A stretch of DNA of 55,608 nt, from positions 1 through 55,608 of the forward strand of contig CANNTX010000001.1 of assembly GCA_947522695.1 (NCBI GenBank), given 5' to 3'. Both the position numbers and the translations under genes were made by a program. Positions 1 to 55,608 of this stretch are shown piece by piece. Positions within the stretch are counted from its first letter, which is position 1. Each line of letters starts with the position of its first letter. Source of the DNA: an uncultured Bacilli bacterium. GTDB lineage: Bacteria; Bacillota_I; Bacilli_A; RF39; UBA660. The notes beneath the pieces were generated by a model. That model was not told the origin of the DNA. It ran no database searches and saw only the letters and a list, made by a program, of their open reading frames with translations.

Positions 1-1299
<1,299 letters not shown>

Positions 1300-1358
1300 T
1301 AAATTATGTAAACTGGAAATAAGTAATAAGATATAGTATAATGATTTCGAGGTGTTAT

Positions 1359-1829
1359 ATGAATAATATAAAAAAGTTTTATAAAAATAACCGTATTTAT
1401 TGTATTTTAATGGGAGTAAGTATATTTTGCCTTGCTTTAATTGCTGTGCTTGGTATAGTTTATTTTGTTAATCAAACTAAAAATGATAAATATGGTGATC
1501 GTTTAAATGGAATTGAATCTGTTCAAATTACAGATGATCATATAAATGAAATGGTAAGCGAAGTCGAGAAAAATGAGCTTGTTGAAAAAGCATCTATTTC
1601 TGTTAAGGGGAAAATAGTTTATATAACCGTAGCTCTTAAAGATGGAAAAAGACAAGATGCTGAAGGAATTGCAGTTAAATCTTTAAGCAGTCTAACTGAG
1701 GATGAAAAAGCTTTTTATGATGTTAGTTTTGCTTTCACTAAAAATGAAGATGAGACATTTCCAATTTTAGGTTATAAAAAGAGTGATGCAACCATTATTT
1801 CTTGGTCAAAAGTTAGTGGAGAAGAATAA
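1359..1829 (+). CDS. hypothetical membrane-anchored protein (single N-terminal TM)
   Basis: The ORF track gives 1341, but the ATG at 1359 follows a GAGGTG RBS. Hydrophobic segment IYCILMGVSIFCLALIAVLGIVYF. The stop overlaps the next start (ATAATG at 1829). Confidence 0.6.
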   Translation: MNNIKKFYKNNRIYCILMGVSIFCLALIAVLGIVYFVNQTKNDKYGDRLNGIESVQITDDHINEMVSEVEKNELVEKASISVKGKIVYITVALKDGKRQDAEGIAVKSLSSLTEDEKAFYDVSFAFTKNEDETFPILGYKKSDATIISWSKVSGEE

Positions 1830-3850
1830 TGAAAAAAGTTAAAAAAATTGTTATTCCAATAATTATTGCTGTTATTTTGATAGTATGTTCTATATTTGTT
1901 TACTATAATTATTTTTATGATTCTAATAAGCTTAGTATTAGGGAAAAAGAATGGATTAATAGTAATGCAAATAGAGTTATTTCATTTGGAATACCAACTA
2001 ATTTAAATAATTTCAGTAAAAGTGGAACAGGTATTTTTTATGATTTTACTAAAGATTTAGCAGATGAATATAAATTAAAAATAAATAATAATAGTTATAC
2101 AAGTTTTGATAATTCTCTAGGTTTTTATTTAACTAGTGTACAAAATGATAATGATTTATTATTTTATAAAGATTTTTATGTGTTAGTAAGTAAAGGTGAT
2201 AAAGTTGTTACTGATATAAATCAAGTTAGAGATGCTAAAATTGGTACTATTAATGATTATTCATCATTTTTAACTAGTAATACTTCTTTTGCTGGAACTA
2301 TAAGCATCGCCACGAATAGAGAAAATTTGTTAAAGGATTTTGAAGCAAATTATGATTATATCTTTATTCCTTTAAATGAATATTTAGATGAAATAGTAAG
2401 CAATAATTATAAAGTAGTTTATCAATTTGAAAATATTCCTATTTATTATTATTTACATTTAGGAACTGATACAACTTTTAATAGTGTTATTCAAAAATTT
2501 TATAATGAATGGAAGAATAACTCCTTAGATGATTATTACTATAAGCATTTATTTAATTTATACAAAACAGAATTAACTTTGACTGATTTAGAAATTGATT
2601 CTTTTAATAAAAATGTTTATAGTTTCGGATTTGTTACTAAATCACCTTATATTTCAGGAAATAGTTCTAAAATAGGTGGTATAGTAGCTGAATATTTAAA
2701 AGAATTTAGTAAACTTACGAATGTTGAATTTAAATATGTTGCTTATAAAAATAATAGTGATTTAGAAAAAGCGTATAATAATCAAAAAATTGATTTATTA
2801 TTTAATGATACTACAAATTATGAAAACACTTTAAAAACTAATATTAATGAAAAAATTGCTGTTATTTCAAATAATAAGAATAGTGATTTTTATGCTAATT
2901 TAAATATGATTAATGCTAAAAATGTATGCGTTATTGAAAATAGTAATTTATATGGTTATTTAAGTGACTTTAGTAATATAAAATTAGAAAAAGTTAAGAA
3001 TGAACAAAAACTTATAAATTGTTTAAAGAAGAATAAATTAGTTGCAATTGATGAATATACTTTAAATTATTATAGTAATGATTTATTAAATGACTATCAT
3101 GTGGTTTATAGTGGATATAATACAAATAATTTTAGTTTTAAATATAAGAGTAATGATGATGCTTTTTATAAAGTGTTTAATAGTTATATAAATACTTTAG
3201 GAAATAAAGAAATGATGGTTAGAGGTTTGACTTCTTATGTGAAAATGTCTAATGTTTCTAATATTGTTATTTCAGTGGCTAAATATATTTTAATTATAAG
3301 TGGAGTTAGTATATTGGTTGCTGGTATAGTTGTTTATTCAAAGAAAAAAGTTAAATTAAATACTAGAATTAAAAAAGACGAAAAATTGAAATTTGTTGAT
3401 ATGATGACTTCTTTAAAAAATAGAAATTATTTAAATGAAAGAATTGAAACGTGGAATCAAAATACAATATATCCTCAAGCTATTATTGTTATTGATTTAA
3501 ATAATGTTAAATATTTGAATGATACATTTGGTCATGAAGAAGGAGATAAGCAAATCATGGCGGCAGCTAATGTTTTACATCAAAATCAATTAGATAACAC
3601 TGAAATTATGAGAACTGATGGAAATGAATTTATGATTTATTTAGTTGGTTATAATGAAAAACAAGTTGTTAATTATATTAAAAAGTTGGTTAAAGAATTT
3701 GGCAATTTACCTTATGATTATGGCGCTGCTATTGGATTTAGTATGATTGTTGATGATTTAAAATTAATAGATGATGCAATTAATGAGGCTTCTTTGTTAA
3801 TGAGAGAAAATAAGGAAACTGAATATAATGAAAATGAAAAACAAGATTAA
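1829..3850 (+). CDS. membrane sensor protein with a large extracytoplasmic region between two TM helices and a C-terminal GGDEF-type domain whose active-site motif is degenerate (DGNEF)
   Basis: TM1 IVIPIIIAVILIVCSIFVYY; TM2 ILIISGVSILVAGIVVY. GGDEF-domain hallmarks: LKNRNYL, VIDLNNVKYLNDTFGHEEGD, RTDGNEFMIYL. Confidence 0.85.
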   Translation: MKKVKKIVIPIIIAVILIVCSIFVYYNYFYDSNKLSIREKEWINSNANRVISFGIPTNLNNFSKSGTGIFYDFTKDLADEYKLKINNNSYTSFDNSLGFYLTSVQNDNDLLFYKDFYVLVSKGDKVVTDINQVRDAKIGTINDYSSFLTSNTSFAGTISIATNRENLLKDFEANYDYIFIPLNEYLDEIVSNNYKVVYQFENIPIYYYLHLGTDTTFNSVIQKFYNEWKNNSLDDYYYKHLFNLYKTELTLTDLEIDSFNKNVYSFGFVTKSPYISGNSSKIGGIVAEYLKEFSKLTNVEFKYVAYKNNSDLEKAYNNQKIDLLFNDTTNYENTLKTNINEKIAVISNNKNSDFYANLNMINAKNVCVIENSNLYGYLSDFSNIKLEKVKNEQKLINCLKKNKLVAIDEYTLNYYSNDLLNDYHVVYSGYNTNNFSFKYKSNDDAFYKVFNSYINTLGNKEMMVRGLTSYVKMSNVSNIVISVAKYILIISGVSILVAGIVVYSKKKVKLNTRIKKDEKLKFVDMMTSLKNRNYLNERIETWNQNTIYPQAIIVIDLNNVKYLNDTFGHEEGDKQIMAAANVLHQNQLDNTEIMRTDGNEFMIYLVGYNEKQVVNYIKKLVKEFGNLPYDYGAAIGFSMIVDDLKLIDDAINEASLLMRENKETEYNENEKQD

Positions 3851-4682
3851 TAATGCTTTTACTAGATTTAAACATTATATATTAAATGTTTATAGAATAT
3901 TAAATAAGCCAGAGATGGCCGTATTGCCTGGTCAGCTGGCTTTTTCAATAATTCTTTCAATAGTTCCGATTATAACATTAATTGGATATGGAGCATCGTA
4001 TTTTAATATATCAATGGATACTATTATTAATATGTTAAAAAGTAATTTTTCAGATAGTATTGTTAATATGATAGTACCAATAATAAGTGGAGATAGTATT
4101 GATTTAAATTTGATAATAATGTTATGTTCAATGCTTTATTTTGCATCGAATGGACCTAGTTCTATAATATTTATTACTAATGAAATTTATGGTTTTGAAC
4201 AAACAAGCTGGTTTAAAAGAAGAATTAAGGCTATGATTATGACATTTTTAGTTATTGTGTTATATTTGTTCATATTACTTGTACCAGTTTTTGGTAGTAA
4301 GATTATTGATGCGATAGATTATTTTAATATTAAATCTGTTTTAACAAGTTTGTTAGGAATAATGCAGGGACCTATTTCATGGGTAATTATCTTTATATTT
4401 ATTAAAGTTATATTTACTTTAGCTCCTAACAAAAGTGTTGATCCAGTTAGAATAAATGTGGGAGCAATATTTACTTCACTTGGATTTATTGCTGTAACTC
4501 ATTTTTATGGCTACTATGTTAATCATTTTGCTAAGTATGATATATTTTATGCTGGATTATCAAATGTGATGGTACTACTTTTATGGATTTATTTTTTAAG
4601 TAATATATTGGTTATTGGAATATCATTAACAACCGAGGTAAATGAAGAAGATTTGCCAAAAAGTGGAAAGTTAAATTTTTAA
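3828..4682 (+). CDS. YihY/BrkB (ribonuclease BN-like) family integral membrane protein
   Basis: N-terminal LPGQLAFSIILSIVPIITLIG motif typical of the YihY family, about 6 TM segments, and overlap with the upstream gene. Confidence 0.85.
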   Translation: MKMKNKINNAFTRFKHYILNVYRILNKPEMAVLPGQLAFSIILSIVPIITLIGYGASYFNISMDTIINMLKSNFSDSIVNMIVPIISGDSIDLNLIIMLCSMLYFASNGPSSIIFITNEIYGFEQTSWFKRRIKAMIMTFLVIVLYLFILLVPVFGSKIIDAIDYFNIKSVLTSLLGIMQGPISWVIIFIFIKVIFTLAPNKSVDPVRINVGAIFTSLGFIAVTHFYGYYVNHFAKYDIFYAGLSNVMVLLLWIYFLSNILVIGISLTTEVNEEDLPKSGKLNF

Positions 4683-4793
4683 ATTTAAGACATAATAATA
4701 ACGTGCACACGAATATTACTTAGTGCACGATTAAATATTTTATGATATCAATCTAGTATTGTTGTACTAACGATATTGTAGAGTAATATTTGG

Positions 4794-4821
4794 GATGTGC
4801 ATTTAGGTGTACATCTTTTTT
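4794..4821 (+). terminator. candidate rho-independent terminator ~110 nt downstream of the yihY-like gene
   Basis: Stem GATGTGCA / TGTACATC (one mismatch), loop TTTAGG, followed by T6. Confidence 0.45.
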
Positions 4822-5064
4822 GTTTATGTAGAATTTTATATTATGTAGAGAACGACATAATTTTGTGTGCCATGCGCGGCATATACAAATGACACACATT
4901 CGCTGGAATAAGAGCCTTAAGGCAATTTATTGGGTAGACATTCAACTCGAAAAAAGTGAGTGTTCCATTTTTTATTTTATGCAGTTGTTTCTGCTTACAT
5001 GCTATGATTATCATAAAATCATCATTTTGTCAAAATTCTTTATGTAAAATTCTTTATGTAAAAT

Positions 5065-5231
5065 TTATTTTATTTTTAAACATGTTTCAATCTTACTAAC
5101 TATTACATTGTTAAAGGAAGTATCATTTTCCTTCGCTATCTTTTCAATTTCTTTAACCAAACTTTCCTTTAAATACAAAGTTTTATAGGAAGATGGTTTT
5201 TTCTCTTTTTTTTATTTGGAACAAATTTCAT
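5065..5231 (-). pseudogene. small ribbon-helix-helix-like ORF (~55 codons) interrupted by a 1-nt frameshift in a poly-A tract
   Basis: AGAGGTG RBS plus ATG at 5231 opens MKFVPNKKKRKN..., which stops at 5169-5171. The adjacent frame reads KKEKKPSSYKTLYLKESLVKEIEKIAKENDTSFNNVIVSKIETCLKIK* with no start codon of its own. Adding one A in the A8/A6 runs (5197-5213) joins the two frames. Confidence 0.45.
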
Positions 5232-5351
5232 TATATCACCTCTTTATAAATATTTTGTTATATTAATAAAATAAAGGATAAATTAGAAAATTATAATATA
5301 TCTTTTTAAAAATATATGTTATAATGAAATAAATGAAGAGAGGTAAGTTTC

Positions 5352-5657
5352 ATGAATGTTTTTGAAAAAGCACAAAAAAATTTAAAAAATGATATGATTG
5401 TATTATTTGTTTTAGAGTTAATTATTCTCGGTTTTTCAATTTACACAGAAAATATTAATATATTTTCAATTGGATTTGCAGTATTTTTGTTTATAGGATA
5501 CATCCTTGCAAAAAATGGTTCTAAATCAGCTGGAATAATTGGAATTATTGTTGGTATTTTGATGATGCTTACTATTATTACTGGTGATATAATTGATTTC
5601 TTATTAGGTTTATTTGTAATAATGCATTCTGCTAAGTACAATAAATCATTCAATTAA
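5352..5657 (+). CDS. small hypothetical membrane protein (3 predicted TM segments)
   Basis: AGAGGT RBS upstream of the ATG; hydrophobic stretches VLFVLELIILGFSIY, IFSIGFAVFLFIGYIL, GIIGIIVGILMMLTII. Confidence 0.6.
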   Translation: MNVFEKAQKNLKNDMIVLFVLELIILGFSIYTENINIFSIGFAVFLFIGYILAKNGSKSAGIIGIIVGILMMLTIITGDIIDFLLGLFVIMHSAKYNKSFN

Positions 5658-5924
5658 AAAAACATAATTTTACTTGAACGATTTGTTCTTGCTTAATTAT
5701 GTTTTAGGGTTTTAAAAGGGTTTTTCCCTTTGTACACACTCTATTGGAAATAGATATTGCTAACAAGTGAATGCTTGTCTTTTTATATGTCTATATCTCT
5801 ATCATGATAATCTTTATCAATTCCATAATTTTGTTCATTAATATAATCATTTATTTAAAGTGTGCATCTTTTTTTAAAAAAAATATTGCTTTGTTGTTAA
5901 AGCATTATTAAATTTTAGTTAATA

Positions 5925-8114
5925 TTATTTATGTTTATTTGTTTTATTATAATCATTGTCCAAAATTGCATAATATGGATTTTCAATAATAACTTTGTTA
6001 TCATCAATTTTTAAGTATTCCTTGTTTGTCATTTCGAAATCCCCGTAATTTAACAATTGTATTATATAGTCGGTGGTTAAATATTCGTTTAATTCAATAG
6101 AATATGTATCAATAAAATATTTTACATAATCATAAAATTCAAGGGTTACAAATTTTGAACTCGAATTTTCAGTTTCATATATTATTTTTCCTTTTTTATC
6201 TGACAATTTAAAATAATTTGTACCATCAATATTTTCACCAATCGTTATATTTAAATTTTTTAAATAATCTTCTTCTATTTTCTTACCATTAATAGTTAAT
6301 GATATTTTTTTATATTTATATGGTGAAATATTTAAATAGTTAGTAAGCAATTCATTAATATTATAATTGGTATTATTTGTTATGTTGTTAAATATGTATG
6401 ATATAAATTGATATTTATATTTAATGTCCCCCTTTAAAACTATATCTTCGACATTTATTAGAGTTATTTTTCCTTCTTTATTTAAAACTGAGACTCTTTT
6501 GTCTTGATTATATAATTTATTATTTTCTGGTATATCTATTATTAAATAAAGTTCATCATCTTTTGTAATACAATATTCTTTGATGGTTATATTTAGATAT
6601 CTACTAAAATTATTTAAAAAATCTTCTTTTGTTATTAAATCTTCTTTTAAATATCCATTAGATATAAGAAAATTATTGTATCTATTAAGAGTTTCAATAA
6701 ATATATTAAATAATAAATTATTGTTATTATAAGCTAAGATTAAATTGTTATTTGAATTAAAATAATTATTTAATTGTTCATACATTTCTTTTTTAGATTT
6801 AGGATTTTGTGAATAGTTAAATTTAGTTTTTGATAGATAGTTTTTGAAAGTATTTAAGTAATTATTTACAAGATTTGCATCATTAATGACTTCATTTGAA
6901 ATAAATATATCATATCCCATTTCTTTCAATATCTGATTATATTTATTTATATAGTTTTCTGCTATTGAAGAATAAGTATTACAGTCTATTAAGTTTAAAA
7001 AATTAAGAATATGAATGTATAAATTATCATTTTGATTGATACTATGAATACATAAATCAAACATTGCATCTAAAAATTCTGGAGATTCTTCTATTTTAAT
7101 ACTTTCACCTAATTTACTATATGTACGAGTCATTGCATCTGAACAATTAAATATATAATCAATATCTGATAATGGATATTTTTCTTTAAGCATATTGTAT
7201 AGTTTTGTTATACCACCTTGCTCATAATCATAGTAATTATAATCAACTAAAGTTAGTAAATAGTCTAGTATTTTTCCTTCTCTTTGATAAGATGTTACAT
7301 TTGTTATGCCACTTATTAATTTATTAATCATAGCTTCATCTATGGAATATCCTATTTTTTCTGAACGATAAATGAAATCTTCATCTTGTTTATTACTGGT
7401 CCAATTGTGGTATGAATGTGCCAATTCATGAAAAATAGTTTCATCTTCAAAAATATTATTTTTAATTTTTATAACATTTGAATGAGAATTATATGATCCA
7501 CCTATGTATTTATTCTCATTATTATCTTCAAGATCATATACTTTTAAGGTTTTTATATTGTCATAAAATATTCTATTATCTGTATTTGGATATTTTTCTT
7601 TAATATATTTCGCTAACATGATTGCTTTTTCTTTAAATGCATCATCAAAATTAGGATTATTATTAATAGCAGCAATCAAATCTTCTTCTAAAATATTATT
7701 TGTACCTAGATATGTATCTAATGTTCTAGTATCATCAAAAGAATTATCAACATATGTTGATTTTACTTCTAAAACATTTTTATCATTATTTTTTTTTAAT
7801 GCAAATGAGATAAATGAATTATAACTAATTACACCAGCTAACACTACTGAAATAACTTTGGTAAAGTCTATAACACATTCTCTAAAAGTTAGTTTTTTAG
7901 GTAATCTATCACCAATATTATAATATGAAACAAAAGGATTTCTGCCATTATATATTTTGTGTAGATTTATAAAATCATCAAGAAGGGGATATATATATTT
8001 CCCGTTTGATAATTCTAAAAAGGTTTTTCTTCCGTTTTCACATAAAAAGATAGTAAATACTTTTTTATTGTAGTGAATATTAAATAATTTTTGAACAGTT
8101 ATTTCGTTTTTCAT
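5925..8114 (-). CDS. orphan 729-aa membrane-anchored protein with an HExxH (zincin-like) motif; function unknown
   Basis: Long uninterrupted ORF. Cytoplasmic N-terminus of ~85 aa, TM VISVVLAGVISYNSFISFAL, then IFHELAHSYHNW (nt 7416-7430). I did not recognise the remainder. Confidence 0.7.
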   Translation of the reverse strand: MKNEITVQKLFNIHYNKKVFTIFLCENGRKTFLELSNGKYIYPLLDDFINLHKIYNGRNPFVSYYNIGDRLPKKLTFRECVIDFTKVISVVLAGVISYNSFISFALKKNNDKNVLEVKSTYVDNSFDDTRTLDTYLGTNNILEEDLIAAINNNPNFDDAFKEKAIMLAKYIKEKYPNTDNRIFYDNIKTLKVYDLEDNNENKYIGGSYNSHSNVIKIKNNIFEDETIFHELAHSYHNWTSNKQDEDFIYRSEKIGYSIDEAMINKLISGITNVTSYQREGKILDYLLTLVDYNYYDYEQGGITKLYNMLKEKYPLSDIDYIFNCSDAMTRTYSKLGESIKIEESPEFLDAMFDLCIHSINQNDNLYIHILNFLNLIDCNTYSSIAENYINKYNQILKEMGYDIFISNEVINDANLVNNYLNTFKNYLSKTKFNYSQNPKSKKEMYEQLNNYFNSNNNLILAYNNNNLLFNIFIETLNRYNNFLISNGYLKEDLITKEDFLNNFSRYLNITIKEYCITKDDELYLIIDIPENNKLYNQDKRVSVLNKEGKITLINVEDIVLKGDIKYKYQFISYIFNNITNNTNYNINELLTNYLNISPYKYKKISLTINGKKIEEDYLKNLNITIGENIDGTNYFKLSDKKGKIIYETENSSSKFVTLEFYDYVKYFIDTYSIELNEYLTTDYIIQLLNYGDFEMTNKEYLKIDDNKVIIENPYYAILDNDYNKTNKHK

Positions 8115-8194
8115 TTGGTTTTCACCTCTTGGAAGATTATAACATTTTTTTGTTTAATAATAAATGAATTATTTAAAGTGTTGAAAAAATGATA

Positions 8195-8247
8195 TAGTTA
8201 TCGACCAAAATTAACACTTTATATATCAAAAGTGGTCGATAACTTGC
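8195..8247. repeat. 53-bp repeat, copy 1 (contains a perfect 10-bp inverted repeat AGTTATCGAC-N29-GTCGATAACT)
   Basis: TAGTTATCGACCAAAATTAACACTTTATATATCAAAAGTGGTCGATAACTTGC; 48 of 53 positions are identical to copy 2 by manual alignment. Confidence 0.9.
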
Positions 8248-8288
8248 TTTTTTTGGATATTTATTGTACTATTTAATTGGTGATGATA

Positions 8289-9524
8289 ATGGATTTAATA
8301 TACAAAAGAGAAGATTATTTAAAAAAAGTTAGAAGTTTTTATAATGATAATATGATTAAAGTTATAACGGGAATAAGAAGATGTGGTAAGTCTTCATTAT
8401 TAAAATCTATTATTGAAGAGTTAAAGGAAAAGGGCATTAAGGAAAAAGATATTATTTATATTGAACTTGATAAGAAAGAATATAAGAATATTAAGAATCC
8501 TAAACAATTAGAAAAATTAATTGATAGTTTAATTGTTGATAATGATTTTAAATACCTGTTTATAGATGAAGTTCAAAATGTTAAAGGTTTTGAAACTGTT
8601 GTTAATGCGTATAGGGAAGAAGGAAATTTTTCAATCTTTTTAACTGGATCTAATTCATACTTGTTATCTGGCGAATTAATTACTAAACTTACGGGAAGAT
8701 ATATTGAATTTGAAATGTTACCTTTAAATTTTCGTGAGTATGTATTAATGAAAAAATTTTTAAATAAAGATGTTAATGATAATATATATAAAGAATTTGA
8801 AGAATACGTAAGATGTGGCGGTTTTCCAGGATCTTTATATTATGATAATTATGAAGATAAAATGCTATATACTAAAAATGTTATTAATCAAATATTTGAA
8901 AAAGATATTAAAAGAAATAAAAAGATTAAAGATAAACAATTATTTGAAGTTGTTCAAAAGTTTGTAATTAATAATTTTGGTTCAAGAATGAGTGTTAGTA
9001 GTATTTATAATTACTTAACTAAAGATAAAAATATAAAAGTTGATAGAAGAACAATAAAAGGGTATATAGATGTATTAGAACAGGCTAAAATAATTTATGC
9101 ATGTGATATGTTTGATATAAAATCAAAAGATGTTCTTGATGGGGAAAAAAAGTATTTTTTAGCTGATATAAGTTTATATTTTATGATTAATACAGATAAT
9201 AGAATTAATTATGGACCGGTTTTGGAAAATATATTATTTTCTTATTTTAAAAGTAAGGGATATTTATTAAGTGTTGGTAAAATTGGTAAATTAGAATGTG
9301 ATTTTATTGTAAGAAAAGGAATAGATAATTATTATTATGTTCAGGTGTCTAAAAATATAGATGATGATAATACTAGAGAAAGAGAATATAAACCTTTTTA
9401 TGCAATTAAAGAGATGTATCCTAGATATTTATTTGTGTTAGATTTAATTTTTCAAGAAAATATTGATGGAATTAAAAATGTTAATATAGTGGATTTTATA
9501 TATAATAATCAAGAATTGGTGTAG
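8289..9524 (+). CDS. AAA+ ATPase of the AAA_14 / DUF4143 type (COG1373-like)
   Basis: P-loop ITGIRRCGKSSLL, Walker B-like YLFIDEVQ, and a C-terminal region with the GGFP motif typical of DUF4143 proteins. The start is ambiguous (TTG 8277 / ATG 8283 / ATG 8289). Confidence 0.8.
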   Translation: MDLIYKREDYLKKVRSFYNDNMIKVITGIRRCGKSSLLKSIIEELKEKGIKEKDIIYIELDKKEYKNIKNPKQLEKLIDSLIVDNDFKYLFIDEVQNVKGFETVVNAYREEGNFSIFLTGSNSYLLSGELITKLTGRYIEFEMLPLNFREYVLMKKFLNKDVNDNIYKEFEEYVRCGGFPGSLYYDNYEDKMLYTKNVINQIFEKDIKRNKKIKDKQLFEVVQKFVINNFGSRMSVSSIYNYLTKDKNIKVDRRTIKGYIDVLEQAKIIYACDMFDIKSKDVLDGEKKYFLADISLYFMINTDNRINYGPVLENILFSYFKSKGYLLSVGKIGKLECDFIVRKGIDNYYYVQVSKNIDDDNTREREYKPFYAIKEMYPRYLFVLDLIFQENIDGIKNVNIVDFIYNNQELV

Positions 9525-9574
9525 TTATCGACTAAAATCTGCACTCTATATATCAAAAGTGGTCGATAACTTGC
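9522..9574. repeat. 53-bp repeat, copy 2 (overlaps the TAG stop of the ATPase gene)
   Basis: TAGTTATCGACTAAAATCTGCACTCTATATATCAAAAGTGGTCGATAACTTGC; same 10-bp inverted-repeat arms at 9523-9532 and 9562-9571. Confidence 0.9.
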
Positions 9575-9641
9575 AATTTTAATAAAATAATAGAATTTAT
9601 TTAAATTATATGATAGTATTGATATTGAAGGTGGGATAATA

Positions 9642-10127
9642 ATGAAAAAGAAAAAATTAAAATCTATTAATTATGAAAGTAATGATACTAAGGAAATTAA
9701 AAGTTTAATAATTATAACTATTATAGTTATTGCTATTGCTGTGGGATTGTTTTTCTTAACTAATTATTTAAATAATAAGAAGACAAGTAGTAATACGAAA
9801 ATAGATTATGATACTTGTATAGTAGGAAACATGTTTAATAGACCATATAATGAATATTATGTATTCTTATATAGTAGTACTGATAAAAATGCTTCTACAT
9901 ATAAAGGGTTAATTACTTCATATAAAGATAAAGATGATGCTTTAAAAGTTTATTATGTTGATATGAATGATAAGTTTAATAGTGCTTATTTAAGTGAAAC
10001 AAGTAATAAGAAACCTAGTGAATCATCTGAAGTTAAAATTAATGAATCTGCTTTAATATTAATTAAAGATGGTAAAGTAGAAAAGTATTATGAGTCTTTA
10101 GAAGATTATAAGACAGCTTTAAAATAA
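9642..10127 (+). CDS. hypothetical membrane-anchored protein
   Basis: AAGGTGGG RBS; N-terminal TM LIIITIIVIAIAVGLFFL; soluble C-terminal domain not recognised. Confidence 0.65.
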   Translation: MKKKKLKSINYESNDTKEIKSLIIITIIVIAIAVGLFFLTNYLNNKKTSSNTKIDYDTCIVGNMFNRPYNEYYVFLYSSTDKNASTYKGLITSYKDKDDALKVYYVDMNDKFNSAYLSETSNKKPSESSEVKINESALILIKDGKVEKYYESLEDYKTALK

Positions 10128-10158
10128 AAACTTAGTGTAAAATTGCTAAGTTTTTTTA
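10126..10158 (+). terminator. rho-independent terminator
   Basis: AAACTTAG-(loop)-CTAAGTTT hairpin followed by a T-run, immediately after the stop. Confidence 0.6.
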
Positions 10159-10209
10159 TTTGTTTTTATTAAAAATGTGATATTATGTTATTGTATAGGA
10201 TATGATGAT

Positions 10210-11394
10210 ATGAAAGATTATTTAAAGAAAACAAAATTTGAATTATGGGAAGTTATAGCTATTACATTGTTTTCATCTCTTGTGATGAGTTTTTGTACTG
10301 GTTATTTAGTTTATAGAAGTTCATGTGGAAAAGTAACCTCAGTTAATGGTGATGAGTATTTAGCTGAATTATACAAGGCATATGATGAAATTAAATCAAA
10401 TTATTATAGTAGTGTTGATTTAGGCAGTTTAGTTGATGCGGGAATAAAGGGAATGTTTAGTTATTTAGGAGATCCTTATACAACTTATTTAGATAAAGAT
10501 CAAACAGATAATTTAACTGATTCTTTAAAGGGAACTCAACATGGAATAGGCGTACTTATAAATTTAAGTGATGAGGAAAAAAAGATTATAATTTCTAGAG
10601 TTTATGATAATACACCGGCTATGGAGGCTGGATTGGTTAGTGGAGATGAAATAGTTAAAGTTAATGATAAGCTTGTTAGTGAGGCTGAAAATTTGAAAGA
10701 TATTACTGCTTTAATTAAGAGTAGTGACGAAGTAAAATTAGTTATTCAAAGAGATGGTGTTGATAAAGAATATACTTTAAAAACAGCTGACTTTTATAAT
10801 CCTTCTGTTGAAGAAAATATTATTGAAGGAGAAAATGGTAATAAGATTGGATATTTACAAATTTCTAAGTTTAATGAGACAGCTTATGAACAATTTAATC
10901 AGAAATTAAATAAAATTGAAGCAACTGGAATTAATAGTTTAATTATAGATTTAAGAGGTAATACGGGAGGTTTTCTATCTGCTGCAACTAAGATAAGTGA
11001 ATTATTCTTAAAAAAAGGTGAAGTAATTTATTCACTTAATGAGCAATTAGGTACTAAAGTTACATACGATGAAACAGAAGAATCTAGAAATTATAAAGTA
11101 TTTGTTTTAGTTAATGAAAGTTCTGCTTCGGCTTCTGAGATTCTTGCGGCTGCGTTACAAGATAGTTATGGTGCTCTATTAGTTGGAACTACAACATATG
11201 GCAAAGGTAAAGTTCAAAAAACAAATAAAATGAATGATGGAACTATGTATAAATATACAAGTGCTAAATGGTTAACTCCAAAGGGTGAATGTATTGATGG
11301 AGTTGGATTAAAACCTGATATAGAAATATCAAATGGGAATGAATTATTAAAAGATTTAGTACTTGAAAAAGCCATAGAAGAGATACAAAAGTAG
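10210..11394 (+). CDS. ctpA: S41 family C-terminal processing peptidase with PDZ domain
   Basis: PDZ region (GIGVLI...VYDNTPAMEAGLVSGDEIVKVND); S41 motifs IIDLRGNTGG, SASASEILAAALQD, GTTTYGKGKVQ. The track start is GTG 10177, but ATG 10210 (MKDYLKK) is more plausible. Confidence 0.9.
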   Translation: MKDYLKKTKFELWEVIAITLFSSLVMSFCTGYLVYRSSCGKVTSVNGDEYLAELYKAYDEIKSNYYSSVDLGSLVDAGIKGMFSYLGDPYTTYLDKDQTDNLTDSLKGTQHGIGVLINLSDEEKKIIISRVYDNTPAMEAGLVSGDEIVKVNDKLVSEAENLKDITALIKSSDEVKLVIQRDGVDKEYTLKTADFYNPSVEENIIEGENGNKIGYLQISKFNETAYEQFNQKLNKIEATGINSLIIDLRGNTGGFLSAATKISELFLKKGEVIYSLNEQLGTKVTYDETEESRNYKVFVLVNESSASASEILAAALQDSYGALLVGTTTYGKGKVQKTNKMNDGTMYKYTSAKWLTPKGECIDGVGLKPDIEISNGNELLKDLVLEKAIEEIQK

Positions 11395-11508
11395 AGGAAT
11401 GCATTTAATGTATTCTTTTATTTTACGTAAATATTAAAATTTATGAAGAAGAATATTTTAAAATAAAAAACTTAGTGATATAATAACAAGCAAGACAAGG
11501 GTGGTTAT

Positions 11509-12255
11509 ATGAATACATTAACTTTTAAAGATTATAATTTGAAATTAGAATTAGTTCCATTTACCAATATAATTGGTGGCATTGCCTCAGGTAAAACATA
11601 TTTACTTAAAACATTAATTAATCAGAGTGATAGTAGTTCAGTATTTATTGATGATAAAAATATAAATGAATATGATATTAATTTTTTAAGAAAAAATATA
11701 ACAGCAGTACTTAATAATTTTATATTCAATACAAGTAAAGTTAAAAGTGAACTTGAATATTATCAAAAATGTTTAAATTATGATAGTAAAACAATAGAGA
11801 GCAATATTAAAAAGTTTGTTACATTTTTTAAATTAAATAATATCATTGATAAAGAAATCGGGCAAATTACTAGAAGTGAAAAAGCTTTTATTAAAATATT
11901 ATCATTGTTAATTATTAATCCAAGAATTATTGGGATTGATGATATGCTTACTTATTTAGATAATAAGGATAAATTAAAGATCGTTAAATATGGAAAAGAA
12001 AACAAGATTTCAATACTTAATGTTACAAGTAATAGTGAAGAGTTGTTATTAGGAACTAAAATAGTTGTACTTGATAATTTTCACTCAGTTATGTATGAAG
12101 ACACTTTAGAAGTTTTATCTAATGACAAAATTTTAAGTAAAATTGGAATGAATATGCCTTTTATTGCGGAATTATCAAATAACTTAAATTATTATGATTT
12201 ATTAAAAGAAAAGTATTTTGATATTAATTCTTTAGTTGGTGAATTATGGAAGTAA
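11509..12255 (+). CDS. EcfA-like ABC ATPase homolog with degenerate catalytic motifs
   Basis: Walker A is retained (GGIASGKT). The signature LSGGQ is replaced by ITRSEK, Walker B reads IIGIDDM (no catalytic Glu), and the H-loop position reads NVTSNS. Its position upstream of truA matches ecfA synteny. Confidence 0.65.
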   Translation: MNTLTFKDYNLKLELVPFTNIIGGIASGKTYLLKTLINQSDSSSVFIDDKNINEYDINFLRKNITAVLNNFIFNTSKVKSELEYYQKCLNYDSKTIESNIKKFVTFFKLNNIIDKEIGQITRSEKAFIKILSLLIINPRIIGIDDMLTYLDNKDKLKIVKYGKENKISILNVTSNSEELLLGTKIVVLDNFHSVMYEDTLEVLSNDKILSKIGMNMPFIAELSNNLNYYDLLKEKYFDINSLVGELWK

Positions 12256-12863
12256 TGTATTCTAATCAACCTAATAACGGATACTTTGCAGTTAAGCAAT
12301 TAGTTGGATTTTATGGTGAGATAGACGATTTAAGTATTCTAATTGATAATATTAAAATAGATGAGATAAATGTTAAATATAAAGTAAAAAAATATTTAGA
12401 ATATAATAATGATTATTTTGAAATATTAGGATTAGATAAAGAATTTTTAAATAAAAAAATAAGTGATTTATCTTATTCTGAATATAAAATTTTGTTATTA
12501 TTAGATATTGTTAGTAAAAATCCTAAATTAATGATTTTAAATTATTTTGATGTTGGATTTAATAGTAAGTATAAGAGAAAAATTATTAAACTTATTAAGT
12601 TTATTAAAGCTTCTTTGAATATTAATTTTATTGTAATTAGTAATGATGTTAATTTTATGAATAAATTAGTTAAACATGTTATTGTTTGTAAAAATAAAAT
12701 TATTAAATATCAAGGAAGTATTATTAACGCAATTAAAGAGGAATATATTGAAGAACCTCCAATTTATAATTTTGTAAGATTAGCAAATGAGAAAGGAGCT
12801 AATTTGGAATACACTTTAGATGGAAAAGATTTATTAAAGGATATTTATAGGAGTGTTTTTTAA
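12246..12863 (+). CDS. second EcfA'-like ABC ATPase homolog, N-terminally shortened (no Walker A) and degenerate
   Basis: Signature position reads LSYSEY, Walker B position LMILNYFD, H-loop position VISNDV. I found no GxxGxGKS/T. It overlaps the preceding gene by 10 nt. Confidence 0.55.
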   Translation: MEVMYSNQPNNGYFAVKQLVGFYGEIDDLSILIDNIKIDEINVKYKVKKYLEYNNDYFEILGLDKEFLNKKISDLSYSEYKILLLLDIVSKNPKLMILNYFDVGFNSKYKRKIIKLIKFIKASLNINFIVISNDVNFMNKLVKHVIVCKNKIIKYQGSIINAIKEEYIEEPPIYNFVRLANEKGANLEYTLDGKDLLKDIYRSVF

Positions 12864-13585
12864 TGAAATATTTTGCAAGTGTAAGTTATGATGGATCTAA
12901 ATTCTATGGATTTCAAAGATTGGAAGATTATGATACTGTTCAAAAAGAATTGGAAAGAGCACTAAGTATTATAAATAAAAACTTTGTTGTTGTTAAAGGT
13001 GCTGGTAGAACTGATAGAGGTGTTCATGCTTATAGTCAAGGAGTTTGCTTTGAACTAAATGGAAGTGTTCCAACTGAAAAATTAAAGGATGTTATAAATA
13101 GAGTATTAAATAATTATGTTCATATAAATTATGTTGAAGAAGTAAGTGATGATTTTCATCCTAGATTTGATGCTAAAATGAAGAAATACGAATATGTTAT
13201 TAATTTAGGTGAGTTTGATCCGATAATTAATGATTATGTTTATAATTATAATAATAAATTAAATATAAAAAAGATGAGAAGTGCTAGTAAATCATTTATT
13301 GGTTTTCATTCTTTTAAAGCTTTTACTTCTGGTGATAGAGAAAACTATAATAGTGTTATATATAAGATTAAATTTAAGAGAAAAGGTGATTTTTTAACTA
13401 TTACATTTGTAGGAAAGAGTTTTTACAGATATATGGTTAGAAATATGGTTGGTGCTTTGATACAAGCTGGTAATGATAAACTTGATAATGATGATATAAT
13501 GATGATGTTAGACAAGGAGAAAGTAAATTGTAAGTATAATACAGCACCTGCTTGTGGATTGTATTTAGTTAATGTTTACTATTAA
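12863..13585 (+). CDS. truA: tRNA pseudouridine(38-40) synthase TruA
   Basis: YDGSKFYGFQR and GAGRTDRGVHA catalytic motif; length ~240 aa. Confidence 0.95.
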   Translation: MKYFASVSYDGSKFYGFQRLEDYDTVQKELERALSIINKNFVVVKGAGRTDRGVHAYSQGVCFELNGSVPTEKLKDVINRVLNNYVHINYVEEVSDDFHPRFDAKMKKYEYVINLGEFDPIINDYVYNYNNKLNIKKMRSASKSFIGFHSFKAFTSGDRENYNSVIYKIKFKRKGDFLTITFVGKSFYRYMVRNMVGALIQAGNDKLDNDDIMMMLDKEKVNCKYNTAPACGLYLVNVYY

Positions 13586-13593
13586 ATTAGGGT

Positions 13594-14478
13594 ATGAATG
13601 AATTAGATTTAATGGATAGTAGTAAAAATGATTATCAGTTGGTTACAGAACTAAGTAAAATTGTTAGAAGTTATAAAGATAAAAATAAACCAGTTGATAA
13701 AGATTTTGTTTATAAAGTTGCAAATGTGTGTTTAATTAATAATGAAGTAGATTTAAAAAATGGTTTGATAATTGTTGGTAACTCTAAAGAAATTGAAAAT
13801 GATTATGAATCTTGTTATGGTGATGATATGATTACATATTCACAATTGTCTTTGAGAAATTTTTATAAACGGATAGATAATTTTGGAAGTGCATATAATT
13901 TTGGCAATCATAATATGCTTTCTTATTATTCTGTAATATGCACTTTAATTCATGAAATATCTCATGCTAGACAGGATTATATTGCAAACAATTATCCTTA
14001 TTCATTTGCTGGAATGATTTATTCCTATTGTAGTAATGTTTTTGAAAGTGAGCCACTTTTTTATGATATATACTATGATTGTTTTCCAGAAGAAAGAAAT
14101 GCATTTCTAAGAGGAAATTATATTGCTAATATGGTAATTAAGCATGTTTATGGCTATAAATTATCACTTTTTTTCAAGGAATTATTTTTTGAAGAATTAC
14201 TTATTAATTATGACTATGATATGTATCCATTGAAAAGATTTGGTGATGCTTGTAAACAGTTTGGATATGACTATTTTGATAGATTAATTCCTGATGTTGA
14301 ACTAACTCATGAAAATTTTTTTGAACGTGTTTGGTGTGGTTATAAGGTAACTGAAGATGAATTTAATCACTTGATTGATTTATGTATTAGTATATCTTAT
14401 CCGAATAATGATGAAGTAAAAGAATATTTAAAAAAATCTTCGATAAAAAGATTAATTTTAGATTATAAAAAGAAATAA
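13594..14478 (+). CDS. hypothetical cytoplasmic protein with an HExxH motif
   Basis: TLIHEISHARQDY (nt 13951-13965); no TM or signal peptide; starts 8 nt after truA. Confidence 0.6.
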   Translation: MNELDLMDSSKNDYQLVTELSKIVRSYKDKNKPVDKDFVYKVANVCLINNEVDLKNGLIIVGNSKEIENDYESCYGDDMITYSQLSLRNFYKRIDNFGSAYNFGNHNMLSYYSVICTLIHEISHARQDYIANNYPYSFAGMIYSYCSNVFESEPLFYDIYYDCFPEERNAFLRGNYIANMVIKHVYGYKLSLFFKELFFEELLINYDYDMYPLKRFGDACKQFGYDYFDRLIPDVELTHENFFERVWCGYKVTEDEFNHLIDLCISISYPNNDEVKEYLKKSSIKRLILDYKKK

Positions 14479-14625
14479 AATTATATTTTATAATATTGAA
14501 GAAGATTTATTAGAATAATTATTTTGTTTGTTAGATCTATTATTTCTGATATTATTTTTTAAATAGGTTTATAATATAAATAGACAATAAATTAATATTT
14601 TGATATTATTTAGGTGTGATGTAGA

Positions 14626-15660
14626 ATGAATATATTAATTAATGGACATAATATTTATTTAATTTTATTAGTAACTTTTATATGTTGTGTTTTATTAGTG
14701 CCTCTTGCTAAAGTTGTAGCAAAACATATTGGAGCAATAGATATACCTAATGAGAGAAAGGTACATAAAAAACCGATGCCTAGATTGGGTGGATTAGCAA
14801 TATATTTAACATTTTTAATTGGTTATATGTTATTTGCACCTATTAACGAACAGATGATTTCAATTCTTATTGGAGGATTTATAATTATTATTCTTGGAAT
14901 ATGTGATGATATTAAACCAATTAGAGCAAGATATAAATTTTTAGTTCAGATAGTAGCTGCTTCTATTGTTGTATTTTATGGTAATATTTATTTACCTAAT
15001 ATAAGTGCTTTAGGATTATCTATTGAATTTGGTAAATTTGGTTATCCGTTAGCAATATTTTTTATTATTTCTATAATTAATGCGATAAATTTAATTGATG
15101 GTTTAGACGGACTTGCTAGTGGTACGAGTGCAATATTTTTTGCAACAATTACTATTATTGCTGTTTTACTTGATAGGTTATATGGGCTTGATGTAGTTTT
15201 ATGTGTTATTATGCTCGGCAGTACTTTAGGATTTTTAGTTTATAATAAACCGCCAGCTTCAATATTTTTAGGTGATACTGGAAGTACATTCTTAGGCTTT
15301 ATTATTGCGATTATAGCTTTGCTAGGATATAAAACTGCGACATTTACTAGTTTAATTATTCCAATATTTATTTTATTTTTACCGATACTTGACACTGTGT
15401 TTGCAATGATTAGACGCTATTTAAAGGGAGAAAATATAGGTGAGCCTGATAAGGAACATTTACATCATCAATTGCTTAAACTTAATAATAGTACTACTAA
15501 GACAGTATTAATTATGTATGGAATTGATATTCTATGTTCTGTAATAAGTGTATTATATGCTTTAGGGTATAATTTAATTGCAATTGTTTTATATTTAATT
15601 TTATTTGTATTTATATTATTTTTGATATATAAAACTGATATATTATTTAAACATAAATAG
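14626..15660 (+). CDS. tagO: glycosyltransferase family 4 polyprenyl-phosphate HexNAc-1-phosphate transferase (TagO/WecA type)
   Basis: PNERKVHKKPMPRLGGLAIY, DDIKPI, INAINLIDGLDGLA, FLGDTGS; ~10 TM segments. Confidence 0.9.
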   Translation: MNILINGHNIYLILLVTFICCVLLVPLAKVVAKHIGAIDIPNERKVHKKPMPRLGGLAIYLTFLIGYMLFAPINEQMISILIGGFIIIILGICDDIKPIRARYKFLVQIVAASIVVFYGNIYLPNISALGLSIEFGKFGYPLAIFFIISIINAINLIDGLDGLASGTSAIFFATITIIAVLLDRLYGLDVVLCVIMLGSTLGFLVYNKPPASIFLGDTGSTFLGFIIAIIALLGYKTATFTSLIIPIFILFLPILDTVFAMIRRYLKGENIGEPDKEHLHHQLLKLNNSTTKTVLIMYGIDILCSVISVLYALGYNLIAIVLYLILFVFILFLIYKTDILFKHK

Positions 15661-15718
15661 AATTTTTATTTATGTTTTTTTGATTATTTGATAAAATTTT
15701 TTTAGAAAGAGATTTTTT

Positions 15719-17818
15719 ATGAAGAAATTAATTAATAAAGAAAAATTAGGATATGTATTTTTAGTTTTTATGTGTTTGTCTTGTTTACTTGATTTACATA
15801 TTTTTTATAATAGATTTGCCACTTTAATAAGATTATTTTTTATTTTAATATTTTTTGGTATATCATTTATTAAATTTAGTAGTAAAAAAGATAGATTTAA
15901 ATTAATTGTTTATTTACTATTTGTACTTTTATATACTATTTTGCATTTGATATTTGTAGATAATTATTTAATGGAAGAATTATTATATATATTTAAAATG
16001 ACTTCTAATGTTTTACTTTTTTATAGTGTGTATTCGATGAATATAGATTATAAAAAATCTATTAAGTTTATTAAAATTATTCTTTGGTTTATATGTGGTT
16101 CAATAGTGTTATGTAACTTTTTAAAATTAGGTTATTCTTCTTATAATTTTAACTATTTAAAATATAATATATTTGATTGGTTTAAAAATATAAATGGATA
16201 TTTTGAAGATTTTTCTGGCAAAGGTTTCTTTCATTTAGCTAATCAAATAGTTGGAGTTGTTCTTTTATTCTATCCAATGCTTATTAATGAAGTTAAGGAA
16301 AATAAAAAAGTAATGGATATAGTTCTTCTTAATGTATGTAGTTTAAGTATGTTAATGATAGGAAATAGAACATCAAGTGCTGGTCCATTAATAATATTAA
16401 TATTTAGTTTTGTAATTTATTTGTTTCTTGTTACTATAAAAAGGGAGAAATTATCTATTAAGTATATTTTAATTTTGGTATTTAGTATGATTTTTATAAA
16501 TGTATTTTTATATAATGCGCCTATTGTTAAAAGAGATAAATATTATAACGATTTAGATAATAGTGTTGCTGATGTTAATAAAGAAGATTATATTATAACA
16601 ACTAGAGATATCCTTTTAGATAAAAATTTAAATATAAATTTTATTGATAATTATTATCCTTATGATCAAGATCAAGAATTTTGGGATAATTTAGTTAATT
16701 CAAATATTGATTTTAAAGATTCAAGATTAATTGAATTAAAGATTGCTCAAAGATTAGTTGAGTTAAGTGATAACAAATTATATAAATTTGTTGGTATAGG
16801 TTACTATAAAATTATTAGTGTTTGTAATATTGAAAGAGATTATGTAATGCAGTATTATAGTGTTGGTATTTTGGGATTAGTAATCTTTATTGGATTTTAT
16901 TTTATTATCTATATTAAAATGTTATTTAAAGTATTTATTAATTTAGATAAGAAATTTAATTATTTAAATATTATGCTTTTAAGTGGCATAGGTATTAATT
17001 TAATTGTTGCTTATTTAAGTGGGAATATTCTTAATGCTTTAAGTTCGACTATACCATTAACGATTTGTTTAGGTATTGCTTATAATGAAATTAGAGTTGA
17101 AAGATCATGTAAAGTACTTAATTATAACATCTGTAAATTAAATAGAGATGAAATTATTAATGAATTAAATAATAGTGACAATAGAAATATTTTATTTAAT
17201 ATGAATCCGATAATTATGGTAAATTTTAATGATAATAAAGAATATAAAAAATTTATTAATAAGGAAAGGTATAATATTCCTGATGGTTTTGGTACTATCG
17301 TTGGATTAAAATTTAAAGATAATAAGGGGTATAGTCAAATAACTGGTGTTGATATGTTTAATTCTTTGGTAGATAATGCATTTAAATATGGTAAGAAAAT
17401 TTATTTATATGGTGCTAAAAAAGAAGTTATTGAAAAGACTGTTAAAGTATTAAAAGAAAAGTATATTAATTTAAATATATGTGGGTATATGAGTGGATAT
17501 AGTAAAGAAAAAGATTTATTAAATGATATTAAAAAATGTAAACCAGATTATTTATTTGTTGGTATAGGATCACCTAAACAAGAAGAATTTATTATTAGAA
17601 ATGAAAAGTTGTTTAGAAATATAAGTGTTATTATGCCTGTTGGTGGTACATTTGATGTTGTATCTGGATTAAAGAAAAGAGCACCGATTATTTATCAAAA
17701 ACTACATTTAGAATGGTTATATAGAATGATTAAAGAACCTAAAAGAATTAAAGATAATGTTAAGATATTAAAATATTTATATTTGGTAATATTTAAAAAT
17801 CGAGGTAAAGATGATTAA
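15719..17818 (+). CDS. fusion protein: N-terminal polytopic O-antigen-ligase/Wzy-like membrane domain plus C-terminal WecB/TagA/CpsF (GT26) glycosyltransferase
   Basis: About 460 aa of multi-TM sequence, followed by the GT26 motifs IPDGFGTIVG, IYLYGAKKEV, FVGIGSPKQEEFI, MPVGGTFDVVSG, LEWLYRMIKEPKR. Confidence 0.8.
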   Translation: MKKLINKEKLGYVFLVFMCLSCLLDLHIFYNRFATLIRLFFILIFFGISFIKFSSKKDRFKLIVYLLFVLLYTILHLIFVDNYLMEELLYIFKMTSNVLLFYSVYSMNIDYKKSIKFIKIILWFICGSIVLCNFLKLGYSSYNFNYLKYNIFDWFKNINGYFEDFSGKGFFHLANQIVGVVLLFYPMLINEVKENKKVMDIVLLNVCSLSMLMIGNRTSSAGPLIILIFSFVIYLFLVTIKREKLSIKYILILVFSMIFINVFLYNAPIVKRDKYYNDLDNSVADVNKEDYIITTRDILLDKNLNINFIDNYYPYDQDQEFWDNLVNSNIDFKDSRLIELKIAQRLVELSDNKLYKFVGIGYYKIISVCNIERDYVMQYYSVGILGLVIFIGFYFIIYIKMLFKVFINLDKKFNYLNIMLLSGIGINLIVAYLSGNILNALSSTIPLTICLGIAYNEIRVERSCKVLNYNICKLNRDEIINELNNSDNRNILFNMNPIIMVNFNDNKEYKKFINKERYNIPDGFGTIVGLKFKDNKGYSQITGVDMFNSLVDNAFKYGKKIYLYGAKKEVIEKTVKVLKEKYINLNICGYMSGYSKEKDLLNDIKKCKPDYLFVGIGSPKQEEFIIRNEKLFRNISVIMPVGGTFDVVSGLKKRAPIIYQKLHLEWLYRMIKEPKRIKDNVKILKYLYLVIFKNRGKDD

Positions 17819-18327
17819 ATGTTAAGTTAAACGAATTAATTAAGGATAAAACTATTTCTAAAGATAGTAAAGTATTATTTGTTAATGATGGTTCTAAAGA
17901 TAAAACTTGGGATATTATATGTGAATTAAATAAAAAAATAAATTATTTAGTGGAATTAATTTATCAAGAAATGGAGGACACCAAAATGCGTTGGTAGCAG
18001 GGCTTATGACTGCTAAAGAAAATGTTTAATTTTGCATGGGATGTGATAATATCTTTTAGTGTTAAACAAATAAGAATGATTCTTGATTTAGGTATATTTA
18101 TTTGTATGATAAGTTTTGTAGTACTTATTTATTGTTTAATTAGAAAGATTAGCGGTGCTACTGTGGAAGGATGGACATTTATTGCTTGTTCATTATGGCT
18201 TTTAGGTGGTATTTAAATGTTTTCACTTGGTATAATTGGAGAATATGTTGGTAATGTTTATAGTGAAGCTAAAGCAATACCTAGATATATTATTCAAGAT
18301 AATTTATTAGAAAAGAGGGGAAAATAA
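17815..18327 (+). pseudogene. decayed GtrB/CsbB-like family 2 glycosyltransferase (bactoprenol glycosyltransferase type)
   Basis: Fragments lie in different frames: KVLFVNDGSKDKTWDII (frame 1), INLSRNGGHQNALVAGL (frame 0), FNFAWDVIISFS...GWTFIACSLWLLGGI*, then MFSLGIIGEYVGNVYSEAKAIPRYIIQD. The 5' end is missing, ~130 central codons are missing, and an in-frame TAA at 18214-18216 sits where the family has Gln. Confidence 0.8.
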
Positions 18328-18771
18328 TTGAGAAAAGAAATATTGGTTTTTTCGATAATTTTAATAATTTGTCTTATTGTTTCTAAGTTTGTTTTTTCTT
18401 TTGCATTTGTTCATGGGGATTCAATGAGTCCTACATTTAGTGATAAACAGTTAATTTTTATAAATAAAACTGATAGGAATTATAATGATAATGATATTAT
18501 TATTTTTAAAAAGAAGGATCGAAAATTAATAAAAAGAGTTGTTGCAGTTCCTGGTGATAAAATTGTTATTAAAGATAGTTGTCTTTATGTTAATGATAAA
18601 TATTACGAAAATATTAATATAGAATGGTTTCATTTTAATCAAAAAGATTATCAATTAAAGGATGATGAATACTTTGTTTTAGGTGATAATTTATTAAATA
18701 GTATTGATAGTAGGTATAGTGAGATTGGTTTGGTTTATATGAATGAAATAATTGGTAAAGTAATTTGTTGA
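18328..18771 (+). CDS. lepB: signal peptidase I (S26)
   Basis: GDSMSPTF (catalytic Ser box), LIKRVVAVPGD, GDNLLNSIDSR; TTG start directly after the pseudogene stop. Confidence 0.9.
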   Translation: MRKEILVFSIILIICLIVSKFVFSFAFVHGDSMSPTFSDKQLIFINKTDRNYNDNDIIIFKKKDRKLIKRVVAVPGDKIVIKDSCLYVNDKYYENINIEWFHFNQKDYQLKDDEYFVLGDNLLNSIDSRYSEIGLVYMNEIIGKVIC

Positions 18772-18818
18772 TTATTTAAATATATGTGTTAAAATTATAT
18801 TTAGTTAGAGGGTATATT

Positions 18819-20882
18819 ATGTTGTTTAAAATTTTAGGTACGTTAATGTACTGGTGTTATGGTTTATCAGAAAATTATGGAATTGCAATTATATTTTTTA
18901 CTTTTTTAAGTAAAATAATTTTGCTTCCTATAAGTATATGGGTTCAAAAAAACTCTATTAAAATGGTTAAGATGCAGCCTGATATTTATAAAATCAAAAT
19001 TAATTATTTTGGGGATAAGGATAAGATAGCTGATGAAACATCAAAATTATATAAAAAAGAAAAATATAATGCTTTTGTTTCTTTAGTTCCATTACTTATT
19101 CAAATTGTTTTACTATTAGGAGTCGTTGAAGTAATTAATAAACCACTTACGTATATCTTAAATGTTGATAATAATGAAATTGTTTCATTAAAGGATGATA
19201 TTGTTAATAAATATGATAATTTGTCAATTGATTCTTCTTCTTTGGAACTTAACATTATTAATGAAATTAAAAATAATGATATTCATACTTTTAAAAACAT
19301 TTCTGTTTCTACTGTAAATAAAGTTCAAGATTTTAGTTTTAGTTTTTTAGGTTTTGATTTAAGCTGGATTGCTGATGTTAAAGGTGGATTATCAATTTTA
19401 ATTCCTATTATTGCAGGAATTAGTGCATTTATTATGTGTTTTGCTCAAAATTTAATGAATGTTCTACAACAAGAACAATCAAAATTTAATAAATGGTTTA
19501 TGGTAATATTTTCAGTTGCATTATCTTTATATTTAGGATATTTTGTTCCAGCTGGTGTTGCTTTATATTGGACTTCAAGTAATTTACTTGCAATTTTAAT
19601 ACAATGGTTTTTGAATATTATTATTAACCCTAAAAAATATGTTGATTATGAAAATTTAGAAAAATTACAAAAGGAATATAATGAAATTGCTTCTTTAGAT
19701 AAAAAAGTTAAGAGAAGTAAGGAACAAAAGAAAAAAGAAAAAGAAGATTATAAAAAATTCTTTAAAATTGCTAATAAACATTTAGTTTTTTATTCAGAAA
19801 GTAATGGTTTTTACAAATATTATAAAGGTATTATAGAATATTTATTAAAACATACAAATATAGTTATTCACTATATTACTAGTGATTATAATGATAATAT
19901 TTTTAATATGGAAAAAGAATATTCAAATCTTAAGGCATATTATATTGAAGAAAAAAAATTAATCACCTTAATGATGAAAATGGATGCTGATGTGGTTGTT
20001 ATGACTATGCCAGATTTAGAAAATTATCATATTAAAAAAAGTTATATTAGAAAAGATATTGTTTATGTTTATATTCCTCATGGAATTGATAGTATTAATT
20101 TAACTCAAAGATATAAATCAATAAATGCTTATGATATTTTCTTTGCTGCTGGAAAATATCAAAGAGAAGAGGCCGAAGCAACAAACAAATTATTTAATTT
20201 AAATAATAAAATCTATGATTGGGGATATACATTACTTGATGATATGGCTGACAATTATAAAGAAAAGAAATCAACTGATAAAAAATCTATTTTAATTGCT
20301 CCATCTTGGCAAAAGGACAATATTTGTGATTTATGTTTAGATCAGCTACTAAATGAAATGATGGTTAATGAAAACTATAATATAATAGTTAGACCACATC
20401 CTCAAGAAGTGAGACATAAAGCAGAAAAATTTGAAGCATTAAAAGAAAAGTATAAAAATAATAAAAATGTATATATTCAAACTGATTTTTCAAATAATTC
20501 ATCTATATTGGATGCTGATTTATTGATTACTGATTGGTCTGGAATTTGTTATGAATATGCATTTACTACTAAAAAACCGGTTGTATTTATAAATACACCA
20601 ATGAAAATTATGAATCCAAACTATAAGGATATAAACATAGAACCTTATTCTATTTGGTCTAGAGATGTGATTGGAAAAAGTATTGAGGTAGATAATATAA
20701 GTAAAGAATTAAATAATGATATAGATTATTTATTAAAAAACAAAGATAAATATACTAAAAAAATAGATGATTTGTATCATGATTCAATATATAATATTGG
20801 AAATTCTGGAGAAGTTGGTGCTAAATACTTAGTTGAAATAATAAAAAGTAAAATTGACGAAAGGAGAAAAAATGAAAAATAA
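18819..20882 (+). CDS. fusion protein: N-terminal YidC/Oxa1-type membrane insertase domain plus C-terminal CDP-glycerol glycerophosphotransferase (TagB/TagF-like) domain
   Basis: YidC-like region: GIAIIFFTFLSKIILLPISIWVQKNSIKMVKMQPD...LYKKEKYNAF...GVALYWTSSNLLAILIQ. TagF-like region: ILIAPSWQKDN, IIVRPHPQ, LITDWSGICYEYAFTTKKPVVF. The ATG at 18819 follows an AGAGGG RBS (track start 18786). Confidence 0.8.
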   Translation: MLFKILGTLMYWCYGLSENYGIAIIFFTFLSKIILLPISIWVQKNSIKMVKMQPDIYKIKINYFGDKDKIADETSKLYKKEKYNAFVSLVPLLIQIVLLLGVVEVINKPLTYILNVDNNEIVSLKDDIVNKYDNLSIDSSSLELNIINEIKNNDIHTFKNISVSTVNKVQDFSFSFLGFDLSWIADVKGGLSILIPIIAGISAFIMCFAQNLMNVLQQEQSKFNKWFMVIFSVALSLYLGYFVPAGVALYWTSSNLLAILIQWFLNIIINPKKYVDYENLEKLQKEYNEIASLDKKVKRSKEQKKKEKEDYKKFFKIANKHLVFYSESNGFYKYYKGIIEYLLKHTNIVIHYITSDYNDNIFNMEKEYSNLKAYYIEEKKLITLMMKMDADVVVMTMPDLENYHIKKSYIRKDIVYVYIPHGIDSINLTQRYKSINAYDIFFAAGKYQREEAEATNKLFNLNNKIYDWGYTLLDDMADNYKEKKSTDKKSILIAPSWQKDNICDLCLDQLLNEMMVNENYNIIVRPHPQEVRHKAEKFEALKEKYKNNKNVYIQTDFSNNSSILDADLLITDWSGICYEYAFTTKKPVVFINTPMKIMNPNYKDINIEPYSIWSRDVIGKSIEVDNISKELNNDIDYLLKNKDKYTKKIDDLYHDSIYNIGNSGEVGAKYLVEIIKSKIDERRKNEK

Positions 20883-21135
20883 AATTTGTAAATTTGGTAT
20901 GATTATTTTCTTTTCATTTTCATTTATGATTTTATTTAGTGATAATGTACTTGCTTATATTGATCCGTCTGTTATGACTTACGCCATACAGGCAATAGCA
21001 GGAATTGTTATTGCAATAGGTGCTTTTGTTGGTATATATTTTAGAAAAATTAAAAAGAATGTTACTAATAAATTAGGCATTGATGAAAATAAAAATAAAG
21101 AAATTGAATCAGACGAGATTAAAATTGAAAAATAA
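20872..21135 (+). CDS. small hypothetical membrane protein (2 TM segments)
   Basis: AGGAG RBS before the ATG at 20872; overlaps the upstream stop by 11 nt; hydrophobic segments FGMIIFFSFSFMILF and AIAGIVIAIGAFVGIYF. Confidence 0.55.
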   Translation: MKNKICKFGMIIFFSFSFMILFSDNVLAYIDPSVMTYAIQAIAGIVIAIGAFVGIYFRKIKKNVTNKLGIDENKNKEIESDEIKIEK

Positions 21136-21144
21136 TTATATATT

Positions 21145-21170
21145 AACACTCTATTTTGAGTGTTTTTTAT
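21145..21170 (+). terminator. rho-independent terminator closing the tagO-to-YidC/TagF gene string
   Basis: AACACTC-TATTTT-GAGTGTT followed by T5. Confidence 0.65.
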
Positions 21171-21235
21171 TGAAGTGTTCAAAAAAAGATGTTATTATTT
21201 AATTATGAACAAAATATAGTATAGGAGTTGATTGT

Positions 21236-22213
21236 ATGAAAAAATACATATGTTTAATATTTTTGTTTATTTTATTAATTACAACTGGTTGTTCAAAAAA
21301 AGCTGGTCAAGTTGTAATTTATACATCTATGGAGGAAAATCGTAATAAGGCTTTAAAAGAGCAATTAGCTGAAAAGTTTCCTGATAAAGATATAGTTGTT
21401 CAATATTTATCAACTGGAAATAGTGCTGCAAAGATAAAAAATGAAGGCACAAATGTAGAAGCCGATATTATACTTGATTTGGAAACTGCTCATATGGTTG
21501 AACTAGAAGAAAATTTTGCTGATTTATCATCTTTTGATACAAGTATTTATCTTGATGGAGTTAATAAATCAAATAGATATTTAACTTGGACTAAATATAC
21601 TATGGCATTAATTATTGATAAAAACTATTTTGATAAGCATAATTTATCAGTACCAAAAACTTATGATGATTTGTTAAAATCTGAATATAGGAATTTAATT
21701 GCTATTCCTGATCCTAAAACATCAGGAACTGGTTATGCATTTTATTTAAATGCTGTTAATATAATGGGTGAAGATAACGCTATTGAGTATTTTAAGAAAT
21801 TAAAAAACAATTTAAGAGAATTTACAACATCTGGTTCTGGGCCTACAAACTTATTAAAACAAGGTGAAATAGCTATTGCAATGGGAATGACAAGTCAAGG
21901 GGTAGAAGCTATAAATGAAGGTTATAATTTTAAAATTGTTTCTTTAAAAACTGGTGCACCATATAATACTACTAGTTTTGGTATTATTAAGGGAAGAGAA
22001 AACAAAGAAAATGTACGTGAAGTTTTTGAGTGGTTAATGAATGATTTTGGAAAATATGATAAAGAGTATTATCTTCCTGATAAGATTCTTAAAAATCAAG
22101 AAGTTAAAGTTAAAAATTATCCTACAAATTTAAAAGATGCAAAAATGGATGGTATAGATAGTGTTAGCGTCAAACAAGATTTAATTAGCAAGTGGGAAAA
22201 AGTTAATGGCTAG
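21236..22213 (+). CDS. ABC importer substrate-binding lipoprotein (Fe3+/thiamine/2-aminoethylphosphonate-type SBP family)
   Basis: Lipobox LLITTGCS; VVIYTSMEENRNKAL and DPKTSGTGYAFYL motifs typical of this SBP class. Confidence 0.75.
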   Translation: MKKYICLIFLFILLITTGCSKKAGQVVIYTSMEENRNKALKEQLAEKFPDKDIVVQYLSTGNSAAKIKNEGTNVEADIILDLETAHMVELEENFADLSSFDTSIYLDGVNKSNRYLTWTKYTMALIIDKNYFDKHNLSVPKTYDDLLKSEYRNLIAIPDPKTSGTGYAFYLNAVNIMGEDNAIEYFKKLKNNLREFTTSGSGPTNLLKQGEIAIAMGMTSQGVEAINEGYNFKIVSLKTGAPYNTTSFGIIKGRENKENVREVFEWLMNDFGKYDKEYYLPDKILKNQEVKVKNYPTNLKDAKMDGIDSVSVKQDLISKWEKVNG

Positions 22214-22967
22214 TATTGAGGTTAAAAATATTTCAAAAATTTTTGATAATAAATTAGTATTAAATAATTTGAATTTTAATGTTAGTGATGGAGAATTATT
22301 ATCTATACTGGGTAAATCAGGTTGTGGTAAAACAACTTTGTTAAAAATATTAATTGGAATTGAAAAACCTTCTAGTGGAATTATTTTAAAAAATAATAAA
22401 AATATTACAAAATATGATATTTCTAAAAGAGGAATGGGAATCGTTTTTCAAAATTATGCATTATTTCCAAATATGACTGTTCTTGAAAATGTTTCTTATG
22501 CTCTAAATAATAAATTGAAAGATAAGAAGAAGGCCAATGAACAAGCAATGGATATTATTTCGATGGTTAATTTAGATGATCATATTAATAAATATCCAAA
22601 TGAGTTATCTGGTGGTCAGATGCAAAGAGTTGCAATTGCTAGAACGTTAGCTCTTAAACCTGATGTTATTTTGTTTGATGAAGCATTAAGCGCATTGGAT
22701 GCGGAAAATAAAATAATTCTTAGAAATAAAATAAGAGAACTTAATAAAAAATTTAATATTACAATGATTTTTATTACTCATGATCAAGAAGAAGCATTTT
22801 CGATATCCGATCGTGTGATGATAATGAATGATGGTTGTATTGAACAAATTGATAAACCAAGTGAAATTTTTAAACATCCTGCATCAAAGTATGTAGAAGA
22901 TTTTGTAGTCAAACACTTAAAAGAAAAAGTAACATCAATTCAAAAATGTGTTAAGGTTGATATGTGA
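22206..22967 (+). CDS. ABC transporter ATP-binding protein
   Basis: GKSGCGKTT, LSGGQMQRVAIAR, ILFDEALSALD, ITHDQEEA; overlaps the SBP gene by 8 nt. Confidence 0.9.
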   Translation: MASIEVKNISKIFDNKLVLNNLNFNVSDGELLSILGKSGCGKTTLLKILIGIEKPSSGIILKNNKNITKYDISKRGMGIVFQNYALFPNMTVLENVSYALNNKLKDKKKANEQAMDIISMVNLDDHINKYPNELSGGQMQRVAIARTLALKPDVILFDEALSALDAENKIILRNKIRELNKKFNITMIFITHDQEEAFSISDRVMIMNDGCIEQIDKPSEIFKHPASKYVEDFVVKHLKEKVTSIQKCVKVDM

Positions 22968-24547
22968 TGAAAAAAATTAAAATAAGTAAAACAGGAGGAT
23001 TAGTGTTATTATTTTTAATCTTTTCTGTTTTATTTCCAATTTCAAAATTGTTTATTTACGTTAAGTGGGATACTTTTGGCAAGTTAGTTACTTCTGAAGC
23101 TTTTATAACTGCATCTAAAAATTCACTTTTAGTAGCATCTATCTCAACAGTTCTATCTGTTTTAATTGCATATATTCTTGCTTATACTTTGAATAGAGTT
23201 AATATTAAATTTAAAAAGTTTTTTAAGATTGTATTTGTACTTCCAATGCTTATTCCATCTGTATCACATGGTCTAGGTTTAATTAATCTGTTTGGTAATA
23301 ATGGAATTATATCAAGATATTTTGATTTTAACATTATCGGACCTATTGGTATTATAATTGGATCAATAATGTATTCTTTTCCAGTTGCATTTTTAATGTT
23401 GGCTGATGGATTTAAATATATTGATAATAATATGTATTATGTTTCAAAATCGCTTAATTTAAATAATTTTCAAATATTTAAAAATGTTACTTTGGTTTAT
23501 TTGAAAAAATCTATTCTATCATCTATATTTGCTGTGTTTACTATGATTTTTACTGATTATGGTGTTCCAATAGCGGTAGGTGGAAAATTTAATACTTTAC
23601 CTGTATTTTTATATAAAGAAGTTATTGGTTTACTAGATTTTTCAAAAGGAACTATGATTGCTATGTTTTTACTTATTCCTGCAATAATTTCTTTTTTAGT
23701 TGATACTTTTGTTAAGGATTATAATAATGAAAATACTGGTAATAAAGATTATTATAGTTCTAATAAAGTTTTATCTATATTTTTAAAGTCATTTGTTGTT
23801 TTGATTATGATTTTAATTTTTGTTGTACTTGGATCATTTGTTTATTATGCATTTGTTGATAATGTTGTACTAAATAATTCGTTTTCTTTAAAGCACTTTG
23901 AATATGTATCTGAAAATGGTATATTTGATTATTTATTAAATTCATTAGTTATTTCTTTGTTTGTGGCAATAATCGGAACATTTATTTCTTATTTTGCTGC
24001 TTATAATACGGCTAGAATTAAAGGAAAAATGTCTAAAGTAATTCATTTATTTACAATAATTACTTTAGCTATACCTGGTATCGTATTGGGGCTTGCTTAT
24101 ACGATTTGTTTTAGAGGAACTTTTATTGCTAATACTTTTACTATAATTATAATTTGTAACATTGTACACTTTATAGCATCACCTTATTTAATGGCTTATA
24201 ATGCACTTTTAAAAGTTAATAATAATTATGAAGTTGTTGCTTCAACATTAAATATAAGTAAATTTAAAATTATTATGGATGTTATTATTCCTTGTACTAA
24301 GAGTACTATTATAGAAATGTTTTCTTATTTTTTTGTTAATAGTATGATTACAATTTCAGCTGTTACATTCTTATATACAGCTTCAACAATGCCTATTTCA
24401 TTATTAATAAATAATTATGAAGGAAACATGATGTTAGGAGAAGCTGCAATTGTTTCTATTATAATTTTATTTATTAATTTATTGATTAAATTTATTGGTA
24501 ATATTATTATTTCAAAAGATAGAAAGAAGGTTTATGTTAATGATTAA
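22964..24547 (+). CDS. ABC transporter permease, fused double-domain (about 12 TM) type
   Basis: 527 aa, highly hydrophobic, with two repeated permease halves; the start overlaps the ATPase stop (GTGATGA). Confidence 0.85.
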   Translation: MMKKIKISKTGGLVLLFLIFSVLFPISKLFIYVKWDTFGKLVTSEAFITASKNSLLVASISTVLSVLIAYILAYTLNRVNIKFKKFFKIVFVLPMLIPSVSHGLGLINLFGNNGIISRYFDFNIIGPIGIIIGSIMYSFPVAFLMLADGFKYIDNNMYYVSKSLNLNNFQIFKNVTLVYLKKSILSSIFAVFTMIFTDYGVPIAVGGKFNTLPVFLYKEVIGLLDFSKGTMIAMFLLIPAIISFLVDTFVKDYNNENTGNKDYYSSNKVLSIFLKSFVVLIMILIFVVLGSFVYYAFVDNVVLNNSFSLKHFEYVSENGIFDYLLNSLVISLFVAIIGTFISYFAAYNTARIKGKMSKVIHLFTIITLAIPGIVLGLAYTICFRGTFIANTFTIIIICNIVHFIASPYLMAYNALLKVNNNYEVVASTLNISKFKIIMDVIIPCTKSTIIEMFSYFFVNSMITISAVTFLYTASTMPISLLINNYEGNMMLGEAAIVSIIILFINLLIKFIGNIIISKDRKKVYVND

Positions 24548-25430
24548 TGAAAATGAATTTGAGGTATTGGTTTGCTTAGAAAAGGAAAAAAGAAATATTT
24601 CTCAACGTGAAATATCTAAAATTACAGGATTGTCATTAGGCACTGTTAACAAAAGTTATTCTAATTTAATAAATAATGGTTTTATTGGTAGTAATGGATT
24701 AATTACTGATAGTGGTATTAATACTTTGGAACCATATAGAGTTAAAAGAGCAATATTTTTAGCAGCTGGTTTCGGTTCGCGAATGGTTCCAATTACATTA
24801 AATACTCCTAAACCTTTAGTTAGAGTAAATGGTAAAAGAATTATTGAAACTCTATTAGATGCTGTTAGTGTTGCTGAAATTCCTGAAATTGTTATTGTTA
24901 CTGGATATTTAAGTGAACAATTTGATATTTTATGCAATAAATATCCTAATATAAAAATTGTTTATAATAAACATTATAATGAAATGAATAATATATCATC
25001 TGCCTATGCTGTTAAAGATTTATTTCAAAATGCATATGTTATGGAGTCTGATCTTGTATTATATAATCCAAATATTATTAGAAAGTATGAATATCATTCT
25101 AACTTTTTAGGAAAAAAAGTTGATGTTACAGATGATTGGTGTTTTGATGCTAAAAATGGGATTATAGTAAGAGAAAAACAGGGTGGTTATAATTGTTATC
25201 AAATGTATGGCATATCATATTATGATGAAGATGATGGCAAGAAAATAGCTAATGATTTAGAAAAAGTTATTAATATGCCTGGCGGCAAAGAAAAGTATTG
25301 GGAACAAGTTGTATTAGATGTTTGTAAAAATAATTATAAAATCTATGTTAAAGAATGTCATGATGGTGATATAATAGAAATAGATTCATTTAATGAATTA
25401 AAAAAGATTGACAAATCTTATGATGTGTAA
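24534..25430 (+). CDS. winged-HTH plus LicC-like nucleotidyl (cytidylyl) transferase
   Basis: N-terminal wHTH ISQREISKITGLSLGTVNKSYSNLINNGFI, then the NTP-transferase motif AIFLAAGFGSRMVPITLNTPKPLVRVNGKRIIE. The start overlaps the permease 3' end. Confidence 0.8.
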   Translation: MLMINENEFEVLVCLEKEKRNISQREISKITGLSLGTVNKSYSNLINNGFIGSNGLITDSGINTLEPYRVKRAIFLAAGFGSRMVPITLNTPKPLVRVNGKRIIETLLDAVSVAEIPEIVIVTGYLSEQFDILCNKYPNIKIVYNKHYNEMNNISSAYAVKDLFQNAYVMESDLVLYNPNIIRKYEYHSNFLGKKVDVTDDWCFDAKNGIIVREKQGGYNCYQMYGISYYDEDDGKKIANDLEKVINMPGGKEKYWEQVVLDVCKNNYKIYVKECHDGDIIEIDSFNELKKIDKSYDV

Positions 25431-25448
25431 TTGGGAGTTGTTTGATGA

Positions 25449-27080
25449 ATGAAAAAATTTAAATTTAAGGATTTAATATTTCCTTCAATTGTTTCTTTTG
25501 TATTGTCATTTATGTTGGTTATTTATGAACCAATTATTACATATGCTGCAAATACGGATGATTATTGGTTTAGTTTTAAAACATTAATTTTAAACAATTT
25601 ATTGTTATTTTTGATATTATTTTTTGTAGGTGTTATTTTTAGTGTTATAGTGTACTTTTTAACATTATTACTTAATAAAAGAAGTTTATATAATTTATAT
25701 TTAATTTTATTATTTGTTACATTTATTACTACATATATTCAAGGTAATTTTTTGGCTGGTTCTTTACCAACCCTAGATGGTTCTCCTATTATTTGGAATG
25801 ATTATACTAAACAAGGTGCTTTATCCGTTGCTTTATTGTGTATACTACTTGGTTTAAGTACATTCTTATTTGTTAAATATAAAGAAAAAGTTTTTACTTA
25901 TATGAAATATATATCATTTGCTGTTTTTGCGATGTTATTTGTTAGTTTAAGTACCACTTTATTAACAAGTAAAGATATATATGCAAATAAGGGAACAATT
26001 ACTGCTACTAATGATAATATAACTAATTTATCAGAAAATAAAAATTTTTTAATTTTACTTGTTGATATGGCTGATTCTAAAACATTTGATAAAGTTTTAA
26101 AACAAGTGAATAAGGAAGATATTTTTAAAGATTTTACATATTTTCCTGATACATTGGCGGCATATCCATTTACTCGTGAATCTATCCCATTTATTCTATC
26201 TGGTGAATGGTTTGAGGAACAAAAATCTTTTACAGATTACTATAATGATGCATTAAATAATTCGAAATTTTTAGAAGAACTAAAAAAGCAAAATTATGAT
26301 ATAAATATTTATGAAAGTGATTTAAATTGGACTGATAATAAAGCACTAGATGTTAATAATATTAAGGATATTAATTTTGCCATTGATAAAATTTCTTTAT
26401 ATAAGCAAGAGTTTAAATATATTTTATTTAAATATTTGCCTTTTCCTTTAAAGAAATATTCTAAAGTTGAATGGATTGATTATAAGTTATGTAGAAAAGA
26501 AAATCTCGATTCTGATAATCTATTTAATATGGATAATAAAGTAAATTATGATTTGTTGGATGAAGTTAATATTCAAAAAAGTAATTATTTTCAATTTTTA
26601 CATATAGACGGAGGTCATTATCCATGGGATTCTGATTCCAATTTTAATAAGGTAGAAAATGGTACTTATGAGCAAAAAATCGAGGCTTCAATTAAGGTTA
26701 TTGATAAGTATATTAAAAGAATAAAAGATGCTAAATTATATGATAATTCAGTAATAATGGTTCTTGCAGATCACGGAAATAATGGTTATGATCCTGTTGG
26801 AAGACAAAATCCAATTCTATATATTAAAGGTGTAAATGAAAAACATAATAAATTATTTGTGTCTAACAAAAAAGTTTCTTATACTGATTTAAATGATTCT
26901 ATTTATTATGATTTATTAAATGGCAAAAATAGTTCCGAATTATTACCGGAAGTTCAAAAAAATAGAATTAGAAGATTTATTTGGTATAAAGATTATGATG
27001 AATTATACGAACAATTTTTAGATGGTCATGCTTGGGAAACGAATAAATTAAAAAATTCTGGCAAAAAATATGGTAAATAA
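25449..27080 (+). CDS. polytopic membrane protein with an extracytoplasmic sulfatase/alkaline-phosphatase-superfamily domain (LtaS/EptA-like transferase)
   Basis: About 6 N-terminal TM segments, then FLILLVDMADS, LHIDGGHYPWD and MVLADHGNN, which resemble the metal/nucleophile and HxxGxHxP / DHG motifs of phospho-headgroup transferases. Confidence 0.7.
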   Translation: MKKFKFKDLIFPSIVSFVLSFMLVIYEPIITYAANTDDYWFSFKTLILNNLLLFLILFFVGVIFSVIVYFLTLLLNKRSLYNLYLILLFVTFITTYIQGNFLAGSLPTLDGSPIIWNDYTKQGALSVALLCILLGLSTFLFVKYKEKVFTYMKYISFAVFAMLFVSLSTTLLTSKDIYANKGTITATNDNITNLSENKNFLILLVDMADSKTFDKVLKQVNKEDIFKDFTYFPDTLAAYPFTRESIPFILSGEWFEEQKSFTDYYNDALNNSKFLEELKKQNYDINIYESDLNWTDNKALDVNNIKDINFAIDKISLYKQEFKYILFKYLPFPLKKYSKVEWIDYKLCRKENLDSDNLFNMDNKVNYDLLDEVNIQKSNYFQFLHIDGGHYPWDSDSNFNKVENGTYEQKIEASIKVIDKYIKRIKDAKLYDNSVIMVLADHGNNGYDPVGRQNPILYIKGVNEKHNKLFVSNKKVSYTDLNDSIYYDLLNGKNSSELLPEVQKNRIRRFIWYKDYDELYEQFLDGHAWETNKLKNSGKKYGK

Positions 27081-27086
27081 GCTATT

Positions 27087-27115
27087 AAAAGTGATAAATT
27101 ATCACTTTTTTCTTT
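27087..27115 (+). terminator. rho-independent terminator closing the five-gene importer operon
   Basis: AAAAGTGATA-AAT-TATCACTTTT hairpin followed by TTCTTTT. Confidence 0.65.
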
Positions 27116-27158
27116 TAAAGATTTTATATTATTGTTATAATTAATTAGAGGTTAATAT

Positions 27159-27956
27159 ATGAAAAGAATAATAAATAATTTAAAATATGTATATAAGAAA
27201 TATTCTTTTTTACTTGAACAATTGGTTTCAAGAGATTTTAAAGTAAAGTATAAAAGAAGTATTTTAGGTGTTCTTTGGAGTTTGTTATATCCTGTTTTAA
27301 TGATGTCTGTTATGGCAGTTGTATTTTCAAATGTTTTTAAATTTTCTACACCTGGTGTTAGTTATTTAGCATATTTACTTATAGGACTAACATATTTTAA
27401 CTATTTTACTGAGGCAAGTAATTTGGCTATGAGTAGTGTTGTTGCTAATTTTAGTTTAATTAATAAAGTATATATTCCAAAATATATATTTCCACTTTCA
27501 AAATGTATTTTTGTTGGAATTAATTTTCTTCTTACATTAATTCCATTATACATAGTAATTATTGCGACTGGTACTGGACTTAATTGGTATCATTTGTTAT
27601 TACCTTTTTCTTTTATTTGTTTATTTTTATTTACGATAGGAATGGGTTTTATACTTGCAACTATTTCTGTATTTTTAAGAGATATGTTTTATATTTACGG
27701 AATCGTAACAACAATTTGGAATTATTTAACCCCTATTATGTATGATATAAATATTATATCGAATCCTACATTACAATTATTAATGAAATTTAATCCAATG
27801 TATCAATTTATTAATTTTGCAAGAACTATTATTCTATATCATAATTGTCCGACATTAGGTCAATTTTTAGGATGCTCTATATCTTCAATTGTTGTATTTA
27901 TAATTGGATGTATTTTATTTAAAAAGAAACAAGATAAATTTATTTATTATGTATAA
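27159..27956 (+). CDS. tagG: ABC-2 type polysaccharide/teichoic acid export permease
   Basis: 265 aa, 6 TM segments, N-terminal LVSRDFKVKYKRSILGVLWSLL motif characteristic of TagG/Wzm. Confidence 0.85.
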   Translation: MKRIINNLKYVYKKYSFLLEQLVSRDFKVKYKRSILGVLWSLLYPVLMMSVMAVVFSNVFKFSTPGVSYLAYLLIGLTYFNYFTEASNLAMSSVVANFSLINKVYIPKYIFPLSKCIFVGINFLLTLIPLYIVIIATGTGLNWYHLLLPFSFICLFLFTIGMGFILATISVFLRDMFYIYGIVTTIWNYLTPIMYDINIISNPTLQLLMKFNPMYQFINFARTIILYHNCPTLGQFLGCSISSIVVFIIGCILFKKKQDKFIYYV

Positions 27957-27970
27957 GAGGTGAATGTTAA

Positions 27971-28753
27971 ATGGTAAATTCTAAAAACGAATTAACTAAC
28001 ATTGATAATAATTTTAATCCAATGATTGAGGTTAAAGATGTTTCTATGAAATTTAATTTAGGAATTGAAAAAGGTTTTTCTATTAAACAATGGTTTGTAG
28101 ATATAGGAAAACATAAGAATAAAGTCAATAATGATTTTTGGGCTTTAAAAAACATTAATTTTAATATTAATAAAGGAGAAGTTATTGGTTTTATTGGATC
28201 TAATGGGGCTGGCAAATCTACATTATTAAAGGTTGTAGCTGGTGTAATGAAGCCAACAATTGGAAAGGTAAATGTTTATGGAAATATTTGTCCCATGATT
28301 GAGTTGGGTGCTGGGTTTGATTATCAACTAACTGCCAAAGAAAATATTTATTTGAATGGTGCTGTATTAGGATATTCTAAGGAATTAATTGATAAAAAGT
28401 TTGATGAAATTGTTGAATTTTCTGAACTTAAAGATTTCTTAGATGTTCCTGTTCAAAATTTTTCTTCCGGTATGGTTGCAAGACTTGCTTTTAGTATCGC
28501 TACAATTGTTAATCCAGAAATTCTTATTGTTGATGAGATTTTATCAGTTGGTGATATCGCTTTTCAAGCTAAAAGTGAAGCTAAGATGTTGGAAATGATT
28601 GGTGGAGGAACAACTGTATTGTTTGTTTCACATTCAGTTGAGCAAATTAAGAAAATGTGTGATAGAGTAATATGGTTAGATCATGGCAAAATGATAAAAA
28701 TGGGTGGAAAAGAAATTTGTGATGAATATATTGAATTTATGAAGGGAAAATAA
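27971..28753 (+). CDS. tagH: teichoic acid/polysaccharide export ABC ATP-binding protein
   Basis: GSNGAGKST, FSSGMVARLAFSIA, ILIVDEILSVGD, VSHSVEQI (TagH/Wzt-type motif variants). Confidence 0.9.
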   Translation: MVNSKNELTNIDNNFNPMIEVKDVSMKFNLGIEKGFSIKQWFVDIGKHKNKVNNDFWALKNINFNINKGEVIGFIGSNGAGKSTLLKVVAGVMKPTIGKVNVYGNICPMIELGAGFDYQLTAKENIYLNGAVLGYSKELIDKKFDEIVEFSELKDFLDVPVQNFSSGMVARLAFSIATIVNPEILIVDEILSVGDIAFQAKSEAKMLEMIGGGTTVLFVSHSVEQIKKMCDRVIWLDHGKMIKMGGKEICDEYIEFMKGK

Positions 28754-29778
28754 TGATGAAAAAAATACTAACAGTACTTATTCCTGTATATAATACTGAA
28801 AAATATATAAAAAGATGTTTAGATTCACTGATTGATGAGTCTATTATAGATAACATAGAAATTTTAATTGTAAGTGATGGCTCTAAAGATAATTCAATTA
28901 CGATTGCTAGGGATTATGAAAAAAAATATCCAAATAGCATAAAAATAATTGAAAAAGAAAATGGAGGTCATGGTTCAACTATTAATAAGGGATTAGAAAT
29001 AGCAACTGGGAAATACTTTAGAGTTCTAGATAGTGATGACTGGTTTAATACTTTTGATTTTGTAAAATTAGTTAATTACCTAAAAAATGATGATTCTGAT
29101 TTAATTGTTACAAATTATTCACAAGAGCATGTTTATGATGGGAAAACTATTTATTTAGAATACAAAAATTTAGTTGATAATAAAATTTATGATATTGATA
29201 AAATTGATTTATCAATATTAAATGGTGAATATTTTGTTATGGCTACTTCAACTTATAAAACTGAATTACTTAGAAAAGCTAAATTACATTTATTCGAAAA
29301 AACCTTTTATGTTGATATGCAGTTTAATGTTATAGGTTTTTCTTTAGTTAAAACTTTTAAATATTATGATTTAGATATTTATAGATATTTTATTGGAAGA
29401 AAAGATCAAAGTAATAATTTTGCCTCATTAGTTAAAAATCAAGAAAATCATGAAAAAGTAATGAAATGTCTAGTTGATTATTATTGTGAAAATGTAGATA
29501 ATTTTAGTGATAATAGAAAAAAGTATTATAGTTTAATAATTTATTATATGTTGTATACTCATTATTCTATATATTGTTTATACGATTCTAATCATTCTAG
29601 AGCATATAATAAGGTTATAAATTTTGATAAATATTTAAAAAATAAATCTTTGGATTTATATAATAGATCAAATATATCTTTCATAAAAGCAAATAGAAAG
29701 ACAAATTTTGTTTTTGTTAAAATAAACGGAAAGTTATTGAATAAGCTAATAAGTTTGGCTAATTTATTTAGGAGGTAA
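28753..29778 (+). CDS. family 2 glycosyltransferase
   Basis: LTVLIPVYNTEKYIKRCLDSL, ILIVSDGSKD, VLDSDD (DxD). Confidence 0.85.
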   Translation: MMKKILTVLIPVYNTEKYIKRCLDSLIDESIIDNIEILIVSDGSKDNSITIARDYEKKYPNSIKIIEKENGGHGSTINKGLEIATGKYFRVLDSDDWFNTFDFVKLVNYLKNDDSDLIVTNYSQEHVYDGKTIYLEYKNLVDNKIYDIDKIDLSILNGEYFVMATSTYKTELLRKAKLHLFEKTFYVDMQFNVIGFSLVKTFKYYDLDIYRYFIGRKDQSNNFASLVKNQENHEKVMKCLVDYYCENVDNFSDNRKKYYSLIIYYMLYTHYSIYCLYDSNHSRAYNKVINFDKYLKNKSLDLYNRSNISFIKANRKTNFVFVKINGKLLNKLISLANLFRR

Positions 29779-29783
29779 TTGGT

Positions 29784-31058
29784 GTGAAAAAGATATTAGT
29801 AATAAGTTGGTTTTTTCCTCCTGTTAATTCATCTGAGGGAATCGTAACATATAAACTTTTAAATAATTCTAAATATAATTATGATGTATTTACTCAAAAA
29901 GGTAATGCAAGTTGGTCCTACGGGAATAAAGATGATTTACCATTAAATAATAATATTAATTGTGTGTTTTCAGATGCTACGAATTTAGATGATTTTATAA
30001 ATTCAGCATATGAATTTTTTGTAAATAATTCTAATAAATATGACATTGTTATGACAAGGTCTATGCCTGAAGAATCACATATAATTGGAATGAAAATAAA
30101 AAAATTTAAACCTGATATTAAATGGATAGCTTCTTTTGGTGATCCAATCGGGAATAATCCTTTTACTTTATTAGCTTTAAAAAATGTTAATCCATATTCT
30201 TTAAAGAAAAGATATGAAGTTAAAATGTCATTAAAGTCAGTATTATCTCCATTTAGAATGTATCGTTCAATTAGATACAATATTAGAAATAAAAAACAAT
30301 ATAATATGTATATTAAGTCAAAAAATTATTTAGAAAAGAAAATTGTTAATACTTGTGATTATATAATTTGTAATAATAGTTATCAAGTTGATTATATTTC
30401 TAAAAATAATAATATAGATAAATCTAAATTTATAATACTTCCCCATTCTTATGATAAAAAATTATATCCAAATGTTAAGAAAAATAATGATAAAATAATT
30501 TTTAGATATATTGGTCATTTAGATGATATAAGAACACCAAAATTATTTTTAGAAGCCATAAATCTATTAAACACAAAATATGATGACTTTAAAGATAAAG
30601 TTCAATTTGAATTTTATGGTAATATGTCTATAAATGATAAAGTATATATTTTGGATAATGAATTAACCGACGTTGTTAAAATACGTAAACCTATAAATTA
30701 TTTGAAAAGTTTAGAAGTTATGAAATCTAGTGATTGGCTGATTCATATAGATGCAAATTTATTTAATATTATGGATAAAAATGTATTTTTTGCGGCTAAG
30801 CTTGCTGATTATATTGGAAGTGGCTCAAATATATTTAGTATAACAATGCTTGATGGTGCTAGCGCAGATATTTTAAGAGGAATGAACGCTGTGGTAACAA
30901 CTTATTCTTTAAATGATATTGCCAATTATTTATATCTAATTGTTTATAATAATTATAATGTTAAATTAAATACTGATTATTCAAAAAATTTTGATGCGAA
31001 AAATGTTGCTAATGATTTTGATAATTTTGTAAAAAATGAGGTGTTAAATGAAAACTAA
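29784..31058 (+). CDS. putative GT-B fold glycosyltransferase (family not recognised)
   Basis: AGGAGG RBS plus GTG start. N-terminal KILVISWFFPPVNSSEG; C-terminal FFAAKLADYIGSGSNIF resembles a GT-B nucleotide-sugar binding half. Confidence 0.5.
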   Translation: MKKILVISWFFPPVNSSEGIVTYKLLNNSKYNYDVFTQKGNASWSYGNKDDLPLNNNINCVFSDATNLDDFINSAYEFFVNNSNKYDIVMTRSMPEESHIIGMKIKKFKPDIKWIASFGDPIGNNPFTLLALKNVNPYSLKKRYEVKMSLKSVLSPFRMYRSIRYNIRNKKQYNMYIKSKNYLEKKIVNTCDYIICNNSYQVDYISKNNNIDKSKFIILPHSYDKKLYPNVKKNNDKIIFRYIGHLDDIRTPKLFLEAINLLNTKYDDFKDKVQFEFYGNMSINDKVYILDNELTDVVKIRKPINYLKSLEVMKSSDWLIHIDANLFNIMDKNVFFAAKLADYIGSGSNIFSITMLDGASADILRGMNAVVTTYSLNDIANYLYLIVYNNYNVKLNTDYSKNFDAKNVANDFDNFVKNEVLNEN

Positions 31059-32325
31059 ATATTTAATAGTTGGTGCAGGTATTTCTGGCTTAACATTTGC
31101 AAGTTATTGTAAAGATGATTATATAATTATTGAAAAAGAAAATGAAGTTGGTGGTTATTGTAAAACTCATTATAAAGATGATTATGTATGGGATTATGCT
31201 GGTCATTTCTTTCATTTTAAAACTGATGAATTTAAGAAAAAGTTTATTGATAGTTTGGATAAAAATGATTTTGTTACGCAAGATAAAAAAACATTTATTT
31301 ATTTTGATGATAAGTTAATTGATTTCCCTTTTCAAACACATATTCATGAACTTTCTAAAGATAAATTTATAGATTGCTTATATGATTTATTTAACAAGGA
31401 AGAAAAAGAAAATTATGATAATTTTTTAGATATGCTTTACGGAAAATTTGGTAAATCAATTACAGAAATGTTTTTAAAACCTTATAATGAAAAATTATAT
31501 GCTGTTGATTTAACAAAACTCGATAAGGATGCAATGGGAAGATTTTTTCCATATGCTGATATAAAAGCAATAATTAATAATATGAAACAAAATAAAGTTA
31601 ACTCATATAATAATACATTTATGTATCCAAAAAAGGGTGCTCAAGTTATTATTGATGTTTTGATGAAGGATATTGATAAAAATAAAATTTTATTAAATTC
31701 AATGATAGAAAGTATTGATTTAAATAATAAAATAGCTAAACTTAATAATGGAAAAGAAATACAATATGAATATTTGATAAATTCTATTCCTTTTGATAAA
31801 TTTTTAAAACTTACTAATAACAAAGAATATATTAATTTCAGTGATAAATTAACATATAATAAGGTTTTGGTTTTTAATTTAGGATTTAATAAAAAATCAA
31901 GTTATAATAATCATCATTGGTTATATTTTCCGGATAAAGATATAAATTTTTATAGAGTTGGGTTTTATGATAACATATTAAATTCTAATAAATTAAGTAT
32001 GTATATAGAGATTGGATATCCAAAAGATAATGTTATAACTTCAGATGAAATAGATAGACAACTTAAATTGACGTTAGATAATTTAAAAAAATGTAATATT
32101 ATAGATGATTCATTTGTTTTAAATGCATATGAAAGTATTGTAATGGATCCTGCTTATGTTCATATTGATGCTAAAAATGATTTAAGGGTTAGAGAAATTA
32201 TGAAGGAATTATCTAATAAAAATGTTTATAGCATTGGTAGATATGGTGGCTGGACATATTGCTCTATGGAGGACTGTATGGTTGAAGCAAAGGATTTGTA
32301 TGAGAAAATAAGAGGTAATTTATGA
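31048..32325 (+). CDS. FAD-dependent enzyme, UDP-galactopyranose-mutase-like / amine-oxidase-fold
   Basis: Rossmann motif YLIVGAGISGL, IIEKENEVGG, AGHFFHF, and C-terminal SIGRYGGWTYCSMED, which parallels the UGM GRLAEYKYYDM segment. Confidence 0.65.
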   Translation: MKTKYLIVGAGISGLTFASYCKDDYIIIEKENEVGGYCKTHYKDDYVWDYAGHFFHFKTDEFKKKFIDSLDKNDFVTQDKKTFIYFDDKLIDFPFQTHIHELSKDKFIDCLYDLFNKEEKENYDNFLDMLYGKFGKSITEMFLKPYNEKLYAVDLTKLDKDAMGRFFPYADIKAIINNMKQNKVNSYNNTFMYPKKGAQVIIDVLMKDIDKNKILLNSMIESIDLNNKIAKLNNGKEIQYEYLINSIPFDKFLKLTNNKEYINFSDKLTYNKVLVFNLGFNKKSSYNNHHWLYFPDKDINFYRVGFYDNILNSNKLSMYIEIGYPKDNVITSDEIDRQLKLTLDNLKKCNIIDDSFVLNAYESIVMDPAYVHIDAKNDLRVREIMKELSNKNVYSIGRYGGWTYCSMEDCMVEAKDLYEKIRGNL

Positions 32326-33428
32326 TTAAAGTAATGAGTATATTTGGAACTAGACCTGAAGCTATTAAGATGGCTCCACTAGTAAAGGAATTAGAAAAAA
32401 GAGAAGAAACTGAAAGTATTGTATGTGTTACAGCACAACATAGAGAAATGCTTGATCAAGTGCTTGAAACTTTTGATATTAAGCCTGATTATGACTTGAA
32501 TATAATGAAACAAGGTCAAACTTTAGGTGATATAACTACTAGAGCTTTAACTGGACTTGAAGAGGTAATTAAAGAATGTAAACCTGATATTGTTCTTGTT
32601 CATGGTGATACTACAACTACGTTTGCTGGTGCACTTGCAGCTTTTTATAATCAAGTTATGATTGGTCATGTAGAAGCAGGGCTTAGAACAAATGATAAGT
32701 ATAGTCCTTTTCCAGAAGAGATGAATAGACAAATGGTTGATTGTATGACTGATATGTATTTTGCTCCTACTAATTTAAGTAAGGAAAATTTACTTAAGGA
32801 AAATATTGAAGAAAGTAAAATATATATTACTGGTAATACGGCTATTGATGCTATGAGTACTACTGTTGATGATAATTATAGTAATTCGGAGTTAGATTTT
32901 GTTAAAGATGGAGAAAGATTAATTCTATTAACTGCTCATAGAAGAGAAAATTTAGGAGAACCTATGCGTCATATATTTAAAGCAATTAAGAGAATTGTAG
33001 ATGAGTTTGACGATGTTAAGGTAATTTATCCTATTCATAAAAATCCTCTTGTTAGAGAAGTTGCTAATGAGGTATTTGGAGATTGTGAAAAAGTTAAATT
33101 GATTGAGCCTTTAGAAGTATTTGATTTTCATAATTTTATAAATAAATCTTATATGATTATGAGTGATAGTGGTGGTGTGCAAGAAGAGGCACCTAGTTTA
33201 GGTAAACCGGTGTTGGTATTAAGAGATACTACTGAAAGACCTGAAGGAATTGATGCTGGTACATTAAAACTTGTTGGTACTGATGAAGAAACTATTTATA
33301 ATGAGGCTAAGAGATTACTTACAGACAAAGAAGAATATGAACGTATGAGTATGGCGTCTAATCCTTATGGTGATGGTCATGCTAGTGAAAGAATAGTAGA
33401 TGCTATTATAAATAAATTTAATAATTAA
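32322..33428 (+). CDS. mnaA: UDP-N-acetylglucosamine 2-epimerase (non-hydrolysing)
   Basis: FGTRPEAIKMAPL, VLVHGDTTT, GHVEAGLRT, SDSGGVQEEAPSLGKPVLVLRDTTERPE. Confidence 0.95.
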   Translation: MIKVMSIFGTRPEAIKMAPLVKELEKREETESIVCVTAQHREMLDQVLETFDIKPDYDLNIMKQGQTLGDITTRALTGLEEVIKECKPDIVLVHGDTTTTFAGALAAFYNQVMIGHVEAGLRTNDKYSPFPEEMNRQMVDCMTDMYFAPTNLSKENLLKENIEESKIYITGNTAIDAMSTTVDDNYSNSELDFVKDGERLILLTAHRRENLGEPMRHIFKAIKRIVDEFDDVKVIYPIHKNPLVREVANEVFGDCEKVKLIEPLEVFDFHNFINKSYMIMSDSGGVQEEAPSLGKPVLVLRDTTERPEGIDAGTLKLVGTDEETIYNEAKRLLTDKEEYERMSMASNPYGDGHASERIVDAIINKFNN

Positions 33429-33431
33429 TTA

Positions 33432-33457
33432 AGAAATCTTTAAGGTTTCTTTTTTTG
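33432..33457 (+). terminator. rho-independent terminator after mnaA
   Basis: AGAAATC-TTTAA-GGTTTCT (one G-U pair) followed by T6. Confidence 0.6.
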
Positions 33458-33489
33458 TTTTTATTAGATATAATTGTTTTAAGGTATAG

Positions 33490-34767
33490 GTGATTAAAGT
33501 GAAAGATAAAATAGCAAAATTTGTAAATGTGATGAAAAGGGATGGTTTTTTTAAGACTATTAAAAAAACTTTTACATATGTTATGGGAAATTATGTTAAT
33601 AAAATAAATATTATTAAAAGGGTAAAATATGTAATTAATAAAGATAAAATTAGTGAAGAAATAGATGATATTCTTAATTTAGATTATGATAGAATTTTAG
33701 TTTGGAGAGGATCTTTTGGTTGGAATGTTCCTTTATATCAAAGGCCACAACAAATTGCTAATTATTTAATTAATAAAAGATGTTTAATATTGTATGAAGT
33801 TACTAGAATGACTGATAAAGTTGATTTTATTAAGAAAGAAAAAGATAATCTTTATTTAGTTAATTATGAAATTGGAGCTTTTGAAAAATTATTATTTAGT
33901 AAATTATGTAGAATTAATAAACCTAAATATTTACAATTGTATTCTACTTGTTGGGATGTAAGAAAAGATGAAGTAGATAATTATGTTAATAATGGGTTTA
34001 AACTTCTTTATGAATATATTGATGATTTAAATCCTAAATTAGCTGGAACTGATAAATTACCATTAAATGTTGCTGCTATTCATGATTATGTTATTAAGAA
34101 TAAAGATGTTCTAGTTGTTACAAGTGCTGATAAATTATATGAGGATATGGTTAATAAGAGAAAATCCAAAGAAAACATTATTTTATCATCAAATGGGGTT
34201 GATGTAGAACATTTTAAACATGAAAAGAAAGATGTTTCTGTAATGGATGAAATAAAAAAAGAATATAAAATGATAATTGGATATTATGGTGCCTTAGCTA
34301 GTTGGTTTGATTATGGTCTTATAAGAAAACTTGCTAAACATTATAAAGATATTGCATTTGTTCTAATTGGAATTAAATATGATACAAGTTTTGATGATTC
34401 TAAAATAAATGAACTTGATAATGTTAAATATTTAGGTGCTGTTGATTATAATGAATTACCTAATTATGCAAATTATTTCGATATTGCATGGATACCATTT
34501 GTAGTTAATGAAATTACTCTTGCTACTAATCCTTGTAAATTATTTGAATATATGGCACTTAATAAGTATATTATTGCTTCTGATTTACCTGAATGTCATA
34601 AATATAAATCTGTAAATATTGCAAAAAATTATAAAGAATACGTTAATTTAATTGATAATTATAAAATAGATAAAAAGTATATTGATTTATTAAATAAAGA
34701 AGCTAATTTAAATAGTTGGGATAGTAAAGCTGATGATATTGTCAAATTATTAAAGAGTGTTGAATAG
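33490..34767 (+). CDS. GT-B glycosyltransferase (GT4/TuaH-like)
   Basis: IIGYYGALASWFDYGLI and NPCKLFEYMALNKYIIASDLPE resemble the TuaH/GT4 C-terminal motif. Confidence 0.6.
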   Translation: MIKVKDKIAKFVNVMKRDGFFKTIKKTFTYVMGNYVNKINIIKRVKYVINKDKISEEIDDILNLDYDRILVWRGSFGWNVPLYQRPQQIANYLINKRCLILYEVTRMTDKVDFIKKEKDNLYLVNYEIGAFEKLLFSKLCRINKPKYLQLYSTCWDVRKDEVDNYVNNGFKLLYEYIDDLNPKLAGTDKLPLNVAAIHDYVIKNKDVLVVTSADKLYEDMVNKRKSKENIILSSNGVDVEHFKHEKKDVSVMDEIKKEYKMIIGYYGALASWFDYGLIRKLAKHYKDIAFVLIGIKYDTSFDDSKINELDNVKYLGAVDYNELPNYANYFDIAWIPFVVNEITLATNPCKLFEYMALNKYIIASDLPECHKYKSVNIAKNYKEYVNLIDNYKIDKKYIDLLNKEANLNSWDSKADDIVKLLKSVE

Positions 34768-34802
34768 TTAGTATATTCAATACAAAAAGTTACTAGTTTT
34801 GT

Positions 34803-34842
34803 AAAGTTTTTGAATTACTAGTACAAAAACTTTGCTTTTTTT
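34803..34842 (+). terminator. strong rho-independent terminator
   Basis: Perfect 10-bp stem AAAGTTTTTG / CAAAAACTTT, 11-nt loop, then GC plus T7. Confidence 0.7.
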
Positions 34843-34993
34843 AACATATTATTGTGTTACTAATTATTATGAAATTAATGATATAATTAGTATTAAAGAA
34901 TGGATTAGAAATAATTGCATCGATGAGATATGAATGGTTTGTAAATACTATTAATTTAGTGCTTTTTTTGTTATGATTATAACGTGATGTTAT

Positions 34994-35989
34994 ATGAAAA
35001 TAAATATGTATGACTTTGATGATACCATTTATGATGGAGATTCAAGTGTTGATTTTATAAAATATTGTTATAAAAAAGGTTATGTTAAATTTAAAAATAT
35101 ATTAAAAATAATGGGTAGTTTTGTTAAATATTTTTTTGGAGTTATAGATATTACTGAATTTAAAGAGGTTTTATTTAGTTTTTTAAGTAATATAGATGAT
35201 GGGGAAAGAGTTGTTAGTGAGTTTTGGAATGAACATTATAAGAATATTAAGAAATTTTATTTAGACAAAAATCATGAAAATGACATTATTAATTCTGCTA
35301 GTCCGTATTTTTTATTAAAGCCTGCTTGTGATAAGTTAGGTGTTAAAGATTTAATTGCATCTGATATTAATATTAAGAATGGTAAGTTTAAAGGTAAAAA
35401 TAATAGTAAAGAAGTTAAGGTTAAAAATCTTAATAAAAAATATAAAGATTGTGTAGTTGATGAATGTTATAGTGATAATCCTTTTAATGATAAATATATT
35501 TTAGAACTTGCAAATAAATCTTATGTAGTTAAGGGAGAAAATTTATTTGATTATAAAGCATATAAACCTAGTTTTGCTAAATCTATATTTAGAAAATTAT
35601 GGGATTTTTATAGAAATCATTTAGAAGTAATTAATTATTTGTTTATAGGTGGATGTACAACTATTATATCAATTTTAAGTTATGCTTTATTTGCTAAAGT
35701 TTGTGGTCTTGATTTAGTAGTATCTAATGTGTTATCATGGATTGTATCTGTATTATTTGCTTATTTTACTAATAGAGTTATTGTTTTTAATAGTAAAAAT
35801 AAGAATTATATAAATGAGTTTATTTCATTTACGGGAAGTAGGGTTATTACGTTGATATTAGATACATTGTTAATGATTTTGTTTGTTAAGTCATTAAATA
35901 TGAACGATATGATTGCTAAAGTAATTGTTCAAGTTGTTGTTATTATTGGAAATTATTTGATTAGCAAATTATTAGTGTTTAAGAAGTAG
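34994..35989 (+). CDS. fusion protein: N-terminal HAD-superfamily (IB-like) phosphatase plus C-terminal GtrA-family 4-TM domain
   Basis: HAD motif I YDFDDTIYDGDS at the N-terminus. C-terminal INYLFIGGCTTIISILSYALF...SWIVSVLFAYFTNRVIVF is typical of GtrA. Confidence 0.75.
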   Translation: MKINMYDFDDTIYDGDSSVDFIKYCYKKGYVKFKNILKIMGSFVKYFFGVIDITEFKEVLFSFLSNIDDGERVVSEFWNEHYKNIKKFYLDKNHENDIINSASPYFLLKPACDKLGVKDLIASDINIKNGKFKGKNNSKEVKVKNLNKKYKDCVVDECYSDNPFNDKYILELANKSYVVKGENLFDYKAYKPSFAKSIFRKLWDFYRNHLEVINYLFIGGCTTIISILSYALFAKVCGLDLVVSNVLSWIVSVLFAYFTNRVIVFNSKNKNYINEFISFTGSRVITLILDTLLMILFVKSLNMNDMIAKVIVQVVVIIGNYLISKLLVFKK

Positions 35990-35999
35990 GTGTGAGTTT

Positions 36000-36632
36000 A
36001 TGAAAAAGTTTATAGGTTTTTATAGAGATTGTGATTTACTTACTATGAGTGGTACTTTTATGGCTCTTTTGGGATGTATATTATCAATTAATGGAAGTAA
36101 AGTTATTCCGATATTTTGTTTAATAATTGCTGGGATATGTGATGCTTTTGATGGAAAGTTAGCAAGAAGAAGAAAGTCTAGTGAAATGCAGTGTGTATAT
36201 GGTGTACAACTTGATTCACTATCTGATTTGATCTCATTTGGTGTTTTTCCTTTAGTTTATACAATTAATATACTACCAAAGAATTATTATTTTGGATGGG
36301 TTGCTTTAATATTTTATAGTTTATGTGGAATGATTAGACTTGCTTATTTTAATACACTTGATATTTGTAAAGAAGCTAATAAAGAATATTTTGTTGGAAT
36401 GCCTATTACGTCTATTGCTATATTTTATCCGATTGTTTATTTATTTTTATGGTTAATTAAATTTAGATTCTATCCAGAAATTATATCTATTTTTATGATA
36501 TTAGTCGGACTATCTTTTATAAGTACAATAAAAATTAAGAAGTTAGATGACAAGAAAAAAATTATGCTTTCTGTTGTTGGAATTTTATTTATTATAATTT
36601 TTTTAGTTTTTTGTTATTTTTGTAAGAAATAA
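36000..36632 (+). CDS. CDP-alcohol phosphatidyltransferase family protein (PssA/PgsA-like)
   Basis: Signature DAFDGKLARR-x8-GVQLDSLSDL (D-x2-DG-x2-AR...G-x3-D-x3-D); about 6 TM segments. Confidence 0.85.
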   Translation: MKKFIGFYRDCDLLTMSGTFMALLGCILSINGSKVIPIFCLIIAGICDAFDGKLARRRKSSEMQCVYGVQLDSLSDLISFGVFPLVYTINILPKNYYFGWVALIFYSLCGMIRLAYFNTLDICKEANKEYFVGMPITSIAIFYPIVYLFLWLIKFRFYPEIISIFMILVGLSFISTIKIKKLDDKKKIMLSVVGILFIIIFLVFCYFCKK

Positions 36633-36772
36633 AAAATCTGTATAAAAAATGATATAGATTTTTTTATTTTGCCAGATAAATTAATAAATTTAGGTATAGT
36701 AATTTTAAATTTTTGTTATTTGCATGATAGGCTTAAGTATAATAAAATGCATTTTGTAAGGAGATAGATTTA

Positions 36773-38638
36773 ATGCTTGAACTTAAAAATGTAAGTAAGA
36801 AATATGATAGAGATGTTTTAAAGAAAATAAATTTGAAGTTTGGAAATAAAGGATTTATATGTTTAGTTGGTGAATCTGGTAGTGGTAAAACAACTCTTTT
36901 AAATATTATTGGTGGATTAGAACAACCGGATAGTGGAAAGGTAATTTTTAATGGAAATAATATAAAAAATATAGATAGTTCTTTTTATTGTAATCAGTTA
37001 GTTAGTTTTATTAATCAAAATTATAATTTAATTGATAAATATACTGTATTAGAAAATATTTTATTACCTATTGAACTAAGAAGAATAAGAAGTCCATGTA
37101 ATGTGGATAATATATTAAAAATGTTAGGTATTCATAGTTTAAAAAATAAAAACGTAATATCTTTAAGTGGTGGTGAAAAACAAAGAGTAGCAATTGCGAG
37201 ATGTATAGTACAAAATACGAGAGTAATTTTAGCTGATGAACCTACGGGAGCACTTGATTCGGAAAATGCTTATAGTGTAATGAGAATACTTAAGAATATA
37301 TCTAAACAAAAATTGGTTATAGTTGTTACTCATAATAGAGAATTAGCTAATACTTTTGCCGATAGTATTATTAAAATAGCTGATGGTAGAATAGATGATA
37401 AATTAAATGTTATAAATAAAAATAAATATTTCAAAATAAAATGTAATAGAAAAAATAAATTATCTTTTATAAAATTAGTTAAGTATGCAATTAAAAATTT
37501 AAATAATAAGCTATTAAGAAATATTTTAACTATTATTGCATTTACAATTGGATTATTTAGTTTGGGAACTGTATTATCAATTAAAACTGGATTTAATAAA
37601 GAATTAGATATGTTAAATAAATCATCATTTTTTAATTATCCCTTAGTTATAAGTAAAAATAATTATTTAGATAATTTTAATAGTAAAGTTGAAAATAAGA
37701 ATGGTGTTAATGTTAAAAAAGGATCATTTATTACGAATGAGATAGATGATAAATTAATTAGTTTAGTTAATAATATTGATAAAAAATATGTTAATGGGAT
37801 TACTTATTATAGAGATATTGATTATGAATTTAAAAGTATATCTTATGTTAATCCTTCAAATAATTATTTTTATTTAGTAAGTGGTAGAATGCCAGAAAAT
37901 AAGAATGAAGTATTAATATTATATGATGAAGAAGATTCAATAAGTGATAAATTATATAATTATTTAGATGTATCAAACAATGGACTTATTAATAATATTT
38001 TTAAAGTTAATGATAAGGAGTTAATAATTACTGGAATAGTTAAGTCAAATAATGACTATTTTAAATCATTAAGTGGTATTTTATATTCTAATGATTTGTT
38101 TGATAATGAAATAACAGATATTTATATTTATGCTAATAATTTAAATTCTAAAAATAAGATTAAAGATTTGCTTAAAGATTATGAGATATTTGATAATGCG
38201 GAAGAAGTTGTTAATTTGACTAAAAAAATGGTTGATGGAATAGGTTTGGTATTAATTTTATTTAGTGTAATTAGTCTTATTGTATCGATGATTATGATAT
38301 TTGTTATTTCATATATATCGGTAATGGAGAGAAATAAAGATATAGGTATATATAAAAGTATTGGATTTAGAAATAAAGATATAAAAAATTTATTTATTGT
38401 TGAAAACTTAATAATTGGTATGTGTTCTTTTTATTTAACAATGATATTTATTCTTTTAGTAGGTAATGTTATTAATAAATTTGTGTATAGTTATATTAAT
38501 TTTGAACATATTATGAGTTTAGATATATTAAATATTATTTTGTTGTTCTTTTTAAGTTTGATTTTATGTTATGTTGCAAGTTTTATTCCCGCTAAAATTG
38601 CGTCAAATAAGAAAATAGTTGACATATTTAACAATTAA
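36773..38638 (+). CDS. fused ABC ATPase plus FtsX-type permease (MacB-like)
   Basis: GESGSGKTT, LSGGEKQRVAIAR, ILADEPTGALD, then an extracytoplasmic region and a C-terminal FtsX-like 3-TM bundle. Confidence 0.85.
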   Translation: MLELKNVSKKYDRDVLKKINLKFGNKGFICLVGESGSGKTTLLNIIGGLEQPDSGKVIFNGNNIKNIDSSFYCNQLVSFINQNYNLIDKYTVLENILLPIELRRIRSPCNVDNILKMLGIHSLKNKNVISLSGGEKQRVAIARCIVQNTRVILADEPTGALDSENAYSVMRILKNISKQKLVIVVTHNRELANTFADSIIKIADGRIDDKLNVINKNKYFKIKCNRKNKLSFIKLVKYAIKNLNNKLLRNILTIIAFTIGLFSLGTVLSIKTGFNKELDMLNKSSFFNYPLVISKNNYLDNFNSKVENKNGVNVKKGSFITNEIDDKLISLVNNIDKKYVNGITYYRDIDYEFKSISYVNPSNNYFYLVSGRMPENKNEVLILYDEEDSISDKLYNYLDVSNNGLINNIFKVNDKELIITGIVKSNNDYFKSLSGILYSNDLFDNEITDIYIYANNLNSKNKIKDLLKDYEIFDNAEEVVNLTKKMVDGIGLVLILFSVISLIVSMIMIFVISYISVMERNKDIGIYKSIGFRNKDIKNLFIVENLIIGMCSFYLTMIFILLVGNVINKFVYSYINFEHIMSLDILNIILLFFLSLILCYVASFIPAKIASNKKIVDIFNN

Positions 38639-38697
38639 ATGTTTAAAGTTAAATCAAATAAAGCTATAATTTAATTATGGTAGGATGTGAATATATT

Positions 38698-39258
38698 ATG
38701 AATATACCAGTAGGAATAAGTAATAGACATGTACATTTAACTGAAGAAGTATGGAAGAAATTATTTGGTGATGAGGAGATAACTGTAAGAAATTATTTAA
38801 ATCAACCAGGACAATTTGCTAGTAATATGACAGTAGATGTTAAGGTTGGTAATGCAATAATTAATCATGTTAGAGTTGTTGGACCTTTTAGAAATTATAA
38901 TCAAATTGAAATTGATGATACTGATTCTAAAATACTAGGAGTAATTCCACCTAGAAGACAAAGTGGAGATTTAGATGATAGTTTACCAATAATAGTTATT
39001 GGTCCTAAAGGAAGTGTATCTTTAGATAAAGGATTAATTATGTCAGATGCTCATATACATATGGATCCTGAAACGGCATTTAAAATGCATTTAGTAAATA
39101 AAGAAGTTGTTGATGTATTTAAAAATGGTGTTAAACTTTTAAATGCGAAGATTAAGATTTTAGATAATTCTTATATTGAGATGCATATTGATAAAGACGA
39201 AGAAGTGTTATATGACTTACATCAAGGAGATATTGTTGAATTTCAAAAGACTTTATAA
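38698..39258 (+). CDS. pduL: phosphate propanoyl/acetyl-transferase PduL
   Basis: IPVGISNRHVHL and a second-half ...AHIHMD repeat, typical of the two-domain PduL; ~186 aa. Confidence 0.85.
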   Translation: MNIPVGISNRHVHLTEEVWKKLFGDEEITVRNYLNQPGQFASNMTVDVKVGNAIINHVRVVGPFRNYNQIEIDDTDSKILGVIPPRRQSGDLDDSLPIIVIGPKGSVSLDKGLIMSDAHIHMDPETAFKMHLVNKEVVDVFKNGVKLLNAKIKILDNSYIEMHIDKDEEVLYDLHQGDIVEFQKTL

Positions 39259-39281
39259 TATTATAGTGTAGTGATGTTTTT

Positions 39282-40262
39282 ATGAAGTGGAAAATTGGTA
39301 ATGTTGAAATTAAAAATCAGGTAGTACTTGCACCAATGGCAGGTATAAGTAATACAGCTTATCGACAAATAATTAAGGAAATGGGAGCAGGACTTATATT
39401 TGCAGAAATGGTTAGTGATAAGGCTTTAGTATATGGTAGTGAAAAAACATTCGATTTGTTAAAAATGAGTGATATGGAACGACCAATTGCTCAACAAATT
39501 TTTGGAAGTGATGTAGATTCTTTTGTTAAAGCGGCTAAATTAGTTGAGGATAAAATGCATCCTGATATTATAGATATTAATATGGGCTGTCCTGTACCTA
39601 AAGTGGCTATTAAATCACAAGCTGGAAGTGCACTTCTTAAAAATCCTGCAAAGATTAAAGAAATAGTTAGTGCAGTGGTTAAAGCAGTAAGTGTTCCGGT
39701 AACTGTTAAAATTCGTAGTGGATGGGATGCAAATAGTGTTAATGCAGTAGAAGTTGCTAAAGTTATTGAGGAAGCAGGGGCTAGCGCTATAACAGTACAT
39801 GGAAGAACTAGAGCACAAGGATATAGTGGAAATGCTGATTGGAATATAATAAAACAAGTTAAAGAAATGGTAAACATCCCTGTTATTGGTAATGGAGATG
39901 TTACAAGTGCTGAAAAAGCAAAAGAGATGTTAGATTTTACTGGATGCGATGCAGTTATGATAGGTAGAGGTGTACTTGGAAATCCCTGGCTTATTAATGA
40001 ATGCGTATCATATTTAGAGTCAGGAATTATTCCACCTAAACCAAGTGCAAGAGAAAAAATAGAAATGCTTAAAAGACATTATCAATTATTAGTAGATTCT
40101 ACTTCAGAAAAACAGGCAATACTTGAAATTAGAACACATGCATTATGGTATATTAAAGGAATGCCAAAAAGTGCGTATATAAAAAATGAAATTTGTAAAA
40201 CTAAAAATAGTGAAGATTTATTTAAAATCTTAAATGATTATTTGGGTGATTTAGATGATTAA
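39282..40262 (+). CDS. dusB: tRNA-dihydrouridine synthase
   Basis: VLAPMAGISNTAYRQI, DINMGCP, VTVKIRSGWD, ITVHGRTRAQGYSG. Confidence 0.95.
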   Translation: MKWKIGNVEIKNQVVLAPMAGISNTAYRQIIKEMGAGLIFAEMVSDKALVYGSEKTFDLLKMSDMERPIAQQIFGSDVDSFVKAAKLVEDKMHPDIIDINMGCPVPKVAIKSQAGSALLKNPAKIKEIVSAVVKAVSVPVTVKIRSGWDANSVNAVEVAKVIEEAGASAITVHGRTRAQGYSGNADWNIIKQVKEMVNIPVIGNGDVTSAEKAKEMLDFTGCDAVMIGRGVLGNPWLINECVSYLESGIIPPKPSAREKIEMLKRHYQLLVDSTSEKQAILEIRTHALWYIKGMPKSAYIKNEICKTKNSEDLFKILNDYLGDLDD

Positions 40263-40638
40263 AAATATTTTTAGTAAACAATATTTAAAATACTGTATTG
40301 TTGGAACTATTGGTGGAATTATTGAACTAGCTTTATTTTATCTTTTAAATGATATAATGCATATTAATTACTTAGTTGCTAATGTTATAACTTTTATTGT
40401 AACTGTTACTATTTTATATTTTTTAAATAAAAAGTTTGTGTATAAAGCTGAAAATATGGATAATGTGGGATTTATAATGTTTTTTGTCAGTAGAATAGCA
40501 GGACTTGTTATAGATAGTATTGTATTAACTGCTTGTTTAAAAATATTTATGTTTCCTAGTTTAATTTCAAAGTTTATTTCGTCATCTTCTACTACTTATA
40601 TAAACTATTGTGTTGGAAAATTTATATTCAATAATTAA
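40255..40638 (+). CDS. GtrA-family small membrane protein
   Basis: 127 aa, 4 TM segments, YLKYCIVGTIGGIIELALFYLL; overlaps the dusB stop by 8 nt. Confidence 0.8.
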   Translation: MIKNIFSKQYLKYCIVGTIGGIIELALFYLLNDIMHINYLVANVITFIVTVTILYFLNKKFVYKAENMDNVGFIMFFVSRIAGLVIDSIVLTACLKIFMFPSLISKFISSSSTTYINYCVGKFIFNN

Positions 40639-40873
40639 TTTTATAATTACATTTTTAATATTTTTCTTTACTGTTTTCTTTGTTTTATTTAATTATTGAT
40701 AATTCATTTTTAACCAATACTCACCTTATTAACTTTTTTATGTTTTATTAATATGATTTGTTTTTCATAATCCATTCATTTTTTTAGTTTTACCCGTCTA
40801 ATAAATGAAATAATTAGAGATTGAATTATGTTTAATAATAGTCTATAATTAAGATAGGATATGGAGGATAAAA

Positions 40874-41563
40874 ATGGATAAAGATGATACTAAAAAAGTA
40901 GTTAAAAAGAGTACTAGAACTAAAAAAGATACTTCTAAAAAAATTAATGAATTAAATGAAACAGTTAAGAAAACAGTAAAGAGTGATATTGATAATGTAG
41001 TTAAAGAAATTAAAGAAACTGCAATTAAAGAAGTAGAAGATTTAACAAATAAACAAAAATGTAAGTTCTGTGGTAAATATTTTGATAAGGGAATGACTAT
41101 ATGTCCTAATTGTCGTAGAAGAAATAAACGTTCTTCTGGTGACTTTATATTTTTTGCGGTGCTTGCCATTGTATTCTTATTTTGTATTTTAATTTTTTAC
41201 TTTATTGATACTAAGGTAATTAATAAAGAAACTTATGAATCTTATACACAAAAATGTGTATTAGTTAGTTATGAAGATTTAGTTAGAGTTCCTAAAAAAT
41301 ATTTGTATAGTGATGTAACCTTAGTTGGTAAAGTTGTTGAAGTAACAGGAACTAATGATGGCTTATATAATTCTATGAATATTGTATTAGATTTAAATTT
41401 ATTTGATGATGGTTATGAAAGCCTTGTAAATGTTGAATTTAATGATAGTTCTTTTGAAAAAGGATTTATAAATGGTGATATAGTTAAAGTTTATGGAGAA
41501 TATTCAATTATAAATGGAAATACGCCTACAATTCAGGCAAAATATATAAATTTAAATAATTAA
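40874..41563 (+). CDS. zinc-ribbon membrane protein (Lys-rich N-terminus, CxxC-x11-CxxC, one TM, extracytoplasmic domain)
   Basis: GGAGGA RBS; CKFCGKYFDKGMTICPNCRRRN; TM FIFFAVLAIVFLFCILIFYFI. Confidence 0.7.
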   Translation: MDKDDTKKVVKKSTRTKKDTSKKINELNETVKKTVKSDIDNVVKEIKETAIKEVEDLTNKQKCKFCGKYFDKGMTICPNCRRRNKRSSGDFIFFAVLAIVFLFCILIFYFIDTKVINKETYESYTQKCVLVSYEDLVRVPKKYLYSDVTLVGKVVEVTGTNDGLYNSMNIVLDLNLFDDGYESLVNVEFNDSSFEKGFINGDIVKVYGEYSIINGNTPTIQAKYINLNN

Positions 41564-41578
41564 TTTAATTAACAAATT

Positions 41579-41603
41579 GATCATGTGTAAATATGATCTT
41601 TTT
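41579..41603 (+). terminator. rho-independent terminator
   Basis: GATCAT-GTGTAAAT-ATGATC followed by T5. Confidence 0.55.
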
Positions 41604-41659
41604 AATTGTTTAATTTTTAATTTTTGTGGTAAAATACTACTGAAATGAAGTGATGTAAT

Positions 41660-44473
41660 ATGGATAAAATTATAATTAAAGGTGCTAGAGAAAATAATTT
41701 AAAAAATATTGATTTAGAATTACCTAAGAATAAATTAATTGTTATGACTGGTGTATCAGGTTCAGGAAAAAGTAGTCTTGCTTTTGATACTATTTATGCT
41801 GAAGGGGAAAGAAGATATATTGAATCTTTAAGTGCGTATGCAAGACAGTTTTTGGGCGGATCTGATAAACCGGATGTAGACTCTATTGAAGGATTATCTC
41901 CTAGTATTTCAATTGATCAAAAAACAACTAATAATAATCCAAGAAGTACAGTTGGAACTGTAACAGAGATATATGATTATTTAAGATTGTTGTTTGCAAG
42001 AGTAGGAACTCCATATTGTCCTAATCATCACGTTCCAATTACTAGTCAAAGTATTGAAGAAATGACTAATAAGATTTTAGCAATGGATGAAGGCACTAAG
42101 TTAGAAATACTTGCTCCTATTGTTCATGGCGAAAAAGGTACTCATCAAGATTTGTTTGATGATTTAAGAAAAAAAGGATTTACTAGAGTAAGAGTTAATG
42201 GAGAAATGCATGACTTATCAGAAAATATAGTATTAGAAAAAAATAAGAAAGATAATATTTATTTGGTAGTTGATCGTATTGTTGTTAATCCGGATGAAAG
42301 AAGTCGTATATTTGAAGCAATTGAACTTAGTACAAAGATGGCTAATGGTAAGGTTTTAATTCATGTAATTGATGGTGAAGAATTTATAATGAGTGAACAT
42401 TATGCTTGCCCTGAGTGTAACTTTAGTTTACCAGAATTAGAACCTAGATTATTCTCATTTAATGCCCCATATGGAGCTTGCCCTGAATGTAAAGGTTTAG
42501 GTGTTAAACAAAATATTAGTGTTGATTTACTTATTCCTGATAAAGATAAATCAGTATATGAGGGAGCAATTAAAGGATTTAGTTTAGATCAAAATATAGC
42601 TCTTACAGAACTTGAGACAGTATGTAAACATTATAATATTGATTTAAATAAGAAAATATCTGAACTTAGTAAAAAAGAATTAGATATAATTTTATATGGA
42701 AGTAATGAATTATTTGATTTTGAATATGTAAGTAAGAATGGTAATAAGAGATATGTTACCGATACTTATGAGGGAATTGCTAATAATTTCCAAAGAAGAT
42801 ATATGGAAACGTCTAGCAAGTGGATAAGGGATTGGCTTAGTTCATATATGGTTGATTTACCTTGTAAGAAATGTCATGGTGCTAGATTATCTGATGATGT
42901 TTTAGCGGTTAAGATTAATGGTTTAAGTATTTATGAAGTGTGTTTGAAAAGTATTAGAGATTTAATAGAATTTTTTGATAATTTAAAACTTACTAAAGAA
43001 CAAGAAAATATTGCTAGTTTAATTGTTAAAGAAATTCAAAATAGATTAAGCTTTTTAAATAATGTTGGACTTGGTTATTTAACTTTAGCTAGAGAAGCAA
43101 GCACATTATCTGGTGGTGAATCACAAAGAATTCGTTTAGCTACTCAAATTGGTAGTAAATTAACTGGTGTTTTATATGTTTTAGATGAGCCAAGTATTGG
43201 TTTACATCAAAGAGATAATGATAAATTAATTAATTCTTTAAAAGAGATGAGAGACCTTGGGAATACTTTAATTGTTGTTGAACATGATGAAGATACAATG
43301 AGAGCTGCTGATTATTTGGTTGATATTGGACCAGGACCTGGTGATCAAGGTGGAGAAGTTGTTGCAGCTGGTACTCCTGAAGAGGTAATGCGAAATAAGA
43401 ATAGTTTAACTGGAAAATATTTAACTGGCGAATTAAAAATAGATGTTCCTAAAAAACGTAGAAAAGGAAATGGAAAATTTATTGAAATAAAGGGTGCTAG
43501 TCAAAATAATTTAAAAAATATAAATGTTAAATTTCCACTTGGAACTATGACTTTGGTTACGGGTGTATCTGGATCGGGAAAATCAAGTTTGGTTACGGAA
43601 ACGCTTGTTAGAGCACTAAGAGCTAAAGTTTATGGAACAATGGTAATACCAGGGAAAAATAAGGGTATTAAGGGACTTGAAAACGTTGATAAAGTTGTTG
43701 ATATTTCTCAAGAACCAATAGGTAGAACTCCTAGAAGTAATCCAGCAACTTATGTTGGGGTATTTGATGATATTCGTGATTTATTTGCTGAGATGAAAGA
43801 ATCTAAAATGAAAGGCTATGATAAGGGTAGATTTTCATTCAATGTTAAAGGTGGTAGATGCGAGGCTTGTCAAGGTGATGGTATTAAGAAAATTGAGATG
43901 CATTTTTTACCAGATGTTTATGTTCCTTGTGATGTATGTCATGGTACTAGATATAATCGTGAGACTTTAGACGTTAAATTCAAAGGAAAAAATATTGCAG
44001 AAGTGCTTGATATGAGAGTTAGTGAAGCTATTGAATTCTTTGATAGTGTACCTAAGATTAAAAATAAGTTACAAACTATGATAGATGTAGGACTTCCTTA
44101 TATTAAACTTGGACAAAGTGCACCAACTTTATCAGGTGGAGAAGCAGCACGTGTTAAACTAGCAAAAGAATTACAAAAGAAACCAACTGGTAAGAGTGTA
44201 TTTATTTTAGATGAACCTACGACCGGTTTACATACTGATGATATTAAGAAATTACTTGTTGTTTTAGAACGTATTGTTGATAATGGAGATACAGTTATTA
44301 TTATTGAACATAATTTAGATGTAATTAAATGTGCGGATTATATTATTGATATTGGTCCAAATGGTGGTGATGATGGTGGAAGGGTTATTGCTAAAGGAAC
44401 ACCAGAAGAAATTGTTAAAGTTAAAGAATCATTTACTGGTCAGTATTTAAATTCTAAATTAGAGGAAAAGTAA
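41660..44473 (+). CDS. uvrA: excinuclease ABC subunit A
   Basis: 937 aa; two ABC modules (GVSGSGKSSL twice, LSGGESQR / LSGGEAAR); zinc fingers CPECNF...CPECKG and CEACQGDG...CDVCHG. Confidence 0.98.
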   Translation: MDKIIIKGARENNLKNIDLELPKNKLIVMTGVSGSGKSSLAFDTIYAEGERRYIESLSAYARQFLGGSDKPDVDSIEGLSPSISIDQKTTNNNPRSTVGTVTEIYDYLRLLFARVGTPYCPNHHVPITSQSIEEMTNKILAMDEGTKLEILAPIVHGEKGTHQDLFDDLRKKGFTRVRVNGEMHDLSENIVLEKNKKDNIYLVVDRIVVNPDERSRIFEAIELSTKMANGKVLIHVIDGEEFIMSEHYACPECNFSLPELEPRLFSFNAPYGACPECKGLGVKQNISVDLLIPDKDKSVYEGAIKGFSLDQNIALTELETVCKHYNIDLNKKISELSKKELDIILYGSNELFDFEYVSKNGNKRYVTDTYEGIANNFQRRYMETSSKWIRDWLSSYMVDLPCKKCHGARLSDDVLAVKINGLSIYEVCLKSIRDLIEFFDNLKLTKEQENIASLIVKEIQNRLSFLNNVGLGYLTLAREASTLSGGESQRIRLATQIGSKLTGVLYVLDEPSIGLHQRDNDKLINSLKEMRDLGNTLIVVEHDEDTMRAADYLVDIGPGPGDQGGEVVAAGTPEEVMRNKNSLTGKYLTGELKIDVPKKRRKGNGKFIEIKGASQNNLKNINVKFPLGTMTLVTGVSGSGKSSLVTETLVRALRAKVYGTMVIPGKNKGIKGLENVDKVVDISQEPIGRTPRSNPATYVGVFDDIRDLFAEMKESKMKGYDKGRFSFNVKGGRCEACQGDGIKKIEMHFLPDVYVPCDVCHGTRYNRETLDVKFKGKNIAEVLDMRVSEAIEFFDSVPKIKNKLQTMIDVGLPYIKLGQSAPTLSGGEAARVKLAKELQKKPTGKSVFILDEPTTGLHTDDIKKLLVVLERIVDNGDTVIIIEHNLDVIKCADYIIDIGPNGGDDGGRVIAKGTPEEIVKVKESFTGQYLNSKLEEK

Positions 44474-44709
44474 GCATTAAGTTGTTTGTTTATATACATA
44501 TATCTTGTCAAAATATTAAATTTCGGGCTAAAAAAGTTGTCAAAACGTTAAAATATATTAAAATGTCTGTAAAATAGGCTTTTTTCAATTATATATTTTA
44601 AATATAGGTTTTAATATTTAATTATTGAAATTTTTCAAATTGATAATTAATAAGTTAGAGATTTTTAACTAAAATTTTGATACTATGTTTATAGAGGTGA
44701 ATGCGTGTT

Positions 44710-45117
44710 ATGAATAAGATAAATTTCATATTTATATTTGTTTTTATTTTAATAATTAGTGTTGGTTGTTCTAACAGTAAAATAAATGTAGAAAATAGTT
44801 CAAGTAATGAAGATAATGGTCAAGTAACGCATGATGAATTAAAAGCAGAATTTATAGGTTATGCAAATCAATTTGTGTTACGTGCTACTTATGTTTTTGA
44901 GAATGATAAAGCAATTGCATGTTATATGGAAACAGAATCAAATAATGAATTATATCTTAAACAAATTGATCCTTCATTAGAAAAAAATTATAGACGTGAG
45001 GGAAATATAGCATATTATGAGTGGAGTGATGAGTATTTTGAGCAAAAGGGAAAAGGTTGTTCAAAAAAAGTAATAGAAAAATTTTTAAAAGATTCTGGAT
45101 ATAAAATTATTGAATAA
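44710..45117 (+). CDS. hypothetical lipoprotein
   Basis: Lipobox IISVGCS. ATG 44710 has better spacing from the GAGGTG RBS than the track start 44701. Confidence 0.7.
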   Translation: MNKINFIFIFVFILIISVGCSNSKINVENSSSNEDNGQVTHDELKAEFIGYANQFVLRATYVFENDKAIACYMETESNNELYLKQIDPSLEKNYRREGNIAYYEWSDEYFEQKGKGCSKKVIEKFLKDSGYKIIE

Positions 45118-45155
45118 TAAAACTTGGTAAGTGGAGAGTAATTAAATAAAAGTTC

Positions 45156-45184
45156 TTGAAATATGAAATTTTAAATGATAGAAT
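45156..45184 (+). promoter_or_regulatory. sigma-70-type promoter of the pheST leader
   Basis: TTGAAA, 17-nt spacer, TAGAAT, with an extended -10 TG at 45176-45177. Confidence 0.55.
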
Positions 45185-45190
45185 AGTTTT

Positions 45191-45405
45191 TGTAATGCGA
45201 TGAGTATATATAAGTAGTTAGTTATGGATTTAAAGAGAGTAGATATAAAAGCTGAGATTATCTATAAATATAAGTAATTAATGAATTTCAGTATAGGAGC
45301 GTTAATCGTTTAGGGCGTTAACCTATTAAAGTGTATGAATAAAGTTCATAAACTAAGGTGGTACCGTGCAGTAACTTGCACCCTTAGATTAGTGGACTTT
45401 TTATT
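45191..45405 (+). promoter_or_regulatory. T-box riboswitch leader, Phe-specific
   Basis: Conserved T-box sequence AAACTAAGGTGGTACCGTG at 45350-45368. AGAGAG and GCTGAGA stem-I elements. Candidate specifier UUC (45287-45289) followed by A. Antiterminator arms CTAAGG/CCTTAG with a UGGUACC bulge. U-run before pheS. Confidence 0.85.
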
Positions 45406-45420
45406 TTGGAGGGAAAAGTT

Positions 45421-46428
45421 ATGAAGGAAAAATTAGATTTACTTGTTAAGAATGCGGAAGAAAAAGCTAAAGAAATTAAAACTGAGGCAGATTATTTAAA
45501 TATTAAGTCTTTATTTTTAGGTAAGAAAAGTGAACTAAGTGAGTATATGGCTGGTATTAAAGATATGTCTTTAGAAGAAAAGAAAGAATATGGACCATTA
45601 TTTAATAAAGTAAAGAAACAATTAGAAGAACTATTTAGTAATAGTTTAGATAATGCTTTAAATGGTGATAGTGATAAGTTTGATCCAACTATTAATAGAG
45701 ATGTTACTTATGGTTCTTTACATCCTGTTACAATTATTGGTAGAGAAGTTACTGATATTTTAAAAAATATGGGATTTATGGTTATGGCTGGTCCGGAAAT
45801 GGATAGTGAATATTATAACTTTGAGGCTTTAAATATTCCTAAAACACATCCTGCAAGGGATATGCAAGATACTTATTATTTAGATAATGGTATGCTTCTT
45901 AGAACTCAGACTAGTGCTGTACAAGTAAGAGGTATGAAAAAATATGGAGCACCTTTAAAAGTATGTGTACCAGGAAGATGCTTTAGAAATGAAGATTTAG
46001 ATGCTTGTCATGAGAATACTTTTTTCCAATTAGAAGGTATGGTTATTGATGAAAATATATCAATACCTAATTTAATTTATACTATGGAAGGTATGCTTAA
46101 AGAAGTATTTAAAAAGGATGTTAAGGTTAGATTAAGACCGGGATATTTCCCATTTACTGAACCGGGATTTGAATTAGATTGCTCATGTACTATTTGTGAT
46201 GGTAAAGGTTGTCCTACTTGTAAGAATTCTGGATGGCTTGAGTTATGCCCTTGTGGTATGATTCATCCAAATGTATTAAAAGAAGGCGGAATTGATAGTA
46301 CAAAATATTCAGGTTTTGCTTTTGGACTTGGTTTAACTAGACTTGCAATGATGAAATATAAAATTAGTGATATAAGAGTTTTAAATTCAGGTGATTTAAG
46401 ATACTTAGAAAAATTTAATGTAAAGTAG
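45421..46428 (+). CDS. pheS: phenylalanine--tRNA ligase alpha subunit
   Basis: HPARDMQDTYY, GRCFRNEDLDACHENTFFQLEG, FGLGLTRLAMM. ATG 45421 follows a GGAGGG RBS (track TTG 45406). Confidence 0.97.
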   Translation: MKEKLDLLVKNAEEKAKEIKTEADYLNIKSLFLGKKSELSEYMAGIKDMSLEEKKEYGPLFNKVKKQLEELFSNSLDNALNGDSDKFDPTINRDVTYGSLHPVTIIGREVTDILKNMGFMVMAGPEMDSEYYNFEALNIPKTHPARDMQDTYYLDNGMLLRTQTSAVQVRGMKKYGAPLKVCVPGRCFRNEDLDACHENTFFQLEGMVIDENISIPNLIYTMEGMLKEVFKKDVKVRLRPGYFPFTEPGFELDCSCTICDGKGCPTCKNSGWLELCPCGMIHPNVLKEGGIDSTKYSGFAFGLGLTRLAMMKYKISDIRVLNSGDLRYLEKFNVK

Positions 46429-46438
46429 GTGTTTAATA

Positions 46439-48772
46439 GTGAAAATTTCTTGTAATATATTAAAAAAACATATTAAAGATAGTAGTTCGATTGATTTTAA
46501 AGATGTATGGAATAAGTTTACGATTAGAACTGCTGAAGTTGAAGGTGTAACTGAAGTAGGAAAAGATATTGATGGAATTGTTACTGGTAAGATTCTTACT
46601 TGTGTTAATCATCCAGAATCTAAAAAATTACATGTTTTAACTGTTGATGTTGGAGATGAAGTATTACAAATTGTTTGTGGTGCTCCGAATGTAAGAGTTG
46701 GAATGATAGGAGCTTGTATTAGAGTTGGTGGTCATATTGGTGGTATTACTATTGAACCTAGACCTTTAGTTGGTATAATGTCTTATGGTATGATGTGTAG
46801 TGGAAAAGAAATAGGTATTTCTGATGATCACTCTGGTATAATTGAATTTCCGGAAGATACTCCAGTAGGTGTAGATATTAAAAAATTATTTCCAATTGAA
46901 GATATAATTGTTGAGATTGATAATAAATCTTTAACACATAGACCTGATTTATGGGGACATTATGGTATTGCTAGAGAGATAGCTGCTATTACTGGACATG
47001 ATTTATTACCTTTAGAACTTGATAGAACTATTGTTGATAAGAAACCTTTAAATATTAAAATAGATAATCCAAAATTATGTTATAGATATGTTGGTACTAA
47101 AATAGAAAATATTACTAATAATAAAACACCAATGTGGATGCAAATATTTTTATATTATGCTGGTATGCGTTCTATTAATTTATTAGTTGATTTAACTAAT
47201 TATGTAATGCTTGAACTTGGTCAACCTATGCATGCTTTTGATTCAAGAGTTGTTAAAGATATTGAAGTAGGACTTGCTAATGATTTTGATACTTATACAA
47301 CTTTAGATGGAGTTCAAAGAAAACTTACTAAAGATGATTTAATGATTAAAAATGATGGTGAATATTTTGCAATTGCTGGAGTAATGGGTGGACAAGATAG
47401 TGAAATATTAGAAGATACTGATTCAATCGTGTTAGAGTCTGCTACATTTGAGGCATCTACTGTTAGAAAAACTGCTGTTAGATTGGGTCTTAGAACTGAA
47501 GCAAGTGCAAGATATGAAAAGAGTTTAGATCCAAATATGGCAATTACAGCAGCTAGAAGATTTATTAAGTTGCTATTTGATGAAAATCCGGATGCGGAAT
47601 ATGGCTCTTGTATTACTGATGTATATCCTACAATTCAAAAAGAAAATGAGATTATACTAGATAAAAATTATTTATATAAATATATGGGATTTAATATTAG
47701 TGATGAATTTGTTATAAATATTTTACAATCTTTAGATTTTATTGTTAAAAATACACCTAATGAGTTTAAAATAACTGTTCCAACATTTAGATCAACAAAA
47801 GATATAACAATTGCTGCTGATGTAATTGAAGAAATATCAAGAATGTATGGATATGAAAATTTTGAACATGTTCCACTTAAGATGGCTATGAGTTTTGGTA
47901 ATCCAGAAAAAACTTATGATTTAGAATATAAAGTTAAGTATTTACTTGCTACTAAATATAATTTACATGAGATTCATTCTTATTTATGGAATAAGACTTC
48001 ATTCTTAAAGAAAATAAATGTAGATGTTCAAAATGTTAAATTATTAGGTAAAAATGATGATAATATTTTAAGAAATGATTTAAATTTAAGCTTATTAGAA
48101 GCAAGTATTAATAATTCAAATAATTATGATAAATTTGGGATTTTTGAGATAGGTACTATTATTGATGATAATAAATCTAAGAGACATTTAAATATATTAT
48201 TATGTGATAGTATGAATGAAGAGGCTAATCTTTATTATCAGTTAAAAGATATTGTTAAGTATTTATTTAAGTCAGTTAAAAATGTAGATGTTAAATTCGA
48301 ACTTGGTTTAAATAGAGAATATTATATTAAAGATTTAAACTTAGATGTTATTGTTGATAATGTTGTAGTTGGAAAGATTAGTGTTTTTAATAAGAATATT
48401 GCTAAAGAGATTGGTAAGAAAAAGACTTATGTTTGTGCTGATATAGATTTTGATTTATTTGAAGAAATAGAAGATAAACAATATATTTATGAAGATGTAA
48501 GTAAGTATCCAAGTGTAAGTCTTGATTATACTATTACAGTTAAAAATAATACATTATATAATGATGTTGAGGAAGTACTTGATAGATTTAGTGATGATTT
48601 AATTGTAAAGAGAAGCTTAAAAGACATTTATGATAATGGAGAAAATAAAAACATAACTATTAGTTATGTAGTTGGATCTAAAGAACATACTTTAAGTAAT
48701 GATGAACTTGCTAATTTCAAAAATAAATTTATTTCTTATATTAGGGGACATAATTTAAACATTAATGAATAA
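46439..48772 (+). CDS. pheT: phenylalanine--tRNA ligase beta subunit
   Basis: tRNA-binding domain (HPESKKLHVLTVDVG), B3/4 and B5 regions, C-terminal FDX-ACB; 777 aa, immediately after pheS. Confidence 0.97.
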   Translation: MKISCNILKKHIKDSSSIDFKDVWNKFTIRTAEVEGVTEVGKDIDGIVTGKILTCVNHPESKKLHVLTVDVGDEVLQIVCGAPNVRVGMIGACIRVGGHIGGITIEPRPLVGIMSYGMMCSGKEIGISDDHSGIIEFPEDTPVGVDIKKLFPIEDIIVEIDNKSLTHRPDLWGHYGIAREIAAITGHDLLPLELDRTIVDKKPLNIKIDNPKLCYRYVGTKIENITNNKTPMWMQIFLYYAGMRSINLLVDLTNYVMLELGQPMHAFDSRVVKDIEVGLANDFDTYTTLDGVQRKLTKDDLMIKNDGEYFAIAGVMGGQDSEILEDTDSIVLESATFEASTVRKTAVRLGLRTEASARYEKSLDPNMAITAARRFIKLLFDENPDAEYGSCITDVYPTIQKENEIILDKNYLYKYMGFNISDEFVINILQSLDFIVKNTPNEFKITVPTFRSTKDITIAADVIEEISRMYGYENFEHVPLKMAMSFGNPEKTYDLEYKVKYLLATKYNLHEIHSYLWNKTSFLKKINVDVQNVKLLGKNDDNILRNDLNLSLLEASINNSNNYDKFGIFEIGTIIDDNKSKRHLNILLCDSMNEEANLYYQLKDIVKYLFKSVKNVDVKFELGLNREYYIKDLNLDVIVDNVVVGKISVFNKNIAKEIGKKKTYVCADIDFDLFEEIEDKQYIYEDVSKYPSVSLDYTITVKNNTLYNDVEEVLDRFSDDLIVKRSLKDIYDNGENKNITISYVVGSKEHTLSNDELANFKNKFISYIRGHNLNINE

Positions 48773-48810
48773 AAAAATAATCTATGATTTAGTTCATAGG
48801 TTATTTTTTT
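48771..48810. terminator. bidirectional rho-independent terminator shared by convergent pheT and rnr
   Basis: 10-bp stem TAATCTATGA / TCATAGGTTA (one G-U pair) flanked by A7 on the left and T7 on the right. The rnr stop codon lies inside the stem. Confidence 0.7.
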
Positions 48811-51746
48811 ATTGGTTTGTGAGTTAATACTTTTCCTCTTGATGTAAGATTTTTTAATTTATAATTTAAGTTAAATTCAATATCACCTGAGAATTCATCT
48901 ATGTTAGTCATTGTGATATTTACTTCGTTTCCAATTTTATATGTTTCTCCAGTGTAACGTCCTCTTAAGAAACGTTTTTTAGATTTAGAGATTAAATCAA
49001 ATGTGTCTCCATTTATGTTATTAAAGTAAATAATTCCCTCTATTCCGTCTTCAGTTTTAACTACTAAATGATCACCAAATATCATTTGGATAGTAGCATT
49101 ATAGTTAGTTCCAATCTGTTCTTTTAGGGAGTTTAAAAGATATAATTTATTTGATTTACTTTCAGCTTGATCATATAGTCTTTCTTTACGAGTTGCTTCT
49201 CTGGCTATGTCATCAATTTCCATTTTCATTAAAGCGTATTCTTTTTTAGGAATATCTGCTTCATATTTTACAGGTTTATAATTTTCTCTTATTACTAATT
49301 CATCTGTATTATATAGTTCAAATAAGTCATCAATTATCATATGAACTATAAAATCAACTATTCTTCTAATAGGACTGGTGAAATGAGTATAAATTAATAA
49401 GTTTAGGGCCCAGTGAATGCCTTCAGCAGTAGTGTATTTGGCACGATTAAATGTAAACAAAATTAAATTACTTATTAAATCGACTTGTTTACTATCAAAC
49501 ATTTGTGATTCTCTGATGATTTTTTTAACTATTCTTGGGTCTTTTTCGACTTCATTTTTATCAATATGTATTCCTAGTTCTTCTAAAATATTAAGTAATT
49601 CATAAATTTTTCGTTTATCACTTTCTTCATGAACTCGATATATTCCTGGTAAAGGAGAATTTTTTAGAAGTGTTCCTATTTCGGTGTTAGCAAGTATCAT
49701 TAGTATTTCGATCATTTTTTGAGCTGGTCCACGTTCTTCTTCAACTAATGTTACATTATTATTACTATCAATATTTACCTCGTGTTTAACAACATTAAGT
49801 TCTAGTAAGCCTTCTTTTTCTTTTTTATCCCAGATTTTATCAGATACTTCCTTCATTGGAAGAATATCTTTAACAAATGGCTCATATCCTTCAGGAACTA
49901 CTTGGTTTTCTAATATACTATTGACATCGTCGTATGTCATTTTCTTTTTAGAATTAATAACTGATTTGCAAACTTTAGAATTAACTATTTCGCCATTTTG
50001 ATCTATTTCAATAATTACACTTTTAGTTAATCTATCAACACCTTCATTTAACGAACAGATTCCGTTTGCTAGTTTTGGATGAAACATATGAATTGCAGTG
50101 TTTAACATATATAAAGTAAAGCATCTATTCATTGCTTCATTATAAATTGCTGTGCCTTTTTTTACGTAATGATTTGGTTCGGCAATACTTACAGTGATTT
50201 GATAGTTTCCGTTAGGAAGAATTTCGATTCCAACAGCATCATCCATATCTTTTGTAGATATTCCATCAATTGTAAATATTGTTTTATTTCTAAAATCGTG
50301 ATTTTTTCTAGCCTCAATATCACTTTCAGATACTTCGTCAGGAATATTCTTTATTTCTTCATATACTTCTTCACAGTAGTCAGGATTACATTCGTGTTCA
50401 ATTGCAATTAAAGCAAGGGCTGGACTTAAATTAGTATCTGTTAATATGATTCTATCACTTACTAGATGGCAATTAAAACCATCGTTTATTTTTTCTTTAT
50501 CTGGTTTAACTAATACGTAATCTCCATTTAATAAATTTTTAAGTTCATTTTTATTTACTCTTAAGTTTAATACACCTTTAACATTATGAGGAACTAATAT
50601 TTTTTTGCCTTCTTTTTCTTTTACTTCACAAAGAACGGGAGATGATGTTCTTTCAATTATTTTAATTACTTTTCCTTCTTTTGGTTTTTTATTGGTGTTT
50701 AGATAATATATTACTTCATCATTTGGTAGTGCGCCGTTTATTGTTTCTTTGTTTAGCATCAAATTTGTTCCATCATCAAGAACTAAATAGGGATTACCTT
50801 TCGCGCTACTTTGAATTGTTCCAATGTGGTAATCATTAGGCATTAACTTATAAACACCATCTAATTCGATAATAATTCCTTCATCTTCAAGAATAGATAT
50901 TAGATTATCTGCTGATATTGAATTTGGTTGGGTAATCTTATTTATAATTTTGGTTAATTCTGATTTATCAGATTCTTTTTGATTAGTGTAATATTCTTTA
51001 ACATTCTTAATTAATTCAGTTAAGAAATTTCGAGTAACTAATGTATTTAGTGGTAATTCAATTATTTGATTATTAAATAAATTTATATATTCATTTTCTG
51101 TTTCATAAATAATATCTTCTTTGATTAATTCATCTATTATATGGTGTATTTTAGTTTGAATATCTGTTAATTTAATTATTTTTAAAACAAAATTATTTAT
51201 ATTTACCATTTTAGTATTTTTTATAAAATCAATTAATTTAGTATAATCTTTAATATTAGATGCTCTTAATTCTTTAATTAATTCTTTTTCTTGATTATCG
51301 TTAAATGCTATGTATAGCATATCATCCTTTTCAAATATAATTTTATTTTGCTTTAAAAATAATAAAATATTATTAATAGTTTTGTTAAAACCAGTGTAAT
51401 TTAGAAGATACGAAAATAAATCTTTTTTAGGGATTGTTTCATTGTTAATGTTCATATTAAAGTTACTAATAAGTTCAGCATTAACTAGATTTTGATTTTC
51501 TTTTAATTTAAGTTCTAGTTCTTTTTCATTAGCATATTCTTTAAATAATTTATATTTATCATTATAAAAGTAAATTATACCATTAGATTCTAATAAGTTA
51601 ATTAGACTATCTATGTCGACATTTAAGTTATTACTATTAGATAAATATTTTTTTAATTTATTTAAAGTTATGTTATTTTCTGATTTAAAAAAGTATATTA
51701 AATCCTTAGCTAAGTTATTAATTAAATTCATTTTATTTTCGTTCAT
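48801..51746 (-). CDS. rnr: ribonuclease R (RNB family 3'-5' exoribonuclease) with an extended ~305-aa N-terminal region
   Basis: RNB motifs TIDGISTKDMDDAV, CSLNEGVDRLT, YRVHEE, YTHFTSPIRRIVDFIVH; cold-shock/OB region and C-terminal S1-like region. At 981 aa it is longer than the usual 700-800 aa. Confidence 0.9.
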   Translation of the reverse strand: MNENKMNLINNLAKDLIYFFKSENNITLNKLKKYLSNSNNLNVDIDSLINLLESNGIIYFYNDKYKLFKEYANEKELELKLKENQNLVNAELISNFNMNINNETIPKKDLFSYLLNYTGFNKTINNILLFLKQNKIIFEKDDMLYIAFNDNQEKELIKELRASNIKDYTKLIDFIKNTKMVNINNFVLKIIKLTDIQTKIHHIIDELIKEDIIYETENEYINLFNNQIIELPLNTLVTRNFLTELIKNVKEYYTNQKESDKSELTKIINKITQPNSISADNLISILEDEGIIIELDGVYKLMPNDYHIGTIQSSAKGNPYLVLDDGTNLMLNKETINGALPNDEVIYYLNTNKKPKEGKVIKIIERTSSPVLCEVKEKEGKKILVPHNVKGVLNLRVNKNELKNLLNGDYVLVKPDKEKINDGFNCHLVSDRIILTDTNLSPALALIAIEHECNPDYCEEVYEEIKNIPDEVSESDIEARKNHDFRNKTIFTIDGISTKDMDDAVGIEILPNGNYQITVSIAEPNHYVKKGTAIYNEAMNRCFTLYMLNTAIHMFHPKLANGICSLNEGVDRLTKSVIIEIDQNGEIVNSKVCKSVINSKKKMTYDDVNSILENQVVPEGYEPFVKDILPMKEVSDKIWDKKEKEGLLELNVVKHEVNIDSNNNVTLVEEERGPAQKMIEILMILANTEIGTLLKNSPLPGIYRVHEESDKRKIYELLNILEELGIHIDKNEVEKDPRIVKKIIRESQMFDSKQVDLISNLILFTFNRAKYTTAEGIHWALNLLIYTHFTSPIRRIVDFIVHMIIDDLFELYNTDELVIRENYKPVKYEADIPKKEYALMKMEIDDIAREATRKERLYDQAESKSNKLYLLNSLKEQIGTNYNATIQMIFGDHLVVKTEDGIEGIIYFNNINGDTFDLISKSKKRFLRGRYTGETYKIGNEVNITMTNIDEFSGDIEFNLNYKLKNLTSRGKVLTHKPIKK

Positions 51747-51820
51747 TATTTACCACCCTTTACAATTATTAAAACACAATAAATTTATTATGTAAATTAA
51801 AAATCTTAAAAATTTTTAAT

Positions 51821-51849
51821 TTGATTTTTTTTAGTTAATTTGTTAGAAT
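51821..51849 (+). promoter_or_regulatory. candidate sigma-70 promoter for the XRE-ImmA-like gene
   Basis: TTGATT, 17-nt spacer, TAGAAT, 30 nt upstream of the ATG. Confidence 0.45.
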
Positions 51850-51878
51850 TTAATTAGAAAGATATTAACAGGTGTTAT

Positions 51879-52850
51879 ATGAAAAGTATAGGAGATAATT
51901 TAAAGTTATTTAGATTAAGATGTAATTTATCATTAACTGATGCTGGTAGTAAAGTGGGGTTATCTGCTCCGGGGTTGTTAAAATATGAAAGAAATAAAGT
52001 TAATCATTCTTTAGATAAATTAAATAAGCTTGCTGATATATATAATGTTACTTTAGATGATATTTTAAAAGTTGATGATACAGCAACAATTAAGTTTACT
52101 AATTTAAGAGTTGGTACTAGCGTTAGTGAAGCAAAGATAGAAAAAATTAAATCTTTAATTCAAAATAAAGTTGATAATTATTTTGAATTATTAAATAAGT
52201 CGAATATTAAATTAGTTAATAAATTTGGGGTACATATTATTAATACGATTAATGAAGCTGAAAGTTTAGCTACTAAGTTAAGAATATTTTTTCAACTTCC
52301 TATTAATGAACCTATTTATAATTTAATTTATTTGTTAGAACAACATGATATTATTATTTTAACATTAGATAAATCAAGTGTTACGGAAGGATTTATTGGA
52401 TTTTATGAAAATATTAATAATATTCCGGTTATTATTGTACCTAAGGAAGAAGATGGATATTCTCAAAGATTTAATGTGGCTAAGTTCTTAGGTGAACTAT
52501 TAATTATTTCTAATGAAAGTAATAAATCTAATTTAACTGATGCCTTTGCTTTATCATTACTTGTTCCAACTAAATCTTTAATTAATGAATTTGGCGAAAA
52601 TAGAAAGAAAATAAATTTTGAAGAGATTGATATTTTTAGTAAAGTTTATAGGGTAAGTTATAAGAATATAATTAAAAAGTTAGAGATTAGTAATATAATA
52701 ACAGGTAGTAATGCGAAATATTTGAATATATACATAAATAAAGAAAATAAAAAAGAACAATATTTTATGGAAGAAGCTTTAAATTATAATAAAATGCTTT
52801 ATAAATTAAATGCTTTAGATATTATATGCGATGTAAGTAGCTACTTATAG
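51879..52850 (+). CDS. XRE-family HTH regulator fused to an ImmA/IrrE (DUF955)-like domain lacking the HExxH catalytic residues
   Basis: HTH LKLFRLRCNLSLTDAGSKVGLSAPGLLKYERNK. C-terminal SQRFNVAKFLGELLI aligns with the ImmA consensus RFTIAHELGHLLL, followed by AFALSLLVP (consensus FA..LL.P). Confidence 0.75.
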   Translation: MKSIGDNLKLFRLRCNLSLTDAGSKVGLSAPGLLKYERNKVNHSLDKLNKLADIYNVTLDDILKVDDTATIKFTNLRVGTSVSEAKIEKIKSLIQNKVDNYFELLNKSNIKLVNKFGVHIINTINEAESLATKLRIFFQLPINEPIYNLIYLLEQHDIIILTLDKSSVTEGFIGFYENINNIPVIIVPKEEDGYSQRFNVAKFLGELLIISNESNKSNLTDAFALSLLVPTKSLINEFGENRKKINFEEIDIFSKVYRVSYKNIIKKLEISNIITGSNAKYLNIYINKENKKEQYFMEEALNYNKMLYKLNALDIICDVSSYL

Positions 52851-52891
52851 TTACTTTTTTGCGTTTTGACTAAAATATGTTGATGTTTTCC

Positions 52892-52920
52892 TTGACTTTT
52901 AGGTGAGGATCTCATATAAT
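52892..52920 (+). promoter_or_regulatory. near-consensus sigma-70 promoter of rplM-rpsI
   Basis: TTGACT (52892-52897), exactly 17-nt spacer, TATAAT (52915-52920). Confidence 0.6.
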
Positions 52921-53002
52921 TCATATTGGTACATTTTTATTGGTTACTGATTTTTATGTGGGTGATAATTGAAGTAATTGATAAAGGAAGGATTTAAGAA
53001 AT

Positions 53003-53434
53003 ATGAAAACATTTATGCAAACTAAAGAAACTGTTGATCGTAAGTGGTATGTTATTGATGCTGCTGGTAAACCTCTAGGTAGAGTTGCTACTAAAGCTGC
53101 TCATATTTTAAGAGGAAAAAATAAACCTACTTTTACTCCTCATATTGATTGTGGAGATTATGTTATCATTATTAATGCTGGAGAGGTTAAATTAACTGGT
53201 AATAAATTAAATGATAAGATGTATTACAATCATTCTGGATTCCCAGGAGGACTTAGAGAAAGAAACGCTATGACTATGATTGAAAAATATCCAGTTGAAA
53301 TGGTAGAAAGAGCTGTTAAAGGTATGCTTCCTAATGGACCATTAGGTAGAGATATGTACCGTAAGTTATTTGTGTATGCTGATGATAAACATAGTCATGC
53401 TGCTCAAAAACCTACAACTATAACTATTGATTAG
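53003..53434 (+). CDS. rplM: 50S ribosomal protein L13
   Basis: [35 protein letters not shown]...; 143 aa. Confidence 0.97.
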
Positions 53435-53445
53435 GAGGATTAAGG

Positions 53446-53856
53446 ATGAAAGAAATTACTGCTACAGGTAGAAGAAAAAGATCAGTTGCTCAAATTAGAA
53501 TGACTGCTGGTAAAGGTAATATTACTGTTAATGGAAAAAATATTAACGAATATATGCCTTATGGAACTTTAGTTCTTGATGTTAAACAACCATTAGTTTT
53601 AACTAATAACGAAAGCACTTTTGATATTGTTGTTAAAGTTAATGGCGGTGGATTCTCTGGACAAGCTGGTGCAATTAGACTTGCTATTGCTAAAGCTTTA
53701 AAAGAATATGACAAAGATTCTGATCAAAACAGAGATGATGCTTATGGTAAAGTGTTAAGAGCTAACGGATTCTTAACTCGTGATCCAAGAGTTAAAGAAC
53801 GTAAAAAATATGGTCTTAAAAAGGCCAGAAGAGCCCCACAATTCTCAAAAAGATAG
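53446..53856 (+). CDS. rpsI: 30S ribosomal protein S9
   Basis: [10 protein letters not shown]..., [20 protein letters not shown]-terminal [25 protein letters not shown]. Confidence 0.97.
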
Positions 53857-53874
53857 GTTTTATATTACAGTTTT

Positions 53875-53908
53875 ATCTCATAAACTCAGTGTTTATGAGA
53901 TTTTTTTG
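53875..53908 (+). terminator. rho-independent terminator after rpsI
   Basis: ATCTCATAAAC-TCAGT-GTTTATGAGAT followed by T6. Confidence 0.7.
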
Positions 53909-53914
53909 TTAAAA

Positions 53915-53941
53915 AAACATATCTATTTTTTAGATATGTTT
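53915..53941 (-). terminator. hairpin at the 3' end of the minus-strand XRE gene (possible terminator)
   Basis: AAACATATCTA-TTTTT-TAGATATGTTT perfect 11-bp stem with an A-run on the + strand side; it includes the stop codon. Confidence 0.45.
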
Positions 53942-54179
53942 AATCTTCTAAATTGTTAAAGTTAAATAGCTCATTGTTAAAAAATTCTTCTAATGAAATA
54001 TTTAATGCTTTACATATTTGATAAATTACAAAAGAACTCGGATTATTTATCCTACAGTTTATTAAATCCCTTAATGTTGAAGATGGAATTGTTGACATTT
54101 CGGATAATTTATTTGGTGTAATATTTCTTTCACTACACAAATTAATTACTCTTTTGCTTATAGCTTCTTTAAATTTCAT
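53940..54179 (-). CDS. small XRE-family HTH transcriptional regulator
   Basis: 79 aa. RVINLCSERNITPNKLSEMSTIPSSTLRDLIN and ICKALNISLEEFF are typical of HTH_3/HTH_26-type regulators. Confidence 0.8.
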   Translation of the reverse strand: MKFKEAISKRVINLCSERNITPNKLSEMSTIPSSTLRDLINCRINNPSSFVIYQICKALNISLEEFFNNELFNFNNLED

Positions 54180-54272
54180 ATTTGTATTCTCCTTACTTCT
54201 TTATTAGTATTTTACTTAATTTATTAAGGAATTATGCACGGATACCCGTTTTACAGTTAATTTATTATTATC

Positions 54273-54301
54273 TTTACAAATTTTATTAATTAAGGTAAAC
54301 T
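54273..54301 (+). promoter_or_regulatory. candidate promoter for tilS
   Basis: TTTACA, 17-nt spacer, TAAACT, about 22 nt upstream of the GGAGG RBS/ATG. Confidence 0.4.
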
Positions 54302-54323
54302 ACTTATTGAAATTGGAGGAAAT

Positions 54324-55608
54324 ATGGAAGAAGTTATTAACTATATTAAAAGTTTAAATATTAATTCTAATGTTGTTTTGGCTTGTTCTTATGGTCCTGA
54401 TTCAATGTGTTTGTTGGATATTTTAAATAAATTAGGAATTAAGGTAATAGTTGCACATGTAAATCATAAATTAAGGGAAGAATCTGATTTAGAATATGAA
54501 TTATTAAAAAAATATTGTGAAGAAAATAAATTAGTGTTTGAAGGATTTGTAATTGATAATTATCCAAAGGGAAATGTTGAAAATATTGCTAGAATTAAAA
54601 GATATGAATTTTTTGATAAAATAATTAAAAAGTATAAATCTGATTATTTATTTACTGCTCATCATGGTGATGATTTAATGGAAACTATTTTAATGAGAAT
54701 TAGTAGGGGATCTTCTTTTAAAGGATATGCTGGCTTTGAAATTAATAGTAAGGTAAATGGTTATAATTTAGTTAGACCTTTAATATTTGTTACTAAAGAT
54801 GATATAGATAATTATAATAAAATAAATAATATACCGTATGCAATTGATAAAACTAATTTAGAACTTGTTCATACTAGAAATATTTATAGACATAAAATAT
54901 TACCTGAGTTTAAAGAGATTAATCCAAAAATTCATAAAAAATTCATAAAGTTTAGCAATAATATAATTGATTATTATCATTATGTTGATGAAGAAGCAAT
55001 TGGGTATAAAAGTGTTCTTTATGATGATAAGAAGTATTTAGATATTAATGATGTTATTAATTTACCTATTTTTATGGTTCGATTATTAATTCAGAAGATA
55101 TTATTTGAAATATATGGTGATGATATAAGTTTTATAGAAGATAAACATTTGGATTTAGTTTTAAATCTTATTTATAGTGATAAGGCTAATATGGTTGTTA
55201 ATTTACCTAAGAGAAAGTTGGCCTATAAATTTTATAATAAGATTGAGATAAAAGATGAAGAAGAAATTAATAGTTATGATTATATTCTAGAAGATGAGTT
55301 AAATCTTAGTTTAGGTAAAATATTTAAAATAGATTCAACTGATATTGTTAAAAGTAATTATATTATTAGACTAAATTGGAATGATATTAAGATGCCAATT
55401 CATGTTAGATCTAGAAAATTTGGTGACAGGATTGAACTTAAAAATGGTAGTAAAAAAGTTGGTGAGATTTTAAGTGAGGCTAAGATTAATAAATTAGATA
55501 GAGATAGGTATCCGATTGTTTGTGATGATGTTGGAAAAATTTTGTGGATACCTGGTGTTAAAAAGAGTAAATTTGATAGGCAAATTAATGAAGAGTATGA
55601 TATAATAA
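54324..55608 (+). CDS. tilS: tRNA(Ile)-lysidine synthase, 3' end beyond the window (not in the supplied ORF track because no stop is reached)
   Basis: GGAGGA RBS plus ATG at 54324. PP-loop VVLACSYGPDSMCLLDIL (SGGxDS variant), VAHVNHKLREESD, TAHHGDDLMETILMR, C-terminal RFGDRIELKNG...KKV. The frame stays open to base 55608. Confidence 0.9.
   Translation, partial: MEEVINYIKSLNINSNVVLACSYGPDSMCLLDILNKLGIKVIVAHVNHKLREESDLEYELLKKYCEENKLVFEGFVIDNYPKGNVENIARIKRYEFFDKIIKKYKSDYLFTAHHGDDLMETILMRISRGSSFKGYAGFEINSKVNGYNLVRPLIFVTKDDIDNYNKINNIPYAIDKTNLELVHTRNIYRHKILPEFKEINPKIHKKFIKFSNNIIDYYHYVDEEAIGYKSVLYDDKKYLDINDVINLPIFMVRLLIQKILFEIYGDDISFIEDKHLDLVLNLIYSDKANMVVNLPKRKLAYKFYNKIEIKDEEEINSYDYILEDELNLSLGKIFKIDSTDIVKSNYIIRLNWNDIKMPIHVRSRKFGDRIELKNGSKKVGEILSEAKINKLDRDRYPIVCDDVGKILWIPGVKKSKFDRQINEEYDII

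Follow-up and report, generated by a model that had tools for sequence, protein, structure and literature searches.

A PDC-S01-type ATPase gene in an uncultured Bacilli bacterium as a probable one-gene cassette bordered by its own operator-like palindrome

The window, the whole stretch of DNA analysed, comprises 55,608 nt of the genome of an uncultured Bacilli bacterium (assembly GCA_947522695.1, contig CANNTX010000001.1). It carries an ATPase gene bracketed by two copies of a repeat, and the features of the locus and its surroundings are as follows.

4690 to 4822, forward strand: conserved structured block with a terminator hairpin (GGGATGTGCATTTAGGTGTACATC-T6), from comparison with congeners.
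4832 to 8192, no strand assigned: second accessory insert in the same hot spot, from comparison of two upstream contexts (borders approximate).
8195 to 8247, no strand assigned: upstream repeat copy, accompanying the ATPase gene; the palindrome proper, AGTTATCGACCA-N25-TGGTCGATAACT, occupies 8196-8244.
8195 to 9521, forward strand: presence/absence unit of 1,327 bp, consisting of one repeat copy, the promoter and the ORF.
8244 to 8272, forward strand: putative sigma-70-type promoter of the ATPase gene, from homology with orthologue promoters at the same offset from the palindrome.
8289 to 9524, forward strand: AAA_14/winged-helix/DUF4143 (PD-(D/E)xK-like) gene, 411 aa from ATG 8289.
9522 to 9574, no strand assigned: downstream repeat copy; its palindrome (9523-9571) overlaps the TAG stop codon.
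9611 to 10127, forward strand: resident membrane-protein gene (161 aa, ATG 9642), present in 23 of 24 congeners.

The original prediction described 53-nt direct repeats, each enclosing a perfect inverted repeat, on either side of the gene, and both the sequence and a repeat search bear this out. The copies are identical at 48 of 53 positions and lie 1,327 nt apart from start to start. Each contains AGTTATCGAC-N29-GTCGATAACT, a pattern matched in none of 100 dinucleotide-preserving shuffles (0.00 expected), and the five mismatches between the copies all fall inside the N29 spacer, the 10-nt arms being identical. The upstream copy ends 30 nt 5' of TTG 8277, the mechanical ORF start, and 42 nt 5' of the likelier ATG 8289, which is preceded by an RBS (GGTGAT, 8279-8284). 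The downstream copy starts at the T of the stop codon (9522-9524) and leaves 68 nt between its end and the ATG that opens the next gene. In this window the symmetry of the upstream copy is 12-N25-12; in relatives it extends to approximately 17-N15-17, AGTTATCGACCAnTTTT ... AAAAnTGGTCGATAACT.

The exact pattern occurs at only these two places in the 1.12-Mb assembly, so the palindrome is not a dispersed repeat of the REP type, which had been named as one finding that would refute the original prediction. A relative with one mismatch and a different spacer is found on another contig (C6:17327-17375). With only two exact copies, one variant and no PF01797 match in the 70%-complete assembly, the element does not resemble IS200/IS605 or REP/RAYT systems. 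An Rfam search of 7900-9900 returned nothing credible (best E values 1.3 and 4.7, far under the gathering scores). Comparison by eye with CIRCE, the DnaA box and dif gave only partial half-site matches.

The ORF matches AAA_14 (PF13173, E = 3.5e-35) followed by DUF4143 (PF13635, E = 1.4e-10). The PADLOC profile for PDC-S01 (PDLC04787) aligns with E = 2.6e-129, residues 4-407 covering profile positions 10-409 of 412. The protein thus matches the PDC-S01 (COG1373) model over its full length and has the same defining two-domain architecture, AAA_14 then DUF4143, making the gene a candidate anti-phage gene of this class, itself a phage-defence candidate. To our knowledge, PDC-S01 genes have yet to be assigned a function, a ligand or a DNA target, and in the literature searched we found no cognate palindrome or cassette behaviour for them. 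So far the family has only been predicted; it has been ranked as the fourth commonest 'defence' in prokaryotes, with about 39,000 instances, and validation is still pending for most such candidates (PMC12988326). DUF4143 is a member of the PD-(D/E)XK superfamily (PMC3424549). Residues invariant in 15 orthologues include those of Walker A and B as well as E313, E336, D338, Q352 and K355.

A structure model built from the 15 orthologues (pLDDT 60) has an AAA+ fold plus a winged helix, with an unreliable C-terminal nuclease part. Its best Foldseek matches are Orc1/Cdc6 proteins bound to origin DNA (TM about 0.3); a sequence search of solved structures gave nothing below E 0.5. In archaea, the origin recognition boxes of Orc1/Cdc6 adjoin the protein's own gene. 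The arrangement in the window is similar in that an AAA+ plus winged-helix protein has inverted repeats around an AT-rich spacer upstream of its own gene. It differs in the extra PD-(D/E)xK-like domain and in a sequence similarity too low to detect, the resemblance resting on a model with pLDDT 60.

Exact-arm palindromes were surveyed across species-representative genomes (n = 86). Forty-three of these lie 45-54 nt upstream of the start codon of an orthologue (67-95% identical), in 43 other species and at non-homologous loci; at least six lie at an orthologue stop codon, representing further bracketed cases, 18 are solo, and none of the 86 accompanies another gene family. Relatives carrying the ATPase without any repeats, foreseen as a difficulty for the original prediction, exist only in part: most orthologues lack the downstream copy (37 of the 43 upstream cases) but keep the upstream one, and the boxed form is therefore not obligatory. 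The arms show compensatory change, with 85.6% of cells paired over 17 pairs and eight pairs altered on both sides. The covariation score was reached in 0 of 500 shuffles, and slid controls gave 28-47% pairing.

As expected of an autoregulated gene, in all 17 orthologues examined for this feature the distance from the start of the palindrome to the ATG is 94-98 nt. The right arm abuts the -35. The orthologue promoters, TTGACT-17-TATAAT, lie just downstream of the right arm. The corresponding elements here would be a -35 (TTGCTT, 8244-8249) that overlaps the final base of the right arm, a 17-nt spacer and a -10 (TACTAT, 8267-8272). A consensus scan found 19 promoter-like sites against 16.6 expected and so cannot discriminate promoters in this AT-rich DNA; since it did not single out 8244-8272, the promoter is given as a predicted one. 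The notion of an operator and promoter shared by two genes holds in one respect, the palindrome being operator-like in its fixed position relative to the promoter and in its covarying arms. The promoter placed inside the spacer is rejected, because the spacer, with its TATATA, is not conserved in orthologues; the conserved promoter adjoins the right arm on its downstream side. The membrane-protein gene retains its own extended -10 promoter (TG at 9611-9612, TAGTAT at 9614-9619), and species free of the palindrome have it too, TGTGATATAAT occupying the matching place in palindrome-free congeners. Nor is an XRE regulator needed, as the sole constant companion gene of the palindrome is the ATPase gene itself.

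Most likely, the cassette's own Orc1/Cdc6-like winged helix recognizes the palindrome as its operator or recognition site. We infer this because the palindrome is the only constant partner of the gene, its position is fixed and its arms covary with the protein clade, and because the recognition helix has an arginine in the clade whose arms carry G:C pairs. In the CCCGAC clade the helix sequence is RTIK-R-Y, and in the ATCGAC clade it is RTIK-G/N/T-Y, a link between protein clade and arm sequence that is confounded by shared descent. The putative binding of the palindrome by the gene product, with repression of transcription, has indirect support from the modelled winged helix, the Orc1/Cdc6-like fold and the clade-specific helix residue.

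The copies could instead be purely regulatory or RNA-level elements, acting as operators that loop to repress a toxic nuclease, as insulating hairpins or as an unconventional terminator, with the pattern of presence and absence due to incidental deletion. The contact of the palindrome with the -35 fits such a role, as does a paralogue on contig C36, whose three palindrome copies are arranged like O1/O2/O3 operators, with one 5' of the -35, one separating the -10 from the RBS and one beyond the stop codon. Single strands of the palindrome fold well (-18 to -22 kcal/mol, z-scores -3.9 to -6.2), and A-tracts and T-tracts flank many copies symmetrically. We nevertheless consider this improbable: the predicted transcript does not include the upstream copy, 18 solo copies persist without a cognate gene, and no canonical intrinsic terminator was found at the palindrome, the loop being 15-25 nt long and the T-run starting only 3-4 nt past the stem. 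Two further observations described below, the exchange of cassettes bordered by copies and the identity of unconstrained spacers, would also be left unexplained.

At this one site, sister species and more distant congeners together form a series of naive site, boxed gene, solo scar and decaying scar. The bracketed layout is common to two of them, G003 (L015) and G012 (L013). G013, G005, G008 and G010 have the same flanks, a single motif copy and no gene, the difference being exactly 1,327 bp; the nearest ATPase in G013 and G005 is 32-35% identical at most. Occupied and empty alleles match exactly in two upstream contexts (G003 vs G013; G012 vs G005, G008 and G010). In G016 the solo copy is decaying and has lost 12 bp internally, and eight more distant congeners have no palindrome at the site. 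Insertion of a single-gene cassette, one of the two readings first proposed, is thus upheld by empty sites that keep exactly one repeat copy. The palindrome seems to have arrived with the gene, because the site was originally without it. By these comparisons the bracketed gene appears to be a cassette that is gained and lost precisely and has no integrase or transposase of its own.

Identity between this genome and G003 breaks at the repeats. The cassette is 97.6% identical, the left flank 64-71%, and the right flank 91% falling to 81%. The upstream copies agree at 51 of 53 positions while the flank to their left is only 64% identical; the downstream copies (48 of 53) diverge about as much as their flank. 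Between G003 and G012, in turn, the cassette is 94.2% identical and the adjacent right flank 98.6%. This discordance between cassette and flanks shows an exchange of cassettes between species, with break points within the copies. The crossover point was sought from chimeric patterns in the two copies, which are too short and too diverged to locate it. A metagenome scan gave 0 matches to a circle or tandem junction, in a collection where a control scan detected just one contig with the cassette.

Two further, independent pairs of empty and occupied sites occur in other genera, L152 vs L156 (47/47 in the motif, 599/600 in the right flank) and L154 vs L138. The duplicated stretch ranges from exactly the 49-bp palindrome in L125 to about 110 nt, including an upstream terminator, in L154. 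Its right border is always 0-13 nt past the right arm; its left border is variable, at 0 to over 50 nt. Variation of this kind is at least as compatible with a loose process driven by homology as with a precise, site-specific one. In L125 and L152 the two copies are 100% identical, unconstrained spacer included. In L168 the two copies carry the central spacer in opposite orientations, with the flanks still direct (22/25 inverted vs 15/25 direct). L167 was considered as a second flip and set aside (16/25 direct vs 13/25 inverted), leaving L168 as the only clear case.

Paralogues at 31-35% identity show the same layout with quite different palindromes, both on contig C36 of this genome (35% identical) and in congeners. 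Paralogues at 37-41% identity (L036-L058) have no flanking repeats, so not all members of the family are boxed. Because the boxed layout recurs around unrelated palindromes of paralogues, the data suggest a part for the protein, or for its operator architecture, in making the downstream copy.

A close published parallel is the insertion of restriction-modification genes with long target duplication (Nobusato et al., 2000; Furuta, Abe and Kobayashi, 2010, PMC2853133). There, a nuclease-encoding gene of the defence type is likewise flanked by repeats of tens of bases and variable length, with one copy in the empty site and no transposase or integrase. Applied here, this would mean that a pre-existing host palindrome was copied when a fragment with promoter and ORF landed beside it. 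The locus has the formal marks of such an event, namely a direct repeat of more than 30 bp, one copy in the empty site and no mobility genes (PMC2853133), and in L154 and G018:C42 the duplicated stretch takes in a host-like terminator, so part of the repeat may be host DNA in those two cases. The repeated DNA, however, is no arbitrary host target but belongs to the gene itself: it consists of the conserved, covarying palindrome together with the -35. In 43 species, at non-homologous loci, the palindrome stands at a constant distance from the start codon of the orthologue, and it covaries with the clade of the protein; the layout recurs with other palindromes around paralogues. Naive congeners lack the palindrome at the site, and it was therefore not resident host sequence. 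The cargo is also a single ATPase-nuclease and not a restriction-modification pair, there being no methyltransferase. An ordinary insertion of this kind is accordingly given little credence.

The cassette has a single ORF, and neither an integrase nor a transposase within it. No resolvase or Y1 transposase (PF01797) was found in this assembly, which is 70% complete; its only tyrosine recombinase is on another contig. The only recombinases common to every congener examined are two Xer-like proteins. A host enzyme could act in trans on the palindrome as a crossover site, as for Xer-exploiting elements, dif modules and integron cassettes. In favour are the precision of the outcome, the two inverted arms of the palindrome, the potential of solo sites as landing pads and the presence of the Xer-like pair in each congener examined. 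The arms, however, are 10-17 bp long and 15-29 bp apart and do not have the 28-bp, 11-6-11 layout of dif, no dif-like core being seen at the junctions. A repeat length of 49 to about 110 nt is unexpected of a fixed crossover site.

For integrons, attC sites have RYYYAAC at the 5' end and GTTRRRY at the 3' end, and cassettes are promoterless. The window shares with them single-gene units, imperfect palindromes in which symmetry rather than sequence is conserved, precise gain and loss, and a site that varies from cassette to cassette. It differs in the orientation of the cores (GTT is 5' and AAC 3', and neither heptamer fits), in the position of the palindrome 5' of the gene in its own promoter region, in the variable repeat length and in the apparent lack of IntI, of attI and of any integron-type integrase nearby; no cassette arrays were seen, and the cassette carries a putative promoter of its own. 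Recombination by a host enzyme in trans is, to us, the least probable of the explanations weighed here.

Another view holds that the gene is a self-mobilizing one-gene element, whose ATPase-nuclease would bind the palindrome of its own gene, perhaps in an extruded hairpin or cruciform form, and cut at or near the edges of the palindrome, giving excision, insertion and terminal duplication; the palindrome would then serve as both operator and recombination end. Much of what has been described is compatible with it: boxed genes are seen again in at least six other species and, with unrelated palindromes, around paralogues, the L125 and L152 copies are identical throughout and in L125 nothing but the palindrome is repeated, the right border stays within 13 nt of the right arm, the inverted spacer of L168 is the outcome expected from hairpin or cruciform processing, the PD-(D/E)xK-type residues are invariant, and no other mobility gene is present. 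It sits poorly with the variable left border, the host-like terminator DNA taken in by L154 and the absence of a second copy in most orthologues, and we know of no precedent for an AAA+/REase protein as a recombinase, which counts against it. We regard it as rather unlikely. Much the same doubtful standing is given to the broader proposal that PDC-S01 genes are autonomous one-gene selfish elements or addiction modules with a private palindrome as operator and recombination end. Cutting at the palindrome would, on insertion, duplicate it at the far end of the gene; excision would leave a solo palindrome, and the central spacer would be flipped now and then.

Our preferred reading, which we hold to be somewhat more probable than otherwise, is that 8195-9574 is a self-contained one-gene cassette whose own operator-like palindrome forms its boundary and which is lost by recombination between the copies. 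The boundary would be a cis element belonging to the gene itself and not a host target: a palindrome of about 49 bp, for which the family consensus is 17-N15-17, set against the -35. With a second copy of palindrome and -35 following the stop codon, the gene is boxed between two direct copies, and recombination or replication slippage between these would produce the exact 1,327-bp deletion. That a solo palindrome is left by the deletion is seen directly in the sister species; recombination or slippage is its probable mechanism. Host recombination may then account for both loss and replacement of the cassette. Solo LTRs arise in a comparable manner, with recombination between terminal direct repeats, loss of the internal part and a one-repeat scar that decays as in G016. 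The repeats here differ in being about 50-110 nt long, with neither reverse transcription nor an integrase.

The locus supplies PDC-S01 with a concrete candidate DNA partner in the form of the 49-bp palindrome, with arms that covary with the protein. Should this palindrome be bound by the protein that it accompanies, there would be a first handle on control and recognition in the family. If the protein also cuts there, the gene would represent a new kind of integrase-free mobile gene, and the patchiness and frequent transfer of PDC-S01 genes would be explained. Even on the conservative reading, solo palindromes would mark past carriage of such genes in genome comparisons.

The site also accommodates other DNA. 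The block at 4690-4822 directly abuts the palindrome or the membrane-protein promoter in other congeners, and it is the ancestral left border of the insertion hot spot; an Rfam search of 4560-5000 gave no match. The adjoining insert at 4832-8192 contains a mini-ORF, a 101-aa ORF and a 729-aa minus-strand gene, and it is present in this genome, G003 and G013 and absent from G012, G005, G008, G010 and G016.

Two copies of a 53-nt direct repeat, each containing an inverted repeat (the palindrome), flank the ATPase gene of the window.

Features of the repeat-flanked gene
8195-8247, upstream repeat copy, 53 nt
8244-8249 and 8267-8272, TTGCTT and TACTAT, promoter matching that of the orthologues but weaker
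8289 (ATG) to 9524 (TAG), AAA_14 + DUF4143 ORF
9522-9574, downstream repeat copy, 53 nt

As noted originally, the copies are identical at 48/53 positions, lie 1,327 nt apart and both contain AGTTATCGAC-N29-GTCGATAACT, all five differences being confined to the spacer; 0 dinucleotide-preserving shuffles reproduce the pattern. The exact pattern has only two sites in the source assembly (uncultured gut Bacilli bacterium, 1.12 Mb, 25% G+C, ~70% complete), both flanking the ATPase, plus one relative with a single mismatch, which excludes a dispersed REP-like repeat. This relative, with the same arms and a different spacer, lies outside the window (G000 C6:17327-17375), flanked by a UvrD-like helicase gene and a large convergent gene. 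The corresponding site is solo (palindrome without ATPase) in G000, the genome of the window, and in its congeners G003, G005, G010, G012 and G013. G008 has a 66%-identical ATPase paralogue there, lacking a downstream copy (L010 vs L016); of the paralogue's promoter, the solo copies retain the TTGACA -35 and ~17 nt.

The pattern was searched for in 24 genomes of the genus and the loci were then compared, giving a series of alleles at the window site.

Alleles at the window site
Bracketed: G000 (window), G003, G012; ATPase between two copies spaced 1,327 nt apart
Solo: G013, G005, G008, G010; one copy, no ATPase, left and right flanks base-for-base identical
Decaying solo: G016; single copy with an internal 12-bp deletion
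Naive: G018, G011, G006, G022, G017, G019, G015, G021; no palindrome, terminator directly adjoining the extended -10 promoter of the membrane-protein gene

The four ATPase-less solo alleles retain exactly one palindrome copy, the empty site expected if, as first proposed, a single-gene cassette had inserted. The series shows precise presence/absence of a 1,327-bp unit (8195-9521) and a naive ancestral site; the palindrome is therefore not ancestral here and entered one subclade. The downstream membrane-protein gene is core (23/24 genomes). Occupied and empty alleles are both found in each of two upstream contexts, a divergent 729-aa gene or a conserved structured block with a terminator. Neither G013 nor G005 has an ATPase above 32-35% identity, so the solo copies there are orphans.

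The structured block (4690-4822; GTGCACACGAATATTACTTAGTGCAC ... ATCAATCTAGT ... AACGATATTGT ...) is conserved genus-wide, closes with a terminator hairpin and marks the ancestral left boundary of an insertion hot spot; it has no Rfam match and is possibly a small RNA not yet described, or else a 3' element belonging to the gene upstream. A second accessory insert in the same hot spot (4832-8192), restricted to the window, G003 and G013, comprises the 729-aa gene (minus strand; no match in Pfam, PADLOC or NCBIfam), a 101-aa ORF and a mini-ORF. This insert contains a 13-nt direct repeat, TTATTTAAAGTGT, at 5851-5863 and 8169-8181, and a copy of the terminator's 3' half at ~5855-5876.

Nucleotide identity by segment steps at the repeat copies, and the history of the cassette is discordant with that of its surroundings.

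Nucleotide identity by segment (window vs G003; G003 vs G012)
729-aa gene, left flank: 71%; not aligned
Spacer immediately left of repeat: 64%; not aligned
Upstream repeat copy: 96%; 87%
Promoter + ORF: 97.6%; 94.2%
Downstream repeat copy: 91%; 83%
Next 550 nt, right flank: 91%; 98.6%
Right flank beyond 550 nt: 81%; 94.5%

The profile shows exchange of the cassette between species as a unit, with borders at the repeat copies. By identity the upstream copy tracks the gene and the downstream copy is more flank-like.

All ATPase orthologues examined in other genera (71-79% identical; gut Bacilli, Clostridia and Tenericutes-labelled genomes) have the same palindrome, beginning 94-98 nt ahead of the ATG. 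Its right arm abuts a near-consensus promoter (TTGACT-17 nt-TATAAT) followed by a GGTGA ribosome-binding site. The arms of one clade are TTCCCGACC/GGTCGGGAA, replacing TTATCGACC/GGTCGATAA, and in a paralogous clade (64-66% identical) they extend as CAT/ATG, not CCA/TGG. Over 25 distinct copies with a 17-pair symmetry, 85.6% of cells are paired, compared with 28-47% when the partner is slid by 1-3 columns; eight of the 17 pairs have changes on both sides, and 0/500 shuffles equal the covariation score. The fixed position beside the promoter and the covarying arms support the operator half of the proposal of a shared operator/promoter; the -35/-10 elements placed inside the spacer are ruled out, as the spacer is unconserved in the orthologues. 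An exact-arm scan with one genome per species finds 86 copies at 80 loci: 43 lie upstream of an orthologue (45-54 nt, one at 113 nt), six at or just past its stop codon and 18 are solo, flanked on each side by 1.5 kb or more of other DNA; 19 are too close to a locus end to be classified. No other gene family is found alongside these copies, so the palindrome is the ATPase gene's own cis element; scars or leftover sites are the best reading of the solo copies.

The match of the ORF product to the PADLOC candidate profile PDC-S01 (E 2.6e-129) is full-length. Walker A (GxxRxGKS) and Walker B (DE) are kept in 15 orthologues, as are E313, E336, D338, Q352 and K355 of the DUF4143 part, a member of the PD-(D/E)XK nuclease superfamily (PMC3424549). 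A sequence search of solved structures detects none for the ATPase. The AlphaFold model has an overall pLDDT of only 60, with good confidence for the AAA+ core and a winged helix (helix-helix-helix-strand-strand, residues ~216-291); Foldseek ranks archaeal Orc1/Cdc6 on origin DNA first (2qby, 2v1u; E ~1e-6 to 1e-7, TM ~0.3), with ORC subunits and DnaA lower. The putative recognition helix reads VDRRTIK-x-Y. At x the CCCGAC clade has Arg and the ATCGAC clade has Gly, Asn or Thr, a suggestive tracking of the arms that is confounded by shared descent. The cassette itself encodes no integrase or transposase. The G000 assembly (~70% complete) has one tyrosine recombinase and no resolvase or Y1 transposase; two Xer-like recombinases are common to six congeners and are the only recombinases of the solo-copy genomes G005 and G010.

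Two copies, 1,337-1,369 nt apart, also enclose the orthologue in at least six other species. At locus L125 the repeat comprises precisely the 49-bp palindrome and at L152 ~66 nt (both 100% identity); at L154 it is ~110 nt, upstream terminator included. L156 is the exact empty site of L152 (motif 47/47, right flank 599/600), and L138 is an empty site of L154. An active, palindrome-centred process is favoured by copies that are identical even in unconstrained spacers, by the constant right border of the duplication (0-13 nt beyond the right arm, in the -35 region) and by L168 (CAMEXD010000026.1; copies 89-135 and 1426-1472, orthologue boxed), where the flanks are direct and the central 25-nt spacer is inverted (22/25 matches inverted vs 15/25 direct), which suggests hairpin- or cruciform-mediated events. 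A variable left border (0 to >50 nt) and the absence of the second copy from many orthologues favour instead a loose process.

Distant paralogues have the same boxed layout, formed by unrelated palindromes, and the layout recurs in other species and paralogues alike. A 35%-identical paralogue on G000 contig C36, outside the window (7578-8801, minus strand; locus 7521-8937), contains three times a different palindromic element of 44 nt, CTCATTGAAA ... TTTCAATGAG (also written CTCATTGAAATTCA.TGACA.AA.TGACACTAATTTTCAATGAG): upstream of a TTGCTT-17-TATAAT promoter, between -10 and RBS, and directly past the stop codon. This layout is matched in G016:C32, with similar cases in G022 and G018; no boxing repeats are seen in the 37-41% paralogue clade. 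The three-site layout suggests that the downstream copy could be native, the gene being boxed by its operators. Alternatively, a circularised fragment could have integrated at a solo site in Campbell fashion, or the cassette's own nuclease could have made staggered cuts around the palindrome. Self-mobilisation of the cassette we regard as unlikely. A conservative explanation is, taken whole, slightly favoured: the cassette's own winged helix would bind the palindrome as operator, loss would follow recombination of one copy with the other, or slippage between them, of which host functions are capable at 50-110 nt, and replacement would use the conserved copies as homology.

Among described phenomena, restriction-modification genes inserted with long target duplication (PMC2853133) come closest, and their formal features are found here; the differences are a repeat that is not host target DNA and a cargo other than a restriction-modification pair. 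Integron cassettes likewise have palindromic boundaries of conserved structure and precise gain and loss; unlike them, the present system is without attC cores, IntI, promoterless cassettes or arrays. The cassette is a repeat-flanked, integrase-free defence-type gene, a variant of a known phenomenon made distinctive by a flanking repeat that is the gene's private palindrome. PDC-S01 is very common (PMC12988326) and COG1373 is among the genes often common to different gut genera (PMC10782964); no description of a cassette structure or a cognate palindrome for the family was found among the open-access papers searched.

Across the small genomes of the genus (0.9-1.6 Mb) there are 0 to 10 AAA_14/DUF4143 copies per genome, several of them broken by stop codons, and the family is therefore highly variable and partly decaying. 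At L046 (G018:C42:3102-6903) two such genes stand in tandem, the first flanked by a ~58-nt direct repeat that contains a terminator hairpin and one TGAGCAAAAACTT site, which additionally forms an inverted pair against the first gene's TTGACA -35.

Follow-up and report, generated by a model that had tools for sequence, protein, structure and literature searches.

A membrane insertase domain of the YidC/Oxa1 family and a TagF-like phosphotransferase domain are covalently joined in one protein of an uncultured Bacilli bacterium, and this union is real, widespread and unstudied. It was found in a stretch of 55,608 nucleotides (GCA_947522695.1, CANNTX010000001.1:1-55608; hereafter the window), in which all features described below lie on the plus strand. 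We suggest, with a probability of roughly 0.5, that the fusion would be the cytoplasm-facing hub of a module that adds a small phospho- or phosphono-head group to an exported wall polymer. As read from the gene sequences, this module comprises a LepB paralogue, the YidC::TagF-like fusion, a 'YIDPS' microprotein, an LtaS-like ectoenzyme and a LicC-type cytidylyltransferase with head-group supply genes. Its architecture, conservation, co-occurrence, Rosetta-stone fusions and coherent topology are observed, while the chemistry is proposed.

For decades YidC has been studied as an insertase in its own right, and TagF is known as a peripheral polymerase. Their covalent union, accompanied by a microprotein, a signal peptidase and an LtaS-like ectoenzyme, is unexpected for both fields and absent from the searched literature, where we found no paper on the YidC::TagF-like architecture and only incidental co-mentions of the families.

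The fusion gene and its two domains

The fusion gene occupies positions 18819-20882, with a stop-free translation of 687 aa. Its ATG has the sequence GAGGG 7 nt upstream, and an alternative GTG start at 18786 would extend the protein to 698 aa. A first-pass annotation of this DNA had claimed a single ORF of 687-698 aa, joining YidC to a TagF-like domain and adjoining lepB in a tagO locus. The ORF is indeed intact, all motifs quoted there are found in its translation, and the fusion is genuine and in frame, in a locus containing tagO/tagA/tagGH. The AF2 model of the protein has a mean pLDDT of 87.8.

The genome from which the window derives is fragmented and 70% complete, which could suggest that a sequencing error has merged two genes. 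This artefact is effectively refuted, since the same uninterrupted architecture is found in independent assemblies: full-length relatives are present in at least 239 species-representative genomes, and the architecture recurs in hundreds of protein clusters. The best 120 database relatives have 643-698 aa each, both Pfam domains being detected in most of them. The distribution is patchy, with the fusion carried by only 3 of the 151 genomes of the host's order, which indicates an accessory protein and not an essential insertase.

The YidC/Oxa1 domain (aa 1-270; 18819-19628) matches Pfam 60KD_IMP over aa 20-266 (1.4e-34, 119.9 bits, cut-off 35) and NCBIfam TIGR03592 (107.7 bits, cut-off 84.3). 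It is laid out as five TM helices with a C1 hairpin and a variable extracellular insert (aa 105-185). In the AF2 model, helices span residues 20-62, 67-80, 85-107, 190-213, 222-242 and 245-268 (pLDDT ~77-94), and the five-helix core is present, its TM1 and TM2 connected by a cytoplasmic coiled-coil hairpin. No YidC chain was found among the top 50 Foldseek matches of the fusion model, since the GT-B domain dominated the ranking.

In the groove, Lys32 (codon 18912-18914) aligns with R366 of E. coli YidC, this position being K in 77 of 81 family sequences and R in 2 of them. The positive charge of the groove is then retained, while the identity of the Arg is not. A Lys at this position supports YidC function, as the E. 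coli R366K/Y517A protein works (PMC8920935). The aromatic pair Y250/W251, corresponding to E. coli Y516/Y517, is also kept in the fusion family. Column identity is 0.76 in the YidC core, where TM1 and the C1 hairpin are conserved best, against 0.70 for the enzyme domain. A stand-alone housekeeping yidC was found elsewhere in the genome, with the canonical Arg and the gene order rpmH-rnpA-yidC-jag, and the fused domain shares 29% identity with it. Judging from these sequences, the fused YidC is a specialised, non-housekeeping paralogue with a TagF-like enzyme on its cytoplasmic C-terminus. It may have insertase activity on small membrane proteins, for which the adjoining procoat-like microprotein and lepB are circumstantial evidence.

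A Lys/Glu-rich helical cytoplasmic linker (aa 271-315; 19629-19763) connects both domains, with AF2 helices at 277-291 and 301-316 (pLDDT 69-92) and a column identity of 0.65. It is followed by the TagF/TagB-like GT-B phosphotransferase domain (aa 316-687; 19764-20882), also cytoplasmic. Glyphos_transf was detected above its cut-off of 22.1 when aa 272-687 were scanned alone (41.7 bits), and the fusion scored 41.9 bits in a six-frame search of the genome; the family is absent from the list of the whole-protein Pfam scan at E<=0.01. The NCBIfam scan of the fusion gave no match for this domain, and no PDB chain was found with the sequence or the profile of the C-terminal domain as query. Foldseek placed the TagF-like capsule polymerases 8qoy, 8a0m and 8a0c in ranks 1-3 (E ~1e-7), followed by generic GT-B folds. 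Invariant motifs of the domain are His421 (PHG), APSW (494-497), RPHPQ (525-529) and DWS (572-574). Both His421 and His527 (within RPHPQ) are found in 28 of 28 sequences, and their match to the catalytic histidines of S. epidermidis TagF, which we take to be H444 and H584, is a motif resemblance.

Genes accompanying the fusion

Preceding lepB are tagO (GT4 family; 14626-15660) and an O-antigen-ligase-like::TagA fusion (15719-17818), which, as far as their sequences indicate, provide the linkage unit within this wall-polymer locus. A TagG/TagH-type ABC-2 exporter is encoded at 27159-28753 (Pfam ABC2_membrane and ABC_tran), and the wall glycopolymer exported by it is probably the final acceptor. 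The polymer decorated in this window would most likely be the TagO/TagA/TagGH product. With TagGH present, the polymer could instead receive its decoration on the cytoplasmic side, in the manner of LicD. Among the annotated genes of the window, none is a LicD. The YidC domain was also considered as an exporter replacing TagGH, a candidate rejected since tagGH is present at the locus.

An ABC importer composed of a binding protein, an ATPase and a fused permease (21236-24547) has its best NCBIfam matches in TIGR03261 (156 bits), TIGR03265 (309 bits) and TIGR03262 (369 bits), each below the equivalog cut-off. These families correspond to the putative 2-aminoethylphosphonate system PhnS2/PhnT2/PhnU2, and the PDB relatives of the binding protein bind Fe3+, PLP or AEP. 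The next gene (24495-25430) encodes a wHTH with a LicC/PntC-type cytidylyltransferase (Pfam HTH_24 and NTP_transferase), whose best PDB match is LicC (1jyk, E 2.4e-32) and the second a PntC-aminotransferase (6pd1). The head group used here, taken up from outside, would probably be 2-aminoethylphosphonate or an amino-phosph(on)ate similar to it. A cytidylyltransferase recurs in 31 of the 44 fusion loci with full flanks, while the head-group supply genes vary between loci, those of other loci being for aminoethylphosphonate-, phosphocholine- or hydroxyethylphosphonate-type head groups. Aminoethylphosphonate and phosphocholine are not polymerisable, since they have no free hydroxyl.

The first-pass annotation had taken the C-terminal domain for a CDP-glycerol or polyol-phosphate polymerase, with the YidC fold as a possible membrane anchor. 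Only part of this stands: the TagF-like domain is confirmed, but the CDP-glycerol polymerase is not supported, as TagD (glycerol-3-P cytidylyltransferase, TIGR01518) has no match in the genome, which is weak evidence at 70% completeness, and a LicC-like enzyme and a PhnS2/T2/U2-like importer are found instead. Considering the probable donors, which are of the CMP-AEP or CDP-choline type, the domain would probably perform a single transfer and make no polymer. A mere anchor is also unlikely, since the YidC core is better conserved than the enzyme domain. It is highly improbable, in our view, that the YidC fold only anchors a TagB/TagF-type primase or polymerase making polyol-phosphate wall teichoic acid, even with intact, putatively catalytic His motifs and with the fusion as the only Glyphos_transf gene in a genome having tagO, tagA, mnaA and tagGH (no other was found in the six-frame search of this 70% complete genome). 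Such an anchor would leave unexplained the obligatory microprotein, the LtaS-like partners and the Rosetta-stone fusions described below, and many loci have head-group genes yielding non-polymerisable groups.

The 3' end of the fusion gene is overlapped by the ATG of a microprotein gene (20872-21135; 87 aa), which has the RBS AAGGAG at 20861-20866. A 28-aa signal peptide (ending in ..NVLA) is followed by the mature protein YIDPSVMTYAIQAIAGIVIAIGAFVGIYFRKIKK..LGIDENKNKEIESDEI, with YIDPS as its mature N-terminus. No family was assigned to it in the Pfam or NCBIfam scans, and 603 relatives were found among 1.84e9 representative proteins, many of them fused to LtaS-like proteins. A homologue adjoins the fusion, translationally coupled, in 78 of 80 loci, and the microprotein is present in all loci with full flanks (44/44). 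Of 139 diverse representatives, 138 have the Tyr of YxDPS, and conservation of the N-terminal motif and TM helix extends to proteins without a conserved cytoplasmic tail. A terminator-like hairpin with a T-run lies directly after the gene (21145-21172) and, by its sequence and position, closes the lepB-fusion-microprotein unit.

Directly upstream of the fusion, lepB (18328-18771) encodes a signal peptidase I paralogue of 147 aa (Peptidase_S26, 111 bits) containing the SMSPT and KRV motifs of the Ser/Lys dyad; full-length S26 genes number three in the genome, this one included. A lepB was found within 8 kb in 18 of the 36 loci where the microprotein has a signal peptide and in 0 of 40 of the others. 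In our interpretation, this paralogue is a dedicated one that goes with the microprotein in its signal-peptide form.

The LtaS/EptA/PbgA-like membrane ectoenzyme (25449-27080; 543 aa) has an N-terminal TM bundle and an extracytoplasmic domain of the alkaline-phosphatase superfamily. It slightly exceeds the cut-off of Pfam Sulfatase (25.2 to 26.6 bits against 25) and has fold matches with 6xlp, 9nww, 5fgn and 4uor. Asp, Thr, His and Asp-His residues, including the Thr nucleophile, are invariant in the family. Of the 44 full-flank loci, 35 have a member of this subfamily within 8 kb of the fusion, and for the remaining 9 it is encoded at another place in the genome. In the host's order, the subfamily and the fusion occur in exactly the same 3 of 151 genomes, although such counts of co-occurrence between module parts ignore phylogeny, and the module may move as one block. 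A gene of ~960 aa near the Saccharibacteria loci was tried as an alternative ectoenzyme and rejected, being UvrA.

According to their sequences, natural (Rosetta-stone) fusions link all parts in topologically coherent orders: micro::LtaS-like, YidC::TagF::micro::LtaS-like, LtaS-like::YidC::TagF, YidC::TagF::LtaS-like and LepB::YidC::TagF (P0370). For the last three the contigs were read, and a separate microprotein gene adjoins each of them. A natural triple fusion, P0171, has 1326 aa. The decisive context, absent from the first-pass annotation, consists of the procoat-like microprotein as an obligatory partner, the LtaS-like ectoenzyme that co-occurs with the fusion, and lepB as a dedicated paralogue.

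Part of this context would fit a YidC domain working as a private insertase or chaperone for the microprotein and the LtaS-like enzyme, while the TagF-like domain independently decorates the undecaprenyl-linked polymer inside the cell, in a LicD-like manner, before TagGH export; no small cargo would pass through or along YidC. The microprotein has the textbook layout of a YidC-only substrate (a signal peptide cleaved between AxA and Y, a short translocated stretch of acidic character, one TM and a basic tail, or a short Pf3-like N-tail), lepB is linked only to its signal-peptide form, the groove Lys, the C1 hairpin and Y250/W251 are conserved, and TagGH is in the locus. However, the housekeeping YidC present in the genome should handle so simple a substrate. 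Neither the covalent join of insertase and transferase in hundreds of species nor the strict co-occurrence with the LtaS-like enzyme would be explained, and the latter would be given no task. We consider this division of labour rather unlikely.

In the Dlt system, D-alanine travels between DltB and DltD on the Tyr of DltX. The microprotein could be a covalent shuttle of the same kind, its N-terminal Tyr (or Ser5) carrying the phospho-head group from the YidC::TagF side to the LtaS-like active site. This Tyr is its most invariant residue and lies at the extracytoplasmic terminus that LepB would expose, the N-terminal motif and TM helix are kept even without a conserved cytoplasmic tail, and the microprotein is found free or fused to the outer enzyme, like the DltX-type motif (PMC12148441). 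Even so, the shuttle seems improbable. The TagF-like active site is cytoplasmic while the Tyr is outside, and with a YidC groove closed outward no charging route is evident; charging before insertion would mean a single turnover, which is implausible for a microprotein fused to a multi-turnover enzyme. Besides, LtaS-type enzymes have their own Thr nucleophile, and AF2 of a natural micro::LtaS-like fusion shows no docking of the N-tail in the ectodomain, in a model where the microprotein part has low confidence (pLDDT 40-73, below 50 in the YIDPS stretch). A consumable carrier, in which the microprotein would be charged before insertion and used once, was rejected, since it is often fused to the multi-turnover LtaS-like enzyme.

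A proposed relay for head groups

In the relay that we propose for the module, the importer and the LicC-like enzyme would yield a CMP- or CDP-activated head group, as their family assignments suggest. YidC would hold the TagF-like domain at the membrane face, and the phospho-head group would be passed to a membrane-embedded acceptor in the inner leaflet, most likely a lipid. The head group would then reach the outer face through the hydrophilic groove of YidC and the polar N-terminal half of the microprotein TM helix. Finally, the LtaS-like ectoenzyme would deliver it to the final acceptor, a step modelled on LtaS, GacH and EptA, whose head groups come from lipids. A point against the relay is that known enzymes of the LtaS and EptA types draw on bulk phospholipids and do without a supplier of their own.

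The YidC domain would probably also insert its own partner, the microprotein, whose layout is that of procoat or Pf3 coat, and the adjoining LepB would cleave it, exposing the invariant N-terminal Tyr. According to a recent proposal cited in PMC11997395, insertases scramble lipids, which is a precedent for the passage of a head group through the YidC groove. It is possible, although we hold it tentatively, that the groove and the polar outer half of the microprotein TM (Y1, D3, S5, T8, Y9, Q12) form a private conduit for head groups to the LtaS-like enzyme, with the cargo on a dedicated lipid or on the N-terminal Tyr, the latter making it a phospho counterpart of the DltB-DltX-DltD shuttle. 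An Oxa1-family fold would then have been recruited as the part of an enzyme relay that spans the membrane. The coupling between protein insertion and wall-polymer synthesis, which the first-pass annotation had offered besides the anchor, is the option nearer the evidence.

If the relay is true, it would be a new route for aminoethylphosphonate, phosphocholine and related groups onto the surfaces of Firmicutes that are abundant in gut and rumen and of Saccharibacteria. Surface groups of the aminoethylphosphonate and phosphocholine types influence host recognition and phage binding. A working relay would also provide a natural system, amenable to genetics, in which to test whether insertases scramble lipids as proposed, and, if the conduit exists, the fusion would be the first YidC-family protein mainly moving small-molecule cargo for cell-wall decoration. 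Cultured carriers of the fusion include Lachnospira eligens, Waltera species such as Waltera intestinalis, and Erysipelotrichaceae NK3D112, so the question is directly testable.

Comparison with known systems

With the YidC insertases of Gram-positive bacteria (SpoIIIJ/YidC1 and YqjG/YidC2; B. halodurans YidC2, 3wo6/3wo7) and of E. coli (3wvf), the fusion shares the five-TM core and the C1 hairpin. Also in common are a positive groove residue and an aromatic pair at the groove top, and its HMM scores are above curated cut-offs. It differs from them by having no lipoprotein signal, a Lys in place of the canonical Arg, an additional 80-aa variable extracellular insert and a 370-aa enzyme replacing the C-terminal ribosome-binding tail. 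It is also accessory and patchy (3/151 genomes), with 29% identity to its own housekeeping copy.

The GT-B fold and the Glyphos_transf match are common to TagF/TagB/TarL and the capsule polymerases (Cps3D, 8qoy; Bcs3, 8a0c), as are the HG, APSW and RPHP motifs and the cytoplasmic site at the membrane face. In contrast, the domain of the fusion is very divergent, finding no PDB chain by sequence profile, and it is joined to a polytopic insertase, whereas TagF-type enzymes are peripheral. Its probable donors are of the CMP-AEP or CDP-choline type instead of CDP-glycerol. Activation of the head group by a LicC/PntC-type cytidylyltransferase is shared with the Lic pathway (LicA/B/C/D) and with PntC-dependent phosphonate tailoring (PMC6697681). 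Here, the TagF-like::YidC fusion and its LtaS-like partner stand in the place of LicD.

The microprotein has the same layout as M13 procoat (cleavable signal peptide, short acidic loop, TM helix, basic tail), and its other forms, with a short N-tail, that of Pf3 coat, both being model YidC-only substrates (PMC8920935). Unlike these coat proteins, it is cellular, conserved across phyla, a stoichiometric partner of an enzyme and sometimes fused.

The Dlt machine (DltB MBOAT, DltX, DltD) likewise combines a donor activated in the cytoplasm with a polytopic membrane protein and a microprotein that is obligatory. In DltX, as in the microprotein described here, the extracytoplasmic end carries an invariant Tyr, and an outward-facing transferase completes both systems. 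The protein families are all unrelated, however, and the microprotein has no sequence relationship to DltX. The chemistry proposed here is of phosphodiester or phosphonate type, while that of Dlt is an ester, and a counterpart of the DltB tunnel in the fusion would be hypothetical.

In three-component modification (CsbB/GtrB synthase, GtcA/GtrA flippase and YfhO/GT-C transferase), cytoplasmic activation on a lipid is followed by flipping and by transfer outside. The synthase here would be TagF-like and not a GT2, the YidC fold to which it is joined is the candidate flippase, and the cargo would be a phospho-head group instead of a sugar, on a lipid intermediate that is hypothetical. The logic that we propose is that of three-component modification and of LtaS/GacH/EptA, and the outer enzyme has the LtaS/EptA/PbgA fold and catalytic residues.

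The fusion gene and its spread

The YidC::TagF-like gene is one uninterrupted frame of 687 aa (18819-20882, plus strand), with a GAGGG ribosome-binding site 7 nt upstream of the ATG at 18819; a 698-aa version from the GTG at 18786 is a less likely, second-choice start. The observation of the first-pass annotation, a single ORF with YidC and TagF-like parts, was confirmed, since no stop breaks the frame, every motif that it quoted is present in the translation, and profile scans recovered both domains. 60KD_IMP covers aa 20-266 (119.9 bits, Pfam cut-off of 35) and yidC_oxa1_cterm from NCBIfam gives 107.7 bits on the YidC part. Glyphos_transf, which Pfam does not report for the full-length protein, reaches 41.7 bits (cut-off of 22.1) on aa 272-687 scanned alone and 41.9 bits in a six-frame genome scan. 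The AlphaFold2 model, built from 28 homologues, is confident along the whole length (mean pLDDT 87.8, pTM 0.66). Among PDB structures it comes closest to Cps3D (8qoy) and Bcs3 (8a0m, 8a0c), both TagF-like capsule polymerases, with generic GT-B enzymes ranking next. No TagF chain in the PDB was matched by sequence, with either the fusion protein or the family profile, and the C-terminal domain is very divergent.

The 120 best database relatives all have 643-698 aa, most with both Pfam domains, and full-length relatives with the same architecture occur in at least 239 species-representative genomes, so that an artefact was rejected. Carriers include small-genome Bacilli, Lachnospiraceae, Oscillospiraceae, Erysipelotrichaceae and Saccharibacteria. 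In the order of the window, the fusion was found in 3 of 151 sampled genomes, being therefore a patchy accessory gene. A same-family relative (G103:C18:60276-62339) has an orthologous fusion with one in-frame TAA, which may reflect a pseudogene or a sequencing error.

The source genome, an assembly of 89 contigs and 1.12 Mb (completeness about 70%, G+C about 23%), also contains a stand-alone yidC, a point raised in the first-pass annotation. Its product is a lipoprotein of 310 aa that keeps the canonical Arg in the groove and shares only 29% identity with the fused domain; the gene lies in an rpmH-rnpA-yidC-jag operon beside dnaA. A housekeeping role for the fusion was rejected on this basis.

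Partner genes and natural fusions

The 87-aa microprotein ORF (20872-21135) overlaps the stop codon of the fusion, has its own ribosome-binding site (AAGGAG, 20861-20866) and is followed by a terminator-like hairpin (21145-21164). We compared 80 species loci, 44 of them with full flanks; a microprotein homologue adjoins the fusion in 78 of the 80 and in all 44. Its core is better kept than either enzyme: median identity to the window is 70% for the microprotein, 57% for the YidC::TagF-like protein and 36% for the LtaS-like one. The core reads YIDPSVMTYAIQAxAGxxIAxGAxxGIYFRKAKKK...LGIDENxNKEVESDxI. In a set of 150 diverse representatives, 139 sequences bear the motif; 138 of these retain the Tyr, and the Ser is at times replaced by Thr or Ala.

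Two forms of the microprotein occur, one with a signal peptide ending in AxA directly before the Tyr (NVLA before YIDPS in the window), the other with a short leader of 3-16 residues. Their layouts are those of M13 procoat and Pf3 coat, respectively, the classic YidC-only substrates. Of the 36 loci with the signal-peptide form, 18 have a signal peptidase I gene within 8 kb, as against none of the 40 with the short leader (Fisher 7e-8, with no correction for phylogeny). The source genome has three full-length signal peptidase I paralogues, counting the lepB of the window.

Upstream of lepB, directly after tagO, lies a 699-aa fusion (15719-17818) in which an O-antigen-ligase-like polytopic domain (aa 8-455, 87 bits) precedes a glycosyltransferase of the TagA/WecG type (aa 518-678, 166 bits). 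It is the second enzyme of wall-polymer synthesis in this locus, of a kind that is usually peripheral, to be attached to a polytopic membrane domain. The gap of about 500 nt between it and lepB (17819-18327) contains only a 64-aa hydrophobic ORF (18022-18216).

The gene at 25449-27080 encodes a 543-aa ectoenzyme (Sulfatase HMM, 25-27 bits) whose Asp, Thr, His and Asp-His residues are invariant and whose fold matches 6xlp, 9nww, 5fgn and 4uor; it belongs to a special LtaS/EptA/PbgA-like subfamily. In 35 of the 44 full-flank loci a member of this subfamily is encoded no more than 8 kb from the fusion, and in each of the other nine the genome has one at another place (E 1e-99 to 1e-201). Among the 151 genomes of the order, exactly the three with the fusion have it.

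Natural fusions link these parts. The microprotein query retrieved 603 relatives among 1.84 billion representative proteins, many being micro::LtaS-like fusions of 640-840 aa and two reaching about 1330-1360 aa. Database proteins show the orders YidC::TagF::signal-peptide-YIDPS-TM::LtaS-like (P0171, P0252), LtaS-like::YidC::TagF (P0286, P0277), YidC::TagF::LtaS-like (P0336) and LepB::YidC::TagF (P0370), all of which are topologically coherent. Dozens of clusters of 1190-1545 aa combine PF02096 with PF04464 and/or PF00884, most having all three; several of these clusters sit on long contigs, and NCBI MAGs supply several that are labelled just "YidC". On the contigs of P0286, P0336 and P0370, a separate signal-peptide-type microprotein gene lies beside each fused form; two of these three microproteins have lost the cytoplasmic tail motif, retaining Ala-Y(I/V)DPS and the TM helix.

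The MAG CAMJWT01 (loci L013 and L028) contains two sets of fusion, microprotein and LtaS-like genes on separate contigs with differing neighbours, one having an importer and LicC-like pair, like the window. In Saccharibacteria (loci L031, L034, L036, L039, L047 and others) the module adjoins tagGH. The 55-58% identity between the modules of these tiny-genome Saccharibacteria and Firmicutes points to the module having moved horizontally, as a whole, from one phylum to another.

Transferase domain and head-group supply

His421 (PHG), APSW 494-497, RPHPQ 525-529 and DWS 572-574 are invariant, so the TagF-like domain looks catalytically competent. Since the YidC C-terminus ends in the cytoplasm, this domain is cytoplasmic, the site that a nucleotide-activated donor requires. 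In the source genome, about 70% complete, the fusion is the sole Glyphos_transf gene and no glycerol-3-phosphate cytidylyltransferase is detectable. The window encodes a LicC-like cytidylyltransferase (24495-25430; best PDB match 1jyk, E 2.4e-32, then the PntC-aminotransferase 6pd1), preceded by an ABC importer. The top NCBIfam hits of this importer, all three below equivalog cut-offs, are PhnS2/PhnT2/PhnU2, the putative 2-aminoethylphosphonate system. The PDB relatives of its binding protein are ambiguous.

Head-group supply differs from one locus to the next, each having one or more types of supply gene: a LicC-like enzyme (about 300 aa) is encoded in 22 loci, an NTP-transferase::aminotransferase (about 605 aa, of the kind seen in de novo AEP pathways) in 18, a LicC::choline-kinase fusion in 9 and a TagD-like::oxidoreductase with an aminotransferase in 10. 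Aminoethylphosphonate and phosphocholine are non-polymerisable because they have no free hydroxyl, which argues for single phospho-head-group transfer by the module over polymer synthesis.

In the loci nearest to the window fusion (L004, L011 and relatives, 70% identity), a TagD-like cytidylyltransferase::GFO/IDH/MocA oxidoreductase and a class-V aminotransferase replace the importer and LicC-like pair, which hints at a CDP-linked amino-alditol head group, possibly serinol-like. L095 (794-6592, GCA_964540415.1) has, in order, a phosphonopyruvate-decarboxylase-like TPP gene (Pfam TPP_enzyme_N/C), an NTP-transferase::Fe-alcohol-dehydrogenase, the microprotein and a LepB covalently joined to YidC::TagF. 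This decarboxylase type occurs in PEP-mutase phosphonate pathways, and the gene content suggests a head group of the hydroxyethylphosphonate type.

Elsewhere in the window (34994-36632), a 331-aa HAD-phosphatase::GtrA protein is encoded just before a CDP-alcohol phosphatidyltransferase with archaetidylserine or phosphatidylserine synthases as best matches; the two may represent a further pathway for lipid head groups within the same string of genes. At 29784-32325, within a tagGH-GT2-mnaA string, a 424-aa protein with no family match overlaps a 425-aa amine-oxidase/UGM-like flavoenzyme.

Role of the YidC domain

A plain anchor for a TagB/F enzyme is an unlikely reading of the YidC half. It was offered in the first-pass annotation beside a substrate scaffold and physical coupling of insertion with wall-polymer synthesis, an interpretation that is, taken as a whole, partly supported. 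In an 81-sequence alignment, mean column identity is higher in the YidC core (0.76) than in the transferase domain (0.70), and highest in TM1 (0.84), the C1 hairpin (0.82) and TM5 (0.82); the stretch at aa 105-185, inserted on the extracellular side and about 80 aa long, is variable (0.35). The groove Arg is retained as a positive charge and not as Arg itself in the window: Lys32 is the alignment counterpart of E. coli R366, and at this position 77 of 81 sequences have K and 2 have R. In E. coli YidC, Lys can functionally replace this Arg (PMC8920935). [quoted passage not shown] Such conservation would not be expected of a passive anchor.

From the architecture, topology, strict association of parts and natural fusions established here, we propose the following path. 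The LicC-like enzyme would supply a CMP/CDP-activated head group, which the TagF-like domain would transfer to a membrane-embedded acceptor in the inner leaflet; the YidC groove and microprotein would bring it to the outer face, and the LtaS-like enzyme would place it on an exported polymer, in the window the TagO/TagA/TagGH product. The YidC domain would also insert the procoat-like microprotein, LepB probably exposing its N-terminal Tyr. LtaS/EptA enzymes draw head groups from lipids. A lipid intermediate would fit such donors and the scramblase activity reported for insertases, for which PMC11997395 cites Li et al. 2024 and Bartos et al. 2024.

Two further rivals are a private insertase beside an independent LicD-like cytoplasmic transferase, and a DltX-like covalent shuttle on the invariant microprotein Tyr, by analogy with a precedent (PMC12148441). 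AlphaFold2 placed the microprotein part of a natural micro::LtaS-like fusion without confidence, giving no structural discrimination between the readings. Full-text literature searches found no paper describing the YidC::TagF fusion or the module, and a phosphonate-tailoring paper names LicD-like transferases only (PMC6697681). We read the module as a variant of known envelope-decoration systems with an unprecedented use of a YidC paralogue.

Follow-up and report, generated by a model that had tools for sequence, protein, structure and literature searches.

Five open reading frames (ORFs) lie in a row on the + strand of the window, a 55,608-nt stretch of DNA from a very AT-rich, uncultured gut Bacilli bacterium (GCA_947522695.1, contig CANNTX010000001.1), and our ORF list placed them at 21236-27080, exactly where a preliminary description had located them. 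They encode the three proteins of an ABC importer (genes 1 to 3), a LicC-like cytidylyltransferase with an N-terminal winged helix-turn-helix domain (wHTH-LicC, gene 4), and the sulfatase-family membrane protein SulfL (gene 5). The description of these ORFs as coupled, codirectional, and flanked by terminators, as well as their domain assignments, was confirmed by the ORF list, folding, and domain searches (Table 1). The ATPase start (ATG 22206) overlaps the stop codon of the substrate-binding protein (SBP) gene (22211-22213), and the permease start (GTG 22964 or, possibly, ATG 22967) overlaps the ATPase stop (22965-22967). Both candidate starts of the wHTH-LicC gene (ATG 24534 and 24540) overlap the permease stop (24545-24547); ATG 24540 is the more likely one, as it would give a 296-aa product like the 96%-identical P0121 and is preceded by GAAGG 10 nt upstream. 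Before the SulfL start (ATG 25449) comes an 18-nt gap with GGGAG at 25433-25437, and no RNA structure was found between genes 4 and 5. The hairpin at 21145-21164 with its T-run folds at -8.6 kcal/mol (z = -3.8), while the hairpin at 27087-27109, followed by TTCTTTT (-8.0 kcal/mol, z = -3.7), was too AT-rich for the pattern scan and was detected by folding. The promoter layout before the SBP gene (TTGACA ... TATAAT) is kept in relatives.

Table 1. Features of the operon and its flanks (window coordinates)
Feature	Position	Strand	Basis
Signal peptidase I (S26) paralog	18328..18771	+	Pfam Peptidase_S26, E 7e-32
YidC (N-terminal ~300 aa) fused to cytoplasmic TagF-like domain	18786..20882	+	60KD_IMP, E 1e-34
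Small "procoat-like" membrane protein	20854..21135 (probable start MKNK at 20872)	+	Homolog alignment
Intrinsic terminator, end of YidC-TagF/small-protein unit	21145..21170	+	Pattern scan and folding
Sigma-70-type promoter-like site	21170..21198	+	TTGAAG, 17 nt, TATTAT, TG upstream
Operator-like inverted repeat TGTTCA-N24-TGAACA	21176..21211	+	Straddles -10 box; candidate wHTH site
Lipoprotein substrate-binding protein (SBP)	21236..22213	+	SBP_bac_1, E 9e-21
ABC ATPase	22206..22967	+	ABC_tran, E 1e-36
Fused double permease	22964..24547	+	Two BPD_transp_1 halves
wHTH + LicC/PntC-type cytidylyltransferase	24534..25430 (probable start 24540)	+	HTH_24, E 1.6e-9; NTP_transferase
SulfL: ~5 TM helices + extracytoplasmic alkaline-phosphatase-superfamily domain	25449..27080	+	Thr nucleophile motif
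Intrinsic terminator, operon end	27087..27118	+	Folding
TagG/TagH-like ABC-2 exporter	27159..28753	+	ABC2_membrane and ABC_tran

The proposed teichoic acid-like setting was upheld by domain searches, which identified a TagO-like GT4, a TagA/WecG fusion, the TagG/TagH-like exporter, and MnaA; the wall polymer exported by the TagG/TagH-like system is probably the target of decoration. The order SulfL, TagG, TagH, GT2 is repeated in three related loci (L145, L069, L074), and comparison with two others (L012, L059) revealed the stretch between TagO and HAD-GtrA to be a variable cassette site. In agreement with the preliminary description, none of the 47 ORFs in the window that are 100 aa or longer was of LicA or LicD type by domain search, and a motif search found no choline kinase (Brenner) motif in the window. 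The domain searches also detected neither phnW, phnX, or phnA-type genes nor a TagD or TarI-type enzyme in the window. Homologs of all these proteins come, without exception, from uncultured MAGs.

With respect to the importer, the suggested PhnS2/T2/U2-type models were the best NCBIfam models for all three proteins, but every score fell below its cut-off (SBP, 155.7 versus 392.75 bits for PhnS2; ATPase, 308.9 versus 457.7 for PhnT2; permease, 368.7 versus 593 for PhnU2, with ThiP next). Lying this far under the equivalog cut-offs, the scores do not establish specificity for 2-aminoethylphosphonate (AEP). The SBP has a visible lipobox (LITTGC), and its PDB relatives, by depositor names, include a pyridoxal-5-phosphate binding protein, a 2-AEP-binding protein, and a thiamine-binding protein. 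Its top PDB match is annotated as an iron(III)-binding protein, and the PhnS2T2U2 models stem from catabolic AEP clusters, both of which would suit an importer serving phosphorus or nitrogen nutrition, or metal or vitamin uptake, unrelated to envelope decoration. We consider such a role highly improbable: the thiamine models score much lower, the window holds none of the phn genes searched for, and the transporter is translationally coupled to the cytidylyltransferase, directly upstream of which it is conserved in 37 of 55 genome loci.

The assignment of gene 4 to the LicC type, rather than to the sugar-1-phosphate enzymes of the GlmU/RmlA type, also stands, its best PDB match being Streptococcus pneumoniae LicC (1JYK, E 2e-32, full length), followed by PntC-AEPT (6PD1). 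This match, together with the conservation of W136 and of YW in the "YWD" motif across the wHTH-LicC family, would be expected of ordinary phosphocholine decoration, wherein phosphocholine (or choline, with an unlinked LicA) is imported, activated by a true LicC, and attached by an unlinked LicD or a TagF-like domain. The amine-contact residues argue against it. In Tde-PntC, Glu104 and Glu196 touch the primary amine of AEP, and their counterparts in S. pneumoniae LicC are Asp105 and Asp192; Ari-PntC retains the LicC aromatic residues, and selectivity was argued to be mainly steric (Rice et al. 2019, PMC6697681). In the wHTH-LicC family, the D105 position is Glu in 53/53 members and the D192 position in 51/53, a Glu/Glu signature that, with one crystal structure as its basis, likens the window enzyme to the AEP enzyme PntC; the Y85 position holds a small residue or Met in all 53. 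In contrast, the kinase-linked short LicCs of two loci (L123 and L137) have Asp at both amine-contact positions.

Dozens of MAGs from uncultured gut Firmicutes share genes 1 to 4 as a four-gene unit. In 11 to 12 further loci of the 55, wHTH-LicC is followed directly by an APC permease, and an importer of either kind stands beside the enzyme in 34 of the 36 related loci with enough flank. A search for the Brenner motif, which did pick up LicA-like ORFs in both L123 and L137, found no match in any of the 55 LicC-centered loci. These counts fit the earlier idea that a ready-made phosph(on)ate is imported and directly activated, and the missing kinase speaks against phosphocholine, as do the nearest transporter models, which are AEP type and not choline type (OpuAC/ProX), and the alternative supply modules, which make primary amines. 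On the other side, a canonical LicD adjoins the gene 1 to 4 module in many relatives, closest to the Mycoplasma fermentans cholinephosphotransferase Mf1 model, below its cut-off, and SulfL/YidC-TagF units also occur with LicA and a choline-type LicC in L123 and L137. Phosphocholine decoration is, in our judgment, possible yet unlikely; the imported substrate is most likely AEP or its ester analog phosphoethanolamine.

The inverted repeat TGTTCA-N24-TGAACA occurs three times in the window versus 0.32 expected, and the match listed in Table 1 is the only intergenic one. It is found upstream of the SBP gene in 28 of the 37 ABC-type loci (shuffles: mean 0.16, maximum 2) and, in loci without an ABC transporter, directly upstream of wHTH-LicC; it is missing in L123 and L137, where LicC is without the wHTH. 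In its 46 distinct instances, from which the consensus was drawn, the repeat stands where the importer/LicC unit begins. Gene 4 probably represses its own operon through its wHTH, a role that the preliminary description did not consider: the N-terminal winged helix would bind the repeat over the promoter, making the operon autoregulated.

The five genes had been regarded as one unit, confined to the operon itself. Our comparisons instead indicate a composite: genes 1 to 4 constitute one module, while SulfL belongs to another, whose partners YidC-TagF and the small protein are encoded upstream of the operon. YidC-TagF adjoins SulfL in at least 51 of 78 SulfL-centered loci, and the small protein accompanies YidC-TagF in 43 of the 78. 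SulfL or YidC-TagF is immediately preceded by signal peptidase I in six loci (L001-L004, L145, L146) and likewise in 17 of the 78. The YidC-TagF fusion exceeds the TIGR03592 cut-off (113 versus 84 bits), and its C-terminal domain exceeds that of PF04464 (42.6 versus 22.1 bits); the structures closest to its AlphaFold model (pLDDT 83.6) are those of TagF (3L7I/3L7J, E 1e-11), followed by TarL and Bcs3, and H432, PSWQ 506-509, RPHP 536-539, and DWS 583-585 are invariant. The small protein, for which no Pfam family scored above its cut-off, consists of a variable leader and a near-invariant mature part (≥90% invariant among 50 distinct homologs), which comprises YIDPSVMTY, a TM helix, and a tail of acidic character. 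SulfL is a borderline match to Pfam Sulfatase (25.2 bits versus a cut-off of 25), with 743 cluster representatives at E ≤ 1e-30; Foldseek matched its AlphaFold model (pLDDT 90.1) to PbgA/YejM, MCR-1, LtaS, and sulfatases, and D206, T242, H385, H390, D441, and H442 are invariant among 29 homologs. A fusion of YidC with an alkaline phosphatase-fold domain was seen in a single locus (L045), and that domain is only weakly similar to SulfL (E 2e-4).

Supply modules for CDP-amino-alcohols come in four interchangeable kinds, and the attachment unit almost always lies beside one of them. Thirteen of the 15 long SulfL plus YidC-TagF loci carry a LicC- or TagD-type cytidylyltransferase module of one of three kinds, namely, wHTH-LicC, an NTase-PLP fusion, or a class-V aminotransferase with an oxidoreductase-CTP_transf fusion; L123 and L137, which are shorter, have the fourth kind, LicA with a short LicC, next to the unit. 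Supply modules frequently abut the attachment unit or interrupt it; in L071, L096, and L135, ABC-LicC or LicC alone separates YidC-TagF from the small gene, and L145 has the gene order of the window with the NTase-PLP fusion replacing ABC-LicC. The PLP-fused NTase domain is itself Glu/Glu (LLESD and YYE), and the PLP domain is closest to CobD, HisC, and PDB 6OUX, a "threonine phosphate decarboxylase-like enzyme." Compact stand-alone clusters of SulfL, YidC-TagF, the small protein, LicC, and an APC permease occur in MAGs from distant Clostridia lineages.

The close placement of the supply modules and the compact clusters, along with the lack of a TagD or TarI-type enzyme in the window, weigh against an uncoupled juxtaposition. 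In that scenario, SulfL, YidC-TagF, and the small protein would serve the envelope in a general way (e.g., by using CDP-glycerol or phosphatidylglycerol to prime or polymerize a glycerophosphate polymer), a different transferase would use the LicC product, and envelope gene clustering in a variable polysaccharide locus would make the genes neighbors. The scenario would account for the nonconserved five-gene block at a variable cassette site and for three SulfL/YidC-TagF loci (L005, L073, L119) with no cytidylyltransferase within 10 kb. Furthermore, PF04464 members classically use CDP-glycerol or CDP-ribitol, and the top structural matches TagF and TarL were deposited with donors of this type. 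Beside wHTH-LicC, LicD is found in 11 loci and YidC-TagF in 10, with none shared, which makes the non-LicD route put forward earlier plausible; as the Fisher test is nonsignificant (one-sided p = 0.07) and the loci are phylogenetically nonindependent, the mutual exclusion of the two routes is only suggestive. On balance, we find an uncoupled arrangement rather unlikely.

SulfL had been put forward as the candidate transferase. Its ectodomain has no access to a CDP donor in the cytoplasm, and the cytoplasmic TagF-like domain is most likely what uses the activated headgroup directly; we propose that SulfL may act as a phospho-headgroup transferase at the outer face, by analogy with LtaS, EptA, and MCR-1, lipid-donor transferases that its polytopic N-terminal domain resembles. 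The domain also resembles that of PbgA/YejM, the top structural match, which to our knowledge is not known as a transferase. We think it very unlikely that SulfL is instead a scavenging phosphodiesterase (NPP or phospholipase C-like) freeing phospho-headgroups from host, dietary, or neighboring-cell lipids for ABC uptake. Such an enzyme would explain the absent kinase, and the predicted cotranscription with the importer in this genome and the extracytoplasmic catalytic domain with its intact metal/nucleophile motif are consistent with it, but the resemblance to lipid-donor transferases speaks against it, and SulfL is tied to YidC-TagF, not to importers, and is linked just as much to de novo supply modules, where scavenging is unneeded.

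The explanation that we favor, and to which we give about an even chance, is that the region comprises two cooperating wall polymer decoration modules that salvage AEP or phosphoethanolamine, activate it directly, and attach it without LicD. The first module is the salvage operon (21170-25430), in this genome extended to 27080; the second is YidC-TagF (18786-20882), the small protein (20872-21135), and SulfL (25449-27080), often with signal peptidase I. In this model, the PhnS2T2U2-like importer would take up a preformed small zwitterionic amino-phosph(on)ate, which the LicC/PntC-type enzyme would turn into a CMP/CDP conjugate, making a kinase unnecessary. The TagF-like domain would then move the phospho-headgroup from this donor to a membrane-bound acceptor, whose presentation at the outer face might be aided by the YidC-like domain and the small protein, and the LtaS/EptA-like SulfL would transfer or finish the headgroup on the TagGH-exported teichoic acid-like polymer. 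We infer both the acceptor and this split of labor among the TagF-like domain, YidC, the small protein, and SulfL. Because many relatives pair the supply module with LicD, an unlinked LicD encoded beyond the 55.6-kb window could also be the consumer here.

A membrane machine standing in for LicD appears to be previously undescribed. The proposed autoregulation by wHTH-LicC can be likened to that of the enzyme-repressors BirA and NadR. For headgroup transfer by a nucleotidyltransferase together with a TagF-like protein, Clostridioides difficile offers a precedent, as CD0242 and the TagF-like CD0244 have been proposed to move CDP-threonine, a nonglycerol headgroup (PMC10714395).

Our data divide the five-gene operon into two modules with separate genomic histories of association. 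The preliminary description had treated the five genes as one unit, a view that is not borne out by the contexts of gene 4 and of gene 5 in related genomes, which show that the block is not conserved as such. Genes 1 to 4 form a supply module, comprising an ABC importer and a cytidylyltransferase with an N-terminal winged helix-turn-helix (wHTH-LicC). Gene 5 encodes a membrane protein with an alkaline-phosphatase-superfamily domain (SulfL), which belongs to an attachment unit together with a YidC-TagF fusion and a procoat-like small protein. A genome scan centered on gene 4 yielded 55 loci, each of them in a gut or rumen MAG of the Bacilli, Erysipelotrichaceae, Clostridia, or Christensenellaceae. 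The SBP, ATPase, and permease genes lie directly upstream of gene 4 in 37 of the 55, an APC-family permease lies directly downstream in 11 to 12 Clostridia loci, and an importer is present in 34 of the 36 loci with sufficient flank. The canonical arrangement, with LicD, Wzx, and glycosyltransferase genes after the supply module, is seen in 11 to 14 loci. SulfL homologs at 63%, 51%, and 46% identity are instead found in the context (signal peptidase), SulfL, YidC-TagF, and a small 65- to 95-aa protein, with ABC/LicC genes not adjacent. In a SulfL-centered metagenome scan (n = 78 loci, those lacking such neighbors being mostly short contigs), a YidC domain adjoins 54, a TagF domain 51, and the small protein 43.

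In this genome, the ABC-LicC module is placed between the small protein and SulfL, and the layout of the operon is otherwise as first described. Start/stop overlaps connect genes 1/2, 2/3, and 3/4, an 18-nt spacer precedes gene 5, and hairpins with T-runs bracket the set on both sides. The ATPase start (ATG 22206) lies inside the final codons of the SBP gene, the ATPase stop is overlapped by the permease start (GTG 22964 or ATG 22967), and the permease stop (24545-24547) is overlapped by both candidate starts of gene 4, ATG 24534 and ATG 24540. We favor ATG 24540 because of its RBS spacing and the 296-aa length of P0121, a 96%-identical homologous protein. The spacer before ATG 25449 contains GGGAG and, upon folding, no secondary structure. 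The flanking hairpins fold at -8.6 and -8.0 kcal/mol, each matched by just 1 of 200 shuffles; a pattern scan picked up the first but not the second.

The proposed teichoic-acid-like setting likewise holds, with a TagO-like GT4, a TagA fusion, a TagG/TagH-like exporter, and MnaA surrounding the operon. Beyond the exporter, the order is GT2, an unknown 424-aa protein, a flavin amine-oxidase-like protein, MnaA, and GT1, and the last genes are a HAD-GtrA fusion and a CDP-alcohol phosphatidyltransferase. The window has a G+C content of 21 to 30%, and its closest named relatives are gut MAGs labeled "uncultured Tenericutes/Bacilli bacterium." The earlier observation that LicA and LicD are missing from the window was reproduced: among ORFs of at least 100 aa, neither had a match and no choline-kinase motif was found. 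PEP mutase, TagD, and TarI also had no match among these ORFs in the 55.6-kb window, and a CTP_transf_like or IspD-type enzyme is absent from the window ORFs, leaving the LicC-like protein as the sole cytidylyltransferase there.

Features of the window and of related loci (L numbers, from genome and metagenome scans)
Feature	Sequence	Coordinates	Strand	Remarks
ORF without Pfam family, 729 aa	window	5925-8114	-	
ORF without Pfam family, 205 aa	window	12246-12863		
ORF without Pfam family, 294 aa	window	13594-14478		
TagO-like GT4	window	14626-15660		
O-antigen-ligase-like membrane domain fused to TagA/WecG	window	15719-17818		unusual fusion
Signal peptidase I	window	18328-18771		
YidC protein (YidC-TagF fusion), 698 aa	window	18786-20882		
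Small protein, 93 aa	window	20854-21135		probable start 20872
Gene 1, lipoprotein SBP	window	21236-22213	+	ORF search
Gene 2, ATPase	window	22206-22967	+	ORF search
Gene 3, fused permease	window	22964-24547	+	ORF search
Gene 4, wHTH-LicC	window	24534-25430	+	ORF search
Gene 5, SulfL	window	25449-27080	+	ORF search
TagG/TagH-like exporter	window	27159-28753		
ORF without Pfam family, 424 aa	window	29784-31058		
HAD phosphatase fused to GtrA membrane domain	window	34994-35989		unusual fusion
CDP-alcohol phosphatidyltransferase, PssA-like	window	36000-36632		
Supply B, 605-aa fusion	L001	111-1925		
Supply B, 605-aa fusion	L003	2108-3925		
Supply B, 605-aa fusion	L013	10911-12728		
Supply B, 605-aa fusion	L145	3629-5446		
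Supply C	L146	12384-14804		
Supply C	L072, L078, L085, L086, L088, L100, L107, L133			
Supply D	L123	4054-5660		
Supply D	L137	3975-5635		
Second sulfatase-family membrane protein	L007	13500-15260		

Compared with two related loci, L012 and L059, the stretch from TagO to the HAD-GtrA and PssA-like genes (14626-36632) is a variable glycopolymer cassette site, its flanks being syntenic and the gene content between them wholly different. The cassette of L012 contains a 970-aa fusion (O-antigen-ligase-like domain, GT1, and Alg14) and an Alg13-like gene. The 424-aa ORF occupies the same place after TagH-GT2 in L001, L003, and L145. In L069, the SBP is 99% identical to that of the window, LicC 95%, YidC-TagF 93 to 96%, and SulfL just 65%; in L012, the ABC genes are 94 to 97% and LicC 79% identical. 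This mosaic points to recombination within the locus. We also considered the CDP-alcohol phosphatidyltransferase as a consumer of the CDP-headgroup, acting as a Kennedy-type source of a lipid donor for SulfL. It scores closest to the models for PssA and archaetidylserine synthase, and together with HAD-GtrA it forms a conserved flank of the cassette locus, found with LicC only in the syntenic L012 and L059; since the enzyme is PssA-like and part of this flank, we rejected it as a specific partner.

With respect to the supply module, Pfam identifies the products of genes 1 to 3 as a lipoprotein SBP, an ATPase, and a fused double permease. The best NCBIfam models for all three are PhnS2, PhnT2, and PhnU2 ("putative 2-aminoethylphosphonate"), with scores of 155.7, 308.9, and 368.7 bits that all lie below the equivalog cut-offs of 392.75, 457.7, and 593.25, at 40 to 67% of these values; the NCBIfam thiamine, iron, and polyamine models score lower still. 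A literature search on PDB 8X1A, the best match of the SBP, found nothing relevant.

Gene 4 encodes a winged helix (HTH_24) joined to an NTP_transferase domain, is publicly annotated as "sugar phosphate nucleotidyltransferase," and has more than 7,700 homologs. Its best solved relative is Streptococcus pneumoniae LicC (1JYK, E 2e-32), aligned at full length over residues 65 to 294, with the nucleotide motif LAAGFGSRM matching LAAGLGTRL of LicC (G-x-G-(S/T)-R); the second best is the Treponema denticola PntC-AEPT fusion (Tde-PntC, E 7e-11). A GlmU/RmlA-type identity, which the preliminary description had named as the finding that would count against its LicC assignment, does not apply, since sugar-1-phosphate enzymes match the N-terminal nucleotide-binding motif alone.

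The residues around the substrate amine are informative. In Tde-PntC, Glu104 and Glu196 contact the primary amine of 2-aminoethylphosphonate (AEP), whereas LicC has the shorter Asp105 and Asp192 at those positions, which gives room for a trimethylammonium group, and prefers phosphocholine (ChoP) 200-fold over AEP (PMC6697681). In the window enzyme, the LicC choline-pocket residues Asp105, Asp192, and Tyr85 are replaced by Glu, Glu, and Met, respectively, so that Glu stands at both amine-contact positions (VMESD and KYWEQ). Throughout the wHTH-LicC family (n = 53), position 105 is Glu in 53/53 and position 192 in 51/53, and Tyr85 is replaced by Ala, Thr, Met, Gly, or Ser. Two controls are available: the kinase-linked, wHTH-less LicCs of L123 and L137 carry Asp/Asp, and a nucleotidyltransferase domain fused to an amine-forming PLP enzyme carries LLESD and YYE. 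No kinase was detected by family or by choline-kinase motif in the window or the 55 related loci. A Pfam scan of 115 unannotated neighbors showed no recurrent kinase among the top 25 of 168 families, the motif search serving as cover for single kinases beyond these 25. PEP mutase (ppm) and other C-P biosynthesis genes were not found among the window ORFs or the recurrent neighbors of related loci.

From these sequence features, we favor a primary amine, pre-phosphorylated or a phosphonate, as the imported and activated substrate, which would be AEP or phosphoethanolamine. An amino-phosph(on)ate is further suggested because no kinase lies beside the importer-linked enzyme, because the nearest models of the ABC transporter are AEP-type, and because an amino-acid-type APC permease can substitute for it. 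Decoration with ChoP, relying on an unlinked LicD or LicA, is a rather doubtful alternative given the nearly uniform Glu pair, even though W136 and the YW motif are retained in the wHTH-LicC family and Rice et al. warn that steric effects largely determine selectivity (PMC6697681).

The supply module also appears to carry its own regulatory site. Ahead of the SBP gene is a promoter-like TTGAAG, 17 nt, TATTAT, and a perfect inverted repeat, TGTTCA (21176-21181) and TGAACA (21206-21211), straddles the -10 box. GTTCA-N24-25-TGAAC occurs upstream of the SBP gene in 28 of the 37 ABC-type loci (shuffled mean, 0.16; maximum, 2), and in loci without an ABC transporter (L011, L016, L040, L048, L051, L053-L055, L057, and L071) the repeat lies directly upstream of wHTH-LicC. 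Overall, it marks the start of the importer/LicC unit in the window, L007-L071, L101, L109, and L135, with the consensus TTGaca-TGTTCA-N13-tatAAT-N7-TGAACA from 46 distinct instances. It tracks wHTH-bearing LicC genes only, being absent from the wHTH-less L123 and L137, which suggests that the enzyme is also an autorepressor. BirA and NadR are nucleotidyl-transferring enzymes fused to an N-terminal (w)HTH, with operators overlapping the promoter of a salvage or transport operon. As the wHTH of gene 4 is the sole DNA-binding domain that travels with the repeat, the natural inference, by analogy, is that gene 4 encodes a putative enzyme-repressor of this type. Such a simple, conserved operator makes the regulatory hypothesis directly testable.

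Turning to the attachment unit, SulfL matches Pfam Sulfatase at the threshold (25.2 bits versus a cut-off of 25), has no NCBIfam match (including the LtaS and EptA models and EptA_B_N), and has no PDB sequence match below E 0.28. Its AlphaFold model (pLDDT 90) comprises helices at residues 6 to 173 and a catalytic alkaline-phosphatase-fold domain at 183 to 543, for which Foldseek returned full-length PbgA/YejM, MCR-1, LtaS, and sulfatases as best structural matches. D206, T242, H385, H390, D441, and H442 are invariant in 29 homologs, as would be expected of a metal site with a nucleophilic Thr; we tentatively equate D206/T242/D441/H442 with LtaS E255/T300/D475/H476 and presume a corresponding EptA mapping. 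An odd number of helices precedes the catalytic domain, which is therefore expected on the outer side of the membrane, as in LtaS and EptA, and SulfL could thus not use a CDP donor directly.

The SulfL family comprises 743 clusters at E <= 1e-30. Many are 640 to 850 aa long, and N-terminal extensions of 100 to 380 aa that are not YidC are frequent. The long homologs P0404 (841 aa) and P0383 (919 aa) were considered as further YidC fusions and rejected, as they have no YidC domain; the extension of P0383 resembles, by eye, an acyltransferase-3-type membrane domain. A second membrane protein of the sulfatase family, about 587 aa long, with a strong PF00884 match and unrelated to SulfL, is present in L007, L013, L020, L023, L026, L028-L030, L035, L042, and L064, recurring with LicD, Wzx, and a 351-aa sulfotransferase-like protein beside the ABC-LicC module.

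The YidC protein, publicly annotated merely as "membrane protein insertase YidC," proved to be a fusion. Its YidC domain scores 113 bits against TIGR03592 (cut-off, 84.3; PF02096, E 1e-34), and its C-terminal 398 residues match PF04464, the TagF family (42.6 bits; cut-off, 22.1). A PDB sequence search with this domain gave noise only, so a fold search was needed; in the AlphaFold model (pLDDT 83.6), the top match is TagF (3L7I and 3L7J, E 1e-11), followed by TarL and Bcs3. TagF and TagB share the motifs HG, PTW(R), HP, and TDYS, and PHG (H432), PSWQ, RPHP (H538), and TDWS are invariant in 23 homologs of the fusion; by motif resemblance, the two histidines may correspond to TagF H444 and H584. 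Lys43, also invariant, takes the place of the canonical Arg at the YidC groove position. The known topology of YidC places the TagF-like domain in the cytoplasm. The fusion occurs widely in gut MAGs, with 62 to 72% identity among the matches listed.

The small protein has no Pfam family. It consists of a variable leader ending in Ala and a mature part, YIDPSVMTY-TM-...DENKNKEVE[ST]D.I, that is at least 90% invariant in 50 distinct homologs and hence far more conserved than SulfL (32 to 66%) or YidC-TagF (60 to 72%). It has an M13-procoat-like topology, and its gene lies next to those for a YidC domain and a signal peptidase; M13 procoat is inserted and processed by machinery of this kind.

Gene neighborhoods indicate that the supply and attachment modules are functionally linked. 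In 10 LicC-centered loci, which come from distant lineages and have varied gene orders, wHTH-LicC has YidC-TagF, in most cases together with SulfL, at a distance of no more than 10 kb. Clostridia have compact clusters of SulfL, YidC-TagF, the small protein, LicC, and an APC permease; in L071, L096, and L135, ABC-LicC or LicC alone sits between YidC-TagF and the small gene. Conversely, a cytidylyltransferase module is present in 13 of the 15 long-flank SulfL-centered loci with YidC-TagF. L045 has these domains rearranged: downstream of LicC come a free-standing PF04464 protein and then a YidC domain joined to a membrane protein of the alkaline-phosphatase fold. The latter is only distantly related to SulfL, and this is the sole fusion of the kind found. 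LicD occurs in 0/10 YidC-TagF loci and YidC-TagF in 0/11 LicD loci (LicC-centered); with Fisher p = 0.07, not significant, and loci that are not phylogenetically independent, mutual exclusion beside LicC is suggestive only. Mere clustering of envelope genes, with SulfL and YidC-TagF using CDP-glycerol or phosphatidylglycerol, is compatible with the SulfL contexts lacking adjacent ABC/LicC genes, but in view of the recurrence of cytidylyltransferase modules we consider it unlikely. The rumen Erysipelotrichaceae MAG loci L046, L049, and L065, where the genes after ABC-LicC encode an unknown 529-aa protein and a galactokinase-like GHMP kinase, fit none of the partner classes.

Four kinds of supply module lie beside the attachment unit, three (A to C) among the 13 long-flank loci and the fourth (D) in the shorter L123 and L137. 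Supply A is the importer with wHTH-LicC. Supply B is a 605-aa fusion of a LicC/PntC-like nucleotidyltransferase and a CobD/HisC-type PLP enzyme, found for example in L145, which has the overall order of the window with this other supply gene. The PLP domain comes nearest to CobD, HisC, and PDB 6OUX, a "threonine phosphate decarboxylase-like enzyme" that we take to be a Ser-P decarboxylase (a literature search on serine-phosphate decarboxylase found nothing), and the fusion probably supplies a CDP-amino-alcohol de novo. Supply C, directly after the small gene, consists of a class-V aminotransferase and a GFO_IDH_MocA oxidoreductase fused to a TagD-like cytidylyltransferase (CTP_transf_like) domain, and could be a route to a CDP-serinol-type donor. 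Supply D, directly after SulfL and YidC-TagF, combines a LicA-like kinase (HIDAVPDNFLI...LIDFEY) with a short, wHTH-less LicC; since this LicC is Asp/Asp, the attachment unit pairs with a choline-type supply too. A role of SulfL as a phosphodiesterase that releases headgroups and feeds the importer would suit its place behind the ABC genes in the window, but SulfL is equally associated with de novo supply modules, and we regard this role as very improbable.

On the simplest reading, the cytoplasmic TagF-like domain would use the CDP/CMP-activated headgroup, with YidC, the small protein, and SulfL acting with it. In this scenario, the TagF-like domain would load the small protein or a lipid as membrane acceptor, YidC and the small protein would present the loaded acceptor at the outer face, and SulfL would transfer the headgroup to the TagGH-exported polymer. 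This relay, drawn by analogy, is at best a tentative proposal that falls somewhat short of being probable. In a more specific version, the small protein would be a dedicated protein carrier or obligatory adaptor for the headgroup, comparable to DltX in D-alanylation. The TagF-like domain would place a CDP-activated amino-alkyl phosph(on)ate on the small protein or on a lipid that it holds; insertion and processing of the small protein by the fused YidC domain and the adjacent signal peptidase would expose the load outside, and SulfL would hand this load to the wall polymer. While we consider this version distinctly unlikely, it would, if true, represent a novel type of trans-membrane modification relay based on an insertase, with four interchangeable donor-supply cassettes and a metabolite-sensing enzyme-repressor.

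Our whole case is built on comparative genomics of MAGs, with loci that are phylogenetically non-independent. The Lic-1 and Pnt pathways and PptA-type alkaline-phosphatase-fold transferases have already been described; our literature search found no description of a kinase-free pairing of importer and LicC, of a YidC-TagF fusion, or of such an attachment unit, and the attachment machine may prove new in kind. Zwitterionic headgroups on the surface, namely, ChoP, phosphoethanolamine, and AEP, shape host immune recognition of bacteria, and LicABCD is, to our knowledge, the only well-understood cytoplasmic route to them. What would be new here is a kinase-free route, with importer and cytidylyltransferase together, found widely among uncultured Firmicutes of the human and animal gut, and an unannotated, LicD-independent attachment machine. 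Use of scavenged phosphonates or phosphoesters would link surface chemistry to diet and neighboring microbes.

The importer shares with PhnS2/PhnT2/PhnU2 (TIGR03261, TIGR03265, and TIGR03262) the architecture of an SBP, one ATPase, and one fused double permease, but it is coupled to a cytidylyltransferase and not to phnW/phnX catabolic genes. A nutritional importer, as the likeness to AEP transporters could imply, is therefore hardly credible, and for annotation purposes "PhnS2T2U2-like" transporters are not necessarily catabolic. Gene 4 resembles BirA and NadR in joining an enzyme to an N-terminal wHTH and in having a candidate operator over the promoter of a transport operon, although enzyme family and ligand differ and operator binding is here putative. 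SulfL shares with LtaS, EptA/MCR-1, and PbgA (YejM) about five N-terminal TM helices followed by an extracytoplasmic alkaline-phosphatase-fold domain, and its invariant Asp...Thr...Asp-His set may correspond to their metal/nucleophile site, but it is not a member of these families at the sequence level, and its partners, YidC-TagF and the small protein, are unlike any of theirs.

The YidC-TagF fusion has the PF04464 domain and TagF-like fold of TagF, TagB, and TarL, together with invariant residues in candidate counterparts of their conserved motifs. Unlike these, its TagF-like domain is fused to a YidC insertase domain and occurs together with a membrane protein of the alkaline-phosphatase fold and the small, invariant protein, in a locus without TagD or TarI for CDP-glycerol or CDP-ribitol supply. 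For Clostridioides difficile CD0242 and CD0244, a CDP-threonine route has been proposed in which a nucleotidyltransferase likewise works with a TagF-like transferase on a headgroup other than glycerol (PMC10714395). With the Pnt pathway (Ppm/Ppd/AEPT plus PntC; PMC6697681), the window enzyme shares the Glu pair at the AEP-amine positions and nucleotidyl activation for cell-surface tailoring; however, it is nearer in sequence to LicC than to Tde-PntC, and, with no C-P biosynthesis gene nearby, the cell would obtain the headgroup by transporter-based salvage, not by synthesis. With Lic-1 of S. pneumoniae and Haemophilus influenzae, it shares LicC-fold CTP activation of a small zwitterionic phospho-headgroup for a wall or surface glycan, and many relatives of the window module adjoin LicD. 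In the window, however, LicA, LicB, and LicD are all absent, the importer is a PhnS2T2U2-like ABC transporter (an APC permease in relatives) and not LicB, the amine-contact residues are Glu/Glu rather than the Asp/Asp of LicC, the enzyme bears an N-terminal wHTH and has a conserved operator, and a TagF-like/YidC/alkaline-phosphatase-fold unit stands in place of LicD.
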